From positions 19,818-83,817 of the forward strand of contig JAXHVN010000024.1 of NCBI GenBank assembly GCA_034189165.1: DNA of 64,000 nt. The letters are read 5' to 3'. Below the pieces are notes generated by a model. That model saw only the letters and a list, made by a program, of their open reading frames with translations, was not told the origin of the DNA and ran no database searches. Numbering within the stretch: position 1 is the stretch's first letter; every line of letters begins with the position of its first letter. This document shows positions 1 through 64,000 of this stretch, in pieces. Made by a program: the position numbers and the translations under genes. The DNA is from Pseudomonadota bacterium. Its GTDB lineage: Bacteria; Pseudomonadota; Gammaproteobacteria; UBA5335.

Positions 1-548
1 GCTTCTGGTGGGCGGCGGTGACCATGACCACCGTTGGCTACGGCGACAAGGCGCCCAAGACGCTCGGCGGGCGGATCGTCGGCCTGATCTGGATGTTCGC
101 GGCGGTAATCATCACGTCGAGCTTCACCGCCGCCATCGCCACGGCGCTGACCGTCAGCAGCCTCGATCGCGGCATTCAGGGGCCGGAGGATCTGGATGGC
201 GTGCGGGTCGGTACCGTGGCCGAGTCCAGCGGTGCTGCGTGGCTGTCCGGACGCGCGATCATCCCCCGGGAATTCCCTTCGCTCGACGCCGCGCTCGAGT
301 CGCTGGCCGAGGGAGTCCTGGACGCGGTCGTCTACGATGCACCGCTGCTGCGTTATTCAGTGCGTCAGCATCACGAGCCGGCGCTCGCGGTCCTGCCGAG
401 CGACTTCGGCCGCCAGAACTACGCATTGGGCCTGCGCGAGGGGCTCGCCGAGCGGGAGTCGATCAACCAGGCGCTGTTGCGCCAGGTGAACGCGCCGGGC
501 TGGCAGGAGCGTATTGCGGATTATCTGGGAGCGGACGCCGTGCCCTGA
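1..548 (+). CDS. GluR0-type ionotropic glutamate-receptor-like K+ channel, C-terminal part (5' end outside window)
   Basis: The frame of ORF 18..548 stays open to the window edge. It has a TVGYGD K+ selectivity filter, one following TM helix, then a solute-binding-protein (type 3, S2-lobe-like) domain with no further TM. Confidence 0.7.
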
Positions 549-566
549 GCGTGCCCCCCGGCGCTG

Positions 567-1217
567 TCATCGGTGGTGCTGCTGACGGCGCCAGTAGAGC
601 ATCAGCAGGCCGCCGAACAGCATGCCGCCGAGATGGGCGAAGTGCGCCACGCCCGACAGGGTGCCGGTAACGCCGAACAGCAGTTCGAGGGCGCCATAGC
701 CGATGACGAAATACTTGGCCTTCACCGGGATCGGTGGAAACAGCAACAGCAATCGTTCTTCCGGAAAACGCATTCCGAACGCGAGCAGGATGCCGAATAC
801 GCCGCCGGACGCACCGACCGTCGGATTGATCGACAGACCCTCGGGATTGAGCAGTGGCGACAACACCAATAGCTGCGTGAGGCCGGCGCCGACGATGCAG
901 ACGAGATAGTAAACGGCGAATCGTGCCGGGCCCCAGACCTGCTCCATCCGCGTGCCGAACATCCAGATCGCGAACAGATTCAGGAAGAGATGGGTGAAGT
1001 TCGCGTGCAGGAAGGCGTAGCTGAGCAACTGCCACGGGTGGAACTGCGGCACGGCCAGCGGTCCCTGCTGCGTCAGCACGTATTCCGGCGTCCCGAGCGG
1101 CCAGAGCGCAAATTCCGCCAGCAGCGACAGCCCACCCGCCGCCTGCAGCAGATAGATCGCAATATTGGCAATGAGCAGGTTGCGGACGATAGGCGGGAAC
1201 AGGACTCGGCCGTTCAA
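567..1217 (-). CDS. Rhomboid family intramembrane serine protease
   Basis: 216 aa polytopic membrane protein with a GASGGVFG serine motif and a downstream AHLGG histidine motif. The start is TTG, so the 5' end is uncertain. Confidence 0.8.
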   Translation of the reverse strand: MNGRVLFPPIVRNLLIANIAIYLLQAAGGLSLLAEFALWPLGTPEYVLTQQGPLAVPQFHPWQLLSYAFLHANFTHLFLNLFAIWMFGTRMEQVWGPARFAVYYLVCIVGAGLTQLLVLSPLLNPEGLSINPTVGASGGVFGILLAFGMRFPEERLLLLFPPIPVKAKYFVIGYGALELLFGVTGTLSGVAHFAHLGGMLFGGLLMLYWRRQQHHR

Positions 1218-1395
1218 TATTGTGACTACCCAGAATACCTAGCGATGGCTGGGGCGTTGAGGCCATCAGCAATAAAATCGTGGTGCCAGGCCGCGATTGT
1301 ACCGCGTAGCGACTAAAGTCCAACTAAAGCCGTTGCGCCAGCGTGGGCGATAGATTATACATCCTGCGACACGATCGGCGGGTACCAGGAGTTCA

Positions 1396-4182
1396 GTGCT
1401 GGGGCACCAGCGCGGCGGCATGGAGCGAATCTTTGCGACTGCACCCGGCGTCGTTCGGCTGGAGCTCAAACCCGACGGCGTGATCGTGGGTGCCGATGGC
1501 CCCGTCGACAGGCTGTTCGCAGAGGCGCCAGAACAGCTGATCGGTCGGCCGCTGCAGACCTATCTGCCGGCGCTTGATCCGCGGGCGCTGGACGACCGCC
1601 TGGGCCTGCACGGGATGCTGCTCGTGCGGGCCGACGGCGTGCAGCGCGAGATACTCATCGCCGCCTGCCCCACGGCCGCGGGATTCACCTGTTGCCTGCA
1701 GGATGTGTCGGCGACTCGCCGCGAGCTCAGCGCGCTGCGGGCGGTCGACCGTCGCTACCGCGATCTGCTGGCCAACAATCACTACATGCTGTTCTGGCTG
1801 GATCGTTACGGCCGGATCGTGCGCCATCAGCGGGCCAATCCGCCCGTCACCGAATTCACCGACGATATCGTGCGCGGCCTCGACTTCACCCAGATGGTGC
1901 TGCCCGAGGATCGGCCGACGGCGCAACAGGCCCTGCAGCAGGCGCTGCGTGGCGAGCACGTCAATCTGGAGTTGCGGGTCTACGGTCGGGGTGGTGCGCC
2001 ACGTTGGCTGCGTGCGACCAACGTGCCGATCTATGTCGGCGGCGAGATCAGCGGCGCCTTCGGCATCGCCCGGGACATCACGGAGGAACGGGCTGCCGGC
2101 ACGGCGCTCGAGGAGCACCGGCGCCGGCTCGAGGATGCGCAGCGAATGGCGCATCTGGGGCACTGGGAGTATCGCCTGCGCGATCGGGGGGGCATGACGG
2201 TGTCGGCCGAACTGCGGCGCATCCTCGGCTGGCGCGAAGAGGGCGAGGTGAGCTTCCGGCGGCTGCGGCGCAGCGTGCATCCAGCCGATCGCCCCGGCCT
2301 GGCTGCGGCACGCCGGCAGGCGCTGCAGTCGGCGCGACCGCTGCGCTACGAGCACCGCATCGTTCGCGAGGACGGTTCGGAGCGCTGGGTGGCGCAGCGT
2401 GTGGAGCTGCTGCTCGACGGGCAGGGCGAGCGGCAGGCCATCGCGGGCGTGGTGCAGGACATCACCCGGCGCAAGCATGCGGAGAACGAGCTGCGGCTGG
2501 CGGCGAGCGCGCTGGCCAACACCGCCGAGGCCGTCGTCATCAGCGATGCCTATCACCGGATCGTGTCGGTGAACGAGGCGGCGCTGCGCATCACCGGCTA
2601 CGGCCGCGACGAGCTCATTGGCCGCAGCACCGCGATGCTGAGCGCCGATCGGCAGGAGACCGGGCGGATCCAGCAGCTGTGGGACGAGGTGGCCGCCAAC
2701 GACGTGTGGGAGGGCGAGGTTCACGGTCGGCGTCGCACCGGCGAGGTCTACCCCGCGTTGCTGAGCCTGACGGCGCTGCGCAACGAAACCGGGCGGATCA
2801 CGAACTTCGTCACCGTCTACAACGACATCTCCCAGCACAAGTCGCTGGAGGCCAGGCTCGATTACCTGTCGAACTACGATGAGCTGACCGGCCTGTCCAA
2901 CCGGGCGGCTGCCAACGAGCAGCTCGAGCATCTGCTGCGCAATGCCGAGCGTCGGGGCGATGTCGTCGGCGTGCTCGTCATCGACGTGAACGATTTCAAG
3001 AACGTCAACGATTCGCTCGGCCACAGCGTGGGCGATCAGGTCCTGCAGCAGATGGCGCAGCGCTTCCGCGCGACCGTCGACCCCAAGGACACGCTCGCCC
3101 GCCCCGGCGGGGACGAGTTCATCGTGCTCACCACCGGGGTGCGGCGCCCGGCGCAGACGGCATTGCTGGCGCAGCAGCTGCTGGAGTCGCTGGACGAGGC
3201 CTTCGAGGTGGGTGGGCAGCGGCTCTTCCTTGATGCCAGCATCGGTATCAGCTGTTATCCCGGCGACGGTCACGAGGCGACCACACTGTTCCGCAACGCC
3301 GATGCGGCCATGTATCAGGCGAAGCGGCAGAAGGCCGGTAGCTACTGCTTCTTTTCGCCGGAGATGAGTGCGCAGGCCATCTCCAACCTCGTGCTCGCCA
3401 ACGATCTGCGCAGCGGTTTGACGCAGGGCCAGTTCGTGCTGGAGTACCAGCCGATCGTGGACCTGCCCACGCGCCGGGTGACCGGGGCGGAGGCGCTGCT
3501 GCGCTGGGATCATCCCGAGCGGGGCCGCGTGATGCCGGATCAGTTCATCAGTCTCGCCGAGCAAAGCGGCTTCATCATCCCGCTCGGCTACTGGGTCTTG
3601 CGCACGGCCTGCCAGACGCTGCACGACTGGCAGCAGAAGCACCCGCACGAGTTGCGGATCTCGGTCAACCTGTCGCCGACACAGTTCCAGGATCCTTCGC
3701 TGTGCGATCGCCTGCAGGAGATCCTGGACGAGACCGGCGCGGATCCACGCCGACTGGTGATCGAGGTCACGGAAAGCGCCGTCATGACCGGCCCGGCGCG
3801 GGTGGAGCAGACCCTGCGGCGTCTGCACGAAGTCGGCATACGCGTAGCGATCGACGACTTCGGCACGGGCTACTCCTCGCTGAGCCACCTGAAGTATTTC
3901 CCGTTCGACTACCTCAAGATCGATCGCTGTTTCATCGCCGACGTCCCCACGCAGAGCGATGATGTGGCCATCGTCGAGGCCATCATCGCCATGGGCCGGC
4001 GGCTCGGCCTGCAACTGGTGGCCGAGGGCGTGGAGACGGAGGCGCAGCTGACGTTCCTGCAGGCGCGCCGGTGCCAGGAAGGGCAGGGCTATCTGTTCGC
4101 CCGGTCCCTGCCGATCGCCGACTTCGCGGCGCTGCTGCAGGCAGGGGGGCGCATCGCCGCGCCGGATGTGCAGCCGTCATGA
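1396..4182 (+). CDS. Multi-PAS diguanylate cyclase/phosphodiesterase (PAS-PAS-PAS-GGDEF-EAL)
   Basis: 928 aa with repeated PAS/PAC-like segments, the GGDEF motif (RPGGDEFIVL), and EAL domain motifs (EALLRW, DDFGTGYSSL). GTG at 1396; an alternative ATG lies at 1420. Confidence 0.9.
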   Translation: MLGHQRGGMERIFATAPGVVRLELKPDGVIVGADGPVDRLFAEAPEQLIGRPLQTYLPALDPRALDDRLGLHGMLLVRADGVQREILIAACPTAAGFTCCLQDVSATRRELSALRAVDRRYRDLLANNHYMLFWLDRYGRIVRHQRANPPVTEFTDDIVRGLDFTQMVLPEDRPTAQQALQQALRGEHVNLELRVYGRGGAPRWLRATNVPIYVGGEISGAFGIARDITEERAAGTALEEHRRRLEDAQRMAHLGHWEYRLRDRGGMTVSAELRRILGWREEGEVSFRRLRRSVHPADRPGLAAARRQALQSARPLRYEHRIVREDGSERWVAQRVELLLDGQGERQAIAGVVQDITRRKHAENELRLAASALANTAEAVVISDAYHRIVSVNEAALRITGYGRDELIGRSTAMLSADRQETGRIQQLWDEVAANDVWEGEVHGRRRTGEVYPALLSLTALRNETGRITNFVTVYNDISQHKSLEARLDYLSNYDELTGLSNRAAANEQLEHLLRNAERRGDVVGVLVIDVNDFKNVNDSLGHSVGDQVLQQMAQRFRATVDPKDTLARPGGDEFIVLTTGVRRPAQTALLAQQLLESLDEAFEVGGQRLFLDASIGISCYPGDGHEATTLFRNADAAMYQAKRQKAGSYCFFSPEMSAQAISNLVLANDLRSGLTQGQFVLEYQPIVDLPTRRVTGAEALLRWDHPERGRVMPDQFISLAEQSGFIIPLGYWVLRTACQTLHDWQQKHPHELRISVNLSPTQFQDPSLCDRLQEILDETGADPRRLVIEVTESAVMTGPARVEQTLRRLHEVGIRVAIDDFGTGYSSLSHLKYFPFDYLKIDRCFIADVPTQSDDVAIVEAIIAMGRRLGLQLVAEGVETEAQLTFLQARRCQEGQGYLFARSLPIADFAALLQAGGRIAAPDVQPS

Positions 4183-4194
4183 GCCGGCATTGCC

Positions 4195-4731
4195 TCAGGG
4201 GTTGAGGCTGCGCCAGATCTCCTCGTGGAGGCGGCGGACGGCCTCGCTGGCCAGCACGAAGCGGATGCACTGAATCGAGTGCAACTGCGGCATCGAGGCT
4301 GCGATGCTGCCGAGCGCGATTTCCGTGGCGGCCTCGACGGGATAGCCGAAAGCGCCGGTCGACAGCGCCGGGAAGGCGATCGAGCCCAGTCCCTCCGCCT
4401 CGGCCAGTCGCAGCGCCTCGCGGTAGCATTGCGCAAGCAAATGGGCCGCCGGGCGGTCTCTTCCATAGACGGGGCCAAGACAGTGGATCACGCGCCGATT
4501 CGGCAGGCCGAAGGCATCGGTGATCACCGCCTGCCCCGGCGCCAGCGGGGCGTGCGGTCGGCAGGCGGCGGCCAGCGCCGGTCCGGCCACCCGATGCAGG
4601 GCGCCGGCCACGCCGCCGCCCGGACCCAGCGCGGCATTGGCGGCGTTGACCACCGCATCCATGTCCGGCTGGGCAGCGATGTCGCCGCGGACGAACTCCA
4701 CTCGCCCCGTGCCGGTCTGATTCCGATTCAT
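4195..4731 (-). CDS. Macro domain protein (O-acetyl-ADP-ribose deacetylase / YmdB-like)
   Basis: 178 aa. VVNAANAAL...GGGVAGA and [13 protein letters not shown] are typical macro-domain motifs. Confidence 0.8.
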
Positions 4732-4752
4732 GCAGTTACGGTCGAAAGCGTC

Positions 4753-5715
4753 ATGTTGATCCGAACCCGCGATACGTCCGCCCCGGCGGCCAGTGAGATC
4801 ACGCCCGAGCCCATCTACCGGGACCGGCGGCGCTTCCTGCGTCAGGCCGGTCAGTTCGCGGTGGCCGGCGCCGCGGCGGGCTGGCTGCGCACCGTACCGG
4901 CCGGCGTGACCGACGTGCTGGATCTAGAGAGTGCGCCGCGGCGGGCGAAGTTCAGCACCGATGAGCCGCTGACGGCGGAGGATTCGGTCACCACCTACAA
5001 CAACTTCTACGAATTCGGCACCGGCAAGACCGACCCGGCGCAGTACGCCGACGCGCTGGTGACCGAGCCGTGGTCGGTGACCGTGGCCGGCGCCTGCGAG
5101 AAGCCCGGCACCTACGCCTTGGAGGATGTGCTGCGCGGACTGGCGCCGGAGGAGCGGATCTACCGGCTGCGCTGCGTCGAGGGCTGGTCGATGGTCATCC
5201 CCTGGCTCGGCGTGCCGCTAGCCGCGCTGCTCAAGCGCTATCAGCCCACCTCGGCTGCCCGCTACGTCGCCTTCCAGACGCTGTATGACCCTGACCAGAT
5301 GCGTGGCCAGCGCCGGTCGGTGCTGGAGTGGCCCTACCGGGAGGGCCTGCGCATGGACGAAGCCATGCATCCGTTGACGATCATGGCCGTGGGCCTCTAC
5401 GGCAAGCCGCTGCCGAACCAGAATGGGGCGCCGCTGCGGCTCGTCGTGCCGTGGAAATACGGCTTCAAGAGCATCAAGTCGATCGTGCGCATTGAGTTCA
5501 CCGAGACCGAGCCGCCGACCACCTGGAACATGATGGCGCCGCGCGAATACGGCTTCTATGCCAACGTCAATCCGCAGGTCGATCACCCGCGGTGGAGCCA
5601 GTCGCGGGAGCGACGCATCGGCAAGCTGTTCCGGCAGGACACCCTGATGTTCAACGGTTATGGCGAGCAGGTGGCCAGCCTCTACCGCGGCCTCGACCTG
5701 CGCCGAAACTACTGA
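4753..5715 (+). CDS. msrP: Protein-methionine-sulfoxide reductase catalytic subunit MsrP (YedY)
   Basis: Twin-arginine signal ([11 protein letters not shown]). Strong collinear similarity to E. coli MsrP ([52 protein letters not shown]). I chose the internal ATG at 4753 of the longer ORF 4225..5715. Confidence 0.9.
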
Positions 5716-5723
5716 GCCGCCTC

Positions 5724-6338
5724 GTGGACGATCGCCTGTTGCGCTACGGCCTCAAGCCGGTGGTGTTCATGCTGCTGCTGCTGCCGGCGGCACTGCTCCT
5801 CGCCGGCCTGCTCCGCGGCACGCTCGGCGCCGATCCTGTCGCGACCCTGCTCTGGCAGACCGGTCTATGGGCGCTGCGATTGCTGCTGGCCTCGCTTGCC
5901 GTGACGCCGCTGCAGCGGCTAACCGGCTGGCGCTGGCCGATCCGCTGGCGCCGCCAGCTCGGCCTGTTCGCGTTCTTCTACGCCTGCCTGCATCTGGCCG
6001 TGTATGCCGTGTTCGATCGCTCGCTCGATCTGGCTGCAGTATGGGAGGACATCGTCGAGCGACCGTTCATCACCGTCGGCGCGCTCGCCTTCCTGCTGCT
6101 GGTGCCGCTGGCGGCGACCTCCACCCGAGGCGCTGTGCGCCGGTTGGGGCCGCGGTGGCAGCAGTTGCATCGGCTGGTGTATCTGGCCGCCGGCCTGGCC
6201 GTGCTGCACTACCTGTGGCTGGTGAAGGCCGATCTGCGGCCGCCGCTGATCTATGCGGGAATCCTGGCCGTGCTGCTGCTGTTGCGCCTGCCCTTGCCGC
6301 TGCCGTGGCGGCGCCGGCTCGGCCCGGCTAGCGGCTGA
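5724..6338 (+). CDS. msrQ: Protein-methionine-sulfoxide reductase heme-binding subunit MsrQ (YedZ)
   Basis: Polytopic membrane protein immediately downstream of msrP, with conserved His residues in TM helices (ACLHLAVY, VLHYLW). The GTG start at 5724 is inferred and the 5' end is uncertain. Confidence 0.75.
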   Translation: MDDRLLRYGLKPVVFMLLLLPAALLLAGLLRGTLGADPVATLLWQTGLWALRLLLASLAVTPLQRLTGWRWPIRWRRQLGLFAFFYACLHLAVYAVFDRSLDLAAVWEDIVERPFITVGALAFLLLVPLAATSTRGAVRRLGPRWQQLHRLVYLAAGLAVLHYLWLVKADLRPPLIYAGILAVLLLLRLPLPLPWRRRLGPASG

Positions 6339-7737
6339 GGCGGTAGCAGGGGCTGTAGCTCTGGCCGGGCAGGCGCATGCGCTGTTCGGCGACGAAGCCG
6401 GTGAGCAGCTCGTCGAGCGCTGCCATCAGCGCCGGCTCGCCCTGCATCTCGAAGGGCCCGTGCGCCTCGATGGCGCGCAACCCGGCATCTTTCACGTTGC
6501 CGGCGACGATGCCGGAGAACGCCCGCCGCAGGTTGGCCGCCAGCTGGTGCAGTGGCTGGTCCCGGTGCAATGCCAGCGCCGCCATGGTCTCGTGCGTCGG
6601 CTCGAAGGGCTGCTGGAACTCCGGTTCGATCTGCAGCAGCCAGTTGAAGTGGAAGGCATCGCGCCGGGCGATGCGGAACTTGCGTACCGCATCCACACCG
6701 TTGGCCATCGCGCGGGCGACGGCTGCCGGGTCATCGACGATGATCTGATACTGCGCCTGTGCCTCGGCGCCGAGCGTCAGGCCGATGAACCGGTCCAGCC
6801 GCCGGAAGTAGTCGGCGCTGTCGGCCGGGCCGGTGAGTACCAGCGGGAAGGGCATCTCGGCGTTGGCCGGGTTCAGCCGCAGGCCGAGCAGGAACAGCAG
6901 CTCTTCCATCGTGCCCACGCCGCCCGGGAAGACGATCAGGCCGTGGCTGAGCCGGACGAACGCTTCCAGGCGCTTTTCCATGTCCGGCATGATCACCAGC
7001 CGGTTGACGATCGGATTCGGCGGCTCGGCGGCAATGATGCCCGGCTCGCTGATGCCGATATAGCGGCCGTTGCGACGGCGCTGCTTGGCGTGGCCGATGG
7101 TGGCGCCCTTCATCGGCCCCTTCATCGCGCCCGGGCCGCAGCCGGTACAGACATCGAGCTCCCGCAGGCCGAGCTGGTGGCCGACCTCCTTGGAATAGTC
7201 GTATTCGTGCCGTGCGATGGCGTGGCCGCCCCAGCACACCACCAGGTTCGGCGTTTGCCCCGCCTCCAGCAGCTCGGCGTTGCGCAGAATGTGGAAGACG
7301 GCGTTGGTGATGCCGCTGCCGGTGTCGAGGTCGTACTTCGGATTGCGCTGCACCTCGTTGCCGACGTAGACGATGTCGCGCAGCACGGCGGAGAGGTGAT
7401 CGCGAATGCCGGCGATGATCCGCCCGTCGACGAAGGCCGTGGCCGGCGCATTGCGCAGCTGCAGGCGAATGCCACGCTCGGCCGTGAGCACCTCGATGTC
7501 GAAGTCGGCGTGCTGCGCGAGCACGTGCCGGCTGTCGTCACTGGTGGAGCCGGTGGTCAGCACCGCCAGGGCGCAGCGTCGCAGCAGCTCGTGCATGCCG
7601 CCGCGGGCGGTTCGATCCAGGCTGCGCACCTCGTCGCGCGAGAGCAGTTCGAGATGGCCGCTGGGCGTGAGCGTCGCATCCAGCGTGGCGCCGGGGGATG
7701 GCGAAAGACCGGTGGGGCGGGCTGCGGGTGCGGACAT
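6328..7737 (-). CDS. ppnN: Nucleotide 5'-monophosphate nucleosidase PpnN (YgdH, LOG family)
   Basis: 469 aa from the internal ATG at 7737. It has the LOG motif FPGGVGTMEEL and YgdH-like N- and C-terminal extensions. Confidence 0.75.
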   Translation of the reverse strand: MSAPAARPTGLSPSPGATLDATLTPSGHLELLSRDEVRSLDRTARGGMHELLRRCALAVLTTGSTSDDSRHVLAQHADFDIEVLTAERGIRLQLRNAPATAFVDGRIIAGIRDHLSAVLRDIVYVGNEVQRNPKYDLDTGSGITNAVFHILRNAELLEAGQTPNLVVCWGGHAIARHEYDYSKEVGHQLGLRELDVCTGCGPGAMKGPMKGATIGHAKQRRRNGRYIGISEPGIIAAEPPNPIVNRLVIMPDMEKRLEAFVRLSHGLIVFPGGVGTMEELLFLLGLRLNPANAEMPFPLVLTGPADSADYFRRLDRFIGLTLGAEAQAQYQIIVDDPAAVARAMANGVDAVRKFRIARRDAFHFNWLLQIEPEFQQPFEPTHETMAALALHRDQPLHQLAANLRRAFSGIVAGNVKDAGLRAIEAHGPFEMQGEPALMAALDELLTGFVAEQRMRLPGQSYSPCYRLSR

Positions 7738-7888
7738 AGGCGCGAGGGTGAACAGGGGAAGCCGACTAGTGTAGCGGAGCGCGCGCCACCGCGTCGTCTT
7801 GCTGCGCCAGCCACCGCAGGTTATTGTCCGTTCTGGAAAACTTCTGCTGCCGGCCCTTTCACGGGCAGGGCGCTCGTCGGACTCTCCC

Positions 7889-8509
7889 GTGGAAGAAACC
7901 ACCGTCATCAAGGCCTACGATCGTCTTGCCCGCGGCTACGATCATCTGTTCGGCCCGATCTTCAATCCCGGCCGGCGGCGCATCATCGAGCGCATGGGCT
8001 GCCAGGGCGGCGAGCGTGTGCTGGAGGTCGGTGTGGGCACGGGGCTATCGCTGCCCTACTACCCGCAGGACACTGCGGTGGTCGGCATCGATGTGTCCGA
8101 CAAGATGCTCGCCGTGGCGCGCGAGCGCGTCGCCCGACAGGGCCTGGACAACGTCGCGCTGCATCGCATGGATGCGCAGGCCATGGCGTTCGAGGACGAC
8201 AGCTTCGATACGGTCGTGGCGATGTACGTCGCCTCGGTGGTGCCCGACGATGCCCGCATGAGCGCGGAGATGCGCCGCGTCTGCCGGCCGGGGGGTGACC
8301 TCTTCGTGGTCAACCACTTCACTCACCACAACCGCCATGTGCGGCGACTGGAACGGCTGGTGACGCGGGCCACGCCCTTCCTCGGCTTCGATGCCGATTT
8401 CCCGCTCGAACCGTTCCTGCAGCGGGCGGGCTTTCGGGTGCTGACGATCGAGCCGGTGAACCTCGGTGGCTATTGGTCGCTGATCCACGCCCGCAACGAG
8501 GCCGCCTGA
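7889..8509 (+). CDS. Class I SAM-dependent methyltransferase
   Basis: SAM-binding motif VLEVGVGTGL and acidic loop VVGIDVS; about 206 aa. The start is uncertain: TTG at 7799 opens the ORF, and GTG at 7889 gives a typical length. Confidence 0.7.
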   Translation: MEETTVIKAYDRLARGYDHLFGPIFNPGRRRIIERMGCQGGERVLEVGVGTGLSLPYYPQDTAVVGIDVSDKMLAVARERVARQGLDNVALHRMDAQAMAFEDDSFDTVVAMYVASVVPDDARMSAEMRRVCRPGGDLFVVNHFTHHNRHVRRLERLVTRATPFLGFDADFPLEPFLQRAGFRVLTIEPVNLGGYWSLIHARNEAA

Positions 8510-8543
8510 ACCGCACGCGGGACGCGGGCCGGCGGAGTCTGAG

Positions 8544-10223
8544 GTGATTCCGGCGTGGTGGTTGGCGCTGCTGGGCGGCGTCGTGTTCTGGGCCGGCTGG
8601 CACTGGTATTCGCGTTACCTGGCGGTGCGTGTCTTTCGCCTGGATGCCGCGCTGGCGACCCCGGCGCACCGCTATCGAGACGATCTCGACTTCCTGCCGA
8701 CCCATCGTTTCGTGCTCTGGGGTCATCACTTCACCTCGGTCGCCGGGGCCGCGCCGATCATCGGGCCGGCGATCGCCATCATCTGGGGCTGGCTGCCGGC
8801 CTTTCTGTGGATCCTGTTCGGGACCGTGTTCATCGCCGGCATCCATGACTTCGGCACGCTGTGGGCCTCGGTGCGTCACGAAGGCCGGTCCATGGGCGCG
8901 CTGACGCGCCAGGCGGTCGGCCCGCGCGCCCGCACGCTGTTCCTGTTCATCATCTTCTTCCTGCTGCTGATGGTGAACGCCGTGTTCGCGGTGGCGATCG
9001 CCACCCTGTTCATCAGGTTTCCCGCCGCGGTGCTGCCCTACTGGCTGCAGATCCCCATCGCTATCGCCATCGGCGTGCTGGTGTATCGCCGTGGCGTGGC
9101 CGTGCTGCCGCTGGCACTGCTGGGCCTGGCGCTGTTGCTGGGTCTGATCGGCGTTGGTGTGTGGCTGCCGGTGGCGCTGCCGAGTGCGGGGCTGGGCGTG
9201 CCGGCAAGTGCCTGGTGGGTGCTCCTGATGCTGGCGTACGGCGCGATTGCCTCGCGTCTGCCGGTCTGGCTGCTGCTGCAGCCGCGGGATTTTCTCAACG
9301 CGCACATGCTCTTTGCCGTGCTGGCGCTTTTGTACCTCGGTATCTTCATCAGTGGCGCGACGGTGGCGGCGCCGGCGCTGAACACGCCGCCGGCCGGTAC
9401 GCCCCCCCTGTGGCCGCTGCTGTTCGTCACCGTTGCCTGTGGCGCGATCAGCGGCTTTCACGGCCTGGTCAGCTCCGGCACGTCGTCCAAGCAGCTGGAC
9501 CGGGAGACCGATGCCCGTTTCGTCGGCTATCTCGGCGCCACGGGCGAGGGTCTGCTGGCGCTGGCAGCCCTGCTGGCGACCGCCGCGGGGCTGGGTGGGC
9601 TCGACGCCTGGCAGGGGCACTACGACAGCTGGGCGCAGGTGAGCAGCGGCGGCATCGCAGCCTTCGTCACCGGCGCCGGCAATCTCCTGAGTGCGCTGGG
9701 ATTGCCGCCGGTCGTCGGCACCACGGCGGTGGCCATCATGGTAGTGGCCTTCGCAGCCACCACGCTCGACACCTCGATGCGCCTGCAGCGCTTCATCCTC
9801 GCCGAAATCGGCGCGGAATACCGGTTGCCGGCGCTGCAGAATGCCAATCTCGCCACGGTCGTGACCTTCGTGTCCTGCGCCGCGCTCGCGTTCCTGGCCG
9901 ACCCCGCCAATCCCGGCGGCGGCGGCATGGTGCTCTGGCCGCTGTTCGGCACCACCAACCAGCTCACTGCCGGCCTCTCGTTGCTGGTGCTGACGCTGCT
10001 GCTCCGTCAGCTGGGACGCAATTACCTGCTCACGCTGGTCCCGTTCGTCTTCGTCGCCACGATCACCGCCTGGAGCATGTGCCTGAACGTGCTCGGCTTC
10101 GTGGCGGCCGGCAATGGCCTGCTGGTCGTGATTGGCGTGCTGATCCTCATCCTCAATCTCTGGCTGCTGGCCGAGGGGCTGATCGCCCTGCGACAGCAGC
10201 CGGCGGCGCCGGTGCGGGGGTAG
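8544..10223 (+). CDS. cstA: Carbon starvation protein CstA family transporter
   Basis: 559 aa polytopic protein with a CstA-like N-terminus (FVLWGHHFTSVAGAAPIIGPAIA, AGIHDFG). GTG start preceded by GGAG. Confidence 0.85.
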   Translation: MIPAWWLALLGGVVFWAGWHWYSRYLAVRVFRLDAALATPAHRYRDDLDFLPTHRFVLWGHHFTSVAGAAPIIGPAIAIIWGWLPAFLWILFGTVFIAGIHDFGTLWASVRHEGRSMGALTRQAVGPRARTLFLFIIFFLLLMVNAVFAVAIATLFIRFPAAVLPYWLQIPIAIAIGVLVYRRGVAVLPLALLGLALLLGLIGVGVWLPVALPSAGLGVPASAWWVLLMLAYGAIASRLPVWLLLQPRDFLNAHMLFAVLALLYLGIFISGATVAAPALNTPPAGTPPLWPLLFVTVACGAISGFHGLVSSGTSSKQLDRETDARFVGYLGATGEGLLALAALLATAAGLGGLDAWQGHYDSWAQVSSGGIAAFVTGAGNLLSALGLPPVVGTTAVAIMVVAFAATTLDTSMRLQRFILAEIGAEYRLPALQNANLATVVTFVSCAALAFLADPANPGGGGMVLWPLFGTTNQLTAGLSLLVLTLLLRQLGRNYLLTLVPFVFVATITAWSMCLNVLGFVAAGNGLLVVIGVLILILNLWLLAEGLIALRQQPAAPVRG

Positions 10224-10227
10224 TCCG

Positions 10228-10509
10228 GTGCGCCGGCCCAGGGCTTGGGCGCCAGCCCGGTGGCTGGCCGGCCTCGCCCGTGCCTACTCACGTTTCTATG
10301 GCCACTCAGCGGCGGCGCATCAGGCTCGTCAGCGCCAGCAGGAGGAGGATTTCCTTCGCGTGCTGCTCATCGGTCAGGCGCTGGGGATTCCCGATCCGGC
10401 CGCGTTCTACTGCCTCGAGTTGATGCCCTACCTGCTCGAGGACTATCACGCCTGGCATCGCCGGGTCGGCCTCGAGCGTGCCCCGCCCGACGGGTTCCGG
10501 TGCTGTTGA
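10228..10509 (+). CDS. Small CstA-associated protein ending in Cys-Cys (YbdD/YjiX-like), tentative
   Basis: Starts at GTG 5 nt after the cstA stop and ends ...DGFRCC-stop, like the small proteins encoded downstream of E. coli cstA/yjiY. It has an LIG..GIPD segment. The N-terminal extent is uncertain. Confidence 0.5.
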   Translation: MRRPRAWAPARWLAGLARAYSRFYGHSAAAHQARQRQQEEDFLRVLLIGQALGIPDPAAFYCLELMPYLLEDYHAWHRRVGLERAPPDGFRCC

Positions 10510-11432
10510 AGCCGCAGGCGCCGCCCGTGTGCTTCTTCGGCGGCAAGGGCGGGGTCGGCAAGACGACCTGCGCCGCGGCGATCGCCGCGGCGGTTGCGGC
10601 GCCGGCGGCCAGAACGCTGCTCGTCTCCACCGATCCGGCCCATTCGCTGCGGGACGTGCTGGCGATACCGGGCGAGCTGTCCGCGCCGACGCCCGTGGCG
10701 CCCGCTCTCGATGCGCTGGAACTGGACCCGCAGCTCGTCAAGCAGCGGTATCTCGACGATGTGCGCCGCACGCTGGAGCGGATCGCACCGCCACGATTGC
10801 TGGCCGAGGTGCGCCGGCAGGTGGCGCTCGCGGCCGCGGCGCCCGGTACGACCGAGGCCGCGCTGACCGAGGCGCTGGCGCGGCTGCTTGCCGAGGCACC
10901 GGCGCGCTATCGGCAGGTAGTGATCGACACCGCACCGACGGGGCACACCCTGCAGTTGCTGCAGGCACCGGCGGCGATGCAGGCGTGGATGGATGCGCTG
11001 CTCGCTCGGCGCAGCGAGGCGATCGATCCCGAGGTCGTGGCGCGGCTGCACCGGCGGCGTGGGTATCTGCAGGCCATGGCGGCGCTGCTCGGCGATCCAG
11101 CCCGAACGGCGTTCGTGTTGGTGACGCTGGCCGAGCCCATGGCACTGGCGGAAACGGTGCGGGCGCGCGAGGCACTGAACCGGCTGGGGTTGGCGCCGGC
11201 GGCCATCGTGGTCAACCGGCTGACCCCGGCCGACGCGGCGGGCGGCTGGGCCTCGGCGCAGCACGCGGCGCAAGCCGCCGCGCTGGGCACGTTCGGGCAG
11301 GAGATGACGTGCCCGATCATCCGGCAGGTCGCGTGCCTGCCCCGCCCGCAGGGAGTCGAGGCCCTGCGTGCGGTGGGCGAGGGCCTGCTGGAAGCCGGGC
11401 TGTTCGCGGCTACCGGCAACGGCATCGCCTGA
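10500..11432 (+). CDS. ArsA/Get3-family ATPase (single-domain)
   Basis: P-loop GGKGGVGKTT, STDPAHSL, and the ArsA signature DTAPTGHTLQLL. The GTG start overlaps the stop of the upstream small ORF (GTGCTGTTGA). Confidence 0.8.
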   Translation: MLLKPQAPPVCFFGGKGGVGKTTCAAAIAAAVAAPAARTLLVSTDPAHSLRDVLAIPGELSAPTPVAPALDALELDPQLVKQRYLDDVRRTLERIAPPRLLAEVRRQVALAAAAPGTTEAALTEALARLLAEAPARYRQVVIDTAPTGHTLQLLQAPAAMQAWMDALLARRSEAIDPEVVARLHRRRGYLQAMAALLGDPARTAFVLVTLAEPMALAETVRAREALNRLGLAPAAIVVNRLTPADAAGGWASAQHAAQAAALGTFGQEMTCPIIRQVACLPRPQGVEALRAVGEGLLEAGLFAATGNGIA

Positions 11433-11439
11433 TACAGGA

Positions 11440-11462
11440 AAAGGGCGCCCGGGGCGCCCTTT
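11440..11462. terminator. Hairpin between convergent ArsA-like gene and orphan pmoC
   Basis: AAAGGGCGCC-cgg-GGCGCCCTTT is a perfect 10-bp stem, followed by TTGT on the plus strand. Confidence 0.6.
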
Positions 11463-11517
11463 GTCGAGTCACAAGAATGGACCGGGCGCTAGAGAAGTCC
11501 GCCCGGCAGATGCGGCA

Positions 11518-12321
11518 TCAGTAGGCGGCGATGCGCTCCTCGTCGGAGATGGCCGTCAGCTTGCGCATCCGGTTCAGGCACTGCGTGACGAAGCCGCCGA
11601 TGCAGAACAGCGCCCAGCCAAGCACCACGAAGCCCCAGTGGATCGGCGCGGCGAACAGCTCTTCTGCGTAGAAGAACGTGTGGCCCCACTCGTTCAGGCC
11701 GAGGTTCGGCATGATCAGGATCGGTCCTGCGGCCATCAGCGCCAGTGGCACCGAAATGCGGTTGGCGAAGTCCGGCAGACGGGTGTGGACCCAGACGAAG
11801 CCGAATACCAGGCCAACGAGCGCCGCAGGAATCGCGAAGTAGAACAGGCCGATGTGGGTCGGCGTGAAGTCGGTATCGCGAATGGTGGTCTGGTGCCAGG
11901 CGGCATCGGCTTCCACGAACAGGCCGAAGGCGAATACCGCCAGGATGCTGGCACCGGCGAGCACCGAAAGCACCCAGTAGTAACGGCGCAGTTCCTCGTG
12001 CGGCGTGATGGCGGCGACGTTCTTGTCCCGCGTGAACCACAGTATCGGCACGATAGCGGCGCCGATCACACCGATGACGACCATCTGGATGTAGAACAGC
12101 CGCATCCAGTAGACCTGGAACTCATCCTCGAAGTAGTCGAGACCGACGGTGAACGAATACTCCTGCTGGTACCAGCGATAGATGCCGAACACCGCTGTGG
12201 CGATCGTCACCAGCAAGGCGACCCAGAGCCAGGGAACCTTCGGCGCGGGTTGATCGGCTGGCGCTGGTGCGACGTGGCGTTCGTCCTGCCGGACGCGCCC
12301 GCCTTCGATGACTGCGCTCAT
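11518..12321 (-). CDS. pmoC: Orphan PmoC/AmoC-family copper membrane monooxygenase subunit C
   Basis: 267 aa with RDTDFTPTH and NEWGHTFFYAEELFAAPIHW motifs. Collinear with the operon-encoded PmoC at 27399..28223. AGGAGGAG RBS before the ATG. Confidence 0.9.
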   Translation of the reverse strand: MSAVIEGGRVRQDERHVAPAPADQPAPKVPWLWVALLVTIATAVFGIYRWYQQEYSFTVGLDYFEDEFQVYWMRLFYIQMVVIGVIGAAIVPILWFTRDKNVAAITPHEELRRYYWVLSVLAGASILAVFAFGLFVEADAAWHQTTIRDTDFTPTHIGLFYFAIPAALVGLVFGFVWVHTRLPDFANRISVPLALMAAGPILIMPNLGLNEWGHTFFYAEELFAAPIHWGFVVLGWALFCIGGFVTQCLNRMRKLTAISDEERIAAY

Positions 12322-12378
12322 TGCGTTCTCCTCCTGTACTTGTTTTCGAAGCCACGCCGACGGGCATGGCCTCCCCTA

Positions 12379-12407
12379 TAGATAGATCGGCCTGAACGAA
12401 CGTTCAA
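12379..12407 (-). promoter_or_regulatory. Candidate sigma70 promoter of orphan pmoC (TTGAAC-17-TATCTA)
   Basis: Read on the minus strand: TTGAAC (12407..12402), a 17-nt spacer, TATCTA (12384..12379). It sits in a locally AT-rich stretch about 60 nt upstream of the ATG. Confidence 0.4.
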
Positions 12408-12462
12408 TAAGAATTTTTCGATCGCCGTTCGTCAGCCGATAGGCGGTCAGGAGGTGACGCAC

Positions 12463-13533
12463 TCAGTCGCCGAGGCAGATGCCGATCTCACGCGCGGTCT
12501 GAACGGTGTCGCAGTCCAGCGGTACCGAGCGCATCTCGGCGATCGCCGCCTCGATCGGCACCGACACCATGTCCGGCGGCTGGTAGGCCACCATCCGCCC
12601 GAACTCGCCGGCAGCCGCCGTGCGCACCGCCGCCGCGCCGAAGCGCAGCGCCAACATGCGGTCGAAGGCGGTGGGCGTGCCGCCACGCTGGATATGGCCG
12701 AGCACTACATGACGCGTTTCCTTGCCGGTCCGCTGGGCGATCTCCAGCGCGACCTTCTCGGCGATCCCGCCGAGCCGCACCTCGCGCCCGAGCTCACTGC
12801 CGGCGACCGTCAGCTCGCCGCCGCGGGGCTTGGCACCCTCGGCGACACAGACGATGGAGAAGGTGCGGCCGTTGGCCTCGCGCTGGCGGATCTTGTCGCA
12901 GACACGCTCGATGTCGAAGTCGATCTCCGGGATGAGGATCACGTCGGCGCCACCGGCGATGCCGGCGTTCAGCGCGATCCAGCCGGCATAGCGGCCCATC
13001 AGCTCCACCACCATGACCCGCCGGTGCGACTCGGCGGTGGTGTGCAGCCGGCCGATCGCCTCGGTCGCCACCGAGACGGCCGTGTCGAAGCCGAAGGTGA
13101 AGCTGGTGCAGGCGAGGTCGTTGTCGATGGTCTTCGGCACGCCCACGACCGGAATGCCCTTGTCCATGAAGCGCCGGGCGATACGCAGCGAGCCGTCGCC
13201 GCCGATCGCGATCAGCGCATCGCCCCCCAGTGCTCGGAAGCGCTCGACCACCTCGTCCGAGCGATCGACCAGCCGGGTCTGGCCGTCGATCTCCAGCGGG
13301 TACTCGAACGGGTTGCCCTTGTTCAGCGTGCCGAGGATCGTGCCGCCCAGATGGGCGATGCCGCGCACCTGATCCGGCCCGAGCGGCATCAGATCGTCCT
13401 GCAGCAGGCCCTCGTAACCGTAGCGGATGCCGGTCACGCGCCAGCCACGATGCACTGCGCCGAGCGTGAGGGCGCGGATGACGGCGTTCAGACCCGGCGC
13501 ATCGCCGCCGCCGGTGTTGACGAACAGGTGCAT
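12463..13533 (-). CDS. pfk: 6-phosphofructokinase (PfkA family)
   Basis: 356 aa with TGGGDAPGLNAVIR, IGGDGS and PKTIDNDL motifs. Confidence 0.85.
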   Translation of the reverse strand: MHLFVNTGGGDAPGLNAVIRALTLGAVHRGWRVTGIRYGYEGLLQDDLMPLGPDQVRGIAHLGGTILGTLNKGNPFEYPLEIDGQTRLVDRSDEVVERFRALGGDALIAIGGDGSLRIARRFMDKGIPVVGVPKTIDNDLACTSFTFGFDTAVSVATEAIGRLHTTAESHRRVMVVELMGRYAGWIALNAGIAGGADVILIPEIDFDIERVCDKIRQREANGRTFSIVCVAEGAKPRGGELTVAGSELGREVRLGGIAEKVALEIAQRTGKETRHVVLGHIQRGGTPTAFDRMLALRFGAAAVRTAAAGEFGRMVAYQPPDMVSVPIEAAIAEMRSVPLDCDTVQTAREIGICLGD

Positions 13534-13687
13534 GGACAGCCCTCCCCTGACTGTGACGTAGACCCCAGCTTAACGGCCGGGGGATGACCGCCGATAGCGG
13601 CGCGCCGGCTTTGGACCGATCGGACGGTAAGCCGCTATACTCGACAGGCTTTGCCATCGGATGGTGCATACCCGAGGAGACTCAAGG

Positions 13688-14845
13688 ATGGATATCGACT
13701 ACACCCAAGAGGAGCGGCAGTTTCAGCAGCAGGTGCGCGACTTCCTGGACGAGAACCTGCCGCGCGGCAACGAGATGTGGTCCAAGCGCGATGCCTGGTT
13801 CAAGTCGCTGCAGGCACAGGGCGGCTGGGATGTGCCGAAGTGGCCGGCCGAATTCGGCGGCCCGGGCTGGACGCCGGTGCAGCACTACATCTGGGATCGC
13901 GAGACCGCCGGTCGCTCGTTGCCGCCGGTGCTGCCCTTCGGTCAGGTCATGCTGGCGCCGATCCTGATGCGTTACGGCAGCAAGGAGCAGCAAGAGCGCT
14001 TCCTGCCGGACATCCGCGCCAACAAGGTCAATTGGTGCCAGGGCTATTCCGAGCCGGGCGCCGGGTCCGATCTCGCCTCGTTGAAGACACGCGCCGTGCT
14101 GAGCGAGGACGGCAGCAAGTACGTCGTCAACGGCACCAAGATCTGGACCACGATGGGGCACATGGCCCAGTGGATGTTCTGCCTCACGCGGACCAGCAGC
14201 GAGGGGCCAAAACAGGAGGGCATCACCTTCCTGCTGATCAACATGAAGACGCCGGGCATCACCGTGAAGCCGATCTTCACGCTGGGTGGCAGCCACCACG
14301 TCAACCAGGTGTTCTTCGACAATGTCGAGGTGCCGGTCGAGAACCGTGTCGGCGAGGAGGGCAAGGGCTGGACCTATGCCAAGGGCTTGTTGCAGCACGA
14401 GCGCTCCGGCATCGCCGGCATTTCCCGCACGCTCACCGCGCTGTCGAAGCTGAAGAAGAACGCCCGTTCGGTGCGCGTCGGCGACAGTACCCTGCTGGAC
14501 GACTCGAGCTACAAGCGCAAGCTGGCCGAGACCGAGATCGAGCTGCGGGCGCTGGAGTTCGCCGAGCTGCGCAGCCTGGCGGACGCACAGCAGACCGGCG
14601 AGCCGGGCACGGCCTCGTCGATCCTCAAGCTCAAGGGCACCGAGCTGCAGCAGCGGGTGCAGGAGCTGACCATCGAGGCCGCCGGGCCCTACGCGCTGAA
14701 CGCCGGCTTCAAGGAGGCCGGGCCGAAGTTCTCCAAGATGGGGATGATGATGTACCTCAATGGCCGTGCCGCGACCGTCTATGGCGGTTGCAGCGAGGTG
14801 CAGAAGGACGTCATCGCCAAGCGTGTGCTCGGCATCAAGGACTAG
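13688..14845 (+). CDS. Acyl-CoA dehydrogenase family protein
   Basis: ACAD-like N-terminus (MDIDYTQEERQF), middle beta domain and C-terminal helical domain. GAGGAG RBS before the ATG at 13688. Confidence 0.85.
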   Translation: MDIDYTQEERQFQQQVRDFLDENLPRGNEMWSKRDAWFKSLQAQGGWDVPKWPAEFGGPGWTPVQHYIWDRETAGRSLPPVLPFGQVMLAPILMRYGSKEQQERFLPDIRANKVNWCQGYSEPGAGSDLASLKTRAVLSEDGSKYVVNGTKIWTTMGHMAQWMFCLTRTSSEGPKQEGITFLLINMKTPGITVKPIFTLGGSHHVNQVFFDNVEVPVENRVGEEGKGWTYAKGLLQHERSGIAGISRTLTALSKLKKNARSVRVGDSTLLDDSSYKRKLAETEIELRALEFAELRSLADAQQTGEPGTASSILKLKGTELQQRVQELTIEAAGPYALNAGFKEAGPKFSKMGMMMYLNGRAATVYGGCSEVQKDVIAKRVLGIKD

Positions 14846-14863
14846 GCAGGGAGGCCAGCAGAG

Positions 14864-16045
14864 ATGGATTTCAATTTCACGGAAGAGCAGCAGATGCTGC
14901 GCGACAGCATCCAGAAGTTCGTGCGCGAGCACTATCCCGCCGACAGGGTCGGGGCCCGGCGCAAGGCGTTTCGCAAGGCGCCCGGCTTCGCCGAGGAGAA
15001 TTGGCAGCAGTTCGCCGATCTGGGCTGGCTGGGAGTGCCGTTTCCGGAGGAGCTCGGCGGCATCGGCGGCGATCTCGCCGACGTGATGGTGGTGATGGAG
15101 GAGCTCGGCAAGGGCCTGGTGGTCGAGCCCTACTTCCCCACCGTCGTGCTGTTCGGCAGCGCGCTGATGCTCGGCGGCAATGCCGACCAGCAGCAGTCAC
15201 TGGTGCCGCAGCTGATCGAGGGCAAGCTCAGGGGCACGCTGGCCTACATGGAAGAGCAGGCCCGCTACGAGCTTGCCGATGTGGCGACCACGGCCACTGC
15301 CCGTGACGGCAAGTACCTGCTGAACGGCACGAAGTCGCTCGTGCTGAACGCGGACAGCGCCGACTATCTGGTGGTCAGCGCGCGTACCGGGGGCGATCGC
15401 ACGGCTCGCGAGGGCATCACGCTGTTCCTCGTGCCGGCGGATGCCGAGGGCGTCAAGCGAGTCGACTACCCGACGATCGACGTGCTGCGGGCCTCGGAGG
15501 TCAGCTTCGAGAACGTCGCGGTGGGCGAGGATGCCATCCTGGGTAGCGTGGGCGAGGGGCTGGCCCTGCTGGAGGCTATCTCCCAGCGTGCCATCCTGGC
15601 GCTGGGCGCCGAGTCGGTCGGCATGATGGAAATGCTCTATCGCGACACCACCGACTACACCAGCCAGCGCGTGCAGTTCGAGAAGCCGCTCGCTGCCTTC
15701 CAGAGTGTCAAGCACCGCATCGTCGACATGTTCGTGCAGACCGAGCTCACGCGCTCGCTGCTCTACCGGGCGACGATGGAGGTGCAGGGCGAGCATGAGG
15801 ATGCCCCGCTGGATGTGCATGGCCTCAAGCACATGGTCGGCAAGGCCGGCCGCTTCGTCGGCCAGAGCGCGGTCCAGCTGCACGGTGGCATGGGCCAGAC
15901 CGAGGAACTGCGGGTCGGCCACTACTTCATCCGGCTGGCGGCCATCGATGCGCAGTTCGGCGACACCGACTACCACCTCGGCCGCTACACCGAGCTGATG
16001 CCGATCCCCGAGGGGGAGCCGGACGCGGATCTGCTGCCGTTCTAG
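14864..16045 (+). CDS. Acyl-CoA dehydrogenase family protein (second, adjacent)
   Basis: 393 aa, MDFNFTEEQQMLRDS start, QLHGGMG motif. It lies 18 nt downstream of the first ACAD. Confidence 0.85.
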   Translation: MDFNFTEEQQMLRDSIQKFVREHYPADRVGARRKAFRKAPGFAEENWQQFADLGWLGVPFPEELGGIGGDLADVMVVMEELGKGLVVEPYFPTVVLFGSALMLGGNADQQQSLVPQLIEGKLRGTLAYMEEQARYELADVATTATARDGKYLLNGTKSLVLNADSADYLVVSARTGGDRTAREGITLFLVPADAEGVKRVDYPTIDVLRASEVSFENVAVGEDAILGSVGEGLALLEAISQRAILALGAESVGMMEMLYRDTTDYTSQRVQFEKPLAAFQSVKHRIVDMFVQTELTRSLLYRATMEVQGEHEDAPLDVHGLKHMVGKAGRFVGQSAVQLHGGMGQTEELRVGHYFIRLAAIDAQFGDTDYHLGRYTELMPIPEGEPDADLLPF

Positions 16046-16066
16046 CGGCGCCTCCGGCATCCCTGC

Positions 16067-16096
16067 ACGATCGGGCGGCGCACGCCGCCCGATCGT
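16067..16096. terminator. Hairpin between convergent ACAD gene and small secreted-protein gene
   Basis: ACGATCGGGCGGC-gcac-GCCGCCCGATCGT is a perfect 13-bp stem. Confidence 0.6.
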
Positions 16097-16112
16097 CCTT
16101 CCCGGCGCCCGT

Positions 16113-16406
16113 CTAGAGAGCGGCGCAGCCGGACGCGCGTCGGCAGGCGATCCGCGTCCGGAACCGATAGATCCGTTCCGCCTTCGCATTCGCCCGTGCC
16201 GCCGCGCGTTCCAGCCCCGCTGCCTCGAGCCGCCCGGCGGCATCCAGCCACAGCTGGATCCGGATCGCCGGATGATCGTCGATCGCCGGCAACAGCTGCC
16301 CGCGCACACCGCCCAGCGCCGCTTCGTCCATCGGCACCGGTGCCGCTACGGCCGACAGCGAGACCGCGGCCAACAGGCTGCAGGCGAACTTGCCCGATAG
16401 TTTCAT
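16113..16406 (-). CDS. Small secreted hypothetical protein
   Basis: Signal peptide MKLSGKFACSLLAAVSLSAVAAP and a GGGAGGG RBS. I see no recognisable domain. Confidence 0.45.
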   Translation of the reverse strand: MKLSGKFACSLLAAVSLSAVAAPVPMDEAALGGVRGQLLPAIDDHPAIRIQLWLDAAGRLEAAGLERAAARANAKAERIYRFRTRIACRRASGCAAL

Positions 16407-16526
16407 GAACCCTCCCGGCGCCGGCACCCGTGCCGGAGCGTTGCCGTGCGTGGTCTTGATCCACGTCGGCGCAGATTGGCCCGTGCCCGACTACTTTGAA
16501 GTCAAGCACACCTGTGAGATGGAATC

Positions 16527-17390
16527 ATGACTGTCAGGGATCTCGTGCTGCCGACCGTGTTGGAGCAGCCCTACGTCCGCTGGCTCGGGGTCGACGCGAT
16601 CCGGGGTGAGGCGCCCGAGCTGCGGGTGTCGTTGCCCTACCGGGAGGACAACAGCAATCTCGGCGGCACGCTGCATGGCGGCGTACTGGCCTCGCTGGTG
16701 ATCATCGCCGCGCGGGCAGCGGCGGTGCAGGCAATGGCGGGTGCCCGCGATGCCGACGTCCAGCTGGTGGGCCTGACGGTGCAGTACCTCGGCGCCGTCA
16801 GTCGTCAGGATGTGGAGGCCCGGGCGCAGGTGCTGCGCACCGGTCGTAATCTCTGCTTTATCGGCGTGGAAGTGCTCGACGGCAGCGGCCAGCGGGTGAC
16901 GCAGGCGCAGGCGACCCTGCGGGTCGCGGCGGAAGTGGCCGCCGAGAGCTGCGATCCCCCGCGTGACGAGGTGATCGTGCCGGCAGCGGAGCGCGAGCCC
17001 TCCGGCATCGCCCGCATGATCACGCGCATGGGCTTCATCTCGCGGCTGGGCATCGGCATCGACCTGATGGCCGAGGGCGAGGCGGCGCTGCGCCTGCCCT
17101 GGCGCAGCGAGTTGTCCGATGGCCGCGGCCGGCATCACGACGGCGCCCTGGCAGCGCTGTTCGATACCACCGGCGCGATGTCGGCCTTCGCCATGGGCAA
17201 TGCCAGCGGCATGAAGGCAGTCACCCCGGCGCTGCATCTGGCGGTGCTGGGCGACAGTCGCGGCCAGGGCCTGCACGGCTATGCCCGCACCCTGTGGCAG
17301 CGCGACGAACTCTACGTATGCGAGGTGCGGATCTGCGCCAGCGACGGCAGCGTCTGCGCTCGGGGCGACCTGATCTACCGCATCACCTGA
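16527..17390 (+). CDS. Tandem hotdog-fold (PaaI-type) thioesterase
   Basis: 287 aa made of two PaaI-like halves, each with a G(G)xLHGG(V/A)L-type motif (GGTLHGGVLASL; HDGALAALFD). Confidence 0.7.
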   Translation: MTVRDLVLPTVLEQPYVRWLGVDAIRGEAPELRVSLPYREDNSNLGGTLHGGVLASLVIIAARAAAVQAMAGARDADVQLVGLTVQYLGAVSRQDVEARAQVLRTGRNLCFIGVEVLDGSGQRVTQAQATLRVAAEVAAESCDPPRDEVIVPAAEREPSGIARMITRMGFISRLGIGIDLMAEGEAALRLPWRSELSDGRGRHHDGALAALFDTTGAMSAFAMGNASGMKAVTPALHLAVLGDSRGQGLHGYARTLWQRDELYVCEVRICASDGSVCARGDLIYRIT

Positions 17391-17462
17391 GGCGATTGGC
17401 GATGGACGTCTGCGTCAAGGACGCGACATCCTCGCAGTGACCTGGCGGGCGAAGGGGCTGGC

Positions 17463-18290
17463 ATGGATCTGGGCGGCATCATCTGGTTGTTCATTCTGTT
17501 CGTCGGCCTGCAGCCGCTGGTGCGACAGCGGCTGCTCGACTGGCAGCGCCGCCAGCAGCTGGCCCGCATCCAGAAGGCCCGGGGGTCGCGGGTGATCCTG
17601 CTGGTGCACCGTCAGGAGGTCATGCGCCTGTTCGGCGTCCCGCTGGTGCGCTACATCGATCTGAACGACGCCGAGGAGGTGCTGCGGGCCATCCAGCTCA
17701 CCGATGACGCCACGCCGATCGACCTGATCGTGCATACCCCGGGCGGGCTGGTGCTGGCGGCCCTGCAGATCGCCCGCGCCCTCAAGGACCATCCGGCCAG
17801 GGTGACCATCTTCGTGCCGCACCTGGCCATGTCCGGCGGCACGCTGATCGCGTTGGCCGGGGATGAGATCGTCATGTGTCGCCATGCGCTGCTGGGGCCG
17901 TGCGATCCGCAGATCAACGGGCTGCCTGCGGCCTCGCTGCTGCGGGTGCTGCGCAGCAAGCCGGTGGCAGAGATCGATGACCAGACCCTGGCGCTGGCCG
18001 ACCTCGGCGAGAAGGCCATCGCCCAGCTGCGGCTGGCCGTCGAGGAGCTGCTGGCCGGCACGGTCGCCGAAGCCGCCCGCGACCGGCTGGCGGACGATCT
18101 TACCCGTGGCCGCTGGACGCACGACTTCGGCATCACCAGCGCGCAGGCGCGGCAGTTCGGGTTGCCGGTGTCCGAGGATGTGCCGCCGGCCATACTGGAA
18201 TTGATGGCGCTCTATCCCCAGCCTGTCAGGGGTGTGCCGAGTGTCGAATATCTGCCGGCGCCGCCCCCGGTCCGGCCGCACCGGCGCTAA
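17463..18290 (+). CDS. SDH-family Clp-fold serine proteinase (membrane-anchored)
   Basis: N-terminal TM helix, then a ClpP/SppA-like core (IDLIVHTPGG, HLAMSGGTLIALAGDEIVM). Confidence 0.7.
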   Translation: MDLGGIIWLFILFVGLQPLVRQRLLDWQRRQQLARIQKARGSRVILLVHRQEVMRLFGVPLVRYIDLNDAEEVLRAIQLTDDATPIDLIVHTPGGLVLAALQIARALKDHPARVTIFVPHLAMSGGTLIALAGDEIVMCRHALLGPCDPQINGLPAASLLRVLRSKPVAEIDDQTLALADLGEKAIAQLRLAVEELLAGTVAEAARDRLADDLTRGRWTHDFGITSAQARQFGLPVSEDVPPAILELMALYPQPVRGVPSVEYLPAPPPVRPHRR

Positions 18291-18324
18291 GTTGAGGGTG
18301 CTGCAGAACGCGAGGAGGTAGACG

Positions 18325-18777
18325 ATGACCATCAGCGACATGTACCGCGATGTCCGCCGCTGTCTGCGGCTGGTCTACGGCCTGGCAGAGACCGAGGGCC
18401 GTAAGGTGAACGTCGGCGAGCGCTTCGTGCTGCGCTTTCGTCTCAGCAACGAGGCCGCTCCGATCCAGCCGGACGAGAACCCGCTGGTGTGCTTTCGCAA
18501 CCTGCGCCTGCAGGTGGGGCGCACCGAGTACGCGGCGCCGCTCGAGGATGAGGCGACGGTAGCCGAGCGCCGTCTGGCATTCCCTGCCGAGCGTCTCTGG
18601 CCCGGTGAGAGCACCGATCTGCTCGTGCCGATGCGGGCGGAGCGGAACATGGGTGGTTTTGCCGACCTGCTGAGCGAGGAGGAGGTGGCCGTGGTCGGCG
18701 TCGAGGCCGATCTCGACGTGGAGGCCTACTTCCGGATTCGTCTGCGCACTGCCGTGCGCGAGGAAATCCATCCCTGA
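18325..18777 (+). CDS. Hypothetical protein (no recognisable domain)
   Basis: 150 aa with a GAGGAGG RBS, 34 nt downstream of the protease gene on the same strand. Confidence 0.5.
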   Translation: MTISDMYRDVRRCLRLVYGLAETEGRKVNVGERFVLRFRLSNEAAPIQPDENPLVCFRNLRLQVGRTEYAAPLEDEATVAERRLAFPAERLWPGESTDLLVPMRAERNMGGFADLLSEEEVAVVGVEADLDVEAYFRIRLRTAVREEIHP

Positions 18778-18849
18778 GCCGCGCCGAATCGCCCCGGCTC
18801 CGTCCCCGCGACGCGTCGCGGACCGCGTCGCAGGCCGGAGCCGGACGGC

Positions 18850-19794
18850 CTACAGCGGCGGGATCAGCGCCGGCGCATCCAGCGAGATGAAGTGGCTGGT
18901 GCCGGTGGTTTCCACCACGCGCAGGCCCGGCGCCCGCCGCGCCGCCGTCAGCATGGCCTGCCGGTCGAGGATGCGGTCGGTCTGCGGGATCAGTACGCAG
19001 CCCTGCGGCAGGGTCTCCAGCGCGGCAGGGGGTGTCATGCGCATCCAGTCGCGCAGGTTCATCACGTTCACCAGCGTGATGCGGTCGGTACGCGGGGTGT
19101 AGAGCATCGGGTCGAGCAGCTCGCGCTTGCGCGATGAAAGCGGCCGGAACAGCCAGGGTGCGGCCTGCGTGACCGGCACCTGCCGCGCCGCGGCCAGGCT
19201 GAACGGCAGCAGGAATTCGCCCGCGCCGGTGGCGCCGGTGCCGAGAGCCGCTGCCACCGCGCCGCCCGGCAGCACCGGCGCCTCCAGGATCACCTCGGCC
19301 TCCGCGAAGGCTTCCGGCCGCTGGCGCGCCGCCTCCACCACCACGGCGCCGCCGCGAGAGTGCCCGTGCACGCGGACACGCGCCTGCCCGCGCCAGTGTG
19401 CCAGCGCTTCGTTCAGCACCCAGGCATCGTAGGCGATGGTGCCGGGTGTGTAGGGGTTGTCCGTCGCCCAGTCGGCCTCGCGACGCGGCTGTTCGCCATC
19501 CGGGATGTGATAGCCACCGCTGTTGATGCCGAGATAGGTGAGGGTAGGATCGCGGTAAAGCGCGCCGAAGTAGCGCATGTCCTCGAGAAACCCGTGCATG
19601 CAGATCACCACGGCGCGGGGATTGCCCGTGGCCGTTCGTACGCCGACCGCCGCCTCCCCGGCAGCGAAGATCTCGCCGTCGAAGGGCTCCTGCACGCGCC
19701 GGGGGATGGGGCGGTCGAGCAGGCGGGGCCGCAGGCGGCGCGCGCCGAAGGCGGTGACGGCCGTGGTGGCGGCCAATAGCAGGGGTCTGCGCAT
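18850..19794 (-). CDS. Alpha/beta hydrolase
   Basis: 314 aa with the nucleophile elbow GHSRGG and an N-terminal signal/anchor. Confidence 0.75.
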   Translation of the reverse strand: MRRPLLLAATTAVTAFGARRLRPRLLDRPIPRRVQEPFDGEIFAAGEAAVGVRTATGNPRAVVICMHGFLEDMRYFGALYRDPTLTYLGINSGGYHIPDGEQPRREADWATDNPYTPGTIAYDAWVLNEALAHWRGQARVRVHGHSRGGAVVVEAARQRPEAFAEAEVILEAPVLPGGAVAAALGTGATGAGEFLLPFSLAAARQVPVTQAAPWLFRPLSSRKRELLDPMLYTPRTDRITLVNVMNLRDWMRMTPPAALETLPQGCVLIPQTDRILDRQAMLTAARRAPGLRVVETTGTSHFISLDAPALIPPL

Positions 19795-19953
19795 GAGGCT
19801 CGTCTCTCCTTGGCCGCCGCCAAACCGGGAGACGGGCGGGCGGGGCCGGTGTAGGTTGCGATCTCAGGTATAGGACAAGGCGGGGGCGTCCGGTTCCCCG
19901 CCCTGTCCGCCGGCGGAGCGGATCGGGTCGCGGGCAGCAACGAAGGAGGGCGC

Positions 19954-20523
19954 GTGAAGGCCAACGATGACAGGGTAGCGGTGTTCGTCTACGGCGCGCT
20001 GTTGTGCCATCCGCGCACCCGTGCCGAGGGTGTGATCGCCTCGGTGGCCGACCACAGCGTCGCCTTCACCGTGCGCGGCATCACCCGCTTCGAACCCTCT
20101 TTCGCCAGTCTCGATCCGGCACCCGGCCGAAGGGCCTGGGGCGCGCTGGTCCACTACACACCGGCCGAGTGGGCGAGGATCCGGCGGGACGAACTCAGCT
20201 ATCGCGTGATCACCGTCGAGGCGGTCACCGCCGAGGGTGGGATGGTGGCGGCGCAGGCGTTCTCGGTGCTGGAGACGCATCGGGCCAGGGGATGCGGCCC
20301 GAGCGCGCGCTATGCCGGCCTGCTGCGACAGGGCGCGCAGGGCCTCGGTCTGCCGCCGGAGGTGGTGGCGCAATACGCGGCCCTCGAGCGCGGTGGCAGT
20401 CGCCTGTCGAGCTATGCGCTGCCCTGGCTCAAGCCGTTGTTGATGCCGCTGGTGCGCCGCGTGCACGCTCGCCTGCGCCCCCGCCCAGCGACGCGCACTC
20501 CGGCGCCGGGAAAATCCGGCTGA
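19954..20523 (+). CDS. Gamma-glutamylcyclotransferase-like (AIG2/GGCT fold) protein
   Basis: VFVYGALL N-terminal motif. GTG start preceded by GAAGGAGGG. Confidence 0.6.
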   Translation: MKANDDRVAVFVYGALLCHPRTRAEGVIASVADHSVAFTVRGITRFEPSFASLDPAPGRRAWGALVHYTPAEWARIRRDELSYRVITVEAVTAEGGMVAAQAFSVLETHRARGCGPSARYAGLLRQGAQGLGLPPEVVAQYAALERGGSRLSSYALPWLKPLLMPLVRRVHARLRPRPATRTPAPGKSG

Positions 20524-20606
20524 CCGGTGCCCGATGCGCGCCCGACTTGCGTCCGCGTGCCGGCCGCGCCTTTGGCAACGGCTGTCAGTGCGGCGACAAT
20601 GCGTGG

Positions 20607-21320
20607 ATGAGCAAGCCCTCCGACATGCCCCTGACCGATCCCGTCCCCGAGCCGCCGGCCCTGCGTGCCGTCCTGCGGCGGCGGGCGGAGGTGGCCCGCG
20701 AGGTCTGGGCGCTGGTGCTGGAGCTGCCCGAGCCGATCGACTTCGCGCCGGGGCAGTTCGCGCGTGTGGACGTGGCGCCGGGCGAGTGGCGCGATTACTC
20801 CATCGCCCGGCTGGATGGCCGCGAGCTGACGCTGCTGATCGATACGGCCTTCGGCGGCGCCGGCGGCGAATTCGTGGCGACGCTCGCGGTGGGGGATGCG
20901 GTGTCGCTACGGGCACCGCTGGGCGAATTCCGGCTGATGGAATCGCCGCGGCCGAAGGTGTTCATCGCCACGGGCACGGGATTGGCGCCGCTGCTGCCGA
21001 TGCTGCAGCAGCTGGCCGACCAGCGTCACAGCCTGCCGGTGCGGCTGTTCTTCGGCTGCGCCACGCGTGATCGCAACTTCCTGCCGGTCTACCTGCCGGC
21101 ATTGCGGTCGCTGAAGCTCCACGCCCGGCTCTGCCTGACGCGGGAATCCTCGTGCCAGGCCGCGGAATTCTGTGGCCGCGTGACCCAGGCCGTGGCTGAG
21201 GCCGGGCTCGACTGGCCCGGTAGCGACATCTATGCCGCCGGTAATCCGCAGATGGTGGCGGACATCCAGACGCTGGCGGCCCGCCACCAGGCACGACACC
21301 TGTATACGGAAGGCTACTGA
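20607..21320 (+). CDS. Ferredoxin-NADP reductase-type FAD/NAD(P)-binding oxidoreductase
   Basis: 237 aa with the FAD motif RDYSI and the NAD motif FIATGTGLAP. I chose the internal ATG at 20607 of ORF 20004..21320. Confidence 0.75.
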   Translation: MSKPSDMPLTDPVPEPPALRAVLRRRAEVAREVWALVLELPEPIDFAPGQFARVDVAPGEWRDYSIARLDGRELTLLIDTAFGGAGGEFVATLAVGDAVSLRAPLGEFRLMESPRPKVFIATGTGLAPLLPMLQQLADQRHSLPVRLFFGCATRDRNFLPVYLPALRSLKLHARLCLTRESSCQAAEFCGRVTQAVAEAGLDWPGSDIYAAGNPQMVADIQTLAARHQARHLYTEGY

Positions 21321-21356
21321 TAGCCTTCGGCTATCGCGGGCAGAGAGACGATTGGC

Positions 21357-21384
21357 TTGATCTGCGAATGAGAACCATTATCGT
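21357..21384 (+). promoter_or_regulatory. Candidate promoter (TTGATC-16-TATCGT) overlapped by a Fur-like box (21364..21382)
   Basis: GCGAATGAGAACCATTATC matches the 19-bp Fur consensus GATAATGATAATCATTATC at 15 positions. It lies 34 nt upstream of the DUF2061 ATG. Confidence 0.45.
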
Positions 21385-21415
21385 TTGAGTCCTGTGCCAC
21401 GTGCAGGAGCGCCCG

Positions 21416-21646
21416 ATGATCAAGACCCTCACCTTTGCCCTGATGCATTTCACCGTCGCCTTCCTGGTCGGTTATGGCCTTACCGGCAGCGTCACCGTCG
21501 GTGGTGCCATCGCGCTGGTGGAACCGGCGTGCAATACCGTGGCCTACTTCTTCCATGAACGCTTCTGGGAGCGTCGGCGGGCCCGGCGCGCGTCGGCCGC
21601 CCGGCTCCTGCCGGCGCCCGCGTCTGGCCTGTGCGTGATGCGGTAG
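21416..21646 (+). CDS. DUF2061 family membrane protein
   Basis: KTLTFALMHFTVAFLVGYGLTGS...YFFHERFWE is the typical DUF2061 pattern. CAGGAG RBS. Confidence 0.65.
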   Translation: MIKTLTFALMHFTVAFLVGYGLTGSVTVGGAIALVEPACNTVAYFFHERFWERRRARRASAARLLPAPASGLCVMR

Positions 21647-21733
21647 GCCGCGGGAACCCGTCGCCCGGCGGCGGCGCCTCAGCAGGACAGCCACCGGCGC
21701 CGCCTCGGTGGCGCCATCAGCAGGAACTCGCAG

Positions 21734-23827
<2,094 letters not shown>

Positions 23828-23834
23828 CCGCCGG

Positions 23835-24683
23835 CTAGTAGCCGCGCCGCGCCGCCAGCCGCTCGATCCGCCGTTGCAGCCGCGGCCGCAGCCGGGCGGT
23901 GGCCGCGATCATGGTGCCGGGGAAGAACCGGCGCACATGCCGCACCAGGCGCGCATCCCAGGTCGGCATCACGTACAGCCGGTTGCGGGCGATCTGCCGC
24001 AGCGCGCTGGCAGCGATGCGCTCGGGCGTCACCGGGTTGCCCTCCAGCGCCATGCGGGTAATGCCCTGCAACGCCGGCGTCGCCACGCGGGTGCGCTGGT
24101 AGAGGTTGGTGCGCACGAAGCTCGGGCAGATCACCGAGACGCGTACCCGCTGCGGCGCGAGTTCCGCCCGCAGCGTCTCCGAGAGCATCACCACCCCGGC
24201 CTTGGACACGTTGTAGAGCGCCATCCCCGGCATGGCGCCAAAGGCGGCGAGCGAGCCGGTGTTCACCAGATGCCCGCCGCCCTGCGCGAGCATGATGCGG
24301 CCGAAGCTGCGGCAGCCGTTGACCACGCCCAGCAGGTTGATGTCGAGCAGCCAGCGCCAGTCCGCCGGCGGAATGTCGAGGAAGTCGCCGCCGCTGGCGA
24401 CGCCGGCGTTGTTGAAGGCCAGGTCGATGCGGCCCATCCAGTCGCGGCTGGTGCTGGCCAGTGCCTCGACCGCATCGGCGTCGGCGACATCGCAGGTGAT
24501 GCAGCGGGCCTGCGCGCCCCGCGCCTCCAGCTCCCGGCAGACGGCCTCACCCTCGCCGGCATCGAGATCCGCCACCACCACCTGCGCCGCCCCGGCCTCG
24601 GCCATGCCCAGCGCAAACGCCCGGCCGAGCCCGCTCGCGCCGCCGGTCACCACGACGCGCTTACCTCGATAGTAGTCTCGCAT
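23835..24683 (-). CDS. Short-chain dehydrogenase/reductase (classical SDR)
   Basis: TGGASGLG, NNAG and YNVSK motifs. Same strand as, and downstream of, pmoCAB-MAPEG. Confidence 0.85.
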   Translation of the reverse strand: MRDYYRGKRVVVTGGASGLGRAFALGMAEAGAAQVVVADLDAGEGEAVCRELEARGAQARCITCDVADADAVEALASTSRDWMGRIDLAFNNAGVASGGDFLDIPPADWRWLLDINLLGVVNGCRSFGRIMLAQGGGHLVNTGSLAAFGAMPGMALYNVSKAGVVMLSETLRAELAPQRVRVSVICPSFVRTNLYQRTRVATPALQGITRMALEGNPVTPERIAASALRQIARNRLYVMPTWDARLVRHVRRFFPGTMIAATARLRPRLQRRIERLAARRGY

Positions 24684-24780
24684 GCTGAACGCTCCCCGCT
24701 TTGCTGACCCTGAGCATAGGACAGGACTCGCGCCGTTCGAGCCGGCCCATCGCCAGCGGCCTGGCGGCGCGTCGGGGGTG

Positions 24781-25158
24781 CTAGTTCATGATCTGCAATA
24801 GCGCCCAGAGGCTGGCCACCAGTTCCAGCAGATAGGTCAGGCCGGCGCCGCTGCGCCGCGCCGGCCGCACGCCGGCGAGCATGCCGGCGGCGTGGAGCAG
24901 TCGCGTCAGCAGGAAGGCGAGCACCAGCGCCAGCATCGCGCCTTCGTTCGCGCCCTCCAGCACCAGCGCCAGTACCAGCAGGCCAACCGGCATGCCGTGC
25001 TCGACCAGGTTCGCGTGGGCACGGATGGCCCTGCGCAGCGCCTCGATGTCGCCGTGGCCGAAGGACACCTGATGACGCACCCGCAGGCGTGAAATATTGA
25101 TCGACAGCGCCAGCAGCAGCAGCATTGTCAGCGCCGCGTACAGCGTGAACACCCACAT
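24781..25158 (-). CDS. MAPEG family membrane protein (YecN-like)
   Basis: 125 aa with 3-4 TM helices, collinear with E. coli YecN (RLRxxxxVxxGxG...A.R.H.N..E). The start is 41 nt after the pmoB stop, with its own RBS. Confidence 0.75.
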   Translation of the reverse strand: MWVFTLYAALTMLLLLALSINISRLRVRHQVSFGHGDIEALRRAIRAHANLVEHGMPVGLLVLALVLEGANEGAMLALVLAFLLTRLLHAAGMLAGVRPARRSGAGLTYLLELVASLWALLQIMN

Positions 25159-25199
25159 CGCTCCCTCTCCCCTGTCAGAGCCCGCGGCGGCCGCGAGCC

Positions 25200-26525
25200 T
25201 CAGGCGTCCGGCCGCATGCCGGGCAGCGGTGAGCGTACCAGCTGCAGGTTGTCGAGTTGCTCTGACCCAGCGGGCGTGATGCTGAACTCCGGCGTGATGC
25301 GGGTGCCGATCTCGCGCACGTAGCGATTGCCGGCCGGGTCGTAGAAGAACAGCAGACCGGCGATGCGAAGATCCGGCTCGGCCACGATGTCCACCAGCCG
25401 CTGTTCCTCCCAGATCGCATCTTCCAGCTGCAGCGTCAGCCGCGTGCTGGCTCCCGGCGCCAGCGTCCGGCGGTTCACGCTGAGGCTATCCGGGGCCACC
25501 ATGTCGTAGTCGTCCTCGCGCCGCGCCTCGACGACCTCACCGTTGGTGAAGCGCACGTAGCCGGCCACGAACTGCCCCACGGCCAGCGGCGTCTCGGTGC
25601 CGTTGGCGACGGTGAGATCCAGGGTGAGCGTGCGCCGCGGCAGGTTGAAGCGGGCCTGGTGGATCTCGATGTCGATCGGCGCCTGTGCGCCCGGCAGTGG
25701 CAGCACCGGCGCCTCCACGCGCCCGGTCTGCAGCGGCATGGTGATGGGATAGCGAGCGTTCGCCCACAGCGCGATACCGGCGGTCAGCCCCAGCACCAGC
25801 GCCAGGAACAGCCCGCTGACGATGATGTCCTGCCAGCCGATCAGGCGGCGTTCCGCCTCCGCCTCGCCCAGCTCCTGCACCGCCACATAGCGTCGCATCA
25901 TCACCGGCAGGCGACGGAACCAGTACCCGATCCACAGCAACCCGACCAGCAGCCACACCAGATGCACGCCCGACATGGTGCGCAGCCCGTACTGCTCGAC
26001 CTCGACGCGCTCGCCGTTCAGCAGCACCGCCTCGTTGACGAAATGCGCCGCATCGCCGGTGATCTCGACGAAATGCGCCGGTCCGATCACCGGCCCGGCC
26101 TCCCAGACGTTCACCAGCGGATGCACGTGCCAGATGCCCGGCACACGCGCCTTCAGTTTCACCTCGTAATCGTAGAACTCGCCCCGCCGCAGCGCCGTGG
26201 ACTGCAGCTGACGCATGCCATTGATGGTGGTATCGAGCCGAATGAAGGTCGGCCCCGGCACGCCGATGTTCAGGAATACCCACTCCTCCGGCTTGGCCAC
26301 GTAGTCCGGCCAGTGTTCGGAGACCTTGAAGCGCCCACGCACGGTCACCACCTCGTTTACCGCTACTTGGCGGGGCTCGATCTGCGTGTCGAACCAGTGG
26401 ATGGTACGCATGCGGATGCCCGCCATCTGAGCGATCTCGCCGTGGGCGAAGGTGGCCGGCGGCAACGCCAGCAGCAGGAGCAGCGGGGCGGCGAGCAGGC
26501 ACCGCACGAGGCGTGGACCGGACAT
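25200..26525 (-). CDS. pmoB: Copper membrane monooxygenase subunit B (PmoB/AmoB family)
   Basis: Signal peptide ...PPATFA followed by HGE, then RTIHW, WHVHP, two central TM helices and a C-terminal cupredoxin-like domain (AGLLFFYDPAGNR). I chose the internal ATG at 26525 of ORF 25200..27242, with a GGAGG RBS. Confidence 0.9.
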   Translation of the reverse strand: MSGPRLVRCLLAAPLLLLLALPPATFAHGEIAQMAGIRMRTIHWFDTQIEPRQVAVNEVVTVRGRFKVSEHWPDYVAKPEEWVFLNIGVPGPTFIRLDTTINGMRQLQSTALRRGEFYDYEVKLKARVPGIWHVHPLVNVWEAGPVIGPAHFVEITGDAAHFVNEAVLLNGERVEVEQYGLRTMSGVHLVWLLVGLLWIGYWFRRLPVMMRRYVAVQELGEAEAERRLIGWQDIIVSGLFLALVLGLTAGIALWANARYPITMPLQTGRVEAPVLPLPGAQAPIDIEIHQARFNLPRRTLTLDLTVANGTETPLAVGQFVAGYVRFTNGEVVEARREDDYDMVAPDSLSVNRRTLAPGASTRLTLQLEDAIWEEQRLVDIVAEPDLRIAGLLFFYDPAGNRYVREIGTRITPEFSITPAGSEQLDNLQLVRSPLPGMRPDA

Positions 26526-26536
26526 TGGCGGCCTCC

Positions 26537-27325
26537 TCAGAGCAGCTTGGTCATGAAGGCCGGTCGGGCGCTCTTCGAGCCGATCCACACGAAGACGTAG
26601 TACACGAGGATCGCGAAGAATCCGGCGACGAAGGCGGTGACCGGCGCGACATGGCCACCGAAGGTGCGCAGGGTGCCGTATTCGATGATGCGCACATATT
26701 CGGGCATCGCCGTGCGGATGTACTGGAAGCCCATGTAGTCGGCCAGCGTGATCACCGATTCGCCCACCTGCACCGGCATGTGCATGGGCGCCACGGTCGG
26801 CCAGTTCATGGGATAGAACAGCAGCCCGAAGAAGAATCCGCCGACCAGGCCGGTGATGGCGAAGCTGCGCGTGATCAGCAGCGTCGCGTCGAGGAACACC
26901 GCGGCGCCGATCCACACCTCCGGCATCACCCAGTTCATCGGAAAGCCGGTGAACAGGTGGAAGTTCACGTAGCGGCTGATCATCTGCGAGAGCAGGTAGC
27001 CCACGGCGACCGCCGTGGCCGCCACCGGCAGCTTGAAGTACTTCCAGAAGGCGTAGGTGAGCACCGCCGGCAGCGTCAGCAGTAGCAGCGGCGTCAGCAG
27101 CGGCCACCAGCGGCGATCGCGCCAGTCCTGCCAGTAGCTCCAATCGCCGATCGTGAGCGCCCCGAGGAACACGGCGGCGCCGCCGATGAGGATCGCGATC
27201 AGCGGGAAGAACATCAGGTCGATGTTCTTCCATGCCTCCCACTGCTCGCGCGCCGTGTGCAGCGCCGGCCTGGCCGGCGGCGGCGCGGCGTCTGCCTGCG
27301 GATTGAGTTCCAGAGCCATCATCAC
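26537..27325 (-). CDS. pmoA: Copper membrane monooxygenase subunit A (PmoA/AmoA family)
   Basis: 262 aa, collinear with PmoA (GDWSYWQDWRDRRWW, FYPMNWP, PEYVRIIEYGTLRTFG). GGAGGTG RBS. Confidence 0.9.
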   Translation of the reverse strand: MMMALELNPQADAAPPPARPALHTAREQWEAWKNIDLMFFPLIAILIGGAAVFLGALTIGDWSYWQDWRDRRWWPLLTPLLLLTLPAVLTYAFWKYFKLPVAATAVAVGYLLSQMISRYVNFHLFTGFPMNWVMPEVWIGAAVFLDATLLITRSFAITGLVGGFFFGLLFYPMNWPTVAPMHMPVQVGESVITLADYMGFQYIRTAMPEYVRIIEYGTLRTFGGHVAPVTAFVAGFFAILVYYVFVWIGSKSARPAFMTKLL

Positions 27326-27398
27326 CTCCTGACGGTGGCGCCGTGGCGGGCAGTGGCCCGCGCGGCCGGCGCCCGGCGCATCCCTGTGTCTGCTGGGC

Positions 27399-28223
27399 CT
27401 AGTGCTCGGCGGCCAGGCGTTCGATTTCCTCGTAGGAGACGACGTGCATCAGCTCGCGCATGCGCTGCAGGCACTGCACGACGAAGCCGATCAGGAACAC
27501 GAGGAAGAAGCCGGCCAGCACGAAGAACCAGTGCACCGGCGCGGCGAACAGTTCTTCCGCATAGAAAAAGGTGTGCGCCCATTCGTTGAAGGCCACCACC
27601 GGGCCGACCATCATGAAGCCGAGGATGGCGACCGAGAACGGCACCGAGATGCGGCTGGTGAAGATCGGCAGGCGCGTGTGCACCCAGATCCACGCCAGGA
27701 TCAGCGCGCCCCAGGCGACGGGAATGCCGAGGTAGAACAGGAAGATGTGCGTCGGCGTGAAGTCGGTATCGCGCACCACCACCTGATGCCAGGCGGCATC
27801 CGCCTCGGTCAGCAGCCCCAGCGCGCTGACGATGGCGATCGCGGCGACGGTGAGGATGCCGAACATCGCGTAGAACCGGCGCAGTTCATCGTGCGGCGAG
27901 AGCGACATGATGTCGCGGTCCCGCGTCAGCCACAGCGCCAGCGCGCCGAGTCCGCCGAGCACCGGGATCGCGATGATCTCGGTGTAGAAGATCGACATCC
28001 AGTAGGTCTGGAACTCGTCGGAAAACGAGTCCATGCCGACGGACCAGGAAAAGGCGTGCTGGTACCACTTGACGGCCGTCAGCGCCGCGAACACCAGGGC
28101 AGTGATGCCCAGCGCCCAGCCCCAGGGGACGCGGGGCGGCCCCTCGGTCGGTGGGGGCGCATCGGGCCGCCGTGCGAGTGGACGGCTCCGGCTGGTACCG
28201 ATGTCCTGCGTGATGCTGCTCAT
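27399..28223 (-). CDS. pmoC: Copper membrane monooxygenase subunit C (PmoC/AmoC family)
   Basis: 274 aa from the ATG at 28223 (AGGAGAG RBS), with VRDTDFTPTH and NEWAHTFFYAEELFAAPVHW motifs. Confidence 0.9.
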   Translation of the reverse strand: MSSITQDIGTSRSRPLARRPDAPPPTEGPPRVPWGWALGITALVFAALTAVKWYQHAFSWSVGMDSFSDEFQTYWMSIFYTEIIAIPVLGGLGALALWLTRDRDIMSLSPHDELRRFYAMFGILTVAAIAIVSALGLLTEADAAWHQVVVRDTDFTPTHIFLFYLGIPVAWGALILAWIWVHTRLPIFTSRISVPFSVAILGFMMVGPVVAFNEWAHTFFYAEELFAAPVHWFFVLAGFFLVFLIGFVVQCLQRMRELMHVVSYEEIERLAAEH

Positions 28224-28281
28224 TGTCTGTCTCTCCTGCGCTCGCAGGGCGAGCGCGCCGGTGGTGTTCGAACGACCCATG

Positions 28282-28310
28282 ACATATCGACTGACTGAAC
28301 GGTCGTTTAA
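28282..28310 (-). promoter_or_regulatory. Candidate promoter of pmoCAB (TTAAAC-17-ATATGT), sharing a sequence block with the orphan pmoC promoter
   Basis: The minus strand reads ATTAAACGACCGTTCAGTCAGTCGATATGT, compared with ATTGAACGTTCGTTCAGGCCGATCTATCTA at 12379..12410. An alternative TTGACA-17-TAGCCA lies about 30 nt further upstream. Confidence 0.35.
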
Positions 28311-28404
28311 TTCATGGCTAGTAGCGGCCCGGTCTGATGTCAAGGGACACGACGGCGCAGCGCGAGCTCGGTAGCATGAGTGCGGGCGTTCGGGAGCCGG
28401 CGGT

Positions 28405-28872
28405 ATGGGCAACAAGCAGATCGTGGTGGTGGCGCACGCGCCGTCACCGAACACGCGGCGGATGCTGGACGCCCTCCTGCGCGGGGCGGCCCTTCCGGAC
28501 ATCGATGGCATCGAGGTGTGTCACGTGGCGCCGCTGGAGGCAGGGCCGGAGGACGTGCGCGAGGCGGATGCCGTGATCTTCGGCACGCCGGAGAACCTCG
28601 GTTACATGAGCGGCGCCCTGAAGGATTTCTTCGATCGCAGCTACAACGCGCTGCTCGATTGCACGCAGGGCAAGCCCTACGCGCTCTACGTGCGGGCCGG
28701 CAAGGATGGCACCGGCACGCTGCGCGGCGTGGAGACGATCCTTACCGGGCTGCGCTGGCGCGCCGTGCAGGCGCCGCTGGTGTGCCGGGGCGAGTTCGAC
28801 GAGCGCTTCATCGCCCAGTGCGAGGAGCTGGGCACGACCGTGGCCGCAGGGCTGGAAGCCGGTGTCTTCTAG
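28405..28872 (+). CDS. Flavodoxin-like NAD(P)H-dependent FMN reductase family protein
   Basis: 155 aa with a flavodoxin-fold pattern (IVVVAHAPSPNT...ADAVIFGTPENLGYMSG). Divergent from pmoC. Confidence 0.7.
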   Translation: MGNKQIVVVAHAPSPNTRRMLDALLRGAALPDIDGIEVCHVAPLEAGPEDVREADAVIFGTPENLGYMSGALKDFFDRSYNALLDCTQGKPYALYVRAGKDGTGTLRGVETILTGLRWRAVQAPLVCRGEFDERFIAQCEELGTTVAAGLEAGVF

Positions 28873-28897
28873 TCCCGGCGCACCACAGGGAGCAGGC

Positions 28898-32758
<3,861 letters not shown>

Positions 32759-32769
<11 letters not shown>

Positions 32770-34021
32770 GGCTGGCTCCGGATTTTTCCAGTTCGGCCTT
32801 CAGCAGATAGCTGTTGCCGGTGACGTATGCCGTGCCAGGGCGCAGCCCGGCCAGGACCTGCACGTGTTCGCCATCGGCGGGTCCGAGCGTCAGCACGCGC
32901 ACCTCGTACTGCTCGCCGATCCGGGCGAAGACGACGTCGAAGTCCCGCCAGCGCTGCAGCGCCCGCGCCTCCACCACCAGCGGCGCCTCGTGCACGGCGG
33001 TGACGACCTCGCCGCGCACGGCCATGCCCGGGCTCCAGGTGCCCGCGGCGTTGTCCAGCACCACGCGGGCGTGGCGGGCCGGGCCGGCCGTGCCGCCCGG
33101 GGCGAGATAGTCGATGCGCCCGCTCGCGGCCGGCCCGGCGCCGTGCAGGCGCACCGGCTGACCTACGGCGATGGCGTTGGCCTGGCTCGGGAAGACGGCG
33201 AGTTGCGCCCAGAGCGTGCCGAAGTCGGCGAGAATCAGCAGCGGCCCCGCGGTCACTTCGCCGGGATCGGCGAGCCGCTCGATGACGATGCCGTCCATGG
33301 GCGCGTGGAGCGCGTAGCTGCGCAGGCTCTGGTCGGCTTCGATCGTCGCCAGCCGCGCGCCGGCCCGCACCCGATCGCCTACCTGCACGGCGACCGACTG
33401 CACCACACCGGGGAAGCGCGCCCCCAGTCGGCGCACGCGCGCCGGATCGGGCTCGATATGCCCGTAGAACGTCAGCGTCTCGCGCACCACGCCCGGCCCG
33501 GCCCGTGCGGTGGTGATGCCGGCCTGCGCGGCGATGCGCGGCTCGATGCGCGTGCGGCCCTCGTGGCTGGCGTACGTCCAGTGGGCCCGCTGGCGGCCGA
33601 TCTGCACGGCGATCGAGACGTCGAAGGAGTGCGGTTCGGTCACCGGATCGGCGCTGCGCAGGTAAGTGGGCGCCGGCAGCAGGCGCAGCCGTTCCGGTGA
33701 CTCGCCCAGACGCGTCAGCGTAACCGTCGCCTCCAGGGCGCTCGGCGGTACCGGCTCGCCGGCCTCCCACGCATACAGGCGCAGCTCCGGCGGTACGCCC
33801 TGTTCGAACAGGGCGATCTCCACTGCGAGGTCGCCCTCGCGCAGCAGCCGCCCGCCATGTGGGCCTGTGGGCGCCTCGCCGCCGGTGCCGTCGGCCCCAA
33901 TGGCCCCGCCCCCGGTGGGCGTGTCAGTGCCGGCCGGTGCCTCGGGCGCGGGCTGGCAGCCGATGAGCAACAGCGTCAGCAGCACAAAGAAGGGGCCACA
34001 GGTCCGGCGGCTAGTGATCAT
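32759..34021 (-). CDS. czcB: Efflux RND periplasmic adaptor (CzcB-like)
   Basis: Lipoprotein-like signal (LLLIGC) and barrel-sandwich/beta-barrel MFP pattern. I chose the internal ATG at 34021, which overlaps the czcC stop. Confidence 0.8.
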
Positions 34022-35309
34022 GGGTCTGCTCCCGAAGGGTGGCCTCGGGCAGGTCGAGCAGCGGCGCGCCCGCCAGTCGTTCCAGTTCCACCCGGGTGGC
34101 GTGGGCGTGGGCAATGGCGTCGATCAGCTCGGCGCGGGCCTCCAGCAGCGCCTGCTGGGCGCTCGACCATTCCAGATAGCCATAGCGCCCGCGCAGGTAG
34201 GCCGCACGTGTTTCGGTCAGCGCCTGTTCGAGTTGCGGGATCACCTCACGGCGCAACATGCGCACCTGTTCAAGCGCGTGCAGGCGTTCCTGATAGATGC
34301 CATAGAGGGCGGTGCGCAGCTGCAGCAGGGCGGCCTCGCGGTCGAAGTCGACGGCGCGTGCCTGGGCCTCGGCGGCCAGCCGCTCGCCGGTGAGCCGGCG
34401 CGCCGGGAACAGCGGCACGGCGGCGCCGACGACCAGCGCGTTATCACCGGTCGTGCCCAGACGGCGGACGCCACCCGTCATACGCACCTCGCCGCGGCCG
34501 CGCGCCTGTGCCAGCGCCAGCTCCGCCTGCCACAGGCGGCCCTCGTCGGTGAAGCGGGTGATGTCGGGGTTGTCCACGACCGCGTCGAGCAGTGCCTGCA
34601 GGTCGCCCGGATCTCCCACGCTGGCGAAGGCCGCGGTGACATGGGGAAAGTCCGGCTCCAGCTCGCCCCAGGTGGCCGCGAGGGTCACGCGGGCCGCACG
34701 CAGCTCGTGTTCGGCGTGCTCTAGCTCGAGCCGGGACACGGCCAGCGCGGCTTGTGCCCGGGCACGCTCGGCCCCCGGCGAGCGGCCGGCCTGCACCAGT
34801 CGCTCGGTGGTCGCCAGGCGCTGGCGGGTCAGCTCGATCGCTTCCCGGGCCAGGTCCAGCCGCGTCTGGCTGGCGGCGACGGTGATGTAGCGTTGGGCGA
34901 CGCTGGCCAGCAGGTCCAGCACGGCAATGCGCTCGCCGGCCTCTGCCAGCGTGGTCCGGGCGTCTGCCAGGTCGATCCGCGCCTGGCGCTGGCCGCCCAG
35001 TTCCACCACGTGCGAGAGCGCGAGGGTGCGTTCCGAGCCGCCCGTGCCGCTGGCCTCGCCGGTGCCGAAGACGTTTTCCACTTCGGCGCCGAGGATGAGC
35101 GGTGGGCGCAGCGCGGCCGTATAGCGGCCGGCGGCCGTGGCTTCCCGCCGCCGTGCCAGCGCCTGCAGTGCCGGCTGCCCGGTCAGCGCCGCTTCCATGG
35201 CCGCGCGCAGCGTCAGCGGGGCAGCTGCCGGCGGCGGAGCCGCCAGCGCACCGGCGCAGGCGACGGCGGCAGCAGCCGTGGCTGCCAGCCGCGAGAATGT
35301 TGCAAGCAT
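34011..35309 (-). CDS. czcC: TolC-family outer membrane efflux protein (CzcC-like)
   Basis: Signal peptide and Ala/Leu/Arg-rich coiled repeats typical of OMF proteins. First gene of the czc cluster. Confidence 0.8.
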   Translation of the reverse strand: MLATFSRLAATAAAAVACAGALAAPPPAAAPLTLRAAMEAALTGQPALQALARRREATAAGRYTAALRPPLILGAEVENVFGTGEASGTGGSERTLALSHVVELGGQRQARIDLADARTTLAEAGERIAVLDLLASVAQRYITVAASQTRLDLAREAIELTRQRLATTERLVQAGRSPGAERARAQAALAVSRLELEHAEHELRAARVTLAATWGELEPDFPHVTAAFASVGDPGDLQALLDAVVDNPDITRFTDEGRLWQAELALAQARGRGEVRMTGGVRRLGTTGDNALVVGAAVPLFPARRLTGERLAAEAQARAVDFDREAALLQLRTALYGIYQERLHALEQVRMLRREVIPQLEQALTETRAAYLRGRYGYLEWSSAQQALLEARAELIDAIAHAHATRVELERLAGAPLLDLPEATLREQTHDH

Positions 35310-35449
35310 CGGGGAGATCCCTGTTCCGGTCCGGGCCGGCCAGAGCCGGCAAGAGCCACGCGGGCTGGCGATGCGCCCGGCATGGGGTTCGGCGGTGAGC
35401 AACCGCCGGTGCCAGGCCGAGGCGTGCCGCTGCTGCGCGGCGAGGCAGT

Positions 35450-35833
35450 TCAGACCGGAGTGGGCGGGGCTCGCAGGGGGGGGCGCAGCGCGCCCGGCAG
35501 GGATCTTGGCGGTTGCGGGCGATGCGCGGGCGCCGGCAGGCGCTGCGGCCCGATGAGCAGCAGCACGGCGAGCAGGAGCAGGCCGAGCGGCGGCAGATCG
35601 GCATCGGCGAGCTTGGTCAGCACGGTGGCTTGAATGTCGAGCTGGCCGCTGGAATCACGCTCGGAGGGATCCGCCGGATCATGGGCGTGGCCGCCGAGCA
35701 GGTCGGAGTGCACCGGCGAGGTGCCGCCGGCCGCCACGGCAGGGTCAAGCGGCCCGAAGTGCAGGTGCACCCCGAGCACCCGGGTGGCGATCAACACGGC
35801 GATCGCACAGACGATCCACAACCGGCGGCTCAT
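35450..35833 (-). CDS. Small His-rich membrane protein upstream of czcC (hypothetical)
   Basis: 127 aa with an N-terminal TM helix, His-rich segments (HLHFGP, HSDLLGGHAHDP), a second TM helix and a Pro/Arg-rich tail. Confidence 0.4.
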   Translation of the reverse strand: MSRRLWIVCAIAVLIATRVLGVHLHFGPLDPAVAAGGTSPVHSDLLGGHAHDPADPSERDSSGQLDIQATVLTKLADADLPPLGLLLLAVLLLIGPQRLPAPAHRPQPPRSLPGALRPPLRAPPTPV

Positions 35834-35973
35834 GGGCAGCGAGCATAGCCGCGGCCGACGGGGCGGTCCACCGCCGCCGTCGGTCGGCTTGACCTGCGTC
35901 AGATAACAGACGCCAGGGCACTGACGGGGCCGGCGACGGTCCTAGCCGCGACACCTCACGGAGTGGGCAAGGC

Positions 35974-37302
35974 ATGCATTGGCTGCAACGACTGACGGCG
36001 CGCGGACGCAGCGCGCTGGACGCCTTGCGGGGCAGCTACTGGTTCCTCCCGGCCGTGATGACCTCGCTTGCCGGCCTCGCCGCGCTCGCGCTGGTGCGGC
36101 TGAATGTGTCGCTCTCGCTCGATGGGCCGCTGAGCTGGCTGATCCTGACCGATGCCGACGCGGCGCGGGCGGTCCTGTCGGTGATCGCCGGTTCGATGGT
36201 GACCGTCACTGGCCTGGTGTTCTCGATCAACATCGTCGCCCTGACCCTGGCCTCGACCCAGTTCGGCCCGCGGCTGTTGCGCACCTTCCTGCGCGATCGG
36301 GTCAATCAGCTGGTGTTCGGCGCTTTTACCGGCACGTTTCTCTACAGCCTGATCGTACTGATGGCCGTGACCGATCAGGGCGTACCGCGGCTGGCCAGCG
36401 CGCTCGCCGTGGCGCTGGCAGTGCTGAGCCTGTTCGTGTTGATCTACTTCATCCACCACACCGTGACCTCGATCCAGGCCTCCAGCGTGATCGCCGGCGT
36501 GGCGGCGGAGCTGCAGCGCCAGCTGACCGAGCTGTTTCCCGAGCGGCTGGGACAGGCTGCGCAGGACAGCGGACCGGACGCCGTGGCCGGCTTCATTCAG
36601 GCACTGGCGGACGACGGCGTGGCGCTGCGGGCGCCGGGCGATGGGTTCATTCGGGTGATCGACCAGCGGGCCCTGTCCACGCTGGTCGACAGCCATGATC
36701 TGCAGCTGCTGCTGACGGCGCGGCCGGGGGATTTCGTCGCGGCCGGCATGGTACTGGGTCGGGTCGGTCCGGCGGCGGCGGTCGATGCGCGTCTGTGCAA
36801 GGAACTGGCGGGACTGTTCGTGCTGGGCGGCCAGCGCAGCGCCGTGCAGGATCTGGCGTTCCTGATCGATCAGCTGACCGAGGTCGCGGCGCGGGCGCTC
36901 TCGCCTGGCGTCAATGACCCGCGTACCGCCAGTGCCTGCACGCAGCAGCTGGGGGCGGTGCTGTGTGCGGTCGCCGACCGGCACATGCCGGCCGGGGCAC
37001 GGGCGGACGAGGCCGGCCGGCTGCGGGTGGTGGCGCCGGCGCTGACGTTCGAGCGCATCGCCGCCCTGGCGCTCGATCCCATCCGCCAGTACGGCGCCGA
37101 ACATCCCGAAGTGGTGCTGACCGTATTCGAGGTGCTGCGCCGTGTGGGCGATTGCTGTCCGGCGCCGGTGCGCCGCCGCCTCCTGCGCGAGCACCTGGAA
37201 GCCTTTCACGATGCCTTCGGGCGTAGCCCGGCTGCCGCCGCGGCGACGGATGCGGCGCGGGTGCAGGAGGCGTTCGAGCAGGCGCGCGACGCGCTGGGCT
37301 GA
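35974..37302 (+). CDS. DUF2254 domain membrane protein
   Basis: 442 aa. The N-terminal 4-TM region begins SYWFLPAVM and is followed by a large soluble domain, which is typical DUF2254 architecture. Confidence 0.6.
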   Translation: MHWLQRLTARGRSALDALRGSYWFLPAVMTSLAGLAALALVRLNVSLSLDGPLSWLILTDADAARAVLSVIAGSMVTVTGLVFSINIVALTLASTQFGPRLLRTFLRDRVNQLVFGAFTGTFLYSLIVLMAVTDQGVPRLASALAVALAVLSLFVLIYFIHHTVTSIQASSVIAGVAAELQRQLTELFPERLGQAAQDSGPDAVAGFIQALADDGVALRAPGDGFIRVIDQRALSTLVDSHDLQLLLTARPGDFVAAGMVLGRVGPAAAVDARLCKELAGLFVLGGQRSAVQDLAFLIDQLTEVAARALSPGVNDPRTASACTQQLGAVLCAVADRHMPAGARADEAGRLRVVAPALTFERIAALALDPIRQYGAEHPEVVLTVFEVLRRVGDCCPAPVRRRLLREHLEAFHDAFGRSPAAAAATDAARVQEAFEQARDALG

Positions 37303-37326
37303 GCCAGCGCATCGCCGCGGCGGTGA

Positions 37327-37779
37327 TCAACCCAGGCGCTGCAACTCCGCCTCGATCCACGCCTTGTGCCGATGTTCGTCCGCCTGCGCGTCGTCGATCA
37401 CGGCCTTGAGCTCATCGTCCAGATCGTCCCGCTCGGCAGCACGATCGTAGGCGGTAGTGGTGTCCTCTTCGTTGCTCTTCATCGCCCGCAGGATGCCCTT
37501 GTCGCCCATCAGCTCGCCGATGGCGACCTTGCCCTGCGTCAGGAAGCGCTTCATGTCGCCGCTTTTCGGCACCTCGATGCCGCGGGCGGTACCGATGCGG
37601 CTGAGTGCCTCGATGTGGCGTTCGTGATCGGCCTTGAAGTCGCCCAGTCGCTGCTTGCGCTCGGCCGCTTCCAACCGCTCGATCGCCGCGGCGTAGGCGT
37701 CGATTGCGTCGTGATCCAGGTAAATCAGGTTGCGAATGAGGGTGGTGGTGTCGTCTTCGGTGCCGATCGTGGTGGCCAT
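37327..37779 (-). CDS. Ferritin-like four-helix-bundle protein (family assignment tentative)
   Basis: 150 aa, helical and acidic, with repeated E/H-containing helices (DAYAAAIERLE...ADHERHIE...ADEHRHKAWIE). Confidence 0.5.
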   Translation of the reverse strand: MATTIGTEDDTTTLIRNLIYLDHDAIDAYAAAIERLEAAERKQRLGDFKADHERHIEALSRIGTARGIEVPKSGDMKRFLTQGKVAIGELMGDKGILRAMKSNEEDTTTAYDRAAERDDLDDELKAVIDDAQADEHRHKAWIEAELQRLG

Positions 37780-37866
37780 GGTCGCGAAACTCCGCTGAGG
37801 GCGCCTGCTGGCGCGTTGAGGCTCAACGGTTGGACCATGCCGGCGACGCAGGTTCCCGCCGGGCGC

Positions 37867-38874
37867 TCAGGCCTCGCCGGCCAGCAGGGCGTGGATCTCG
37901 GCGGTGATCTCGTAGGAGCGCCGGCGCGCGGCGTGGTCGTGGATCTGCGAGGTGATGATCAGCTCGTCCGGACGGGCCGCGGCGATGAACTCGCGCAGCC
38001 GACGCCGCACCGTGTCCGGTGCGCCGATGGCGCTGGCGGCCATGATCTGGCCCAGCAGCGCCCGCTCGGGGGCGGGCAGCCGCTCCAGAAAGTCCGGTAC
38101 CGGCGCCGGCAGCCGGTCCGGCCGGCCTCGCCGCAGCGCCAGGAAGGCCTGCGCCATCGAGCTGGCCAGCAGTCTCGCCTCCGCATCGCTCGGCGCCGCG
38201 AAGACGTTGTAGCCGAGCATGACGTAGGGCGCGGCCAGCTGGGCAGATGGCCGGAAGCGCCGCCGGTACAGGGCGATGGCCTCGTGCAGCTGCGCCGGCG
38301 CGAAGTGGGAGGCGAAGGCGTAGGGCAGGCCCAGGGCGGCCGCCAGCTCGGCGCCGAACAGGCTCGAGCCGAGGATCCAGACCGGCACGTTCGTTCCCTC
38401 GCCGGGAATGGCGCGGATCGCGCCGTCGGCGGCGGCCGGACCGAGGTAACCGAGCAGCTCGGTCACATCCTGCGGAAAGCGCTCGGCACTGGCCAGCAGG
38501 TCGCGCCGCAGCGCCCGCGCCGTCGCCTGGTCGGTGCCCGGCGCGCGGCCGAGCCCGAGGTCGATCCGCCCGGGGAACAGGCTCGCCAGCGTGCCGAACT
38601 GCTCGGCGATCACCAGGGGCGCATGGTTGGGCAGCATGATGCCGCCGGCGCCGACGCGCAGGCGTTCGGTGGCTGCCGCTACCCGGCCGATCACCACGGC
38701 CGTGGCGGCGCTCGCGATGCCGGGCATGCCGTGGTGCTCGGCCAGCCAGTAGCGCGTGAAACCCAGCTCTTCGGCGTGCCGGGCGAGATCCACGGTATTG
38801 GCCAGGGCCTGCGCGGCGTCAGCGCCTTCCGGGACCGGCGCGAGATCGAGAACGGAGAAGGGAATCATGGCCAT
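37867..38874 (-). CDS. LLM-class flavin-dependent oxidoreductase (YhbW/MsnO8-like)
   Basis: [11 protein letters not shown]...[14 protein letters not shown]...[11 protein letters not shown] is the luciferase-like monooxygenase pattern. The start is either 38874 or 38868. Confidence 0.8.
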
Positions 38875-39104
38875 GAGGTGAGGGCGGACGGCAGCCGGAT
38901 CAAGGCGTGGCGCGGCGTGCGCCAGTGTCCCGACGCCGGGCCGTCGCCGCCGCCATTCCGGCCCCGGCAGGCTCACCCTGCCGGAGCCCCGACACCTGGC
39001 GGGCCGACGATCGGCGGCGCCAGACCTGCCCTGGATCAAGCCGAGGCGGCGTTGCTGGCATATCCTTGTGACGGCCGGAGGCGGAGTGTGACCGGAATTT
39101 CAGC

Positions 39105-39788
39105 ATGGCGAGAAGAACCAAGGACGAGGCGGAGGCAACGCGGGAACGGATTCTCGAGGCCGCCGAGCGGGTATTCCTGCAGCGCGGCGTGGCGCGCACG
39201 ACGCTGGAGAACATCGCCTGCACCGCGGGCGTCACACGCGGCGCCATCTACTGGCATTTCCACAACAAGCTGGAAGTGTTCGAGGCGGTGCTCGATCGTG
39301 TGCAGCAGCCGATGTTCGCCTCGCTGATCGGTCTGCCGGACGAGCAGGAGGCCAGCCCCCTGGAGGCACTGCACCGGCTCTGTGCCTGCGCCTTCCGTCT
39401 GCTGACCACGGATGCCCGCTATCAGCGTGTCTACACCATCTTCTATCACCGCTGTGAGTTCGCGCCGGAATTGGCCGATTCGCTGCGCCAGCGGGCGGAG
39501 GCCGTGGAGCAGATCCTGCGCGCGCTGGAGCGCTACTTCGCCCGGCCGCACAACCGCGCCCGCCTGCGTCCCGGCCTGACACCGGCGCTGGCAGCGCGGA
39601 TGGTGCACGTGTACGTGTCCGGCCTGCGCTACGACTGGCTGCGTGCGCCGGCCAGCTTCGACCTGCCGGCGCACTGGGAGGCACTGCTCGATGCCTTCTT
39701 CGCCGGCCTGGTCACGCCGGCAGTGGCGCAGCCGGTGCCGGACGCGGCCGCCCCGGCCGAGCCCGAACGCCGCGCCGCCCGGCGCTAG
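39105..39788 (+). CDS. TetR/AcrR family transcriptional regulator
   Basis: N-terminal HTH ([40 protein letters not shown]). Confidence 0.85.
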
Positions 39789-42700
39789 CGGCCGCCCTCG
39801 CCGCCGGGAGCGGCCGAGCGATCCTCGGCCTCGGCCGCCCGGCGCTTGCCGCCGAACCGTTCGCTCGCCGCCTCGATCAGGCGATAGAACAGCGGCACGA
39901 AGATGATCGCCAGCAGCGTCGCCCCCAGCATGCCGCCGATCACGCCGGTGCCGATGGAGTGCCGGCTGCCGGCGCCGGCGCCGGAGGCGAGCGCCAGCGG
40001 CACCACGCCCATGATGAACGCCAGCGACGTCATGATGATCGGCCTGAATCGCAGCCGCGCCGCCTCCACCGCCGCGTCCCAGGCGTTCTTGCCGGACTGG
40101 CGGCTGAGCACGGCGAACTCGACGATCAGGATCGCGTTCTTCGCCGCCAGTCCGATCAGCACCAGCAGGCCCACCTGGAAGTACAGGTCCACGTTCAGCC
40201 CGCGCAGCCAGATCGCGAGAATGGCACCGAACACGGCGAAGGGCACTGCCGTCACCACCGCGAGCGGCAGCGCCCAGCGCTCGTACTGGGCGGCGAGGAT
40301 CAGGAACACCATGACGATGCCGAAGACGAACGCCAGCTGGCCGCTGCCGCTGGCCTCGATCTCCTGATAGGCGGCGCCGGTCCAGCCGAGCTGGTAGTCC
40401 TCGTCCAGCGTCTGCGCAGCGACCGCCTGCATGGCCGCGATCGCCTGACCGGAGCTGTAGCCGGGTGCGGGATCCCCCATGATCTTGGCCGCCGGAAACA
40501 CGTTGAAGCGGTCGATCAGGTCCGGCCCGCGGGCGCGCTCCGCGCTCACCAGCGAGGCGACGGGGATCATCTGGCCGCCGGCCGAGCGGACGAAGACATC
40601 ACGCAGATCGCCGGCTTCCTCGCGGAATTCCGCCTCCGACTGCACGTTGACCTGATAGTTGCGGCCGAACAGGGTGAAGTCGTTGACGTACAGCGAGCCG
40701 AAGGTGCTCTGCAGCGTCTCGTAGACCATGTCGATCGGTACGCCCAGCGCCCGCGCCTTCTCCCGGTTGACCACCAGGCGATAGTTCGGCACCTGGGTGC
40801 TCAGCGTGCTGCGCACCCGGGTGAGCTCGGGCCGGCCGTTCGCCGCCTGCACCAGCTTGCCGGCGGTGGCCTCGATCTCGGCGGCCGGCGCCGCGGCGCG
40901 GCTCTGCAGGTAGGCCTCGAAGCCGCCGGTGGTGGAAATGCCGGTGATCGGCGGCGGGTTGAACGCGAGCACGTTCGCCTCGGGAATGCCGGCGCCGATG
41001 CCCATCACCGCGTCGGCGTAGCTCTGCGCGTCCTGCCCCGGCGCGGTGCGCTCGTGCCAGTCGGTCAGCGTGATGAACGAGGCGCCGGCATAGCTCTTCA
41101 GCGCGCCGGCCAGCAGATCGTAGCCGGCGAAGCTGGTCATGCCGCGCACCATGTCGTCCTCGACGACCTGTTCGGTGAACTCCTGCACGGCGGCCTGGGT
41201 GCGATTGAGCGAGGCGGCGGCCGGCAGCTGGGTCACGGCGATCACATAGCCTTGATCCTCCGGCGGCACCAGGCCGGTCGGCACCCGTGCGAACAGCGCC
41301 ACGGTCAGCGCGATCAGGCCGGCAAACAGCACCGTACCCAGCACCGCACGGCCGAGCAGGAAGCGCACGCTGGCGAGATAGCCGCCGGTCAGCGCGTCGA
41401 AGGCGCGGTTGAACCAGCGGAATGGCGCCCAGGGCTCGCCGTGCGTCGGCTTGAGGATCAGGGCGCACAGCGCCGGCGTGAGGGTGAGGGCGACGATGCC
41501 GGAGATGACCACCGAGACGGCGATGGTGATGGCGAACTGCCGATACATCACGCCGGTGAGTCCACCGAGAAAGCCGACCGGCACGAACACCGCGACCAGC
41601 ACCAGCACGATCGCGATCACCGGCCCTGTGACCTCCTGCATCGCCTTGATCGCCGCCTCGCGTGGTCCGAGGCCTTGCTCGCGCATGATGCGCTCGACGT
41701 TCTCCAGCACCACGATGGCGTCGTCCACCACGATGCCGATCGCCAGGATCATGCCGAACAGCGTCAGCAGGTTGATCGAGAAGCCCAGCAGATACATGCC
41801 GGCGAAGGTGCCGACCAGCGAGACCGGGATCGCCAGCAGCGGGATCAGCGTCGCGCGTACGTTCTGCAGGAACAGGAAGACCACCACCACGACCAGCACC
41901 AGCGCCTCGATGAAGGTGTGCACCACCTCCTCGATGGACACTTCCACGAAGCGGGTGGTCGTGAACGGGATGGTGTATTCCAGCCCGGGCGGGAAGCGCG
42001 CCGCCAGCGCCTGCATCTGTGTCCGGACGGCCTGGGTCGTGTCCAGGGCGTTGGCGCCGGGCTGCAGGTAGAGCGCGATCGGCACGGCCGGCTCGCCGTT
42101 GAAGGTGCCGGAGAACTGGTAGGTCTGGGCGCCGAGCTCGACGCGGGCGATGTCCTTCAGGCGCAGCGCCGAGCCGTCCGGATTGGCGCGCACGATGATC
42201 TCGCGGAACTGCTCGACGTCCGAGAAGCGGCCTTCGGTGGTCACGGTGTAGGTGAAGGCGACCTGCTCACCCATCGGCGGCGCGCCGATGCTGCCGGCGG
42301 CGGCCTGCGTGTTCTGCTCGCGCAGCACGGCGGCGATGTCGCTCGGGGTGAGGCCGTACTGCGCGAGCTTGTCCGGCTGCAGCCAGACGCGCATGGAATA
42401 GTTGGCGGCGCCGAACAGCTGCGCATCGCCCACACCGGGAATGCGCTTGAGCTGGTCGATGATGCTGACCAGCGCGTAGTTGCTCATGAACAGCCGGTCG
42501 TAGCGCCCGTCGGGCGAGGTCAGCGTCACCAGCGCCAGGATGGAGCTGGAGCGCTTCTGCACCGTCACGCCCTGCTGGCGCACCTGGTCCGGTACGCGCG
42601 GCAGGGCCGCCTGCACCCGGTTGTTGACATCGATGGTGGCCTGGTCGGGGTCGCTGCCGATGTCGAAGAACACCGACATGCGCATGGTGCCGGCATCCGA

Positions 42701-42949
42701 ACTGGTCGAGCGCATGTAGATCATGTTCTCGACGCCGTTGACCTGCTGCTCGATCGGCGCGGCGACCGTCTCGGAGATGGTTTGTGCGCTGGCGCCCGGG
42801 TAGCGCGCGTCCACCACCACTTCGGGTGGCACGATCTCCGGGTACTGCTCGATCGGCAGTGTGGTCATCGCGCCGAGGCCGGCCAGCACGATCACGATCG
42901 AGAGCACCGTGGCGAACACGGGCCGGTCGATGAAGAACCGGGAGATCAT
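39785..42949 (-). CDS. Multidrug efflux RND transporter permease (AcrB/MexB-like, HAE1)
   Basis: 1054 aa. [24 protein letters not shown] start and 12-TM RND architecture. Confidence 0.9.
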
Positions 42950-44205
42950 TGGGCGCCCGCCGTCTCGGCCGGCTGCGGCGCGGCCGGTGCCGCCGTCGCG
43001 ACCTCCGGCGCATCGGCTGCGGCGTCGCGCGGCGCCAGGGCCCGGCCCGGCTGCACGCCGGCCAGCCCGCCGACCACCACCTGCTCGCCACCGCGCAGGC
43101 CGGCGGTGACGATCACCTCGCCGTCGTCCAGCTGCTGGCCCACGCTCACCGGCTGGGCGGCGGCCCGCTGGTGCTCATCGACCAGGTAGACCACCTCACC
43201 CTGCGGCCCCTCCACCAGCGCGGTGGCCGGTAGGGTGATCGCGTTCTCGACCGGCGCGCCGGCCAGGACCACACGCAGGAATTGGCCCGGCATCAGCAGG
43301 CCCGTGGGGTTCGGGAACAGTGCCCGCGCCTGCACGGTGCCGGTGTCGGCATCCACGTTCGGCGCGATGTAGTCCACCCGCCCGCGCTGCGGGTAGGGCG
43401 TGTCGTCCGGCAGCAGCACCTGCAGCGTCTGCTCGCCCGCCGGCGTCGGCACACCGGCGACCACCGTCAGCTCGCGCCGGCGTTCGGCCGCGTCGGCTTC
43501 CGGCAGGGAAAACAGCACGTGCAGCGGATCGAGCTGGCGCACGGTGGTCAGCAGGTCGCCCGGCGTCACGAGATTGCCCTCCGAGACCGCGCGCTGACCG
43601 GCCACCCCGTCGATCGGCGCCGTCACCCGCGTGTAGCCGAGATCGATGCGTGCGGCGCGCAGCCCCGCCTCGGCCCGCGCCTGTTCCGCCCGCCCGAGGT
43701 CCACGGCCGACCGCGCCTGATCGTACTGACGCTCGCTGACGTACTTGTCTTTATAGAGGGTCTGGATTTGCTTCCACTCGCGCTGCGCCTGGGCCAGCTG
43801 CGCCTTCGCCCGTTCCAGCTCGGCCTCGGCCTGCTGTACGCGGGCCTCGTAGGGCGCGCGCTCGATCTGGAACAGCACGGCGCCGGCCTTCACCCAGCTG
43901 CCTTCCTCGTAGCGGCGCGCCACGATCTCGCCTTCCACCCGTGCCCGCACGTCGGCTTCCTGCTCGGCCCGGGCCCGGGCCGGATACGTGCGCTGTGGCA
44001 CCACGGTGCGCGCAGTCACGCGCCGCACCTCCACCTGTGCCGGCGGCGGTTCAGCCGACTGCCGGGCCTCCTGCTCCTGCTGGGCCTCCCCTTGATTGCA
44101 GCCGGCCAGCAGGCCGGCCAGCATCACGCTCGCCAGCAGGCCGAGGCCGAGGCGATAGCTCCGGAGTGCGGATCGGGGAGAGATCGAAGGGGCAGGATGT
44201 GTCAT
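42946..44205 (-). CDS. Efflux RND periplasmic adaptor (AcrA/MexA-like lipoprotein)
   Basis: Lipobox LLAGC and MFP pattern. Its stop overlaps the acrB-like start (ATGA). I chose the internal ATG at 44205. Confidence 0.85.
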
Positions 44206-44242
44206 GAACTGGTGCCGGCAGGAGGGGGAATCCAGCGGGCCA

Positions 44243-44288
44243 TTCTGACATACAGCCGTGTACGTATATACGGCCAGGATATGACAGT
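44243..44288. promoter_or_regulatory. Imperfect dyad upstream of the acrA-like gene (candidate operator/promoter)
   Basis: CTGACATA...CGTATATACG...TATGACAG, with a perfect 10-bp palindrome CGTATATACG at 44263..44272, 58-67 nt upstream of the ATG. Confidence 0.35.
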
Positions 44289-44725
44289 CGCCCGCCGGGG
44301 CGGACGTTCGGCGCCGGATGCGGTTTGGTGCACGGCGTTGGACCCGGCGGCTCGGGAGGGAGTTCGGGGGCATGTGACGGACGCCCGGCGAGCGCCCTCC
44401 GGGGCGCTCGCGCCGTGGTGATGGCGCGAGGGGTGCGAGCCGCCGTTCAATCGATCCGCCTGGGGCGCGGCCGGCCGTTGTAGCAGTCCGCGCGAGCCGA
44501 ACTCGGCGGGCCGATGGGGAATCTGCCGGTGCCCGCTCGCGGACCGGGAAGACTCGCGGCAGGGTCGGCGAGCGGTCGTCCCGGCGCCGCCAGGCGGGAG
44601 CGCTGTGGGTTCAGCGCTTCAGCAGTGCGCCCTCGTGAGCTTCCATCCGGCTCGGTCGGCCGTGCCGACGGCCGATGCCGATGGCACGGTCGGCCCGCGC
44701 CGGCCCGCCGGCATTGCCCGACCGC

Positions 44726-45430
44726 TCAGCCGCACTTGGAGTCGCCGCAGTTCAGGCAGGTCAGGCAGTTGTCCATCACCACCACGGCCTTGGTGTGGCA
44801 CTTGCCGCAGAGCGTGGCGCTGGCCGGAAAGGCGCTGGCCTCGCCGCTGCTCTGGCTGCTGCGGGCCTCGTACTCGGCGCGTTTCTCCTCGATCAGCTTG
44901 AGCTGGCGCTCGTCGAGTTCGGCGTCGGGCAGCATGCCGATGAAGCGCAGATGCCGTTCGATGACATCGCCGATCTCCGCCACCAGCGAGGGCATGTACT
45001 TGCCACCCGGCCGCCAGTAGCCGCCGCGCGGGTCGAACACGGCCTTGAGCTCCTCCACCAGGAAGGTGATGTCGCCGCCCTTGCGGAACACGGCGGAGAC
45101 GATGCGGGTGAGGGCGACGATCCACTGAAAATGGTCCATCGCCTTGGAGTTGATGAAGATTTCGAACGGGCGCCGGTGCTCGTGCTCGGTGCCCTCGTTC
45201 AACACGATGTCGTTGATCGTGATGTACATGGCGTGGTCGGCCATCGGCGGCTTCATCTTGTAGGTGGTGCCGATCAGCATGTCCGGCCGCTCCAGCTTCT
45301 CGTGCATCTGCACGACGTTGCCGGCGGCGAGGGGCGCGGCGGCCTGCGCCGGTGTGGGCGTCTGGGCGGCGGGCTCTTCCTTGGCCTTGACCTTGTAATC
45401 GGTGATGCGCTTGTCGATGCGTACGGGCAT
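44726..45430 (-). CDS. nrdJb: Class II (adenosylcobalamin-dependent) ribonucleotide reductase, C-terminal polypeptide NrdJb
   Basis: Collinear with the C-terminal part of NrdJ and ends in a Cys-rich tail (CGKCHTKAVVVMDNCLTCLNCGDSKCG). ATG at 45430 with a [10 protein letters not shown]; an alternative GTG lies at 45448. Confidence 0.8.
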   Translation of the reverse strand: MPVRIDKRITDYKVKAKEEPAAQTPTPAQAAAPLAAGNVVQMHEKLERPDMLIGTTYKMKPPMADHAMYITINDIVLNEGTEHEHRRPFEIFINSKAMDHFQWIVALTRIVSAVFRKGGDITFLVEELKAVFDPRGGYWRPGGKYMPSLVAEIGDVIERHLRFIGMLPDAELDERQLKLIEEKRAEYEARSSQSSGEASAFPASATLCGKCHTKAVVVMDNCLTCLNCGDSKCG

Positions 45431-45489
45431 GTCCGGTTCTCCCGGCACCGCCGGCGTGGCGGTGCCTCTCGTGGCTGGCGGCGGCGCTA

Positions 45490-47640
45490 TCAGAAGCGGC
45501 CGTAGTAGCCCTCTTTCAGGGCGTCGTAGAGGTTCGCGGCGGTATGCGTCTCGCCGTCGTACTCGATCTGGGCATCGCCAGACACCTCGACCTGCTCGCC
45601 ATCCTCGAGCATGAAGACATACGTGGTGTTCTTCAGGTCCTGCTCCTTGACCAGCACGCCCTGGAACGCCTCGGGATTGAAGCGGAAGGTGGTGCAGCCC
45701 TTCAGACCCTGCCCATGGGCATAGAGGTAGATGTCCTTGAAGTTCTCGAAGGGGTAGTCGGTCGGCACGTTGGCGGTCTTGGAGATGGAGGAGTCCACCC
45801 AGGTCTGCGCCGCCGCCTGGATGTCCACATGCTGGTTCGGCGTGATGTCGTCGGCAGTGACGAAGTACGCCGGCAGCTGCTCCTCGGGATCCTCCGAAAA
45901 GGGCATGGCCCGCGCGTTCACCAAGGCCCGGTAGGCGAGCAGTTCATAGGAGAAGACGTCCACCTTCTCCTTGCTCTTGCGGCCCTCGCGGATGACGTTG
46001 CGCGCATAGTGGTGGGCGAAGCTCGGCTCGATGCCGTTGCTGGCATTGTTGGCCAGCGAGAGCGAAATGGTGCCGGTCGGGGCGATCGAGGTGTGATGCG
46101 TGAAGCGCCCGCCGCGCTCGGCCAGCGCCTCGACCAGTGCCGGGCGCACCTCGCCGACCCGCTGCATGTAGCGGCTGTAGCGGGCCCACAGCACGCGTCC
46201 GGGCAGCCGGTCGCCCGGCTGGTGGCCGTCGGCTGCCATCTCCGGACGCTTGCGCAGCATTTCGGCGGTGACCTCGAACGTCTCCTCCATGATCGGCGCT
46301 GCGCCCTTTTCCTCGGCCAGCTCCAGTGCCTGCTCCCAGCCCACGATCGCCATCTCGCGCGCCACCTCGTCGGTGAAGGCGACGGCCTCGGCGCTGCCGT
46401 AGGCCTTGCGCAGCATCGTCAGGGTGGAGCCCAGCCCCAGAAAGCCCATGCCGTGGCGCCGCTTGTGGGTGATCTCGTGGCGCTGCTGGCCGAGCGGCAG
46501 GCCGTTGATCTCGACCACGTTGTCCAGCATGCGGGTGAAGATGGCGACCACCGCGCGGTACTCGTCCCAGTCGAAGCGCGCCTTGTCGGTGAACGGTTCG
46601 CGCACGAAGCAGGTCAGGTTCACCGAGCCGAGCAGGCAGGAGCCGTAGGGCGGCAGCGGCTGCTCGCCGCAGGGATTGGTGGCGCGGATGTCCTCGCAGA
46701 ACCAGTTGTTGTTCTGCTCGTTCACCTTGTCGATCAGGATGAAGCCGGGTTCGGCGAAATCGTAGGTGGAACTCATGATCAGGTCCCACAGCCGCCGCGC
46801 CTTGATGGTCTTGTAGACCCTGCACGCCACCAGCCCGTCCGGCCGCACGATGTAGCCCTGATGCGTCGGCCACTCGCGCCAGATGATGTCGTCGGCCTGC
46901 TCCACGTCGAGCCCATCGGCCTCGGCTTCGGCGCGGGAGACGGGAAAGGCGAGCGGCCAGGTGCCGTTGGCCTTTACCGCGTTGATGAACTCGTCGGTGA
47001 TCAGCAGGGAGAGGTTGAACTGGCGCAGCCGGCCGTTCTCCCGCTTGGCCCGGATGAAGTCCAGCACGTCCGGATGGCCGACATCGAAGGTGCCCATCTG
47101 GGCACCGCGCCGGCCGCCGGCGGAGGAGACCGTGAAGCACATCTTGTCGTAGATATCCATGAACGAGAGCGGCCCTGAGGTATAGGCGCCGGCTCCCGAC
47201 ACGTAGGCGCCGCGCGGGCGCAGGGTGGAGAACTCATAGCCGATGCCGCAGCCGGCCTTCAGCGTCAGCCCGGCCTCGTGCACCTTCTCCAGGATGTCAT
47301 TCATCGAATCCTCGATGGTGCCCGAGACGGTGCAGTTGATCGTGCTGGTGGCCGGCTTGTGCGCCTGCGCGCCGGCATTGGACGTGATGCGCCCGGCGGG
47401 GATCGCGCCGCGCCGCAGCGCCCACAGGAAGCGCTCGTGCCAGTGCTCGCGCACGGCCGGTGCCTCGACCTCGGCCAGCGCCCGAGCCACGCGCCGGAAC
47501 GTGTGATCGACGGTCTGGTCGATCACCTCTCCGTTCTTCGCCTTCAGCCGGTACTTCTTGTCCCAGATGTCTTCGGAGGCGGGCTGTAGCGGGATCTCGG
47601 TCATGGCGCTCGGAAATAGCGTGAGCGGTGCACTGCTCAT
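45490..47640 (-). CDS. nrdJa: Class II ribonucleotide reductase, large N-terminal polypeptide NrdJa
   Basis: 716 aa with RNR barrel motifs (ATNPCGEQPLPPYGSCLLGS). AAGGAG RBS. Confidence 0.9.
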   Translation of the reverse strand: MSSAPLTLFPSAMTEIPLQPASEDIWDKKYRLKAKNGEVIDQTVDHTFRRVARALAEVEAPAVREHWHERFLWALRRGAIPAGRITSNAGAQAHKPATSTINCTVSGTIEDSMNDILEKVHEAGLTLKAGCGIGYEFSTLRPRGAYVSGAGAYTSGPLSFMDIYDKMCFTVSSAGGRRGAQMGTFDVGHPDVLDFIRAKRENGRLRQFNLSLLITDEFINAVKANGTWPLAFPVSRAEAEADGLDVEQADDIIWREWPTHQGYIVRPDGLVACRVYKTIKARRLWDLIMSSTYDFAEPGFILIDKVNEQNNNWFCEDIRATNPCGEQPLPPYGSCLLGSVNLTCFVREPFTDKARFDWDEYRAVVAIFTRMLDNVVEINGLPLGQQRHEITHKRRHGMGFLGLGSTLTMLRKAYGSAEAVAFTDEVAREMAIVGWEQALELAEEKGAAPIMEETFEVTAEMLRKRPEMAADGHQPGDRLPGRVLWARYSRYMQRVGEVRPALVEALAERGGRFTHHTSIAPTGTISLSLANNASNGIEPSFAHHYARNVIREGRKSKEKVDVFSYELLAYRALVNARAMPFSEDPEEQLPAYFVTADDITPNQHVDIQAAAQTWVDSSISKTANVPTDYPFENFKDIYLYAHGQGLKGCTTFRFNPEAFQGVLVKEQDLKNTTYVFMLEDGEQVEVSGDAQIEYDGETHTAANLYDALKEGYYGRF

Positions 47641-47716
47641 GGCTGGCTGGCTCCTTACTTTGAAGTTTGCGCCCCTTCGGCCGAGCTGTCAGGCGCTGGA
47701 CGGTGTGTGGCGGCGG

Positions 47717-47732
47717 CTACTACATGTGGTGC
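47717..47732. promoter_or_regulatory. NrdR-box-like palindrome (proximal)
   Basis: CTACTACATGTGGTGC compared with the NrdR consensus acaCwAtATaTwGtgt. It lies just downstream of a candidate promoter TTGACT-17-TAGGTT (47769..47741, minus strand). Confidence 0.45.
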
Positions 47733-47840
47733 GTGGCTAGAACCTATTCCGCCCGTGGCGGGAAGTCAAAACCTTTTTGGTTTTCTTATAAATCAATGGC
47801 TTAAAATAAAATGCAGCAGATTCAAGCGGATAGCCGATAC

Positions 47841-47856
47841 CCACTAGATATGGTGG
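47841..47856. promoter_or_regulatory. NrdR-box-like palindrome (distal)
   Basis: CCACTAGATATGGTGG matches the NrdR consensus at 12 of 16 positions. Confidence 0.45.
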
Positions 47857-48001
47857 CAGGCCGGATCGCACCGGGAGGCGGGTCCAGTGACGCGCCGGCC
47901 CGGCGCGCCCGTGGCCGCGCCGGCAGGGCGGTGGAATAATCCGCGGCGAACGGCGCGCCCGCGTGCCGCCAGAACGAATGGATCGATTGAGGAACAGCGT
48001 T

Positions 48002-49423
48002 ATGAACGAACCTCGTGTTGCCGGCCGGCAGCGATCGGCAGCCGTCCTGGCCCTGCTGGCAGGGCTCGGCCTCGCCCTGACGGCGCCGACTCCCGTGCCG
48101 GCGGCGCCACCGATCATGGCCGCCGTGGACGGGCAGGTGCCGACGCTGGCGCCGCTGGTGAAGAAGGCGACGCCGGCGGTGGTGAACATTTCGGCCACCG
48201 GCAAGGTCGAGGTGCGCAACCCGCTGATGGACAGTCCGCTGTTCGAGGATCCGTTCTTCCGCCGCTTCTTCGGCGAGCCGGAGCAGGGCACGCCGCGCTT
48301 TCGCGAGGCGCAGAGCCTCGGTTCGGGCGTGATCGTCGATGCCGAGAAGGGCTACATCCTGACCAACGCGCACGTGGTGCAGCAGGCAGACGAGATCGAG
48401 GTCACGCTGCAGGACGAGCGTGAGTTCATCGCCAAGATCATCGGTGCCGACAAGGAGACCGACGTCGCCCTGCTGCAGATCGAGGCCGACGGCCTCGCCG
48501 AGCTGCCGCTGGGCGATTCCGACAGCATGCAGGTGGGCGACTTCGTGGTCGCCATCGGCAACCCCTTCGGCCTGCGCCACACCGTCACCTCCGGCATCGT
48601 CAGCGCGGTGGGCCGCTCGGGGATCGGCAACGTCGACAGCTACCAGAACTACATCCAGACCGATGCCTCGATCAATCCCGGCAACTCCGGCGGCGCACTG
48701 GTGGACCTGCAGGGCGAGCTGATCGGCATCAACACCGCCATCCTCTCGCGCACCGGGGGCAACATCGGCATTGGCTTCGCGATTCCGTCGAACCTGGCCA
48801 AGCGGGTGATGGAGCAACTGGTCAAGTACGGCGAGGTCGAGCGGGGCCGGCTGGGGGTGATCGTGCAGAACCTCACGCCCGAGCTGGCCGAGGCGTTCGA
48901 TCTCAAGAACGACGATGGCGTGGTCATCACCGACATCGAGCCGGGCTCCTCGGCGGCCGAGGCCGGGCTGCAGGCGGGCGATGTGATCGTCGGCGTCAAC
49001 GGCCGCGAGGTGCGCAACTATCGTGACCTGCGCAACACCATCGGCCTGCTGCGGGTGGGCGAGAAGGTGCGCCTCGAGATCCTGCGCGAGGGGCGGCGAC
49101 GGGTGATCGACACCCAGGTCGGTGCCGTGCCGGAAGAGACCGTCACCGCCAGTGGCGAGGCCGAGGGCGCCGGGGATCTGCATCCGCGGCTGGCCGGCGC
49201 CACCTTTGGCAACAATCCGGACGGCGAGGGCATCGTGGTGATGGACGTCGAGCCGGCCAGCCCGGCGGCGCGCGCGGGCCTGCGGCCGGACGACCTGATC
49301 CTCTCGGTCAATCGCCAGCGCGTCGAGGATCTGGCCGCTTTCAAGCGCCGCGTGAGTGGGCAGGACCAGCTGCTGCTGTTCATCGAGCGTGGCCGCGGCC
49401 GGCTCTACCTCGCGCTGCGCTAG
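48002..49423 (+). CDS. degQ: Do-family periplasmic serine endoprotease (DegQ/DegP-like, two PDZ domains)
   Basis: Signal peptide and the catalytic triad context (TNAHVV, DVALLQI, GNSGGAL), followed by two PDZ-like domains. ATG at 48002 with a GAGGAA RBS. Confidence 0.9.
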   Translation: MNEPRVAGRQRSAAVLALLAGLGLALTAPTPVPAAPPIMAAVDGQVPTLAPLVKKATPAVVNISATGKVEVRNPLMDSPLFEDPFFRRFFGEPEQGTPRFREAQSLGSGVIVDAEKGYILTNAHVVQQADEIEVTLQDEREFIAKIIGADKETDVALLQIEADGLAELPLGDSDSMQVGDFVVAIGNPFGLRHTVTSGIVSAVGRSGIGNVDSYQNYIQTDASINPGNSGGALVDLQGELIGINTAILSRTGGNIGIGFAIPSNLAKRVMEQLVKYGEVERGRLGVIVQNLTPELAEAFDLKNDDGVVITDIEPGSSAAEAGLQAGDVIVGVNGREVRNYRDLRNTIGLLRVGEKVRLEILREGRRRVIDTQVGAVPEETVTASGEAEGAGDLHPRLAGATFGNNPDGEGIVVMDVEPASPAARAGLRPDDLILSVNRQRVEDLAAFKRRVSGQDQLLLFIERGRGRLYLALR

Positions 49424-49446
49424 CGCCGCCCGCCGGCGCTGATGCG

Positions 49447-49476
49447 ACAAAGGCCCCGCTCCGGCGGGGCCTTTGT
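49447..49476. terminator. Hairpin terminator between convergent degQ and the TauE-family gene
   Basis: ACAAAGGCCCCGC-tccg-GCGGGGCCTTTGT is a perfect 13-bp stem. Confidence 0.7.
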
Positions 49477-49576
49477 CGTCCGCTGCCCGTGCCGGGCGGC
49501 GGGTCCGGCGCGGCGGGTCCGGCGCTCAGGCCAGTCGCGGCGTCCTGCCGTGGTCCAGCGGCGGCGCGCCGCCGCC

Positions 49577-50365
49577 TCAGGCGGTGATCATCCGCAGGCC
49601 GACGATCACCAGGAACAGCGCGAACAGGCGCTTCATGCGCCGCTCCGGCCAGCGATGCGCGAGCCGCGCACCCAGCGGCGCGAACACCACCGTGGCCAGC
49701 GTGATGCCGAGGAAGGCCGGCCAGTAGACATAGCCGGTGGCGCCGGCCGGCAGGTCGGGGGCGTCCTGCCCTGCGAGCAGATAGCCGGCGGCGCCGGCCA
49801 GCGCGATCGGCAGCCCACAGGCCGCCGCCGAGCCCACTGCCTCGCGCATCGGCACCCGGCACCAGGTGAGGAAGGGCACGGTGATCGAGCCGCCGCCGAT
49901 GCCGGTCAGGGCCGAGGCCGTGCCGATCAGCAGGCCGGCGAGGCCGCGCCCGAGCCGGCCCGGCAGACGCCCGGCGGCCGGCGGCCTGAGCCCCAGGCCC
50001 ATCTGCACGGCCACCGCCAGCGAGAACAGGCCGAACAGCAGCGCCAGCGCGCGGCTCGGCAGGCGATCAGCCAGCAGCGCGCCGGTCGCCGCGCCGGCGA
50101 GGATGCCGGGCGTCATCGGCAGCACGATGTCCCAGCGCACGCCGCCGCGGCGCTGGTGGGCGGCGATCGAGGAGAGCGAGGTCACCACGATGGTGGCGAG
50201 CGAGGTGCCGAGCGCCAGATGCATCACCAGCGCCGCCGGCAGTTGCTGCCAGGCGAAGGCGGCGACGAGCACCGGCACGATGACTGCGCCGCCGCCGATG
50301 CCGAACAGGCCCGCCATGGTGCCGGCGACGATACCGGCGAGCAGATAGACCAGCAGGCTCAGCAC
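49577..50365 (-). CDS. TSUP (TauE/SafE) family anion exporter
   Basis: 262 aa with 8 TM helices and duplicated GIGGG motifs. GTG start. Confidence 0.8.
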   Translation of the reverse strand: MLSLLVYLLAGIVAGTMAGLFGIGGGAVIVPVLVAAFAWQQLPAALVMHLALGTSLATIVVTSLSSIAAHQRRGGVRWDIVLPMTPGILAGAATGALLADRLPSRALALLFGLFSLAVAVQMGLGLRPPAAGRLPGRLGRGLAGLLIGTASALTGIGGGSITVPFLTWCRVPMREAVGSAAACGLPIALAGAAGYLLAGQDAPDLPAGATGYVYWPAFLGITLATVVFAPLGARLAHRWPERRMKRLFALFLVIVGLRMITA

Positions 50366-50381
50366 GGCGGGCGTCGCCCCG

Positions 50382-51950
50382 TCAGCCGGCGTCGCCCAGC
50401 CACTGAATGCGGTAGAGATCGCGGCGCCGGTCCTGGTAGTTGTGCACCGAGCCGGCGTTGCGCAGGTCGGTCAGGGCGTCGAGATCCAGGTCGGTGATCA
50501 GTGTCATCTCGGTGTTGGGCGTGCTTTCGGCGGCGATGCCGTCGCGATCGAAGTTGAAATCCGAGGGCGTGAACACCGCCGACTGCGAGTACTGGATGTC
50601 GATGTTGTGCACCCGCGGCAGGTTGCCCACGCTGCCGGTGATGGCGACGTAGCACTCGTTCTCGATCGCTCGGGCCTGGGCGCAGTGGCGCACCCGCAGG
50701 TAGCCGGTGCGGGTGTCCGTCCAGTAGGGCACGAACAGGATCTGCGCGCCCCGCTCCGCCAGCAGTCGGGGCAGCTCGGGGAATTCCACGTCGTAGCAGA
50801 TCAGGATGCCGATGCGGCCGACGTCGGTGTCGAACACCTTGAGCTGCTCGCCGCCGGTCATGCCCCAGCAGGCGCGCTCGTCGGGCGTGATGTGCAGCTT
50901 GTACTGGCAGTCCATCGTGCCGTCGCGACGGCACAGGTAGCTGACGTTGTAGAGGGCCTGATCCTCGTACACCGGCATGCTGCCGGCGATGATGTTGATG
51001 TTGTAGCTCACCGCCAGCTCGCGCAGGTGCTCGCAGATCGCCTCGGTGTGCGTGGCCAGGCCCCGCACCGCCTCGGCGGCGTTGCCCTGGTTGTACAGGC
51101 GCATCAGCGGCGCGTTGAAGAACTCCGGGAACAGGGCGAAGTCGGACTGATAGCCGGCGAGGGCGTCGACGAAGAATTCGGCCTGCTGCAGCAGGTCATC
51201 CAGATCGTTGGTGGCCCGCATCTGCCACTGCACCGTGCCGACGCGCACGATGCGCTTGGCGGCACCGATCAGTGGTGGCTTCGCCGCCTGGTAGTGGATG
51301 TTGCTCCATTCCACCAGCGTGGCGTAGGCGTGCGAGTCGCGGTCCTCGGGCAGATAGCCGGTGATGATGCGCCGCACGTGGAAGTCGTTCGCCAGCTGGA
51401 AGGAGAGGATCGGATCGCGCAGCTCGCGCATCCGCACCTGTTCGATGTAGGCCTCCGGCGTCATCTCCCCGGCATGGCGGGCATAGCCGGGGATGCGCCC
51501 GCCGGCGACGATGGCCCGCAGGTTCAGCCGCCGGCACAATTCCTTGCGGGCGTCGTACAGACGCCGGCCAAGGCGCAGGTCGCGATACTCCGGATGCACG
51601 AACACATCCACGCCGTAGAGCACATCACCCCGCGGATCGTGCGTGGTGAGGTAGCCCTTGCCGGTGATCTGCTCGTAGGTATGCTGATCGCCATAGCGGG
51701 CGTAGTTGACGATCAGGCTCAGCGCCCCGGCCACCACCCGGCCGTTGTCCTCGATGCAGATCTGGCCCTCGGGGAAGTGGCGCAGCTGCGAGAGGAACTG
51801 ATCGCGCTCCCACGCGCCGCCGAGATCGCCGGGATACACGGCGTCCATGATGGCCTTGAGGTCGTCATAGTCCTCGGCCCGCAGGGTGCGCAGGCGCAGG
51901 CGGTACTCATCGGCTTCGGGGCTGGGGGACAGCTCGGCGCTCTCTGGCAT
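50382..51950 (-). CDS. Bifunctional GNAT N-acetyltransferase / carbon-nitrogen hydrolase (nitrilase superfamily) protein
   Basis: N-terminal GNAT core (VDVFVHPEYRDLRLGRRLY) and a C-terminal CN-hydrolase domain (FPEFFN, ILICYDVEFPE). ATG at 51950; an alternative GTG lies at 51956. Confidence 0.8.
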   Translation of the reverse strand: MPESAELSPSPEADEYRLRLRTLRAEDYDDLKAIMDAVYPGDLGGAWERDQFLSQLRHFPEGQICIEDNGRVVAGALSLIVNYARYGDQHTYEQITGKGYLTTHDPRGDVLYGVDVFVHPEYRDLRLGRRLYDARKELCRRLNLRAIVAGGRIPGYARHAGEMTPEAYIEQVRMRELRDPILSFQLANDFHVRRIITGYLPEDRDSHAYATLVEWSNIHYQAAKPPLIGAAKRIVRVGTVQWQMRATNDLDDLLQQAEFFVDALAGYQSDFALFPEFFNAPLMRLYNQGNAAEAVRGLATHTEAICEHLRELAVSYNINIIAGSMPVYEDQALYNVSYLCRRDGTMDCQYKLHITPDERACWGMTGGEQLKVFDTDVGRIGILICYDVEFPELPRLLAERGAQILFVPYWTDTRTGYLRVRHCAQARAIENECYVAITGSVGNLPRVHNIDIQYSQSAVFTPSDFNFDRDGIAAESTPNTEMTLITDLDLDALTDLRNAGSVHNYQDRRRDLYRIQWLGDAG

Positions 51951-52056
51951 GCGCACGCTCCGGCAGGCAAACGTCTATGATACCAAGGCCCTCGGCCAGG
52001 GCCGGCCGCGCCGGCGGCCATACCGCTCATGTCACCCGCGTGAACCAAGGCATCCG

Positions 52057-54921
52057 ATGCGAATCCGCCGTTCCTGCCCGCTGTTGTTGAGCCTCCTGCT
52101 GGCGAGCCTGCTCGTCGGCTGCGAGCCCGAGACCCAACGCCCTGCCCCGGCTGCAGGGCCAGAGCCCACGGAGAGTCCCGTGACCGATACACCCGCATCC
52201 GCCGTCGAGGCGGCCCCGCAGAGTGCGCCGACTGTCGAACCGGCAGTCGCCGACGTGCTTTCCCAGCTGGACATCCCCTACACCATGGCGGTGCTGCCCA
52301 ATGGCCTGACGGTGGTGGTGCACGAGGATCACAAGGCGCCGCTGGTGGCGGTCAACGTCTGGTACCACGTGGGCTCGAAGAACGAGCACCCGGGCATCAC
52401 CGGCTTCGCGCACCTGTTCGAGCATCTGATGTTCAACGGCAGCGAACACTACGACGACGACTACTTCCGGCCCTTCGAGGAGGTCGGTGCCACCGACATG
52501 AACGGCACCACCAGCCAGGACCGCACCAACTACTTCCAGACCGTCCCCAAGACGGCGCTGGACCTGGCGCTGTGGATGGAATCGGACCGGATGGGCCATC
52601 TGCTCGGCGCGATCGACCAGGGCAAGCTCGACGAGCAGCGCGATGTGGTCAAGAACGAGAAGCGCCAGCGCGAGGGCGTGCCCTACGGCAAGGTCTGGGA
52701 GCTGATCGTCGAGCACACCTACCCGGAGGGCCACCCGTATTCCTGGACCACCATCGGTTCGATGGAGGATCTGGACGAGGCCGACCTGGACGATGTGCGG
52801 CGCTGGTTCGAAACCTACTATGGCGCCGCCAACGCCGTGCTGGTGATCGCCGGCGACGTGGACACCGAGCAGGCGCTGGAGAAGGCCCGGCGCTACTTCG
52901 GCGAGATTCCTGCCGGGCCGCCGGTCACCCACCCGCAGCGCAATCCGGCGCCGATGCTCGGCGATCGGCGGGCCCGGCATGAGGATCGCGTGGCGCAGGC
53001 CCGGCTCTACCAGGTCTGGAACCTGCCGGCCTGGGGCGAGCGGGAGACCCTGCACCTGCAGCTGGCGGCCGAGGTGCTCGGCGGCGGCAAGACCTCCCGC
53101 CTGTACCGGCGGCTGGTCGAGGAGGAGGGGCTGGCCACCGATGTTTCCGCCAGCGTCAGCACCGGTGAACTCGGCTCGCAGCTGTTCATCGTCGCCTCCG
53201 CGCGGCCGGAGGTCTCGCTGGGGCAGATCGAGCCGGTGATCGAAAAGGAGCTGGACGAGCTGCTGGCGCACGGCCCGACCACCGACGAGCTCGACCGGGT
53301 GAAGACCAGCATGCGCGCCGATCTGGTGCGCGGCCTGCAGAAGGTCGGCGGCTTCGGCGGCAAGGCTCAGATCCTCGCCCGCAGCACCGTCTACGCCGGC
53401 AGTCCCGATGCCTGGCGGCGCAATCTCGCCTTGGCGCTGCAGGCCGATTCCACGCAGGTGCGCGAGGCCGCACAGGCCTGGCTGCAGCGGGGCCGCTTCA
53501 CCCTGGAGGTGGTGCCGTTCCCGACCTACCAGACCGCCTCGTCCGACATCGATCGCAGCGCGCTGCCGTCGGTCGGTGCGCCGCCGGCGCTGGAATTTCC
53601 GCCGCTCGCCCGCACCACGCTCGCCAACGGTCTGGAGGTGGTGCTGGCGGAGCGCCGCGGGGCACCGCTGGTGGAATTCCGGCTGCTGACCGAGGCCGGC
53701 TATGCCGCCGACGAGCCGGGCGCGGCCGGCATTGCCAGTCTGGCGATGGAAATGCTGGAGGAGGGCACCGAGTCGCGCAGCTCGCAGCAGATCGCGCGCG
53801 AGCAGGAGGAGCTCGGGGCCGAGATCGGCGTCAGCAGCGGGCTGGACAAGAGTACCGTGGCGCTCTCCACCCTGACCGATCAGCTCGAGCCCTCGCTGGC
53901 GCTCTACGCCGACATCATCCGCAATCCATCCTTTCCCGAGCGCGAGCTGGCGCGGCTGCGCCAGCAGCGGCTGGCGGAGATCGCCCAGGAAAAGACCGAG
54001 CCTACCGCGATCGCCATGCGGGTGCTGCCGCCGCTGCTGTACGGCGAGGGTCACGCCTATGCGCAGCCGCTGACCGGAACGGGCTATGAGGCCGTCGTGC
54101 GCGAGGTCGATCGCGAGCAGCTCGCGCAGTTCTACCGGCGCTGGGTCCGGCCGGACACGGCGCAGCTGGTCGTGGTCGGCGACATCAGCATGGACCGGCT
54201 CGAGCCGCTGCTGGCCGAGAGCCTCGGTGACTGGCAGGCGCCGGCCGACGCGGCACCGGCCAAGCAGCTGGCCGAGCCGCCTGTGGCCGAACGCCCGCGC
54301 GTGTACCTGATCGACCGGCCCGGTTACGAGCAGTCGCTGATCTTCGCCGGGCTGCTGACGCCGCCGACCGGCGGCAGCGAGGACATCCCGCTGAAGACCG
54401 CCAACACGCTGTTCGGCGGCATGTTCAGCTCTCGCGTGAACATGAACCTGCGCGAGGACAAGGGCTGGACCTACGGTGCGCGCAGCATGCTGCCCGACGC
54501 GCTGGGCCAGCGGCCGTGGATGCTCTACGCGCCGGTACAGCGCGACAAGACCGCCGAGTCCATCGGCGAGATGCTGGCCGAGATCGCAGCGCTGCGGGGC
54601 GACAAGCCGATCAACGCCGAGGAACTGGCCAAGGCGCAGAAGAACATGACGCTCAAGTTGCCCGGCAGCAACGAGACCATGAGCCAGCTGGCCGGCAGCA
54701 TCGGCAAGATCGTCACCTACGAACTGCCGGACGACTACTACGAGCGCTTCGTCGACGACGTGCGTGCGCTGGCGCCGGCGGCGGTGCAGGCGAGTGCGGA
54801 GGCGAACATCGATGCCGACCGCCTGTTGTGGGTGATCGTGGGCGACCTCGACGTCGTGCGTGAGGAGGTCGAGTCGCTCGATCTCGGACCGATCGAGGTA
54901 ATCCCGGCGCAGCAGGGCTAG
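52057..54921 (+). CDS. M16 family (pitrilysin/insulinase-like) zinc peptidase, double-unit lipoprotein
   Basis: Lipobox LLVGC and the inverted zinc motif HLFEHLMFNGS. The 954 aa contain two M16 active/inactive unit pairs. Confidence 0.85.
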   Translation: MRIRRSCPLLLSLLLASLLVGCEPETQRPAPAAGPEPTESPVTDTPASAVEAAPQSAPTVEPAVADVLSQLDIPYTMAVLPNGLTVVVHEDHKAPLVAVNVWYHVGSKNEHPGITGFAHLFEHLMFNGSEHYDDDYFRPFEEVGATDMNGTTSQDRTNYFQTVPKTALDLALWMESDRMGHLLGAIDQGKLDEQRDVVKNEKRQREGVPYGKVWELIVEHTYPEGHPYSWTTIGSMEDLDEADLDDVRRWFETYYGAANAVLVIAGDVDTEQALEKARRYFGEIPAGPPVTHPQRNPAPMLGDRRARHEDRVAQARLYQVWNLPAWGERETLHLQLAAEVLGGGKTSRLYRRLVEEEGLATDVSASVSTGELGSQLFIVASARPEVSLGQIEPVIEKELDELLAHGPTTDELDRVKTSMRADLVRGLQKVGGFGGKAQILARSTVYAGSPDAWRRNLALALQADSTQVREAAQAWLQRGRFTLEVVPFPTYQTASSDIDRSALPSVGAPPALEFPPLARTTLANGLEVVLAERRGAPLVEFRLLTEAGYAADEPGAAGIASLAMEMLEEGTESRSSQQIAREQEELGAEIGVSSGLDKSTVALSTLTDQLEPSLALYADIIRNPSFPERELARLRQQRLAEIAQEKTEPTAIAMRVLPPLLYGEGHAYAQPLTGTGYEAVVREVDREQLAQFYRRWVRPDTAQLVVVGDISMDRLEPLLAESLGDWQAPADAAPAKQLAEPPVAERPRVYLIDRPGYEQSLIFAGLLTPPTGGSEDIPLKTANTLFGGMFSSRVNMNLREDKGWTYGARSMLPDALGQRPWMLYAPVQRDKTAESIGEMLAEIAALRGDKPINAEELAKAQKNMTLKLPGSNETMSQLAGSIGKIVTYELPDDYYERFVDDVRALAPAAVQASAEANIDADRLLWVIVGDLDVVREEVESLDLGPIEVIPAQQG

Positions 54922-55012
54922 CGGCAGCAGGCCCCCATCGTCGAGGCGCGCACGCCCGGCACCGGTCGCCGGTGTGGCGCGGGGGAGGGCGGGTGGCCCG
55001 GCCCTTCGCCTG

Positions 55013-56314
55013 TCACTCGCCGGCGATGAGGTGAAAGAACGTGCCGGTGACCTGGCCGCGGCGCGAGCCGGTCTCGGACACCGGAGCGCCGTCGGCATCC
55101 GCCACGGCCGCGAGCGGCGGGTCGGGCGTCTCGAGGACGGTGGCGTAGTGGAACTCGTGCCCGCGCAGCGCCGCGCCGGCGGCGAAGCCCGGCATGGGTG
55201 CGGCAAGGATCGCGCGGCGGTAGCCGAGGTGGAGCCGGCGGGTTTCGTAGCTGGTCACCAGCCCGAGCAGACCGGCCATCGGGTGCCGCACGCCCTGCCG
55301 GTCGATCAGCGCCGCGCCCAGCGCCATGTAGCCGCCGCACTCGCCGTGCACGGGGCGTGTCCGGGCATGGGCGTGCAGCCCGGCGCGGAAGGTATGCGCC
55401 GCCGCCAGCCGCTCGGCATGCAGTTCGGGATAGCCGCCGGGTAGCCAGACCAGCTCGGCCGAGGGGTCCGGTGGCTCGTCGGCGAGCGGCGAGAACGGCA
55501 GGATCTCGGCGCCCGCCTCGCGCCAGCCGGCGAGGATGTGAGGATAGGTGAAGGCGAAGGCCGCGTCGCGGGCCAGCGCGATCCGCCGGGCGGGCGGCGG
55601 CGGTGGCCGGCCGGGCACCGGCAGTGGGGATGCCGCGGCCGCGGCGCGCAGCGGGCCGAGGTCGACATGCTCGCGCAGGAACGCGGCGTGACGCACGATC
55701 GCGGCTTCGAGATCGGGATGCTCGACCGCCTGGACAAGGCCGAGATGGCGTTCAGGCAGGGTCAGCTCGCCGCGCCGGGGCAACGCGCCCAGCACCGGCA
55801 GCCCCGCCCGTTCCATGCCCAGCCGGACCAGTCGTTCGTGCCGGGGCGAGGCGACGCGGTTCAGGATCACGCCGGCGAAGGGCAGGTCCGGCGCGTGGGC
55901 GGCGAAGCCTGCCGCCGTGGCCGCCGCCGATTGGGCCTGCCCGCTCACATCCAGTACCAGTACCACCGGCCAGCCCATGCGCCGGGCGGTCTCGGCGGAC
56001 GAGCCGTATCCGGCGCGGCCCGCCGTGGCGACGCCGTCGAACAGCCCCATCGAGCCCTCGGCCACGCAGATCTGCGCCCCCTCGGCGCGGGTCGCCATGG
56101 CGGCCAGCAGGTCTTCGCCCATCGCCCAGCTGTCGAGATTGAACGAGGGACGGCCGGCGGCCGCGAGGTGGAAGGCGGGGTCGATGTAGTCGGGGCCGGA
56201 CTTGAACGGCTGGACGACCAGCCCCTCGTCGGCCAAGGCCCGCAGCAGGCCCAGCATCACCGTGGTCTTGCCGGAGCCGGAGGCCGGCGCCGAGACGAGC
56301 AGGCCGGGGATCAT
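55013..56314 (-). CDS. cobB: Cobyrinate a,c-diamide synthase
   Basis: APASGSGKTTV P-loop, a CbiA-family core and a C-terminal GATase domain (HGECGGYM, GHEFHY). Confidence 0.85.
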   Translation of the reverse strand: MIPGLLVSAPASGSGKTTVMLGLLRALADEGLVVQPFKSGPDYIDPAFHLAAAGRPSFNLDSWAMGEDLLAAMATRAEGAQICVAEGSMGLFDGVATAGRAGYGSSAETARRMGWPVVLVLDVSGQAQSAAATAAGFAAHAPDLPFAGVILNRVASPRHERLVRLGMERAGLPVLGALPRRGELTLPERHLGLVQAVEHPDLEAAIVRHAAFLREHVDLGPLRAAAAASPLPVPGRPPPPPARRIALARDAAFAFTYPHILAGWREAGAEILPFSPLADEPPDPSAELVWLPGGYPELHAERLAAAHTFRAGLHAHARTRPVHGECGGYMALGAALIDRQGVRHPMAGLLGLVTSYETRRLHLGYRRAILAAPMPGFAAGAALRGHEFHYATVLETPDPPLAAVADADGAPVSETGSRRGQVTGTFFHLIAGE

Positions 56315-56546
56315 GGCCACCCCGGGCGGAGCGGGGCGAACGGGCGCGCAGTCATCTGCATGGCTCCATTGCATCGAGTCGGGGCCGAGCGGCGCGGTGA
56401 TCATGATCCGCGTGCCGCCAGGGCCGTGGGGGCGGGCCAGGCCGGGACCGAGGCGGCCAGGGGCGGGTGCTCGCGCCGCGCAGTCGGCCGCGCGGGCGAG
56501 CCCATGCCGCCGCCACCGCGGGCGGCATGGTGCCTGCGCAGCGCCG

Positions 56547-57338
56547 CTAGCGGCCGCTCTCGCGGCGGTGCGCCTCCACCTCGCGATAGCCCGGCACCAG
56601 CAGGCGGGCCAGCACGATGCCGAGTTCGTACAGCAGGTAGGTCGGCACGGCCAGCAGTGTCTGCGAGATGATGTCCGGCGGTGTCAGCAGCATGCCGACG
56701 ATGAACACGCCGACGATCACGTAGGGCCGCTTGGCGGTGAGCGCCGCCGGCGTGGTGAGCCCGCTCCAGACCAGGAGGATGATCACTACCGGGATCTCGA
56801 AGGCGAAGCCGAAGGCGAAGAACACGGTGATGACGAAGTCGAGATAGCTGGCGATGTCAGTCATCATCGCCACGCCCTCCGGCACCACCGAGGTGACGAA
56901 GCCGAACACCAGCGGCAGCACGGCGTAATAGGCGAAGGCGACGCCGGCGTAGAACAGCACGATGCTGAGCCCGAGCAGCGGGTAGGCGAGCCGCTTCTCG
57001 TGCTGGTAGAGCCCGGGCGAGATGAAGCCCCACGCCTGCCACAGCGCCACCGGCATCGCCAGGAACACCGCGGTGATCAGCGCCAGCTTGAAGGGCGTCA
57101 GGAACGGCGAGATGACCTGGGTGGCGATCATGCTGGTCTCGACCGGCAGGTGCTGCAGCAGCGGCCCCGCCAGCAGGGTGAACAGCTCGTTGGCGTACAG
57201 GCCGAGCGGCAGGAACAGCGCCAGCACGACCACGATCACCCGCAGCAGGCGCTGGCGCAGCTCCACCAGATGGCTCAGCAGCGGCTGCGCCTCCAGGGTC
57301 TCCGGCGCATCGTCCTCGTCAGGCGTCTGGGCGGACAT
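56547..57338 (-). CDS. tatC: Sec-independent protein translocase TatC
   Basis: LLSHLVELRQRL, six TM helices and the TatC signature (SPGLYxxEK). I chose the ATG at 57338, which overlaps the tatB 3' end. Confidence 0.9.
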   Translation of the reverse strand: MSAQTPDEDDAPETLEAQPLLSHLVELRQRLLRVIVVVLALFLPLGLYANELFTLLAGPLLQHLPVETSMIATQVISPFLTPFKLALITAVFLAMPVALWQAWGFISPGLYQHEKRLAYPLLGLSIVLFYAGVAFAYYAVLPLVFGFVTSVVPEGVAMMTDIASYLDFVITVFFAFGFAFEIPVVIILLVWSGLTTPAALTAKRPYVIVGVFIVGMLLTPPDIISQTLLAVPTYLLYELGIVLARLLVPGYREVEAHRRESGR

Positions 57339-57675
57339 CGCCGGTCGTCTCGGTATCGTCGCGGGCAATCGCGCCGGGCGGGGTGGGCGCCGTGGGCTTG
57401 CGCGGCGGCGCGGCGTCGGCGCGGGTGTCCTCTTCCAGCGTCGCCAGTTCCTGCTTCAGCTGGTCGATCTGCTCGGCTTCCTCGCGCAGCTGCTCCTGCA
57501 GCTCTGCCAGGCGCAGCTCGCGTTCGATGTCACGTCGCGCGGAGTCCACGAAGCCGCGCACCTGGCGCAGCCAGAGCATGCCGCGGCGCAGGGTGCTGGG
57601 CAGCCGGTCGGGGCCGACCACCAGCAGCGTGACGATCGCGACCAGCACCAGCTCCCAGAAGCCGATGTCCAGCAT
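57319..57675 (-). CDS. tatB: Sec-independent protein translocase TatB
   Basis: MLDIGFWELVLVAIVTLLVVGPDRLP is a typical TatB N-terminus. Confidence 0.9.
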   Translation of the reverse strand: MLDIGFWELVLVAIVTLLVVGPDRLPSTLRRGMLWLRQVRGFVDSARRDIERELRLAELQEQLREEAEQIDQLKQELATLEEDTRADAAPPRKPTAPTPPGAIARDDTETTGDVRPDA

Positions 57676-57696
57676 CGTGAGCTGTCCGCGCCCGCG

Positions 57697-57930
57697 CTAG
57701 CGGGTTTCGCCGTGGCGGTCCCGGTGCTGTTCGGCCTTGGCGTCGATGGTTTCGTGGCTGCGATCCTGCAGCGACTTGTCCTTGTCTTCTTCCTCGCCCA
57801 TGGCGTTGCGGAAGCCCTTGACCGAGGCGCCGAGATCGCTGCCGAGATTGCGCAGGCGGCGGGTGCCGAACAGCAGCGCGACGATCACCAGGACGATCAG
57901 CAGCTGCCAGATACTGATACCGCTCAACAT
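57697..57930 (-). CDS. tatA: Sec-independent protein translocase TatA
   Basis: [34 protein letters not shown] is a typical TatA N-terminus. Confidence 0.9.
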
Positions 57931-57934
57931 GTAG

Positions 57935-58285
57935 TCACTCCCCGCGGGGCGCTGCCCGCGCTGCCTTTTCGTCGTGGCCGGAGACGCCGAAGCGGCGGGC
58001 GAGTTCACCCAGCACCTCGTCCGGCGCCACGCCACGCTGGACCATCAACACCAGACTGTGGAACCACAAGTCGGCCAGCTCGCCGATGAGCGCCTGCTGG
58101 TCCTCGTTCTTCGCCGCGACGATCGTTTCGGTGGCTTCCTCGCCGAGCTTCTTCAGGATGACGTCCAGCCCGCGGTGATAGAGGCTGGCGACGTAGGAGG
58201 ATGCCGGATCGGCCTCGCGCCGTGCCTGCAGCACGGCGTGCAGGCGCTCCAAGATATCGTGCGACGCCATCGTATCACTGGCCAT
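57935..58285 (-). CDS. hisE: Phosphoribosyl-ATP pyrophosphatase
   Basis: [30 protein letters not shown]...ELADLWFH. An alternative start lies at 58270. Confidence 0.9.
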
Positions 58286-58299
58286 GTGACAGCGCCGTC

Positions 58300-58689
58300 T
58301 CAGTGGGTGCCGTAGATCGCGGCCGGATCGCGCCGCACCGGCTCGGCGACGCGCCAGGCGCCATCCTCGGCACGGCGGTAGAAGCAGCTCTGGCGGCCGG
58401 TGTGGCAGGCGATCCCGCCACGCTGGGTGACCAGCAGCACAATGGCGTCACCGTCGCAGTCGAGGCGGATCTCGTGCAGATGCTGCGTGTGGCCGGACTG
58501 CTCGCCCTTGCGCCACAGGCGCCCGCGCGAGCGCGAGTAGTACACCGCCTGATCGCCCGACAGCGTCAGCTCCAGCGCCTCGCGGTTCATCCACGCCAGC
58601 ATCAGCACCCGGCCGGTTTCCACGTCCTGCGCGATCGCCGCGACCAGGCCGTCGGCATTCCAGTGCACGGCATCGATCAGCTCGTTCAT
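58300..58689 (-). CDS. hisI: Phosphoribosyl-AMP cyclohydrolase
   Basis: GLVAAIAQD...[12 protein letters not shown]...[18 protein letters not shown]...DCDGDAI. Confidence 0.9.
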
Positions 58690-58729
58690 GCGGTCATGGT
58701 AGCAGGGCGCCCGGTGCAGGCGACGGATG

Positions 58730-59497
58730 CTAGGCGCCGTCGCGCACCGGGATGCCGGCGGCGCGCAGGTGCGCCTTGGCCTCGCCCACAGTGTGTTCGC
58801 CGAAGTGGAAGATGCTGGCTGCGAGCACGGCGTCGGCATTGCCCTCGAGGATGCCGGCGGCGAGATCGGCCAATCCGCCGACGCCGCCGGAGGCGATGAA
58901 CGGCAGGTCGACGGCGTCGGCGATCGCGCGGTTCAGGGCGTTGTCGAAGCCCGTCCGTGTGCCGTCGCGGTCCATGCTGGTCACCAGCAGTTCACCGGCG
59001 CCGGCGGCAGCCATGCGCCGTGCCCAGTCGATGGCATCGAGGCCGGTGGGCCGGCGGCCGCCGTGGGTGAAGATCTCCCAGCGCTGCGGTTCCACCCGCT
59101 TGGCGTCGATGGCCACCACGATGCACTGCGAGCCGAAGCGCTCGGCGGCCTCGGCGACGAAGTCGGGATCGCGCACGGCGGCGGTGTTGATCGAGACCTT
59201 GTCGGCACCGGCGTTGAGCAGGCGGCGGATGTCCTCGCAGCTGCGCACGCCGCCACCCACCGTCAGCGGGATGAACACCTCGGCCGCCACCTGCTCGACC
59301 ACGTGCACCAGCGTGCGCCGGTCGTCGCTCGAGGCGGTGATGTCGAGAAAGCACAGCTCGTCGGCACCCTGCGCGTCGTAGCGGCGGGCGACCTCCACCG
59401 GATCACCGGCATCGCGGATGTCGAGGAAGCGCACGCCCTTGACGACGCGCCCGCCGTCGACATCCAGGCAGGGGATGATGCGCCGGGCGAGGGCCAC
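58730..59497 (-). CDS. hisF: Imidazole glycerol phosphate synthase cyclase subunit
   Basis: [17 protein letters not shown]...[16 protein letters not shown] start at 59497. Confidence 0.9.
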
Positions 59498-59498
59498 C

Positions 59499-60230
59499 TC
59501 AGCGGGCGTCGACGATCCGCTGCGCCGCGGCGAGGTCCAGCTGGCCCTCATACAGCGCGCGGCCGATGATCGCGCCGCAGACGCCATCCTCCTCGCTGGC
59601 GCACAGCCGGTGCACGTCGTCCAGCGAGCTGACGCCGCCCGAGGCGATGACCGGAATGCGCACGCTGCGTGCGAGTTCCACGGTGCTGTCGAGGTTGAAG
59701 CCGCCCATCATGCCGTCGCGGCTGATATCGGTGTAGATGATGGCCTCGACGCCGTCGCTTTCCAGCTGCTGGGCGAGATCGACGGCGGAATGATTGGACA
59801 GCTTGGACCAGCCGTCGGTGGCGACCTTGCCGTTCTTCGCGTCCAGGCCGACGATGACGTGGCCGGGAAATTCCAGGCACAGGTCGTTGACGAAGTGCGG
59901 CGTGTGCACCGCCTTGGTGCCGATCACTACGTAATCCACGCCGGCGTCGAGATAGGCCAGCACCGTCTCCTCGTCGCGGATGCCGCCGCCGACCTGGAGC
60001 GAGAGCTCCGGATTCGCCTCGCGGATCCGGCTGATCAGCGCCGCGTGCACCGGCACGCCCTGGCTGGCGCCGTCCAGATCCACCAGATGCAGCCGCTTGG
60101 CGCCGGCCGCGGCCCATCTGCCGGCGGTCGCCACCGGATCATGGGAGAAGACGGTGACATCGTCCATCCGTCCCTGGCGAAGCCGTACGCATTTGCCATC
60201 CTTCAGATCGATGGCCGGAATCAAGAGCAT
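59499..60230 (-). CDS. hisA: ProFAR isomerase (1-(5-phosphoribosyl)-5-[(5-phosphoribosylamino)methylideneamino]imidazole-4-carboxamide isomerase)
   Basis: [20 protein letters not shown]...LHLVDLDGA. Confidence 0.9.
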
Positions 60231-60265
60231 GGTAGCGGTCCCGTAAACCCGTCGACTCGAAGCGA

Positions 60266-60910
60266 TCAAGCGCCCTGCCAGGCCACGAAGTTGCGCAACA
60301 GGCGCAGGCCGGCATGCTGGCTCTTTTCAGGATGAAACTGTACCGCAAACAGATTGCCGCTCGCCAAGGCGCTGGCGATCTCGACGCCGTAGTGAGTCTG
60401 GCCGGCGATCGCCGGATGCGCGGCAGCCACGTGGTAGCTGTGCACGAAATAGAAGCGTTCACCCGCCGCGAGCCCGGCCCAGACCGGATGATCCTGCGTC
60501 GGCCGCACGGTATTCCAGCCCATGTGGGGGATGCGGATGGCGCGGCCGCCCGGCGTTTCGGGCAGACCAGCCGGAAAGCGCGTGACGGTGCCGGGCAGCA
60601 GCCCGAGGCAATCGGTGCCGCCATTCTCCTCGCTGTGGGCCACCACCGCCTGCAGCCCGAGGCACACGCCCAGCACCGGCTTTTGCGCGATCAGCTCGCC
60701 GAGCAGCCGGTCGAGCCCCTGCGTGCGCAGCCGCTGCATGCACTGGCCGATCGCGCCCTGGCCGGGGAAGACTACCCGATCGGCGGCGTGCAACTCCTCG
60801 GCGCGATCGGTGATCTGCACGTGCGCCTCGGGCGCGACGTGTTCGAACGCCTTGGCGATCGAGTGCAGATTCCCCATCCCGTAGTCGAGGATGGCGATGT
60901 GCTGGGCCAT
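60266..60910 (-). CDS. hisH: Imidazole glycerol phosphate synthase glutaminase subunit
   Basis: [17 protein letters not shown]...GVCLGLQ...VQFHPEKS. Confidence 0.9.
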
Positions 60911-60929
60911 GAATCCGTCGCCCTCGCGC

Positions 60930-61547
60930 CTACAGGACACCCTTGGTCGAGGGCATGGCCTCACCCTGGCGCGGATCGCGCGCCGCGGCGGCACGCAGCG
61001 CGCGGCCGAACGCCTTGAACACCGTTTCCGCCACGTGGTGCGCGTTGGTGCCCTTCAGGTTGTCGATGTGCACCGTCGCCTGCGCATGGTTGACGAAGCC
61101 CTGGAAGAACTCGCGCAGCAGGTCCACATCGAAGTTGCCGATGCGCGCCCGCGGGTACTCCACGGCGTAGAACAACCCCGGCCGGCCGGAGAAGTCGATG
61201 ACCACGCGCGAGAGCGCCTCGTCCAGCGGCACGTAGGCGTGTCCGTAGCGCATGATGCCGCGTCGGTCGGCCAGGGCCGCGGCCACGGCCTGGCCCAGCA
61301 CGATGCCGACATCCTCCACCGTGTGATGATCGTCGATCTCGAGATCGCCGCGGGCGTGGACGCGCAGGTCAATCACGCCGTGGCGCGCCACCTGCGTCAG
61401 CATGTGCTCGAGGAACGGCACGCCGGTCGCGAACTCGGCCGCGCCGTTGCCGTCGAGGTCGATCTCGACCTCGATCTGGGTTTCGAGCGTGTCGCGCTTG
61501 ATGAGGGCCCGGCGGTTGGTCCGGGTCAGCCGTGGATCTGCAACCAT
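60930..61547 (-). CDS. hisB: Imidazoleglycerol-phosphate dehydratase
   Basis: [16 protein letters not shown]...[14 protein letters not shown]...GTNAHHVAE. Confidence 0.9.
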
Positions 61548-61590
61548 GCCGCTATGATAGCGCGGCCCGCTGCCGGCGCGGCGAATCACC

Positions 61591-62028
61591 TCAGCCTTCC
61601 AGCCAGAACGTCACCGGCCCATGGTTGGTGAGGGCGACCTCCATTTCGGCGCCGAAGCGGCCGGTCTGCACCGGCACCTGCCAGCCGCAGGCGTGCCCGA
61701 CCAGTGCCGCGAACAGCGGCTCGGCCAGCGCTGGCGGCGCCGCTGGCGCGAAGGAGGGCCGGTTGCCCCGGTCGGTGGCGGCGGCCAGCGTGAACTGCGG
61801 GACCAGCAGCAGTCCGCCGCCCGTGTCGAGCAGCGAACGGTTCATGCGACCGGCGTCATCGGCGAAGACCCGGTAGCGGACGATCCGTTCGGCCAGCCGG
61901 GCGGCGCTGGCGGCGCTGTCCTGCCGGCGCACGCCGATCAGTGCCAGCAGCCCGCTGCCGATGTGGCCGACGCGTTCACCGGCAACGCATACCTCTGCCT
62001 GCCGCACCCGCTGGAGTAGCGCGATCAT
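61591..62028 (-). CDS. dtd: D-aminoacyl-tRNA deacylase
   Basis: MIALLQRV...[10 protein letters not shown]...[11 protein letters not shown]...GNRPSF...[11 protein letters not shown] chose the internal ATG at 62028. Confidence 0.9.
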
Positions 62029-62067
62029 GGGTCCGATCCTGTCCGTGATGCCATCGCGAGTGCCCTG

Positions 62068-62085
62068 CGTAAGCATTTTCCTACA
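62068..62085 (+). promoter_or_regulatory. GacA/UvrY-box-like upstream activating sequence
   Basis: cGTAAGcattttCcTACA matches the consensus TGTAAG-N6-CTTACA at 10 of 12 defined positions. It is centred about 70 nt upstream of the inferred sRNA 5' end, and GATAAC at 62134..62139 is a possible -10. Confidence 0.5.
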
Positions 62086-62146
62086 CGAAACCGATCGGAA
62101 CACCGACTGGTGTCCGTCGGCCCGGATCGGCAGGATAACCGCCGTG

Positions 62147-62466
62147 CCGACAAGGACAACGCGACGAGGGATCGACGCACGCAACGGAATGCGCAGGGAA
62201 GATCCGGCGGCCAGGAGGGACGCCGCGCTCGCAGGAAGCAATAACGGACACGGCACGGACAGGGATAGCAAGGACGCGGCGCAGGAAGCGCTTGCAGGGA
62301 AGCATCATCATCGCGATCACTGGCAGCCAGGACGGCACAACAACAGCAGGCCAGATGCGGGCAGGACGCCACAGGACGTAGAAGCGATGCGCATACGAGG
62401 ACTCAGAACGCCTCAGGCCTGAATCAGGCCGACGCGGCCCCGGGTGGTTTCCACCCGGGGTTTTTT
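62147..62466 (+). ncRNA. Candidate CsrB/RsmY/RsmZ-class CsrA(RsmA)-sequestering sRNA (5' end approximate)
   Basis: A region of about 320 nt with no credible ORF and 17 GGA motifs, mostly CAGGA, CAGGGA, ACGGA or AAGGA. Several sit in small hairpin loops, for example GCGC-AGGAA-GCGC at about 62280. It ends in a strand-specific intrinsic terminator. Confidence 0.65.
62438..62466 (+). terminator. Rho-independent terminator (plus strand)
   Basis: CCCCGGGTGG-ttt-CCACCCGGGG followed by TTTTTT. The U-run exists only on the plus-strand transcript. Confidence 0.8.
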
Positions 62467-62487
62467 GTGCGCTGCCCGCGCCGCCGT

Positions 62488-63276
62488 TCAGAGCATGACC
62501 TCCCCGCGCAGATAGGGCACGCAATGCCCGGCGATGCGCACGCGGCCCTCGACCAGCCGGCAGGCGAACCAGCCGCCACGGGCGGACAGCTGGCGCGCGC
62601 TGAAGGCGGTACCTCCAAGCTGTTCCTGCCAGTAGGGCGCCAGCATGCAGTGCGAGGAGCCGGTGGCAGGATCTTCCGGCACGCCGAACTGCGGAGCGAA
62701 ATACCGGGCGACGTAGTCCGCCGTCTCCCCCGGTGCCGTGGCGATCACGCCGAACGCGCCCAGCCGGGCCAGCATCGTCATATCCGGGGCGAGTGCCCGT
62801 ACGGCCGCCTCGTCTGCCAGGCGCACCAGATAGTTCGCCGCCCGTCGCACGTCCAGCAGGGGGGTGCCGAGGGCCCTCGTCAGCTCCGCCGGTGCGTGGC
62901 AGGGCCTCGGCACCTGACAGGGAAAGTCCAGTTCCAGCCGGCCGTCCGGCAGGGCCGCCACGGCCAGTTCGCCGCTGCGGGTCTGGAAGCGGATCGGCGA
63001 GACGGCACCGGTCTGCGCGAAGAGCACGGCGGCGGTGGCCAGCGTGGCGTGGCCGCAGAGCTCGACCTCGCAGCTCGGCGTGAACCAGCGCAGTTCGCGG
63101 CGGCCGGGACGCTCGACCAGAAACGCCGTCTCGGCAAGATTGTTCTCGGCGGCGATTGCTTGTAGCACCGTATCGGCCAGCCATTCCGGCAGGCGCACGA
63201 CCGCCGCGGGGTTGCCGCTGAACGGGCCGTCGCCGAAGGCTGCGAGCTGGTCGATCGGGTAGCGCCCGGGAGCCAT
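62488..63276 (-). CDS. PhzF family isomerase-like protein
   Basis: 262 aa. FSGNPAAVV...AETAFL...[15 protein letters not shown]...TGSSHC is the PhzF-fold pattern. I chose the internal ATG at 63276 of ORF 62488..63858. Confidence 0.8.
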
Positions 63277-63339
63277 GGGAATCTCGATTCGGTCACGCGG
63301 CACTGGGCGATCGCATCGACGCGCCAGTACCATGGCGCC

Positions 63340-64000
63340 ATGCTCGCACATCCGCGTATCGATCCCGTAGCACTTCAGCTCGGCCCGCTCGCCATCCACT
63401 GGTATGGCCTGCTGTATCTGGTGGCCTTCGCCGCCTGCTGGTGGCTCGGCCGGCGCCGCGCGACGGCGCCGCATTCGGCACTGACGCCGGCGCAGGTGGA
63501 CGATCTGATCTTCTACATCGCGATCGGCGTGGTGGCCGGCGGGCGGCTGGGCTACATGCTGTTCTATGGCTGGACGCAGTGGCTGTCCGACCCGCTGACG
63601 GTGCTGCGCGTGTGGGAGGGAGGGATGTCCTTCCACGGCGGCCTGCTCGGCGTCATCCTGGCCATGGTGCTCTACAGTCGGCGCCAGCAGGTCGACCTGC
63701 TGCGCCTGGCCGATGCCGTCGCACCGGTGGTGCCGGTCGGCCTGCTCTGTGGCCGGCTGGGCAACTTCATCAACGGCGAACTCTGGGGGCGTCCGACCGA
63801 GCTGCCTTGGGGCATGGTCTTTCCCGCCGCCGGGCCACTGCCACGCCATCCGACCCAACTCTACGAGGCGCTGCTGGAGGGTGTGGTGCTGTTCGCCATC
63901 CTCTGGATCTACTCCGCACGACCCCGCCCGCGGGGCGCCGTGGCCGGCGCCTTCCTGCTGCTCTACGGCCTGTTCCGGGTGGCGGTGGAGCTGGTGCGCG
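63340..64000 (+). CDS. lgt: Prolipoprotein diacylglyceryl transferase (3' end outside window)
   Basis: My translation from the ATG at 63340 reads [27 protein letters not shown]...[11 protein letters not shown]...[16 protein letters not shown]...RHPTQLYEA. The frame is open to the window end and is not in the supplied ORF track. Confidence 0.85.

Follow-up and report, generated by a model that had tools for sequence, protein, structure and literature searches.

Copper membrane monooxygenases (CuMMOs) catalyze the first step in the oxidation of methane, ammonia, and short hydrocarbons. The location of their active site and the basis of their substrate preference are still debated; current evidence favors the C subunit, and the CuC and CuD sites on this subunit are now thought to be the place of substrate oxidation.

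Bacterial enzymes of this family are described as encoded by xmoCAB operons, and singleton xmoC genes are acknowledged alongside them (Khadka et al. 2018, PMC6215863). In Nitrosomonas europaea, amoC3 exists as such a singleton, a nonoperonal, diverged C gene beside complete operons of an enzyme whose active site probably resides in subunit C (PMC13058606). In Nitrososphaera viennensis and soil ammonia-oxidizing archaea, A and B lie apart from C, several C paralogues accompany a single A and B, and "different activity profiles" have been proposed for the extra AmoC homologues (PMC10030591). Within the lineage considered here, UBA5335/Candidatus Macondimonas, phmCAB operons with additional phmC copies, the same kind of gene as ours, have been reported, and the part of that preprint available to us suggests a "broader range of substrate affinities" for the extra copies (bioRxiv 10.1101/2023.07.16.546273). 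Singleton pmoC and amoC genes are well known, and extra phmC genes in the UBA5335 lineage are already published. The question taken up here is what one such gene does in a genome in which a pmoA-pmoB pair stands without a pmoC.

The gene lies in a 64,000-nucleotide stretch of DNA (the window), part of contig C17 in the genome of an uncultured gammaproteobacterium of the Macondimonas family (assembly of 2.29 Mb, 70% GC, 99.8% complete); the best named relatives of its proteins are in Candidatus Macondimonas and other gammaproteobacterial metagenome-assembled genomes (MAGs). A preliminary description of the window had placed a stand-alone, 267-residue PmoC/AmoC gene between an ArsA-like gene and pfk, and this is borne out: the open reading frame begins with ATG, meets a convergent ArsA/Get3-like ATPase gene, and is preceded on its own strand by pfk (phosphofructokinase) across a spacer of 141 nt, which, together with the gene, makes up the interval ending at 12462 in that description. 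Residues 31-256 of the product, hereafter the orphan PmoC, match Pfam AmoC (PF04896) with an E value of 1.4e-71 and 241.1 bits, against a curated cutoff of 26.7 bits, and span model positions 19-242 of 245; by both score and model coverage, the protein is a CuMMO subunit C.

The orphan aligns with the solved PmoC chains 1yew_C and 7ev9_C over 226 residues without gaps (E = 5.6e-58), a match that already settles its predicted fold as that of PmoC. In the gap-free alignment, D139, H143, and H156 fall on D156, H160, and H173 of Methylococcus capsulatus Bath PmoC, which we take to be the Asp/His/His ligands of the CuC site, and N210, H214, and H228 fall on N227, H231, and H245, presumably the Asn/His/His ligands of the CuD site. 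Both of the metal-site motifs quoted earlier for this gene are present, the ligands of both sites are intact, and all six residues are invariant in 38 PmoC sequences of the family. F132 and T145 of the orphan are fixed in its own orthologue group (S1, below) and differ from all other PmoC clades; T145 is two residues past the CuC histidine H143. On the NCBIfam equivalog models for bona fide AMO and pMMO C subunits, the orphan falls below the cutoff and outside the family in both cases (253.1 bits vs. 319 for NF041641, AmoC_BACT; 229.6 vs. 280.6 bits for TIGR03078), and the operon PmoC of the window scores still lower on the same models. Such scores fit a hydrocarbon-type enzyme, not an ammonia or methane enzyme.

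The strong ribosome-binding site claimed for the gene is there (AGGAGGAG) and is conserved in the sister-species contig L094. The claim of a "promoter-like region" does not hold in the same way: a consensus scan of 11300-12700 found no sigma-70 promoter, although the spacer does contain a conserved palindrome, to which we return below. No intrinsic terminator passed a strict consensus scan of the same interval. The RNA fold of 11430-11520 on the minus strand (-39 kcal/mol, z = -3.1) includes a hairpin that is a probable weak bidirectional terminator, common to the orphan pmoC and the convergent ArsA-like gene; an Rfam search of the orphan region gave only an insignificant match (E = 0.91), on this hairpin. 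The 5' leader, between palindrome and ribosome-binding site, also holds an 8-bp hairpin (GCCAUGCC-CGUC-GGCGUGGC, positions 12343-12362, minus strand), partly kept in the sister species with one compensating change.

Table 1. Features of the window (positions count from its first letter; a dot marks a feature without strand).
Feature	Position	Strand	Basis or remark
ArsA/Get3-like ATPase gene	10245..11432	+	
GC-rich 10-bp hairpin followed by UUUU	11436..11462	-	56 nt past the orphan pmoC stop; RNA fold
S1-clade singleton pmoC/phmC, encoding the 267-aa C (gamma) subunit of a hydrocarbon-type CuMMO	11518..12321	-	ORF, Pfam, alignment, dN/dS
Shine-Dalgarno sequence AGGAGGAG	12328..12335	-	6 nt upstream of the orphan pmoC ATG; read from the sequence
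Palindrome TGAACGAACGTTCA (extended form, coding strand: TATTGAACGTTCGTTCAGGC)	12393..12406	.	71 nt upstream of the orphan pmoC ATG
pfk (phosphofructokinase)	12463..13533	-	
pmoB of the a-type operon	about 25200..26483	-	AmoB match
pmoA of the a-type operon	26537..27325	-	AmoA match
pmoC of the a-type operon	27399..28223	-	49% identical to the orphan PmoC
One-mismatch palindrome TGAACGGTCGTTTA	28296..28309	.	72 nt upstream of the operon pmoC ATG

A profile search of the whole genome returned three AmoC, two AmoA, and two AmoB matches. The pmoCAB operon of the window (about 25200..28223, minus strand) encodes what we call the a-type enzyme. Its pmoC is 15.1 kb from the orphan, in agreement with the 15 kb first given, and the two proteins are 49% identical over 251 residues by BLASTP, which matches the earlier estimate by eye of about half. 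A second singleton pmoC stands alone on contig C3, flanked by hydrolase genes, and its product shares 70% identity with the orphan and 49% with the operon copy. Genes for a BD-FAE esterase and a VWA/CoxE-like protein accompany the C3 singleton on the opposite strand (L002 2384-3663), and on an unrelated metagenome contig (L107/L108), the same two kinds of gene come after pmoC and a gene for a MoxR-type AAA ATPase.

Contig C52 carries the second pmoA-pmoB pair, which we call b-type, and no pmoC. An assembly gap (N) interrupts pmoA_b/pmoB_b; upstream of the pair are a tRNA-Thr(TGT) gene and a gene for a type III pantothenate kinase (CoaX), and downstream are a gene for a 208-aa protein and two multicopper oxidase genes (order in L008 4527..9690: tRNA-Thr(TGT), palindrome, pmoA_b, pmoB_b, 208-aa gene, two multicopper oxidase genes). 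The a-type and b-type PmoA proteins are about 54% identical. The 208-aa protein has a signal peptide and a C-terminal helix, as in a secreted or membrane protein, and no Pfam or NCBIfam match. Its homologues lie 3' of pmoB in 19 of the 20 loci fetched with PmoA_b, that is, in all that reach past pmoB; these loci come from several orders and include the sole a-type operon among them (L092). We regard it as a candidate for a fourth subunit or a PmoD-like partner.

The absence of a C gene beside pmoAB_b is not peculiar to one assembly. All 11 family relatives have one pmoCAB operon, one C-less pmoAB pair, and two to five singleton pmoC genes, with three to six AmoC matches each and exactly two AmoA matches, except for one in G006 (93% complete). 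The a-type pmoA is preceded by pmoC in 10 of 11 loci (the other, L064, is too short to show it), and within the 1.4-5 kb available upstream of the b-type pmoA in ten loci, there is no pmoC. From the other side, when ±8 kb around every pmoC was inspected in G001, G002, and G003, just one pmoC per genome had pmoA or pmoB nearby. This is the arrangement of a dispersed CuMMO, as in Nitrososphaeraceae, in which A and B are unlinked from C and several C paralogues are present.

The immediate surroundings of the orphan are conserved over a much shorter range. The sister-species contig keeps the order ArsA-pmoC-pfk-ACAD-ACAD, where ACAD denotes acyl-CoA dehydrogenase. The ArsA-pmoC-pfk order is kept only in this species, whose orphan protein is 94% identical; outside the genus, the S1 orthologues of G001 and G003 lack it. 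The acyl-CoA dehydrogenase pair of the window lies at 13661-16045, just past pfk. In a sister genus (L044, G003:C1:34700-53300; L048, G002), two S2 pmoC genes are arranged divergently, and one of them is directly upstream of, and on the same strand as, orthologues of this pair (80% identical). A loose association of pmoC with acyl-CoA dehydrogenase genes recurs with different pmoC clades.

How old is the orphan? In a maximum-likelihood tree of 54 PmoC sequences, those of the family fall into four orthologue groups: the operon copies, S1, S2, and S3. S1 (support, 98/91) comprises the orphan, the sister-species protein, and one protein each from G001, G003, G004, G005, G006, G008, G009, and G011, and at least 9 of the 12 family genomes, from three genera, have one S1 copy each; G002 (99% complete) has five pmoC genes and no S1 member among them. 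S2 comprises the C3 singleton and one to three copies per relative, and S3 has no member in the source genome. The orphan has an orthologue group of its own, kept across three genera; therefore it is an old, vertically inherited singleton, and its description as an old paralogue rather than a recent duplicate stands. Against the sister-species gene, dN/dS is 0.12 at a dS of 0.30. The orphan pmoC is a real, intact gene under purifying selection.

These data also dispose of the idea that the orphan is an unused duplicate heading for decay. The absence of S1 from G002 and the scores of the orphan below the NCBIfam equivalog cutoffs could be read that way, but the operon PmoC does even worse on the same models, and the low dN/dS, the orthologues in three genera, the invariant ligands, and the conserved ribosome-binding site and upstream element all speak against it. 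Selection and conservation therefore exclude a decaying duplicate for practical purposes, and we give this idea almost no credence.

Which A and B proteins would the orphan work with? A scan with PmoA_b, using one genome per species, also found loci in other orders. Six MAGs from outside the family (one unclassified gammaproteobacterium, one Moraxellaceae, two Thiotrichaceae, and two Pseudomonadales) have b-type pmoAB (65-72% identical) directly 3' of a pmoC, with a homologue of the 208-aa gene after pmoAB. The PmoC proteins of these b-type operons are closer to the orphan (51-61% identity) and to the C3 singleton (57-63%) than to the a-type PmoC (42-47%). In a Thiotrichaceae MAG (L084, 1751-4197), two tandem singleton-type pmoC genes lie upstream of b-type pmoAB, the proximal one split into two frames by a frameshift or a sequencing error.

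In a second tree, the a-type PmoC proteins form a clade (97/95) that holds the a-type operon of another MAG and excludes the orphan, while four PmoC proteins linked to b-type operons group with the S2 singletons (93/91). Support is 77/90 for the split that sets the a-type clade and the outgroup apart from all singletons and b-linked proteins; constraining S1 to group with the a-type costs 7.1 lnL units, with a p-AU of 0.055, so that rejection at 0.05 is not reached. The tree thus ties the S2 singleton clade firmly to the b-type C lineage and places the orphan's own clade, S1, only moderately on the b-side. The b-linked proteins nest with S2, not S1; S2 is therefore the more direct candidate partner. 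G002 lacks S1, and S1 is therefore dispensable for the b-type enzyme, to which it could be auxiliary. Among the three closest homologues of S1 on long contigs outside the family (64-67% identical), none is in cis with pmoAB; all are singletons.

Taken together, these observations are consistent with a model that starts from an ancestral operon of pmoC, pmoA_b, pmoB_b, and the 208-aa gene. In the Macondimonas family, the C gene of this operon would have been duplicated and dispersed, and pmoAB_b would therefore have come to depend on C subunits made in trans. The two to five C genes of the b-lineage, scattered around the chromosome, would be translated separately. Of these, S2 would be the most direct descendant of the ancestral b-operon pmoC and the closer to it, with S1 as a sister isoform. 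The cis b-type operons elsewhere begin with a singleton-type pmoC, and the singletons are therefore most likely trans C subunits of the C-less pmoAB: the S1 orphan and the S2 singleton would most likely assemble in trans with PmoA_b and PmoB_b, and assembly with the a-type pair may also occur. We posit, as the reading that we favor by a modest degree of belief, that the orphan, rather than being a copy of the C subunit next door in the operon, serves a particulate hydrocarbon monooxygenase as a functional, alternative C (gamma) subunit of the b-lineage, assembled in trans with PmoA_b/PmoB_b and coregulated with the other CuMMO genes.

Could PmoC instead act alone? The orphan might be a membrane copper-binding, copper-sensing, or regulatory protein that works without A and B. 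Singleton pmoC genes outnumber pmoAB pairs (3-6 vs. 2 in the family and 10 vs. 2 in G027), and close homologues from elsewhere likewise stand alone, in unrelated contexts; these numbers are what one might expect of a freestanding protein. On the other hand, the orphan fits, over its full length and without gaps, the PmoC of alpha3-beta3-gamma3 complexes, with both copper sites kept, and we know of no independent function of PmoC. We consider a solitary role improbable. G027, which is from another family of the same class, has ten AmoC and two AmoA matches, and both of its pmoA genes have a pmoC in cis; large singleton-pmoC expansions are not confined to the Macondimonas family.

A further link among the dispersed genes is a palindrome in their upstream regions, seen when four of these regions were read side by side. 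The palindrome TGAACGnnCGTTCA has four exact copies in the 2.29-Mb genome, against 0.05 expected, and the window alone has two matches with at most one mismatch, against 0.08 expected from shuffles. Beyond the two sites in Table 1, an exact copy lies upstream of the C3 singleton, with a one-mismatch copy 5 nt further on; an exact copy lies 136 nt upstream of the pmoA_b ATG on C52; and two one-mismatch copies (C21:669-717) lie upstream of alkB on C21 (C21:798-2048). This alkB encodes an AlkB-type (FA_desaturase family) alkane hydroxylase and is one of six alkB paralogues. With a weight matrix of the extended consensus TCTTGAACGnnCGTTCAAGA, the top seven matches in the genome are all upstream of CuMMO units or alkB, and the site of the orphan is the second best; a weaker match precedes a second alkB paralogue (C40:26325).

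The element is kept among relatives. S1 orthologues in three genera have it upstream with zero to two mismatches, and the a-type operons of relatives have an exact or one-mismatch copy at the same place. Many of these sites come from loci picked for their CuMMO genes, and the unbiased scans are those of the source genome, G001, and G003. In the whole-genome scans, G003 has nine sites against three for a control pattern, and G001 has eight against four; the sites in these two genomes include the b-type pmoA, an S2 singleton, the a-type operon (G003), an alkB orthologue (G003), and an aldehyde dehydrogenase gene (G001). Based on this distribution, the palindrome is a candidate operator or promoter element common to a CuMMO/alkB regulon; copper and iron alkane oxidases may thus belong to a single regulon. 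In our model, a putative dimeric regulator binding TCTTGAACGnnCGTTCAAGA would switch all CuMMO units and alkB together.

The fourth exact copy (C50:17082) is about 60 nt upstream of a gene for an HxlR-family regulator (C50:16564-17095), and its flanks do not fit the extended consensus. We considered and rejected this gene as the regulator: only 4 of the 12 family genomes have it, and G002 and G003, each 99% complete, do not. A copy at the end of a contig in G001 matches part of it with 97% identity, which looks like recent horizontal transfer. An SOS box of the Cheo type (GAAC-N4-GTTC) was likewise rejected as the identity of the palindrome, since upstream of lexA and recA even the best match differs at five positions.

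The palindrome bears directly on whether the orphan is a stress or repair spare like amoC3 of N. europaea, one that would replace a damaged C subunit in any complex, the a-type included, upon starvation, heat, or oxidative damage. A stress role is documented for singleton, diverged C copies in ammonia oxidizers (PMC13058606), and the orphan is nonoperonal, intact, and under selection, with an upstream element and a ribosome-binding site of its own. Yet that element is the same one found at the main CuMMO units and at alkB, with no distinct stress-type signal; its sharing points to putative coregulation with hydrocarbon oxidation, not to a separate stress circuit. Divergence also argues against a spare: the orphan shares just 49% identity with the a-type C, well below the 67.5% between amoC3 and amoC1/2 (PMC13058606). 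Finally, the definition of an amoC3-type gene, a nonoperonal copy beside operons that each have their own C, does not apply here because one of the two pmoAB pairs is without its own C, in this genome and in all 11 relatives, and that pair needs a C subunit in trans anyway. A spare for the neighboring operon is probably not the best reading, and we regard a stress role of this kind as unlikely, although less so than a solitary one.

If the orphan is a C subunit assembled in trans with PmoA_b/PmoB_b, as we favor, what would the cell gain from several of them? The C subunit probably carries the substrate oxidation site, and for this reason the C isoforms may tune the substrate range: replacing one isoform by another would alter the catalytic pocket and broaden or shift the range of hydrocarbons. 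We speculate, more tentatively than for the trans assembly itself and with some doubt, that the system is a modular CuMMO, in which a C-less pmoAB core would draw on a pool of two to five interchangeable catalytic C subunits under one operator shared with pmoCAB and alkB. If this were true, it would be a bacterial case of subunit swapping that covers many hydrocarbons with one scaffold.

Several consequences follow for the study of these organisms. The lineage would be a natural experiment on the role of the C subunit, with one A/B scaffold and several diverged, putatively coregulated C genes. Counts of pmoCAB operons would understate the enzyme repertoire of these oil-degrading bacteria, and an "orphan" pmoC and a C-less pmoAB should be read together in annotation. 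The shared palindrome provides a starting point from which to identify the regulator of hydrocarbon oxidation in a group that is ecologically important but uncultured or poorly studied.

Set against the described systems, three elements appear to be new relative to the literature searched: the conserved C-less pmoAB pair, the assignment of singletons to the lineage of the C gene that the b-type operon lost, and the palindrome common to CuMMO genes and alkB. The report on the same lineage (bioRxiv 10.1101/2023.07.16.546273), in the part available to us, has no account of a C-less pmoAB, of an orthologue grouping, or of a shared palindrome. The b-type pmoAB pairs of the Macondimonas family, together with loci L088 and L089 from other orders, are exceptions to the statement of Khadka et al. 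(2018, PMC6215863) on bacterial operons. In N. europaea, every amoAB has its own amoC and amoC3 has stayed at 67.5% identity to the operon copies; here, a C-less pmoAB is present, the identity is 49%, and the orphan, unlike amoC3, has an upstream element common to the main CuMMO units. The system of N. viennensis is archaeal and ammonia oxidizing, with the extra proteins AmoX/Y/Z and no common promoter motif (PMC10030591), whereas that of the Macondimonas family is bacterial and hydrocarbon type, keeps a classical pmoCAB operon, and has a palindrome in common among its dispersed genes.

Follow-up and report, generated by a model that had tools for sequence, protein, structure and literature searches.

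A three-gene copper membrane monooxygenase operon of putative hydrocarbon type, with neighbours apparently specific to one genus, in an uncultured gammaproteobacterium

The window analysed here, 64,000 nucleotides long, comes from an uncultured gammaproteobacterium with a GC content of 69%, a relative of the oil-degrading Macondimonas. It contains the following features, each given with its Pfam family and E-value or with the other evidence used to define it.

11518..12321, minus strand: orphan pmoC, 267 aa (PF04896, 1.4e-71)
18850..19794, minus strand: alpha/beta-hydrolase, 314 aa (Abhydrolase_6)
23835..24683, minus strand: classical SDR oxidoreductase, 282 aa (PF00106, 1.7e-50)
24708..24727, minus strand: conserved block GTCCTG(T)CCTATGCTCA(G/A)GG in the MAPEG-SDR spacer (alignment with sister-species contig L098)
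24781..25158, minus strand: YecN-like MAPEG membrane protein, 125 aa, four helices (PF01124, 5.3e-18)
25200..26525, minus strand: pmoB, 441 aa (PF04744, 9.3e-112; residue-by-residue alignment to 3rgb_A)
26537..27325, minus strand: pmoA, 262 aa from a GTG start (PF02461, 5.9e-74)
27399..28223, minus strand: pmoC, 274 aa, first gene of the operon (PF04896, 3.5e-60)
28224..28404, no strand: divergent intergenic region between pmoC and FMN_red, 181 bp (sequence read)
28405..28872, plus strand: FMN_red, short (155 aa), flavodoxin-fold, WrbA-like (PF03358, 8.7e-9)
28898..29272, plus strand: DUF2237 protein, 124 aa, directly 3' of FMN_red (PF09996, 3.7e-52)

The six genes from the SDR gene to FMN_red all match their Pfam families above the gathering cut-offs, and gene calls, Pfam and the sequence itself verified the coordinates, gaps, ribosome-binding sites, copper-ligand motifs and C-A-B order given by the first-pass annotation. 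The gaps are exactly 73 nt (pmoC-pmoA), 11 nt (pmoA-pmoB), 41 nt (pmoB-MAPEG), 97 nt (MAPEG-SDR) and 181 nt (between the divergent pmoC and FMN_red). From pmoC to the SDR gene, the five genes share one strand and short gaps, and each has a ribosome-binding site: GGAGG precedes pmoA and pmoB, AGGAGAG precedes pmoC, GGGGAGAGGGAG lies ahead of MAPEG and GGGGAG ahead of SDR. The more likely start of pmoA is the ATG at 27319, 5 nt past its GGAGG, which gives a protein of 260 aa and a pmoC-pmoA gap of 79 nt; an identical 260-aa PmoA (P0001) was called on 14 contigs, these being independent gene calls on identical contigs. As had been claimed for the pmoB-MAPEG junction, no terminator-like hairpin was found there or in the MAPEG-SDR spacer; the folding energies of both spacers were no better than those of shuffled sequence. 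The 181-bp region is presumed to be the promoter region of both pmoC and FMN_red; a consensus scan of it found no sigma-70-like site, and it matched no Rfam family. Neither repeats nor tRNA genes nor IS elements were found to flank the operon.

All three subunits are intact and retain every CuB, CuC and CuD ligand of the solved pMMO and AMO structures, and we confirmed that the locus is a genuine three-gene copper membrane monooxygenase (CuMMO) operon. Alignment to the solved pMMO structures bore out the ligand-type motifs reported for PmoB and PmoC. In PmoB, the CuB ligands H28, H133 and H135 and the bis-His-site H43 correspond to H33, H137, H139 and H48 of M. capsulatus, and the signal peptide ends in ATFA just before His28, which cleavage would make the N-terminal residue; the C-terminus is 27 aa longer than that of M. 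capsulatus PmoB. The operon PmoC aligns with solved PmoC chains (E ~5e-52) and carries the CuC-type ligands D142, H146 and H159 and the CuD-type ligands N213, H217 and H231.

A second pmoC of divergent sequence, overlooked in the first reading of the window, stands alone some 15 kb away from the operon, with neither pmoA nor pmoB next to it. Its product keeps all six CuC/CuD-type ligands and is 50% identical to the operon PmoC and 57-64% identical to the PmoC of other gammaproteobacterial CuMMO operons.

Base composition had also drawn comment, and the pmo genes are indeed less GC-rich than their surroundings (0.669 for the operon against 0.694 +/- 0.018 in equal-sized windows, the 10th percentile), but the dip is small. 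It is located in codon positions 1 and 2, GC3 (0.89-0.92) exceeds the mean over genes (0.88), and codon usage does not stand out. The dip reflects the amino-acid composition of membrane proteins, not a foreign origin. With typical GC3 and codon usage, the GC dip is no sign of horizontal transfer.

In sequence comparisons, PmoA is 82-84% identical (228 columns) to nine 'a' operons of Ca. Macondimonas/UBA5335. Methylococcus capsulatus PmoA and an AMO AmoA are equally distant from it, at 41-42% identity, and actinobacterial Hmo, including that of M. chubuense NBB4, stands at 40-41%. Neighbor-joining bootstraps grouped the window with the Macondimonas 'a' operons in 40 of 60 replicates and with the next clade out in 50 of 60; the enclosing clade, recovered in all 60, consists of uncultured gammaproteobacterial CuMMOs including the Macondimonas/UBA5335 enzymes. 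PmoA thus falls outside the canonical methanotroph and ammonia-oxidiser clades, and neither methanotrophs nor nitrifiers are among its best 80 GTDB relatives. Its match to pMMO PmoA scores 208 bits and that to AMO AmoA 202 bits. Against the NCBIfam/TIGR equivalog models, PmoA stays under both of its cut-offs and PmoC scores 215 bits where the AmoC cut-off is 319; PmoA and PmoC fail all four AMO/pMMO models. PmoB exceeds the AmoB cut-off (434.6 vs 336 bits), and the NCBI pipeline labels it 'bacterial ammonia monooxygenase subunit AmoB'. The Macondimonas/UBA5335 enzymes are named pHMO/PhmCAB in the literature, as putative short-chain alkane monooxygenases, and close kinship to them supports a hydrocarbon-type reading of the operon. 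Together, the tree, the identities and the equivalog cut-offs uphold the first-pass proposal of a putative hydrocarbon-type CuMMO, one that belongs to neither the canonical methane clade nor the canonical ammonia clade.

The Macondimonas 'a' operons, sister to the window operon by PmoA phylogeny, resemble the window in PmoC (72-75% identical), in PmoB (62-65%), in the C-A-B order and in having extra pmoC copies in the genome. Their hosts have a much lower GC (0.58-0.64 vs 0.69), and the two neighbourhoods have nothing in common: immediately upstream of its pmoC, Macondimonas carries an acyl-CoA synthetase, its sole conserved CuMMO neighbour, which the window operon does not have, and it lacks MAPEG and SDR downstream and FMN_red and DUF2237 upstream. 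The CuMMOs of Polaromonas and Rhodoferax (Betaproteobacteria) and of Solimonas, Sinimarinibacterium and Nevskia (Nevskiales) are part of the same broad proteobacterial radiation of hydrocarbon-type enzymes and agree with the window in gene order and ligands, but form a separate major branch (PmoA 46-50% identical to the window). The Betaproteobacteria among their hosts are alkane users. HmoCAB of Mycolicibacterium chubuense NBB4 and pBMO of Nocardioides CF8, cited as butane monooxygenases (PMC6215863), are likewise CuMMOs with a non-methane, non-ammonia role, but they are plasmid-borne, whereas the window operon is chromosomal among housekeeping genes. The pMMO of M. capsulatus Bath and AMO (PDB 9cl6, 9leg, 9pxf) share the subunit architecture and gene order; unlike them, the window operon has no copCD, methanol dehydrogenase or HAO context. 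The reported absence of methanol- and hydroxylamine-oxidation genes and of copCD held up: none of the ~57 ORFs covering the 64-kb window falls in a family of PQQ-dependent methanol dehydrogenases, HAO, CopC or CopD.

The genes beside the operon had been proposed as its functional partners. MAPEG lies 3' of pmoB on the same strand, and is probably transcribed with pmoCAB by read-through, because the 41-nt gap holds no terminator. The protein keeps all invariant residues of its subfamily (R26, G34, R46, N50, E53, R86, R101), its AlphaFold model has a pLDDT of 97, and dN/dS between the window and the sister species is 0.20, indicating purifying selection. Foldseek matched the model to mPGES-1, MGST2 and LTC4 synthase (TM-score 0.84-0.87), with which it shares a four-helix fold and the helix-2 motif R-x-H-x-N-x-x-E (RAHANLVE at residue 46). 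Sequence identity to them is only 18-24%, however, and the PDB sequence match is not significant (E ~0.5). LTC4 synthase is an epoxide-opening glutathione transferase, conjugating glutathione to an epoxide, whereas the enzymatic role of the bacterial YecN-like subfamily is putative.

The SDR gene, convergent with nadE, encodes the motifs TGGASGLG at 13, NNAG at 91 and S144/Y157/K161; it reached no specific NCBIfam equivalog at cut-off, and its PDB matches are generic SDRs. FMN_red scores 35.6 bits in Pfam against a cut-off of 24, and lies far under the NCBIfam equivalog cut-offs; its PDB matches, a flavodoxin and NAD(P)H:quinone oxidoreductases of the WrbA type, are weak.

We compared neighbourhoods across CuMMO loci. 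Apart from the species itself, just one sister species (85.6% nucleotide identity) retains the pmoB-MAPEG-SDR order, and ~100 further CuMMO loci lack it, the nearest clade included. Because dS between window and sister species is only ~0.3-0.5, their synteny is expected whatever the function. Homologues of MAPEG, SDR, FMN_red and DUF2237 were found beside or downstream of pmoCAB in none of 80 GTDB and 11 other JGI loci, nor beside it in the P0002 and P0005 loci; MAPEG-SDR is absent downstream of pmoB in the loci of PmoA relatives 65-74% identical, and FMN_red and DUF2237 recur near no other CuMMO locus compared. With the adjacency missing from all but one near relative, a functional partnership of MAPEG, SDR and the flavodoxin-like protein with the operon is not supported. 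The earlier remark that no MAPEG-CuMMO linkage has been described stands, as our literature search found no paper linking the two.

The homologues of the individual neighbours tell a similar story. MAPEG homologues ~50% identical adjoin pqiA/mlaD, ppx/ppk or a peptidase. SDR orthologues in relatives (57-68% identity) follow an alpha/beta-hydrolase, not a CuMMO, even in a MAG whose other contigs encode CuMMOs. The window has its own copy of this hydrolase, 50% (L116), 43% (L119) and 34% (L117) identical by tblastn to the gene just upstream of the SDR orthologue; here the two genes are ~4 kb apart, while the orthologues directly adjoin in related genomes. About 25 nt 5' of the SDR start lies the conserved spacer block, far better conserved between window and sister species than the pmoB-MAPEG spacer. 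It hints at a candidate promoter or operator of the SDR gene's own, and is only a hint because just two sequences were compared.

Could the neighbours nevertheless form a genus-specific alkene module? The CuMMO would epoxidise a short alkene, the membrane MAPEG would conjugate the epoxide with glutathione beside the enzyme, the SDR would oxidise the hydroxyalkyl-glutathione, and the divergently encoded flavoprotein would feed quinol, making a CuMMO counterpart of isoprene monooxygenase with IsoI and IsoH. Such an epoxide-glutathione module is still conceivable, though unlikely, because of the missing terminators, the LTC4-synthase-like fold and the purifying selection on MAPEG; the five same-strand genes with their short gaps and the order kept in the sister species also speak for it. 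A precedent exists in the isoprene pathway of Rhodococcus sp. AD45 (IsoABCDEF, IsoI and IsoH; PMC5864225), where an epoxide is made, opened by a glutathione transferase, and the conjugate oxidised, and a related CuMMO in Haliea serves ethylene assimilation (PMC4036023). The Rhodococcus system, however, uses a soluble di-iron monooxygenase and a soluble GST instead of MAPEG, and its clustering is conserved across isoprene degraders, whereas the window cluster is confined to one genus. The lack of linkage elsewhere, the closeness of the two sharing genomes, the hydrolase-SDR pairing, the spacer block, the scattered MAPEG homologues and the weak, truncated WrbA-like match of FMN_red all weigh against the module.

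Equally improbable is a protective role for MAPEG alone, as a co-transcribed accessory whose glutathione transferase or peroxidase activity in the membrane would limit the harm done by lipid peroxides or by reactive co-oxidation products of a promiscuous copper oxygenase, with SDR and FMN_red unrelated. The junction with pmoB, the purifying selection and the well-conserved fold fit this role. So does the finding that four Macondimonas-type loci carry a second, only distantly related MAPEG gene ~3 kb ahead of pmoC, a proximity that exceeds a rough base rate of ~1% per locus. Yet that gene follows ETF genes and is set off from pmoC by two genes (one on the opposite strand and the acyl-CoA synthetase), MAPEG is missing from most CuMMO loci, and YecN-like MAPEG proteins have a putative function and no NCBIfam model.

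The substrate might also be of another class, such as ketones (for example acetone) or larger or oxygenated hydrocarbons, the nearby SDR then signifying secondary-alcohol/ketone chemistry. Substrates assigned in this CuMMO clade are putative, a classical SDR is suited to generic alcohol/ketone chemistry, and an acetone-oxidising verrucomicrobial pMMO homologue is on record (PMC8630023). We consider this unlikely; no positive evidence favours it, and both the acyl-CoA synthetase link of the sister clade and published MAG analyses tying that clade to alkane-derived acyl-CoA pathways fit terminal alkane oxidation better. A canonical pMMO or AMO, with its C1 or N pathway elsewhere in the genome, is highly improbable despite the AmoB name and score of PmoB and copper ligands identical to both enzymes, given the equidistant PmoA, the four failed equivalog cut-offs, the absence of methanotrophs and nitrifiers among the best 80 GTDB relatives, and the lack of MDH, HAO, CopC and CopD within 64 kb.

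The explanation we favour, and hold to be reasonably probable as a whole, is a self-contained pmoCAB operon encoding a pHMO/PhmCAB-like hydrocarbon CuMMO in an ordinary chromosomal region, with MAPEG, SDR, FMN_red and DUF2237 as incidental, genus-specific neighbours and not conserved components of a system. The enzyme type is thus one already known and poorly studied, and its putative substrate, a short-chain alkane, is taken solely from phylogeny and published inference. PmoCAB would form an (alpha-beta-gamma)3 membrane complex that hydroxylates a small hydrocarbon, most likely a C2-C4 alkane and possibly alkenes too, with O2 and a reductant drawn from the membrane, probably quinol; the alcohol would be handled by enzymes encoded elsewhere. 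MAPEG would probably receive read-through transcript from pmoCAB, the SDR gene would be an ancestral resident of the region, normally paired with the alpha/beta-hydrolase, and the orphan PmoC may serve the complex as an alternative C subunit.

Five co-oriented genes lie on the minus strand from 28223 to 23835, and their Pfam scores are all far above the curated thresholds. They are listed here with the divergent flavoprotein gene and a second, orphan pmoC.

From 28223, minus strand: PmoC/AmoC, 274 aa (PF04896, 203.8 bits; cut-off 26.7)
Next, minus strand: PmoA/AmoA, 262 aa, or 260 aa from the ATG at 27319 (PF02461, 249.4 bits; cut-off 27.5)
25200-26525, minus strand: PmoB/AmoB, 441 aa (PF04744, 374.4 bits; cut-off 22.7)
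Next, minus strand: MAPEG protein, 125 aa (PF01124, 65.8 bits; cut-off 23.4)
23835-24683, minus strand: classical SDR, 282 aa (PF00106, 171.7 bits)
181 bp upstream of pmoC, divergent: FMN_red/flavodoxin-fold protein, 155 aa (PF03358, 35.6 vs 24 bits, residues 45-121)
11518-12321, minus strand: orphan second PmoC, 267 aa (PF04896, 1.4e-71), with all six CuC/CuD-type ligands

The C, A and B subunits of the copper membrane monooxygenase (CuMMO) superfamily each score above the family-model threshold, and the three genes are contiguous on the minus strand from 28223 to 25200, separated by 73/79 and 11 nt. The Pfam matches thus bear out the canonical C-A-B order reported by the first-pass annotation, whose coordinates, gap lengths and ribosome-binding sites were all correct when we re-read the sequence. 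The copper-ligand motifs it had claimed for PmoB and PmoC were confirmed by alignment to solved pMMO/AMO structures: H28, H43, H133 and H135 of PmoB correspond to H33, H48, H137 and H139 of M. capsulatus, and PmoC has a CuC-type site at D142/H146/H159 and a CuD-type site at N213/H217/H231. The conserved ligands of the superfamily (the N-terminal His and HxH of PmoB, and Asp/His/His and Asn/His/His in PmoC) are therefore all present. The PmoB signal peptide stops directly before H28, which fits the requirement of an N-terminal histidine brace. By family models, gene order and predicted copper ligands, the encoded enzyme is a member of the CuMMO superfamily.

The equivalog models do not place it as a pMMO or bacterial AMO in every subunit. 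Both PmoA (264 vs 290 for AmoA_BACT; 241 vs 318 for TIGR03080) and PmoC (215 vs 319 and 193 vs 281) fall below the NCBIfam/TIGRFAM cut-offs, while PmoB is above AmoB_BACT (435 vs 336) and below TIGR03079 (334 vs 395). The NCBI name for this PmoB, 'bacterial ammonia monooxygenase, subunit AmoB', arises because NF041640 (AmoB_BACT) was passed, although subunits A and C fail the AMO models.

Another check on the kind of enzyme is its nearest relatives. We searched GTDB release 232 (one genome per species, 185,579 species) and took the best 80 PmoA relatives, among which there were no methanotrophs or nitrifiers; the top nine were Candidatus Macondimonas and allied MAGs, at 75-77% full-length identity. 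We then built a neighbor-joining tree of 91 PmoA sequences and 228 columns, with only two outgroup sequences. The window PmoA is sister to nine Macondimonas 'a' operons (pHMO/PhmCAB copies of the Macondimonas/UBA5335 group) at 82-84% identity. This grouping has a bootstrap of 40/60; moving outward, the following clade has 50/60, and the one around it, made up of uncultured gammaproteobacterial CuMMOs, has 60/60. It thus groups with the Macondimonas/UBA5335 pHMO/PhmCAB clade and, as far as two outgroup sequences can place it, does not nest inside the methanotroph or ammonia-oxidizer clades. M. capsulatus PmoA and an AMO AmoA are each 41-42% identical to the window PmoA, with near-equal bit scores (208 and 202); the plasmid-borne actinobacterial Hmo enzymes, including that of M. 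chubuense NBB4, are at 40-41%, and the betaproteobacterial and Nevskiales CuMMOs at 46-50%.

In the literature, the Macondimonas/UBA5335 enzymes are called pHMO/phmCAB, and short-chain alkane oxidation has been inferred for them from genomes. The PmoA phylogeny supports the view of the first-pass annotation that the window enzyme is a hydrocarbon-type CuMMO, sister to Macondimonas pHMO, in a clade whose substrates are predicted from genomes. The kind of enzyme is known; what is new here is a member from a high-GC lineage. The single conserved neighbor in the nearest clade is a gene for an AMP-binding acyl-CoA synthetase, immediately preceding pmoC (a Macondimonas-type trait, seen in L001, L003, L004, L005 and L007 of the compared loci), whereas no AMP-binding gene was found anywhere in the 64-kb window. 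The remaining neighbors in that clade are housekeeping genes and vary from genome to genome. Methanol dehydrogenase, HAO, CopC and CopD were likewise not found in the 64 kb, as had been noted from the sequence alone. As a possible PmoD-like accessory we considered the nearby hypothetical proteins (127, 189 and 150 aa), none of which has an NCBIfam or Pfam match.

The MAPEG protein is a sound member of its family. Besides passing the Pfam threshold, it carries the helix-2 motif R-x-H-x-N-x-x-E as RAHANLVE (residues 46-53) and matches every column that is invariant among 33 YecN-like sequences. Its predicted structure (pLDDT 97.1; helices 2-29, 39-67, 72-95 and 98-124) has the MGST/LTC4S/mPGES-1 four-helix fold, with TM-scores of 0.84-0.87 to 4al0, 6sss and 3leo (mPGES-1, MGST2, LTC4 synthase). 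LTC4 synthase opens an epoxide with glutathione. A consensus scan found no terminator-like sites on the gene strand across the operon region, and the pmoB-MAPEG, MAPEG-SDR, pmoC-pmoA and post-SDR spacers showed no terminator or stable fold better than shuffled sequence, in agreement with the earlier observation that no terminator is visible before the MAPEG gene. Because the gap is only 41 nt, a ribosome-binding site is present and there is no terminator, the MAPEG gene is very probably co-transcribed with the pmo genes.

If MAPEG, SDR and flavoprotein were partners of the monooxygenase, as the first-pass annotation proposed, their genes might be expected beside pmoCAB in relatives. We found the pmoB-MAPEG-SDR adjacency in the window's own species (L081-L087, L104) and a single sister species, and nowhere else. 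Uncultured 'Gammaproteobacteria/Pseudomonadota bacterium' MAGs have contigs encoding proteins identical to those of the window; all are of the same species, with an identical layout. The sister species is represented by a 1.3-kb JGI contig (L098), 85.6% identical to the window in nucleotides, in which pmoB is followed after a 40-nt gap by MAPEG and then the start of the SDR (MRDYYRGKGV). Between the two, MAPEG has a dN/dS of 0.20 and the PmoB C-terminus one of 0.14; dS is only 0.3-0.5, so synteny would be expected whatever the function. By tblastn and a purpose-built MAPEG HMM, MAPEG, SDR, FMN_red and DUF2237 were not found beside pmoCAB in any of the best 80 GTDB loci; the same four were absent from 11 further JGI metagenome loci and from those loci whose PmoA is 65-74% identical. 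The CuMMO+MAPEG+SDR combination was absent from all 80 + 11 + 5 other CuMMO loci surveyed, with no recurrence in a lineage too distant for simply inherited synteny, and the proposed partnership is left as a genus-level arrangement without comparative support.

In L032 and L034, SDR matches (39-42% identity) lie downstream of pmoB at a distance of 7-8 kb, and we judged them coincidental because several genes on both strands intervene. Several Macondimonas-type loci (L001, L003, L006, L009, L106) have a gene for a MAPEG protein of 135-190 aa about 3 kb upstream of pmoC; in L001 it is at 5633-6118 (PF01124, 1.1e-22), in the order thiolase, ETF beta, ETF alpha, MAPEG, an opposite-strand gene, acyl-CoA synthetase, pmoCAB. 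We rejected an ancestral MAPEG-CuMMO linkage through this gene: only 50 residues align with the window MAPEG, at 44% identity, and by this alignment it is a distant paralogue only. Homologues of the window MAPEG at about 50% identity adjoin pqiA/mlaD, ppx/ppk or a peptidase. Among about 45 lineages there are two or three independent cases of a MAPEG gene near a CuMMO, more than a 1% base rate would give; the rate is crude and the lineage count fuzzy.

The SDR has a different regular partner. It is a classical SDR, with TGGASGLG at 13, NNAG at 91 and the triad S144/Y157/K161; no specific substrate class could be assigned, since PDB matches were generic and no NCBIfam equivalog cut-off was reached. 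Its orthologues, 57-68% identical, lie directly behind an alpha/beta-hydrolase gene in all three contexts examined, which include a beach-sand metagenome contig and a MAG with CuMMOs on other contigs; in one of the compared contigs (L116) the adjacent hydrolase and SDR genes overlap. The window holds an orthologue of this hydrolase at 18850-19794 (minus strand), so the pair is split here, and the separation of about 4 kb, occupied by nadE, DUF2061, an FNR-like reductase and a 189-aa ORF on the opposite strand, implies a local rearrangement. In another contig, L119, a MAPEG gene lies 6.6 kb from the SDR orthologue; it has no tblastn match to the window MAPEG (E <= 1e-6), and is thus no detectable close homologue of it.

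The MAPEG-SDR spacer contains a block, GTCCTG(T)CCTATGCTCA(G/A)GG (24708-24727, minus strand), of which 18-20 nt are perfectly conserved in the sister species while the spacer around it has diverged; the pmoB-MAPEG spacer has no such conservation. This hints that the SDR is under its own control region, and the block may be a candidate SDR promoter (with a -10-like TATGCT) or operator.

For the divergent FMN_red protein, only the broad PF03358 model was passed. It scores well below the WrbA and flavodoxin equivalogs (24.2 vs 141 for PRK03767, 24.2 vs 206 for flavodoxin, 19.2 vs 132.5 for TIGR01755), and is not identified as a WrbA/FMN-dependent NAD(P)H:quinone oxidoreductase. The DUF2237 gene is directly downstream of it. 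Directly adjoining this DUF2237/FMN_red/pmo cluster is a heavy-metal-type RND efflux operon (29262-35309, minus strand) encoding an OEP outer-membrane factor, a CzcB-like adaptor, a small BV97_02767 protein and a 1045-aa ACR_tran pump.

We consider it unlikely that pmoCAB-MAPEG-SDR is a genus-specific five-gene unit for alkene epoxidation, in-membrane glutathione trapping and dehydrogenation. In such a unit the CuMMO would epoxidize short alkenes, the membrane-embedded MAPEG glutathione transferase would trap the epoxide at once as a glutathione conjugate, and dehydrogenation would follow conjugation, with the SDR as part of the unit. The series of monooxygenase, glutathione transferase and dehydrogenase has a precedent in isoprene degradation, and the unit would be a CuMMO-based analogue of the IsoA-F/IsoI/IsoH pathway. 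This precedent, the probable shared transcript, the invariant residues and fold of MAPEG, and the Macondimonas-type MAPEG keep the scheme alive, as an improbable one. It is also doubtful that MAPEG alone serves the CuMMO as a protective accessory.

We measured composition to assess the impression that the pmo genes look less GC-rich than their surroundings. A dip is present but small: GC is 0.669 in the operon against 0.694 +/- 0.018 in equal-length windows (mean of the whole window, 0.69), and 10% of such windows are as low or lower. In the three pmo genes GC3 is 0.89-0.92, higher than the mean over genes (0.88), and in codon usage they rank with the least deviant genes of similar length. The dip thus comes from codon positions 1 and 2, as expected of very hydrophobic proteins. 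An Rfam scan of the whole window found no Rfam elements, and we found no tRNA genes, IS elements or flanking repeats. On these grounds we rejected recent horizontal transfer; the operon has no compositional sign of recent acquisition.

The orphan pmoC at 11518-12321, which was absent from the first-pass annotation, lies between genes for an ArsA-like ATPase (10245-11432) and PFK (12463-13533). Its product shares 50% identity with the operon PmoC and 57-64% with the PmoC of other gammaproteobacterial CuMMO operons. Extra phmC copies in Macondimonas/UBA5335 genomes are described in the literature. The second CuMMO loci of this group, the Macondimonas-type 'b' loci (L013, L014, L016-L019, L021 and L024, from GTDB), carry pmoA and pmoB, and tblastn at E <= 0.01 detected no pmoC upstream of them, over a full 10 kb in L013, L014, L017 and L024 and less elsewhere. 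Their C subunit must therefore be encoded elsewhere, which makes orphan pmoC genes functionally interesting: genes like that of the window may serve pmoAB-only loci. In a separate case, a Thiotrichaceae MAG (WDNA12_bin.8; locus L012, 6766-9176), pmoA is preceded by two regions resembling pmoC. The second of them is broken into two adjoining HSPs (8455-8928 and 8925-9176), a pattern that suggests tandem duplication of pmoC together with a frameshift or an assembly error.

The remainder of the window is ordinary chromosome, with his genes, tatABC, ribonucleotide reductase, PFK, nadE, two acyl-CoA dehydrogenases, and CzcCBA-type and AcrAB-type efflux systems. A luciferase-like flavin monooxygenase (PF00296; 37867-39039, minus strand) adjoins a TetR regulator and an AcrB/HlyD-type RND efflux pair (39105-44373), and the whole (37867-44373) could be another hydrocarbon- or xenobiotic-related cluster. 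The operon is also found, identical, on 366-494 kb contigs of two other assemblies, L082 (GCA_002896275.2, MPLZ02078490.1) and L083 (GCA_002998485.1, PVBE011862438.1). The contig accessions of these assemblies number tens of thousands to millions, which suggests bulk metagenome assemblies, or bacterial sequence within a eukaryote assembly.

Were the five-gene scheme true, it would give a bacterial YecN-like MAPEG protein its first physiological role, and would represent a new route for dealing with epoxides after a copper oxygenase has acted. Among uncultured Proteobacteria of oil-affected and subsurface habitats, hydrocarbon-type CuMMOs are widespread and, to our knowledge, almost none has a measured substrate. 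The locus extends them to a high-GC lineage that is sister to the Macondimonas enzymes, and illustrates that the three-gene CuMMO module sits in a quite different chromosomal context in each lineage. The AmoB label on a PmoB of this type likely gives rise to false nitrifier calls, and could inflate nitrifier counts in metagenomes.

Follow-up and report, generated by a model that had tools for sequence, protein, structure and literature searches.

In the Gac/BarA-UvrY pathway, the output consists of Csr/Rsm sponge RNAs. These determine how active CsrA is, and CsrA in turn governs carbon metabolism, motility, the formation of biofilms and secondary metabolism. CsrB is ~360 nt long and carries at least 16 motifs, while CsrB1 and CsrB2 of V. 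fischeri are 416-420 nt long with 21 motifs (PMC1488887); the repeat unit of CsrB is CAGGA(U/A/C)G (PMC7652899). RsmY of P. brassicacearum has about 7 GGA motifs, and RsmZ/PrrB and RsmX have 6-10 (PMC7911923). The upstream activating sequence of rsmY in P. fluorescens is TGTAAGCATTCTCTTACA (PMC4353343), and the box sits at -75 for rsmY and at -196 for rsmZ (PMC4950607). Five sequence criteria for CsrA-regulating sRNAs have been described by Kulkarni et al. 2006 (PMC1488887): intergenic location, a high density of A(R)GGA, a Rho-independent 3' terminator, repeated GGA in loops or free regions, and a conserved 18-bp upstream site of the csrB/rsmY (UvrY/GacA) type.

How does the locus studied here compare? 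The window, meaning the whole 64-kb stretch of DNA that was analysed, comes from an uncultured gammaproteobacterium with a GC content of 69%. A divergent copper-monooxygenase cluster is also present in this organism. The gap between dtd and a PhzF-family gene, given as about 460 bp in the original prediction, measures 459 nt (62029-62487). The two flanking genes, both on the minus strand, are considered here as context only. The divergent neighbour is dtd (61591-62028), encoding D-aminoacyl-tRNA deacylase (Pfam Tyr_Deacylase PF02580, 161 bits), and the convergent neighbour is the PhzF-family gene (62488-63276; Pfam PF02567, 171 bits), whose product is 100% identical to a protein of a Gammaproteobacteria MAG named as PhzF-family. 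The gap probably holds a free-standing plus-strand gene for a predicted CsrA/RsmA decoy RNA of ~320 nt (62146-62466). The 3' end of this predicted RNA is the T-run, and its 5' end was placed from the distance to the box and from conservation, to within about +/-10 nt. All five of the features listed by Kulkarni et al. are found in it (5/5; PMC1488887), and each is taken up below.

The first feature is motif density. Exactly 17 GGA trinucleotides lie between 62154 and 62399, the number first proposed, with two further copies at 62124 and 62133, and their median spacing in the predicted RNA is 13 nt. The densest 300-nt stretch for GGA in the 64 kb is found here, with 19 copies, where the mean is 4.1 (sd 2.4) and the runner-up has 13; only 2 TCC occur in the GGA-rich stretch, versus 19 GGA. 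With the 64-kb window as background, A(R)GGA reaches 15 per 240 nt, compared with a mean of 1.0 and a runner-up of 8. The body is purine-rich, as had been stated, with A at 28, C at 29, G at 35 and T at 7.5% in 62141-62420 and an AT skew of +0.55 to +0.58. Could this be a chance compositional oddity of a functionless spacer? Such an explanation is already disfavoured and has very little probability: the motif excess outlasts dinucleotide shuffling of the same region, with 16 A(R)GGA starts versus 4.1 +/- 2.0 (maximum 11 in 2000 shuffles), about four times the expectation from the region's own composition. The main contexts are CAGGA(A/C)G, CAGGGA, AAGGA and ACGGA; ACAGGACGT is located at 62371-62379, and five exact copies of CAGGA(U/A/C)G, the CsrB repeat unit, are present. 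Some of these elements recur as small modules. For example, the 9-mer GCAGGGAAG of a stem-loop at 62294-62303 is found again at 62193-62201, and a direct-repeat family, D1, comprises 62326-62336 and 62357-62373. A tandem or long-repeat origin was rejected, as TRF gave no array in the gap and only hairpin modules of 9-17 nt are duplicated.

The second feature is the presentation of GGA in loops or free regions, for which the statistical support is moderate. When the RNA is folded, as the original prediction had advised, 12 of the 17 GGA have an unpaired probability above 0.5, a count reached by only 3 of 150 shuffles, and G within GGA has an unpaired probability of 0.54 versus 0.26 for other G. 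The mean unpaired probability of GGA is modestly above that of the shuffles and was matched by 16 of 150. Six hairpins in the consensus fold have short stems and loops of 5-6 nt that contain GGA, and these resemble the shape of CsrA ligands obtained by SELEX (PMC7652899). On the plus strand they are predicted as CGCA-ACGGAA-UGCG at 62180-62193, whose 6-nt loop contains GGA and which appears in the MFE and MEA structures as well as in the RNAalifold consensus (P(unpaired) 0.97); GGCGGCC-AGGAG-GGACGCC at 62206-62224, with AGGA in the loop (P(unpaired) 0.96 for the GGA at 62214); GCGC-AGGAA-GCGC (GCGCAGGAAGCGC) at 62279-62291, which had been singled out at the outset, has a GGA with P(unpaired) 0.95 and is invariant in relatives; the short GC-AGGGAA-GC at 62294-62303, with a 6-nt ARGGAA loop (P(unpaired) 0.93); GCC-AGGAC-GGC at 62326-62336, in the RNAalifold consensus; and GGC-AGGAC-GCC at 62360-62370, also in that consensus (P(unpaired) 0.69). 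As a whole molecule, the plus strand does not fold significantly more stably than its shuffles (z -1.58). Covariation analysis of the relatives gave 0 compensatory pairs because their three sequence types are too similar, and the structure is therefore a thermodynamic prediction only.

The third feature is the intrinsic terminator at 62436-62466 on the plus strand, which combines a GC stem of 10-12 bp, a UUU loop and T6. Its hairpin (62436-62460) has 10-nt arms at 62438-62447 and 62451-62460 that are 100% complementary, T6 follows at 62461-62466, and among relatives 32 of the 33 columns do not vary. The terminator was called on the plus strand only, and the minus strand has a hairpin without a U-tract; the 10-bp GC stem with T6 on one strand was thus described correctly in the original prediction.

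The fourth feature is the upstream site. A GacA/UvrY-type upstream activating sequence, CGTAAGCATTTTCCTACA, is assigned without strand to 62068-62085 by its match to the consensus, its likeness to rsmY and its conservation. It agrees with TGTAAG-N6-CTTACA at 10 of 12 positions, and no other site in the 64 kb reaches 10/12 or better, so the near-consensus box first proposed at this position has held up and proved unique within the window. Compared with the P. fluorescens rsmY sequence, 15 of 18 positions are identical, including the spacer bases GCATT, and 15 of the 18 columns (83%) are invariant among relatives. Between the box and the predicted start there is a palindrome read from the sequence, GGAACACC-GACT-GGTGTCC (62097-62115, no strand assigned), which may be a putative second regulator site; in one relative (L082), its arms are altered jointly, from ACACC/GGTGT to ACGCC/GGCGT. 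The -10 element is less clear. GATAAC is present at 62134-62139 on the plus strand, as originally proposed, but a consensus sigma-70 scan called no promoter at the gap and did not pick it up, and it reads GATAGC in three relatives (L081, L082 and L087). It would be a poor, weak candidate -10 only. A start near 62146-62151 would put the centre of the box at about -70 to -75, like that of rsmY.

The motif density and the strand asymmetry are thus real and non-random, as are the terminator and the GacA-type box. Are they also under selection? The layout lgt/phzF/gap/dtd/hisB is common to six related metagenomic contigs, which represent three sequence types. From the box to the T-run, identity is 93-95%, compared with 70-80% at third codon positions in the two flanking genes. 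Invariant columns make up 57% of the dtd-proximal 39 nt, 83% of the box, 82% of the spacer, 92% of the RNA body, 97% of the terminator and 39% of the tail, such that the limits of the conserved block are exactly the box and the T-run. Fourteen of the 17 GGA are invariant, and two A/G changes at the R position leave the A(R)GGA motif intact. Synteny and GGA conservation in relatives, which the original prediction had named as a check, are therefore both found, along with the terminator. This is purifying selection, bounded by the box and the terminator. The number of sequence types is what a chance origin has in its favour, since with only three the constraint rests on few substitutions; against it, the block in the gap is better conserved than the flanking third codon positions and than the neighbouring lgt-phzF spacer, which has an identity of 73% in L081 and 48% in L082. 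When metagenomes were scanned with the invariant 25-mer GCGCAGGAAGCGCNNGCAGGGAAGC, the one match came from the same organism, at 99.7% identity, and therefore added no diversity.

The pattern of conservation also bears on which strand is used. It is quite unlikely that the minus strand is the functional one, as a long intercistronic leader, rich in pyrimidines (UCC repeats), within a phzF-dtd-hisB transcript, with the plus-strand signals being incidental. The start of dtd is only 39 nt from the box, which leaves the dtd promoter in doubt; the lack of a U-tract after the hairpin on the minus strand makes read-through from phzF possible; and the complement folds with a z of -2.74, a stability that 0 of 100 shuffles attained. 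However, T6 follows the hairpin on the plus strand only, in the most conserved segment of the gap, and conservation that runs from box to T-run and is low in the dtd-proximal 39 nt fits a plus-strand gene better than a leader extending to the start of dtd. In addition, three unrelated dtd loci, described below, have a short predicted GGA-rich RNA with a box and a terminator in the same divergent orientation.

The fifth feature, intergenic location, depends on the 459-nt gap having no conserved ORF. Contrary to the original prediction, 61961-62422 (plus, 153 aa) is not the only ORF through the region, as 62025-62372 (minus, 115 aa) and 62081-63184 (minus) also cross it. Because ORFs do span the gap in this GC-rich DNA, it could in principle encode a protein or a decaying pseudogene, for example 61961-62422 or 62025-62372, but this has almost no probability. 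A Pfam search gave no match for any of the gap-crossing ORFs, including these two, the plus-strand ORF starts antisense within dtd, and gene callers left the gap empty in the related contigs. Moreover, L081 and L087 have a 1-nt insertion that creates a TAA inside the 92%-invariant block and disrupts any frame; a conserved ORF is therefore excluded. A protein-coding gap was rejected on the Pfam negatives and this frame-breaking indel.

To which family does the predicted plus-strand RNA belong? At the gathering threshold, Rfam gave nothing in the whole window or in five related loci (L081 and L082 included). Permissive filters and a cut-off relaxed to E <= 10 brought up no CsrB, CsrC, RsmX or RsmZ/PrrB match in 61900-62600. 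RsmY (RF00195) reached 17.4 bits versus a gathering score of 57, with an E-value of 0.07 in the 701-nt search and a partial alignment to 62270-62357; beside this sub-threshold match, searches in E-value mode otherwise gave only terminator look-alikes. The covariance-model membership in CsrB, CsrC, RsmX, RsmY or RsmZ that the original prediction had suggested checking was not found at threshold for any of them, and this agrees with its other suggestion, that the primary sequence is lineage-specific and perhaps unannotated. By its sequence features, the predicted RNA is within the Csr/Rsm class and outside every curated sequence family.

A related question is whether a conserved plus-strand sRNA at this position must act through CsrA. 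It could instead regulate by base pairing, or sequester a different RNA-binding protein with a preference for purine-rich RNA, which we regard as unlikely, though somewhat less so than a functional minus strand. Rfam has no Csr/Rsm match for it, and substitutions are no rarer within GGA than in the rest of the RNA, so that conservation appears uniform rather than focused on GGA, judged from a reading of the variable columns and a per-GGA table and not from formal rates. CsrA itself was not found within the window: tblastn with CsrA/RsmA on the 64 kb gave only matches of E > 4, and an NCBIfam scan of 25 ORFs (about half of the window ORFs, the larger ones) brought up no csrA, gacA or gacS. This negative covers 64 kb of a contig of roughly 550 kb and carries no information on the genome as such. 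On the other hand, what is repeated is A(R)GGA in particular, in fourfold excess over composition and in the predicted loop geometry that CsrA prefers, and the promoter box is of the type that marks CsrA-antagonist genes in Gammaproteobacteria. An RNA that is poor in U and lacks long unique single-stranded segments is also ill-suited to regulate by base pairing.

A CsrA/RsmA decoy is therefore the preferred reading, and the locus is very probably a new, lineage-specific candidate of the Csr/Rsm sponge class, with the size of CsrB and an rsmY-like promoter. The CsrB/RsmB/RsmY/RsmZ decoy architecture originally envisaged is supported by motifs, box, terminator, fold and conservation. Of the checks named there that can be made in silico, only membership by covariance model did not favour it. 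In size and motif load (~320 nt, 17 GGA), the predicted RNA is similar to CsrB of E. coli and other Enterobacteriaceae and to CsrB1/CsrB2 of V. fischeri. It also shares with CsrB the repeat unit, GGA in the loops of short hairpins, an intrinsic terminator, a free-standing intergenic gene and an upstream UvrY/GacA-type box. It differs from CsrB in having no detectable sequence or covariance-model similarity, in its dtd/phzF context in a 69% GC host, and in a terminator loop without GGA. Pseudomonas RsmY offers the parallel for the promoter, with 15 of 18 box positions identical and a predicted box-to-start distance of ~70-75 bp versus -75, and one hairpin, GCGCAGGAAGCGC, is identical to one in the Rfam RF00195 consensus alignment; however, the RsmY model has 121 positions and the predicted RNA is ~2.5 times as long, with 17 rather than about 7 GGA. 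Pseudomonas RsmZ/PrrB and RsmX belong to the same functional class, with the box consensus TGTAAG-N6-CTTACA and GGA in loops, but they are much shorter, and the rsmZ box is at -196 as opposed to about -75 here.

How would such a gene work? A phosphorylated GacA/UvrY-type response regulator would bind the palindromic box at 62068-62085 and switch on a weak promoter ~50 nt downstream. Transcription would start near 62146-62151 and stop at the hairpin and T6 at 62436-62466. The U-poor transcript would present its 17 GGA ~13 nt apart, many of them in loops on 2-4 bp stems or single-stranded. Each CsrA dimer would bind two sites, so roughly 6-9 dimers per RNA are possible. CsrA would in this way be titrated off mRNA leaders, relieving CsrA-mediated repression or activation. 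We infer from sequence where transcription starts, that it depends on GacA, and that CsrA binds in this stoichiometry.

Does the link to dtd extend to other lineages? A scan of a genome collection with Dtd gave 80 loci, all at <=65% identity, and nhmmer found no sequence homologue of the predicted RNA in them. Three of the 80 have an analogous short GGA-rich predicted RNA with a box, GGA and a terminator, each on the minus strand of its locus: one in Aquisalimonas sp. (L026, 5539-5720), one in an Ectothiorhodospiraceae MAG (L004, 1808-1972) and one in a Pseudomonadota MAG (L056, 5801-5908). Like the window RNA, these are divergent from dtd and have a GacA-type box (10-11/12), GGA motifs and a terminator. 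Unlike it, they are 108-182 nt long, with 4-8 GGA and a GGA in the terminator loop. An Rfam search in E-value mode gave no Csr/Rsm match for the three loci, a literature search for a dtd-linked Rsm/Csr RNA found nothing, and the gap is absent in the nearest Dtd relatives outside the window lineage (L088, L089-L091). With only 3 of 80 loci, the gap absent in those relatives and no nhmmer similarity, common descent is therefore unproven. Very tentatively, and with a probability well on the low side, the window RNA may represent an enlarged form, of CsrB size, within a so far undescribed family of dtd-linked, GacA-driven Rsm RNAs in deep-branching Gammaproteobacteria (the window lineage, Aquisalimonas/Ectothiorhodospiraceae and others). 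It would have grown at an orthologous locus from ~110-180 nt and 4-8 GGA to ~320 nt and 17 GGA by duplication of hairpin modules. If there is read-through from phzF into dtd and his, the gene lies antisense to that transcript, and when it fires under Gac control it could therefore also modulate dtd/his in cis, by transcriptional interference or antisense pairing.

What does the locus mean for the Csr/Rsm class of RNAs? To our knowledge, Csr/Rsm RNAs drift too fast in sequence for the enterobacterial, vibrio and pseudomonad covariance models to find them elsewhere, and they consequently go unannotated in most environmental genomes. Understanding of the Csr/Rsm system is unchanged by this locus: the kind of regulator is already known, and what is new is a sequence outside the curated families. 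What the locus offers is a concrete candidate with clear limits, from an uncultured gammaproteobacterium of high GC content, and a small alignment built from it could seed a new RNA family. Looking for a GacA box, A(R)GGA density and a terminator together picks up such genes where Rfam misses them.

The gap at 62029–62487 separates dtd (61591–62028, minus strand; Pfam Tyr_Deacylase) from a PhzF-family gene (62488–63276, minus strand) and very probably holds a genuine RNA gene that has escaped annotation and is under selective constraint. Further out, hisB and hisH lie past dtd, and lgt lies past phzF in divergent orientation. The window is 69% GC and comes from an uncultured “Gammaproteobacteria bacterium” MAG, with Dtd at most 65% identical to that of its closest relatives in the genome collection. 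On the plus strand of the gap, A greatly exceeds T (AT skew +0.55 to +0.58; 7.5% T over 62141–62420). There are 19 GGA and 2 TCC trinucleotides in the stretch, and 17 of the GGA fall within 62154–62399, as the original prediction of a dense, purine-rich stretch had it. This is the GGA-densest 300-nt window in the entire 64 kb (19 versus a mean of 4.1, sd 2.4; the runner-up has 13). Chance is a disfavored explanation: the region has 16 starts of the CsrA-type motif AGGA/ARGGA, abbreviated A(R)GGA, versus 4.1 ± 2.0 in its own dinucleotide-preserving shuffles (maximum 11 in 2,000), and 15 per 240 nt, where the window averages 1.0 and the runner-up has 8. The motif excess is more than composition. 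Five motifs are exact copies of CAGGA(U/A/C)G, the CsrB repeat unit (PMC7652899), and the median GGA-to-GGA spacing is 13 nt. Duplicated modules of 9–17 nt suggest that the RNA grew by hairpin duplication.

At one end of the gap, CGTAAGCATTTTCCTACA (62068–62085) is the GacA-like box that had been proposed. No other site in the window reaches 10/12 against TGTAAG-N6-CTTACA, and the box agrees at 15 of 18 positions with TGTAAGCATTCTCTTACA, the upstream activating sequence of P. fluorescens rsmY (PMC4353343). At the opposite end, two perfectly complementary 10-nt arms (62438–62447 and 62451–62460) are followed directly by T6 (62461–62466), and a terminator is called on the plus strand only, confirming the expected GC stem and its strand. 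In P. aeruginosa, GacA sites are at −75 for rsmY and −196 for rsmZ (PMC4950607). Given a box centered at 62076/62077, we infer a transcription start near 62146–62151, which would place the box at about −70 to −75 and GATAAC (62134–62139, plus strand) at about −8 to −17. Invariant columns rise from 82% to 92% around this start. GATAAC, suggested earlier as a −10 element, is indeed present; it is a weak candidate that is not called in a consensus promoter scan and reads GATAGC in relatives. The stretch from box to putative start contains a palindrome, GGAACACC-GACT-GGTGTCC (62097–62115); in one relative (L082) its arms are altered together, from ACACC/GGTGT to ACGCC/GGCGT, retaining the symmetry. 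A second regulator might bind there; alternatively, if the start lies further upstream, the palindrome could form a 5′ hairpin of the RNA.

Contigs of relatives recovered via the protein collection share the predicted synteny, with lgt, phzF, a gap of about 460 nt, dtd and hisB. Their Dtd proteins are 92% (L084, L085), 87% (L082) and 81% (L081, L087) identical to that of the window; a further contig, L092, is the same organism (99.7% identity). The gap is alignable over its full length. From box to T-run, L081, L082 and L087 are 93%–95% identical to the window, whereas flanking dtd and phzF are just 70%–80% identical at third codon positions and 91%–94% at first and second positions. Invariant columns make up 57% of the dtd-proximal 39 nt, 83% of the box, 82% of the box-to-start spacer, 92% of the RNA body (62146–62435), 97% of the terminator, and 39% of the 19 nt 3′ of the T-run. 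The adjoining lgt–phzF spacer, a control, is 73% (L081) and 48% (L082) identical, so chance fares poorly here too. Thus, the conserved block runs exactly from box to terminator, the pattern that a promoter followed by an RNA gene should give. GGA conservation is likewise as anticipated: 14 of the 17 are invariant, and A(R)GGA survives two A/G substitutions at R. There are no compensatory pairs among the relatives, whose sequences are too similar for covariation. Could the gap instead encode a protein? More ORFs cross it than the single one originally described, and none of them has a Pfam match. In L081 and L087, a 1-nt insertion creates a TAA within the otherwise highly conserved block, ruling out a conserved reading frame; coding is therefore disfavored.

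It is conceivable that the functional strand is the minus strand, with the gap serving as leader of a phzF–dtd–his transcript. The box is just 39 poorly conserved nt from the dtd start codon (62029–62067), leaving the dtd promoter unclear, and the hairpin after phzF (within 62436–62487) lacks a minus-strand U-tract. Hence, phzF read-through may transcribe dtd, antisense over the entire RNA gene. The minus-strand fold (z −2.74) is also compatible with a leader. However, a leader would leave unexplained the plus-strand T6, the very high terminator conservation, and the drop in conservation in the dtd-adjacent 39 nt.

The plus-strand RNA has a whole-fold stability that is not unusual (z −1.58), which fits an RNA built from many short hairpins. 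In the predicted fold, GGA motifs tend to be unpaired: the partition function gives an unpaired probability above 0.5 for 12 of 17, a count matched in just 3 of 150 shuffles, and the value for G residues is 0.54 inside GGA versus 0.26 elsewhere. Six GGA are in predicted 5–6 nt loops on 2–4 bp stems (CGCA-ACGGAA-UGCG, GGCGGCC-AGGAG-GGACGCC, GCGC-AGGAA-GCGC, GC-AGGGAA-GC, GCC-AGGAC-GGC and GGC-AGGAC-GCC). High-affinity CsrA ligands present GGA in the loop, frequently 6 nt long, of a short stem (PMC7652899), and the six predicted stem-loops share this geometry.

In neither the window nor the related loci does any Rfam 15 family score at or above its gathering threshold, so the RNA lies outside every curated sequence family. 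Among the Csr/Rsm families, to which the original prediction pointed, permissive filters over 701 nt yield one match, to RsmY, at 17.4 bits versus a gathering score of 57; it stems from an identical GCGCAGGAAGCGC hairpin. CsrB, CsrC, RsmX and RsmZ are absent at E ≤ 10. Kulkarni et al. (2006) proposed five sequence criteria to define CsrA-regulating sRNAs (PMC1488887), and each has its counterpart here: an intergenic location, dense AGGA/ARGGA motifs, a rho-independent terminator, GGA that is looped or otherwise free in the predicted fold, and a conserved upstream UvrY/GacA-type site. The RNA is like CsrB in size and motif load, and like rsmY in its promoter box and, from the inferred start, box distance. 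An sRNA acting independently of CsrA is an unlikely alternative.

Similar arrangements occur elsewhere. Three of 80 diverse dtd loci have, divergent from dtd, a GacA-type box (10–11/12) upstream of a GGA-rich stretch of 108–182 nt and a terminator with loop GGA. These short predicted Rsm-like RNAs, all on the minus strand, are in Aquisalimonas sp. (L026, 5539–5720), an Ectothiorhodospiraceae MAG (L004, 1808–1972) and a Pseudomonadota MAG (L056, 5801–5908). They carry 4–8 GGA each and are unrecognized by Rfam. A common dtd-linked family is possible but unproven, because nhmmer detects no similarity between them and the window RNA, and no such gap exists at the loci with the closest Dtd relatives beyond the window's lineage. 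The literature searched contains no paper connecting dtd to Rsm or Csr RNAs.

Elsewhere in the window, adjoining minus-strand AmoA-like (26537–27325; 264 bits, cut-off 290) and AmoC-like (27399–28511; 214 bits, cut-off 319) genes appear by sequence to form a divergent copper membrane monooxygenase cluster (26537–28511), under the ammonia/methane equivalog cut-offs; the ORF at the expected B subunit position (25537–26502) matches no NCBIfam model. A B12-dependent ribonucleotide reductase is seemingly split (44726–47640, minus) into a 716-aa NrdJ ORF (45490–47640) and a 240-aa ORF (44726–45448) matching just the C-terminal end of PRK08665. The 322-nt gap upstream (47641–47962) has no cobalamin riboswitch or other Rfam match at gathering threshold. 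Two RND efflux systems are present (29262–32399, minus, and 39105–42949): one has a CusA/CzcA-type pump (1466 bits), the other an AcrB-type pump (39785–42949, minus) with a divergent AcrR-like TetR repressor (39105–39788, plus). A 928-aa PAS-GGDEF-EAL protein (1396–4182, plus) best matches DibA (599 bits, under cut-off); it was rejected as CsrD, to which similarity is weak (116 bits, cut-off 663). A CstA-like transporter gene is at 8544–10223 (plus); E. coli cstA is CsrA-regulated (PMC7652899).

How would the RNA act? A GacA/UvrY-type regulator would bind the box and switch on transcription of an RNA about 320 nt long that is poor in U and contains 17 GGA. Each RNA would bind several CsrA dimers, roughly 6–9 at two sites per dimer, titrating CsrA off mRNA leaders by the mechanism reviewed in PMC7652899. 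As for the protein partners, tblastn with CsrA/RsmA finds nothing in the window, and neither csrA nor gacA/gacS is among its annotated ORFs (about half of the 55 called). The RNA is very probably a lineage-specific CsrA sponge of the Csr/Rsm class. The class itself is well known and the finding is not surprising; for specialists, it marks a gap in annotation and could seed a model of a new family.
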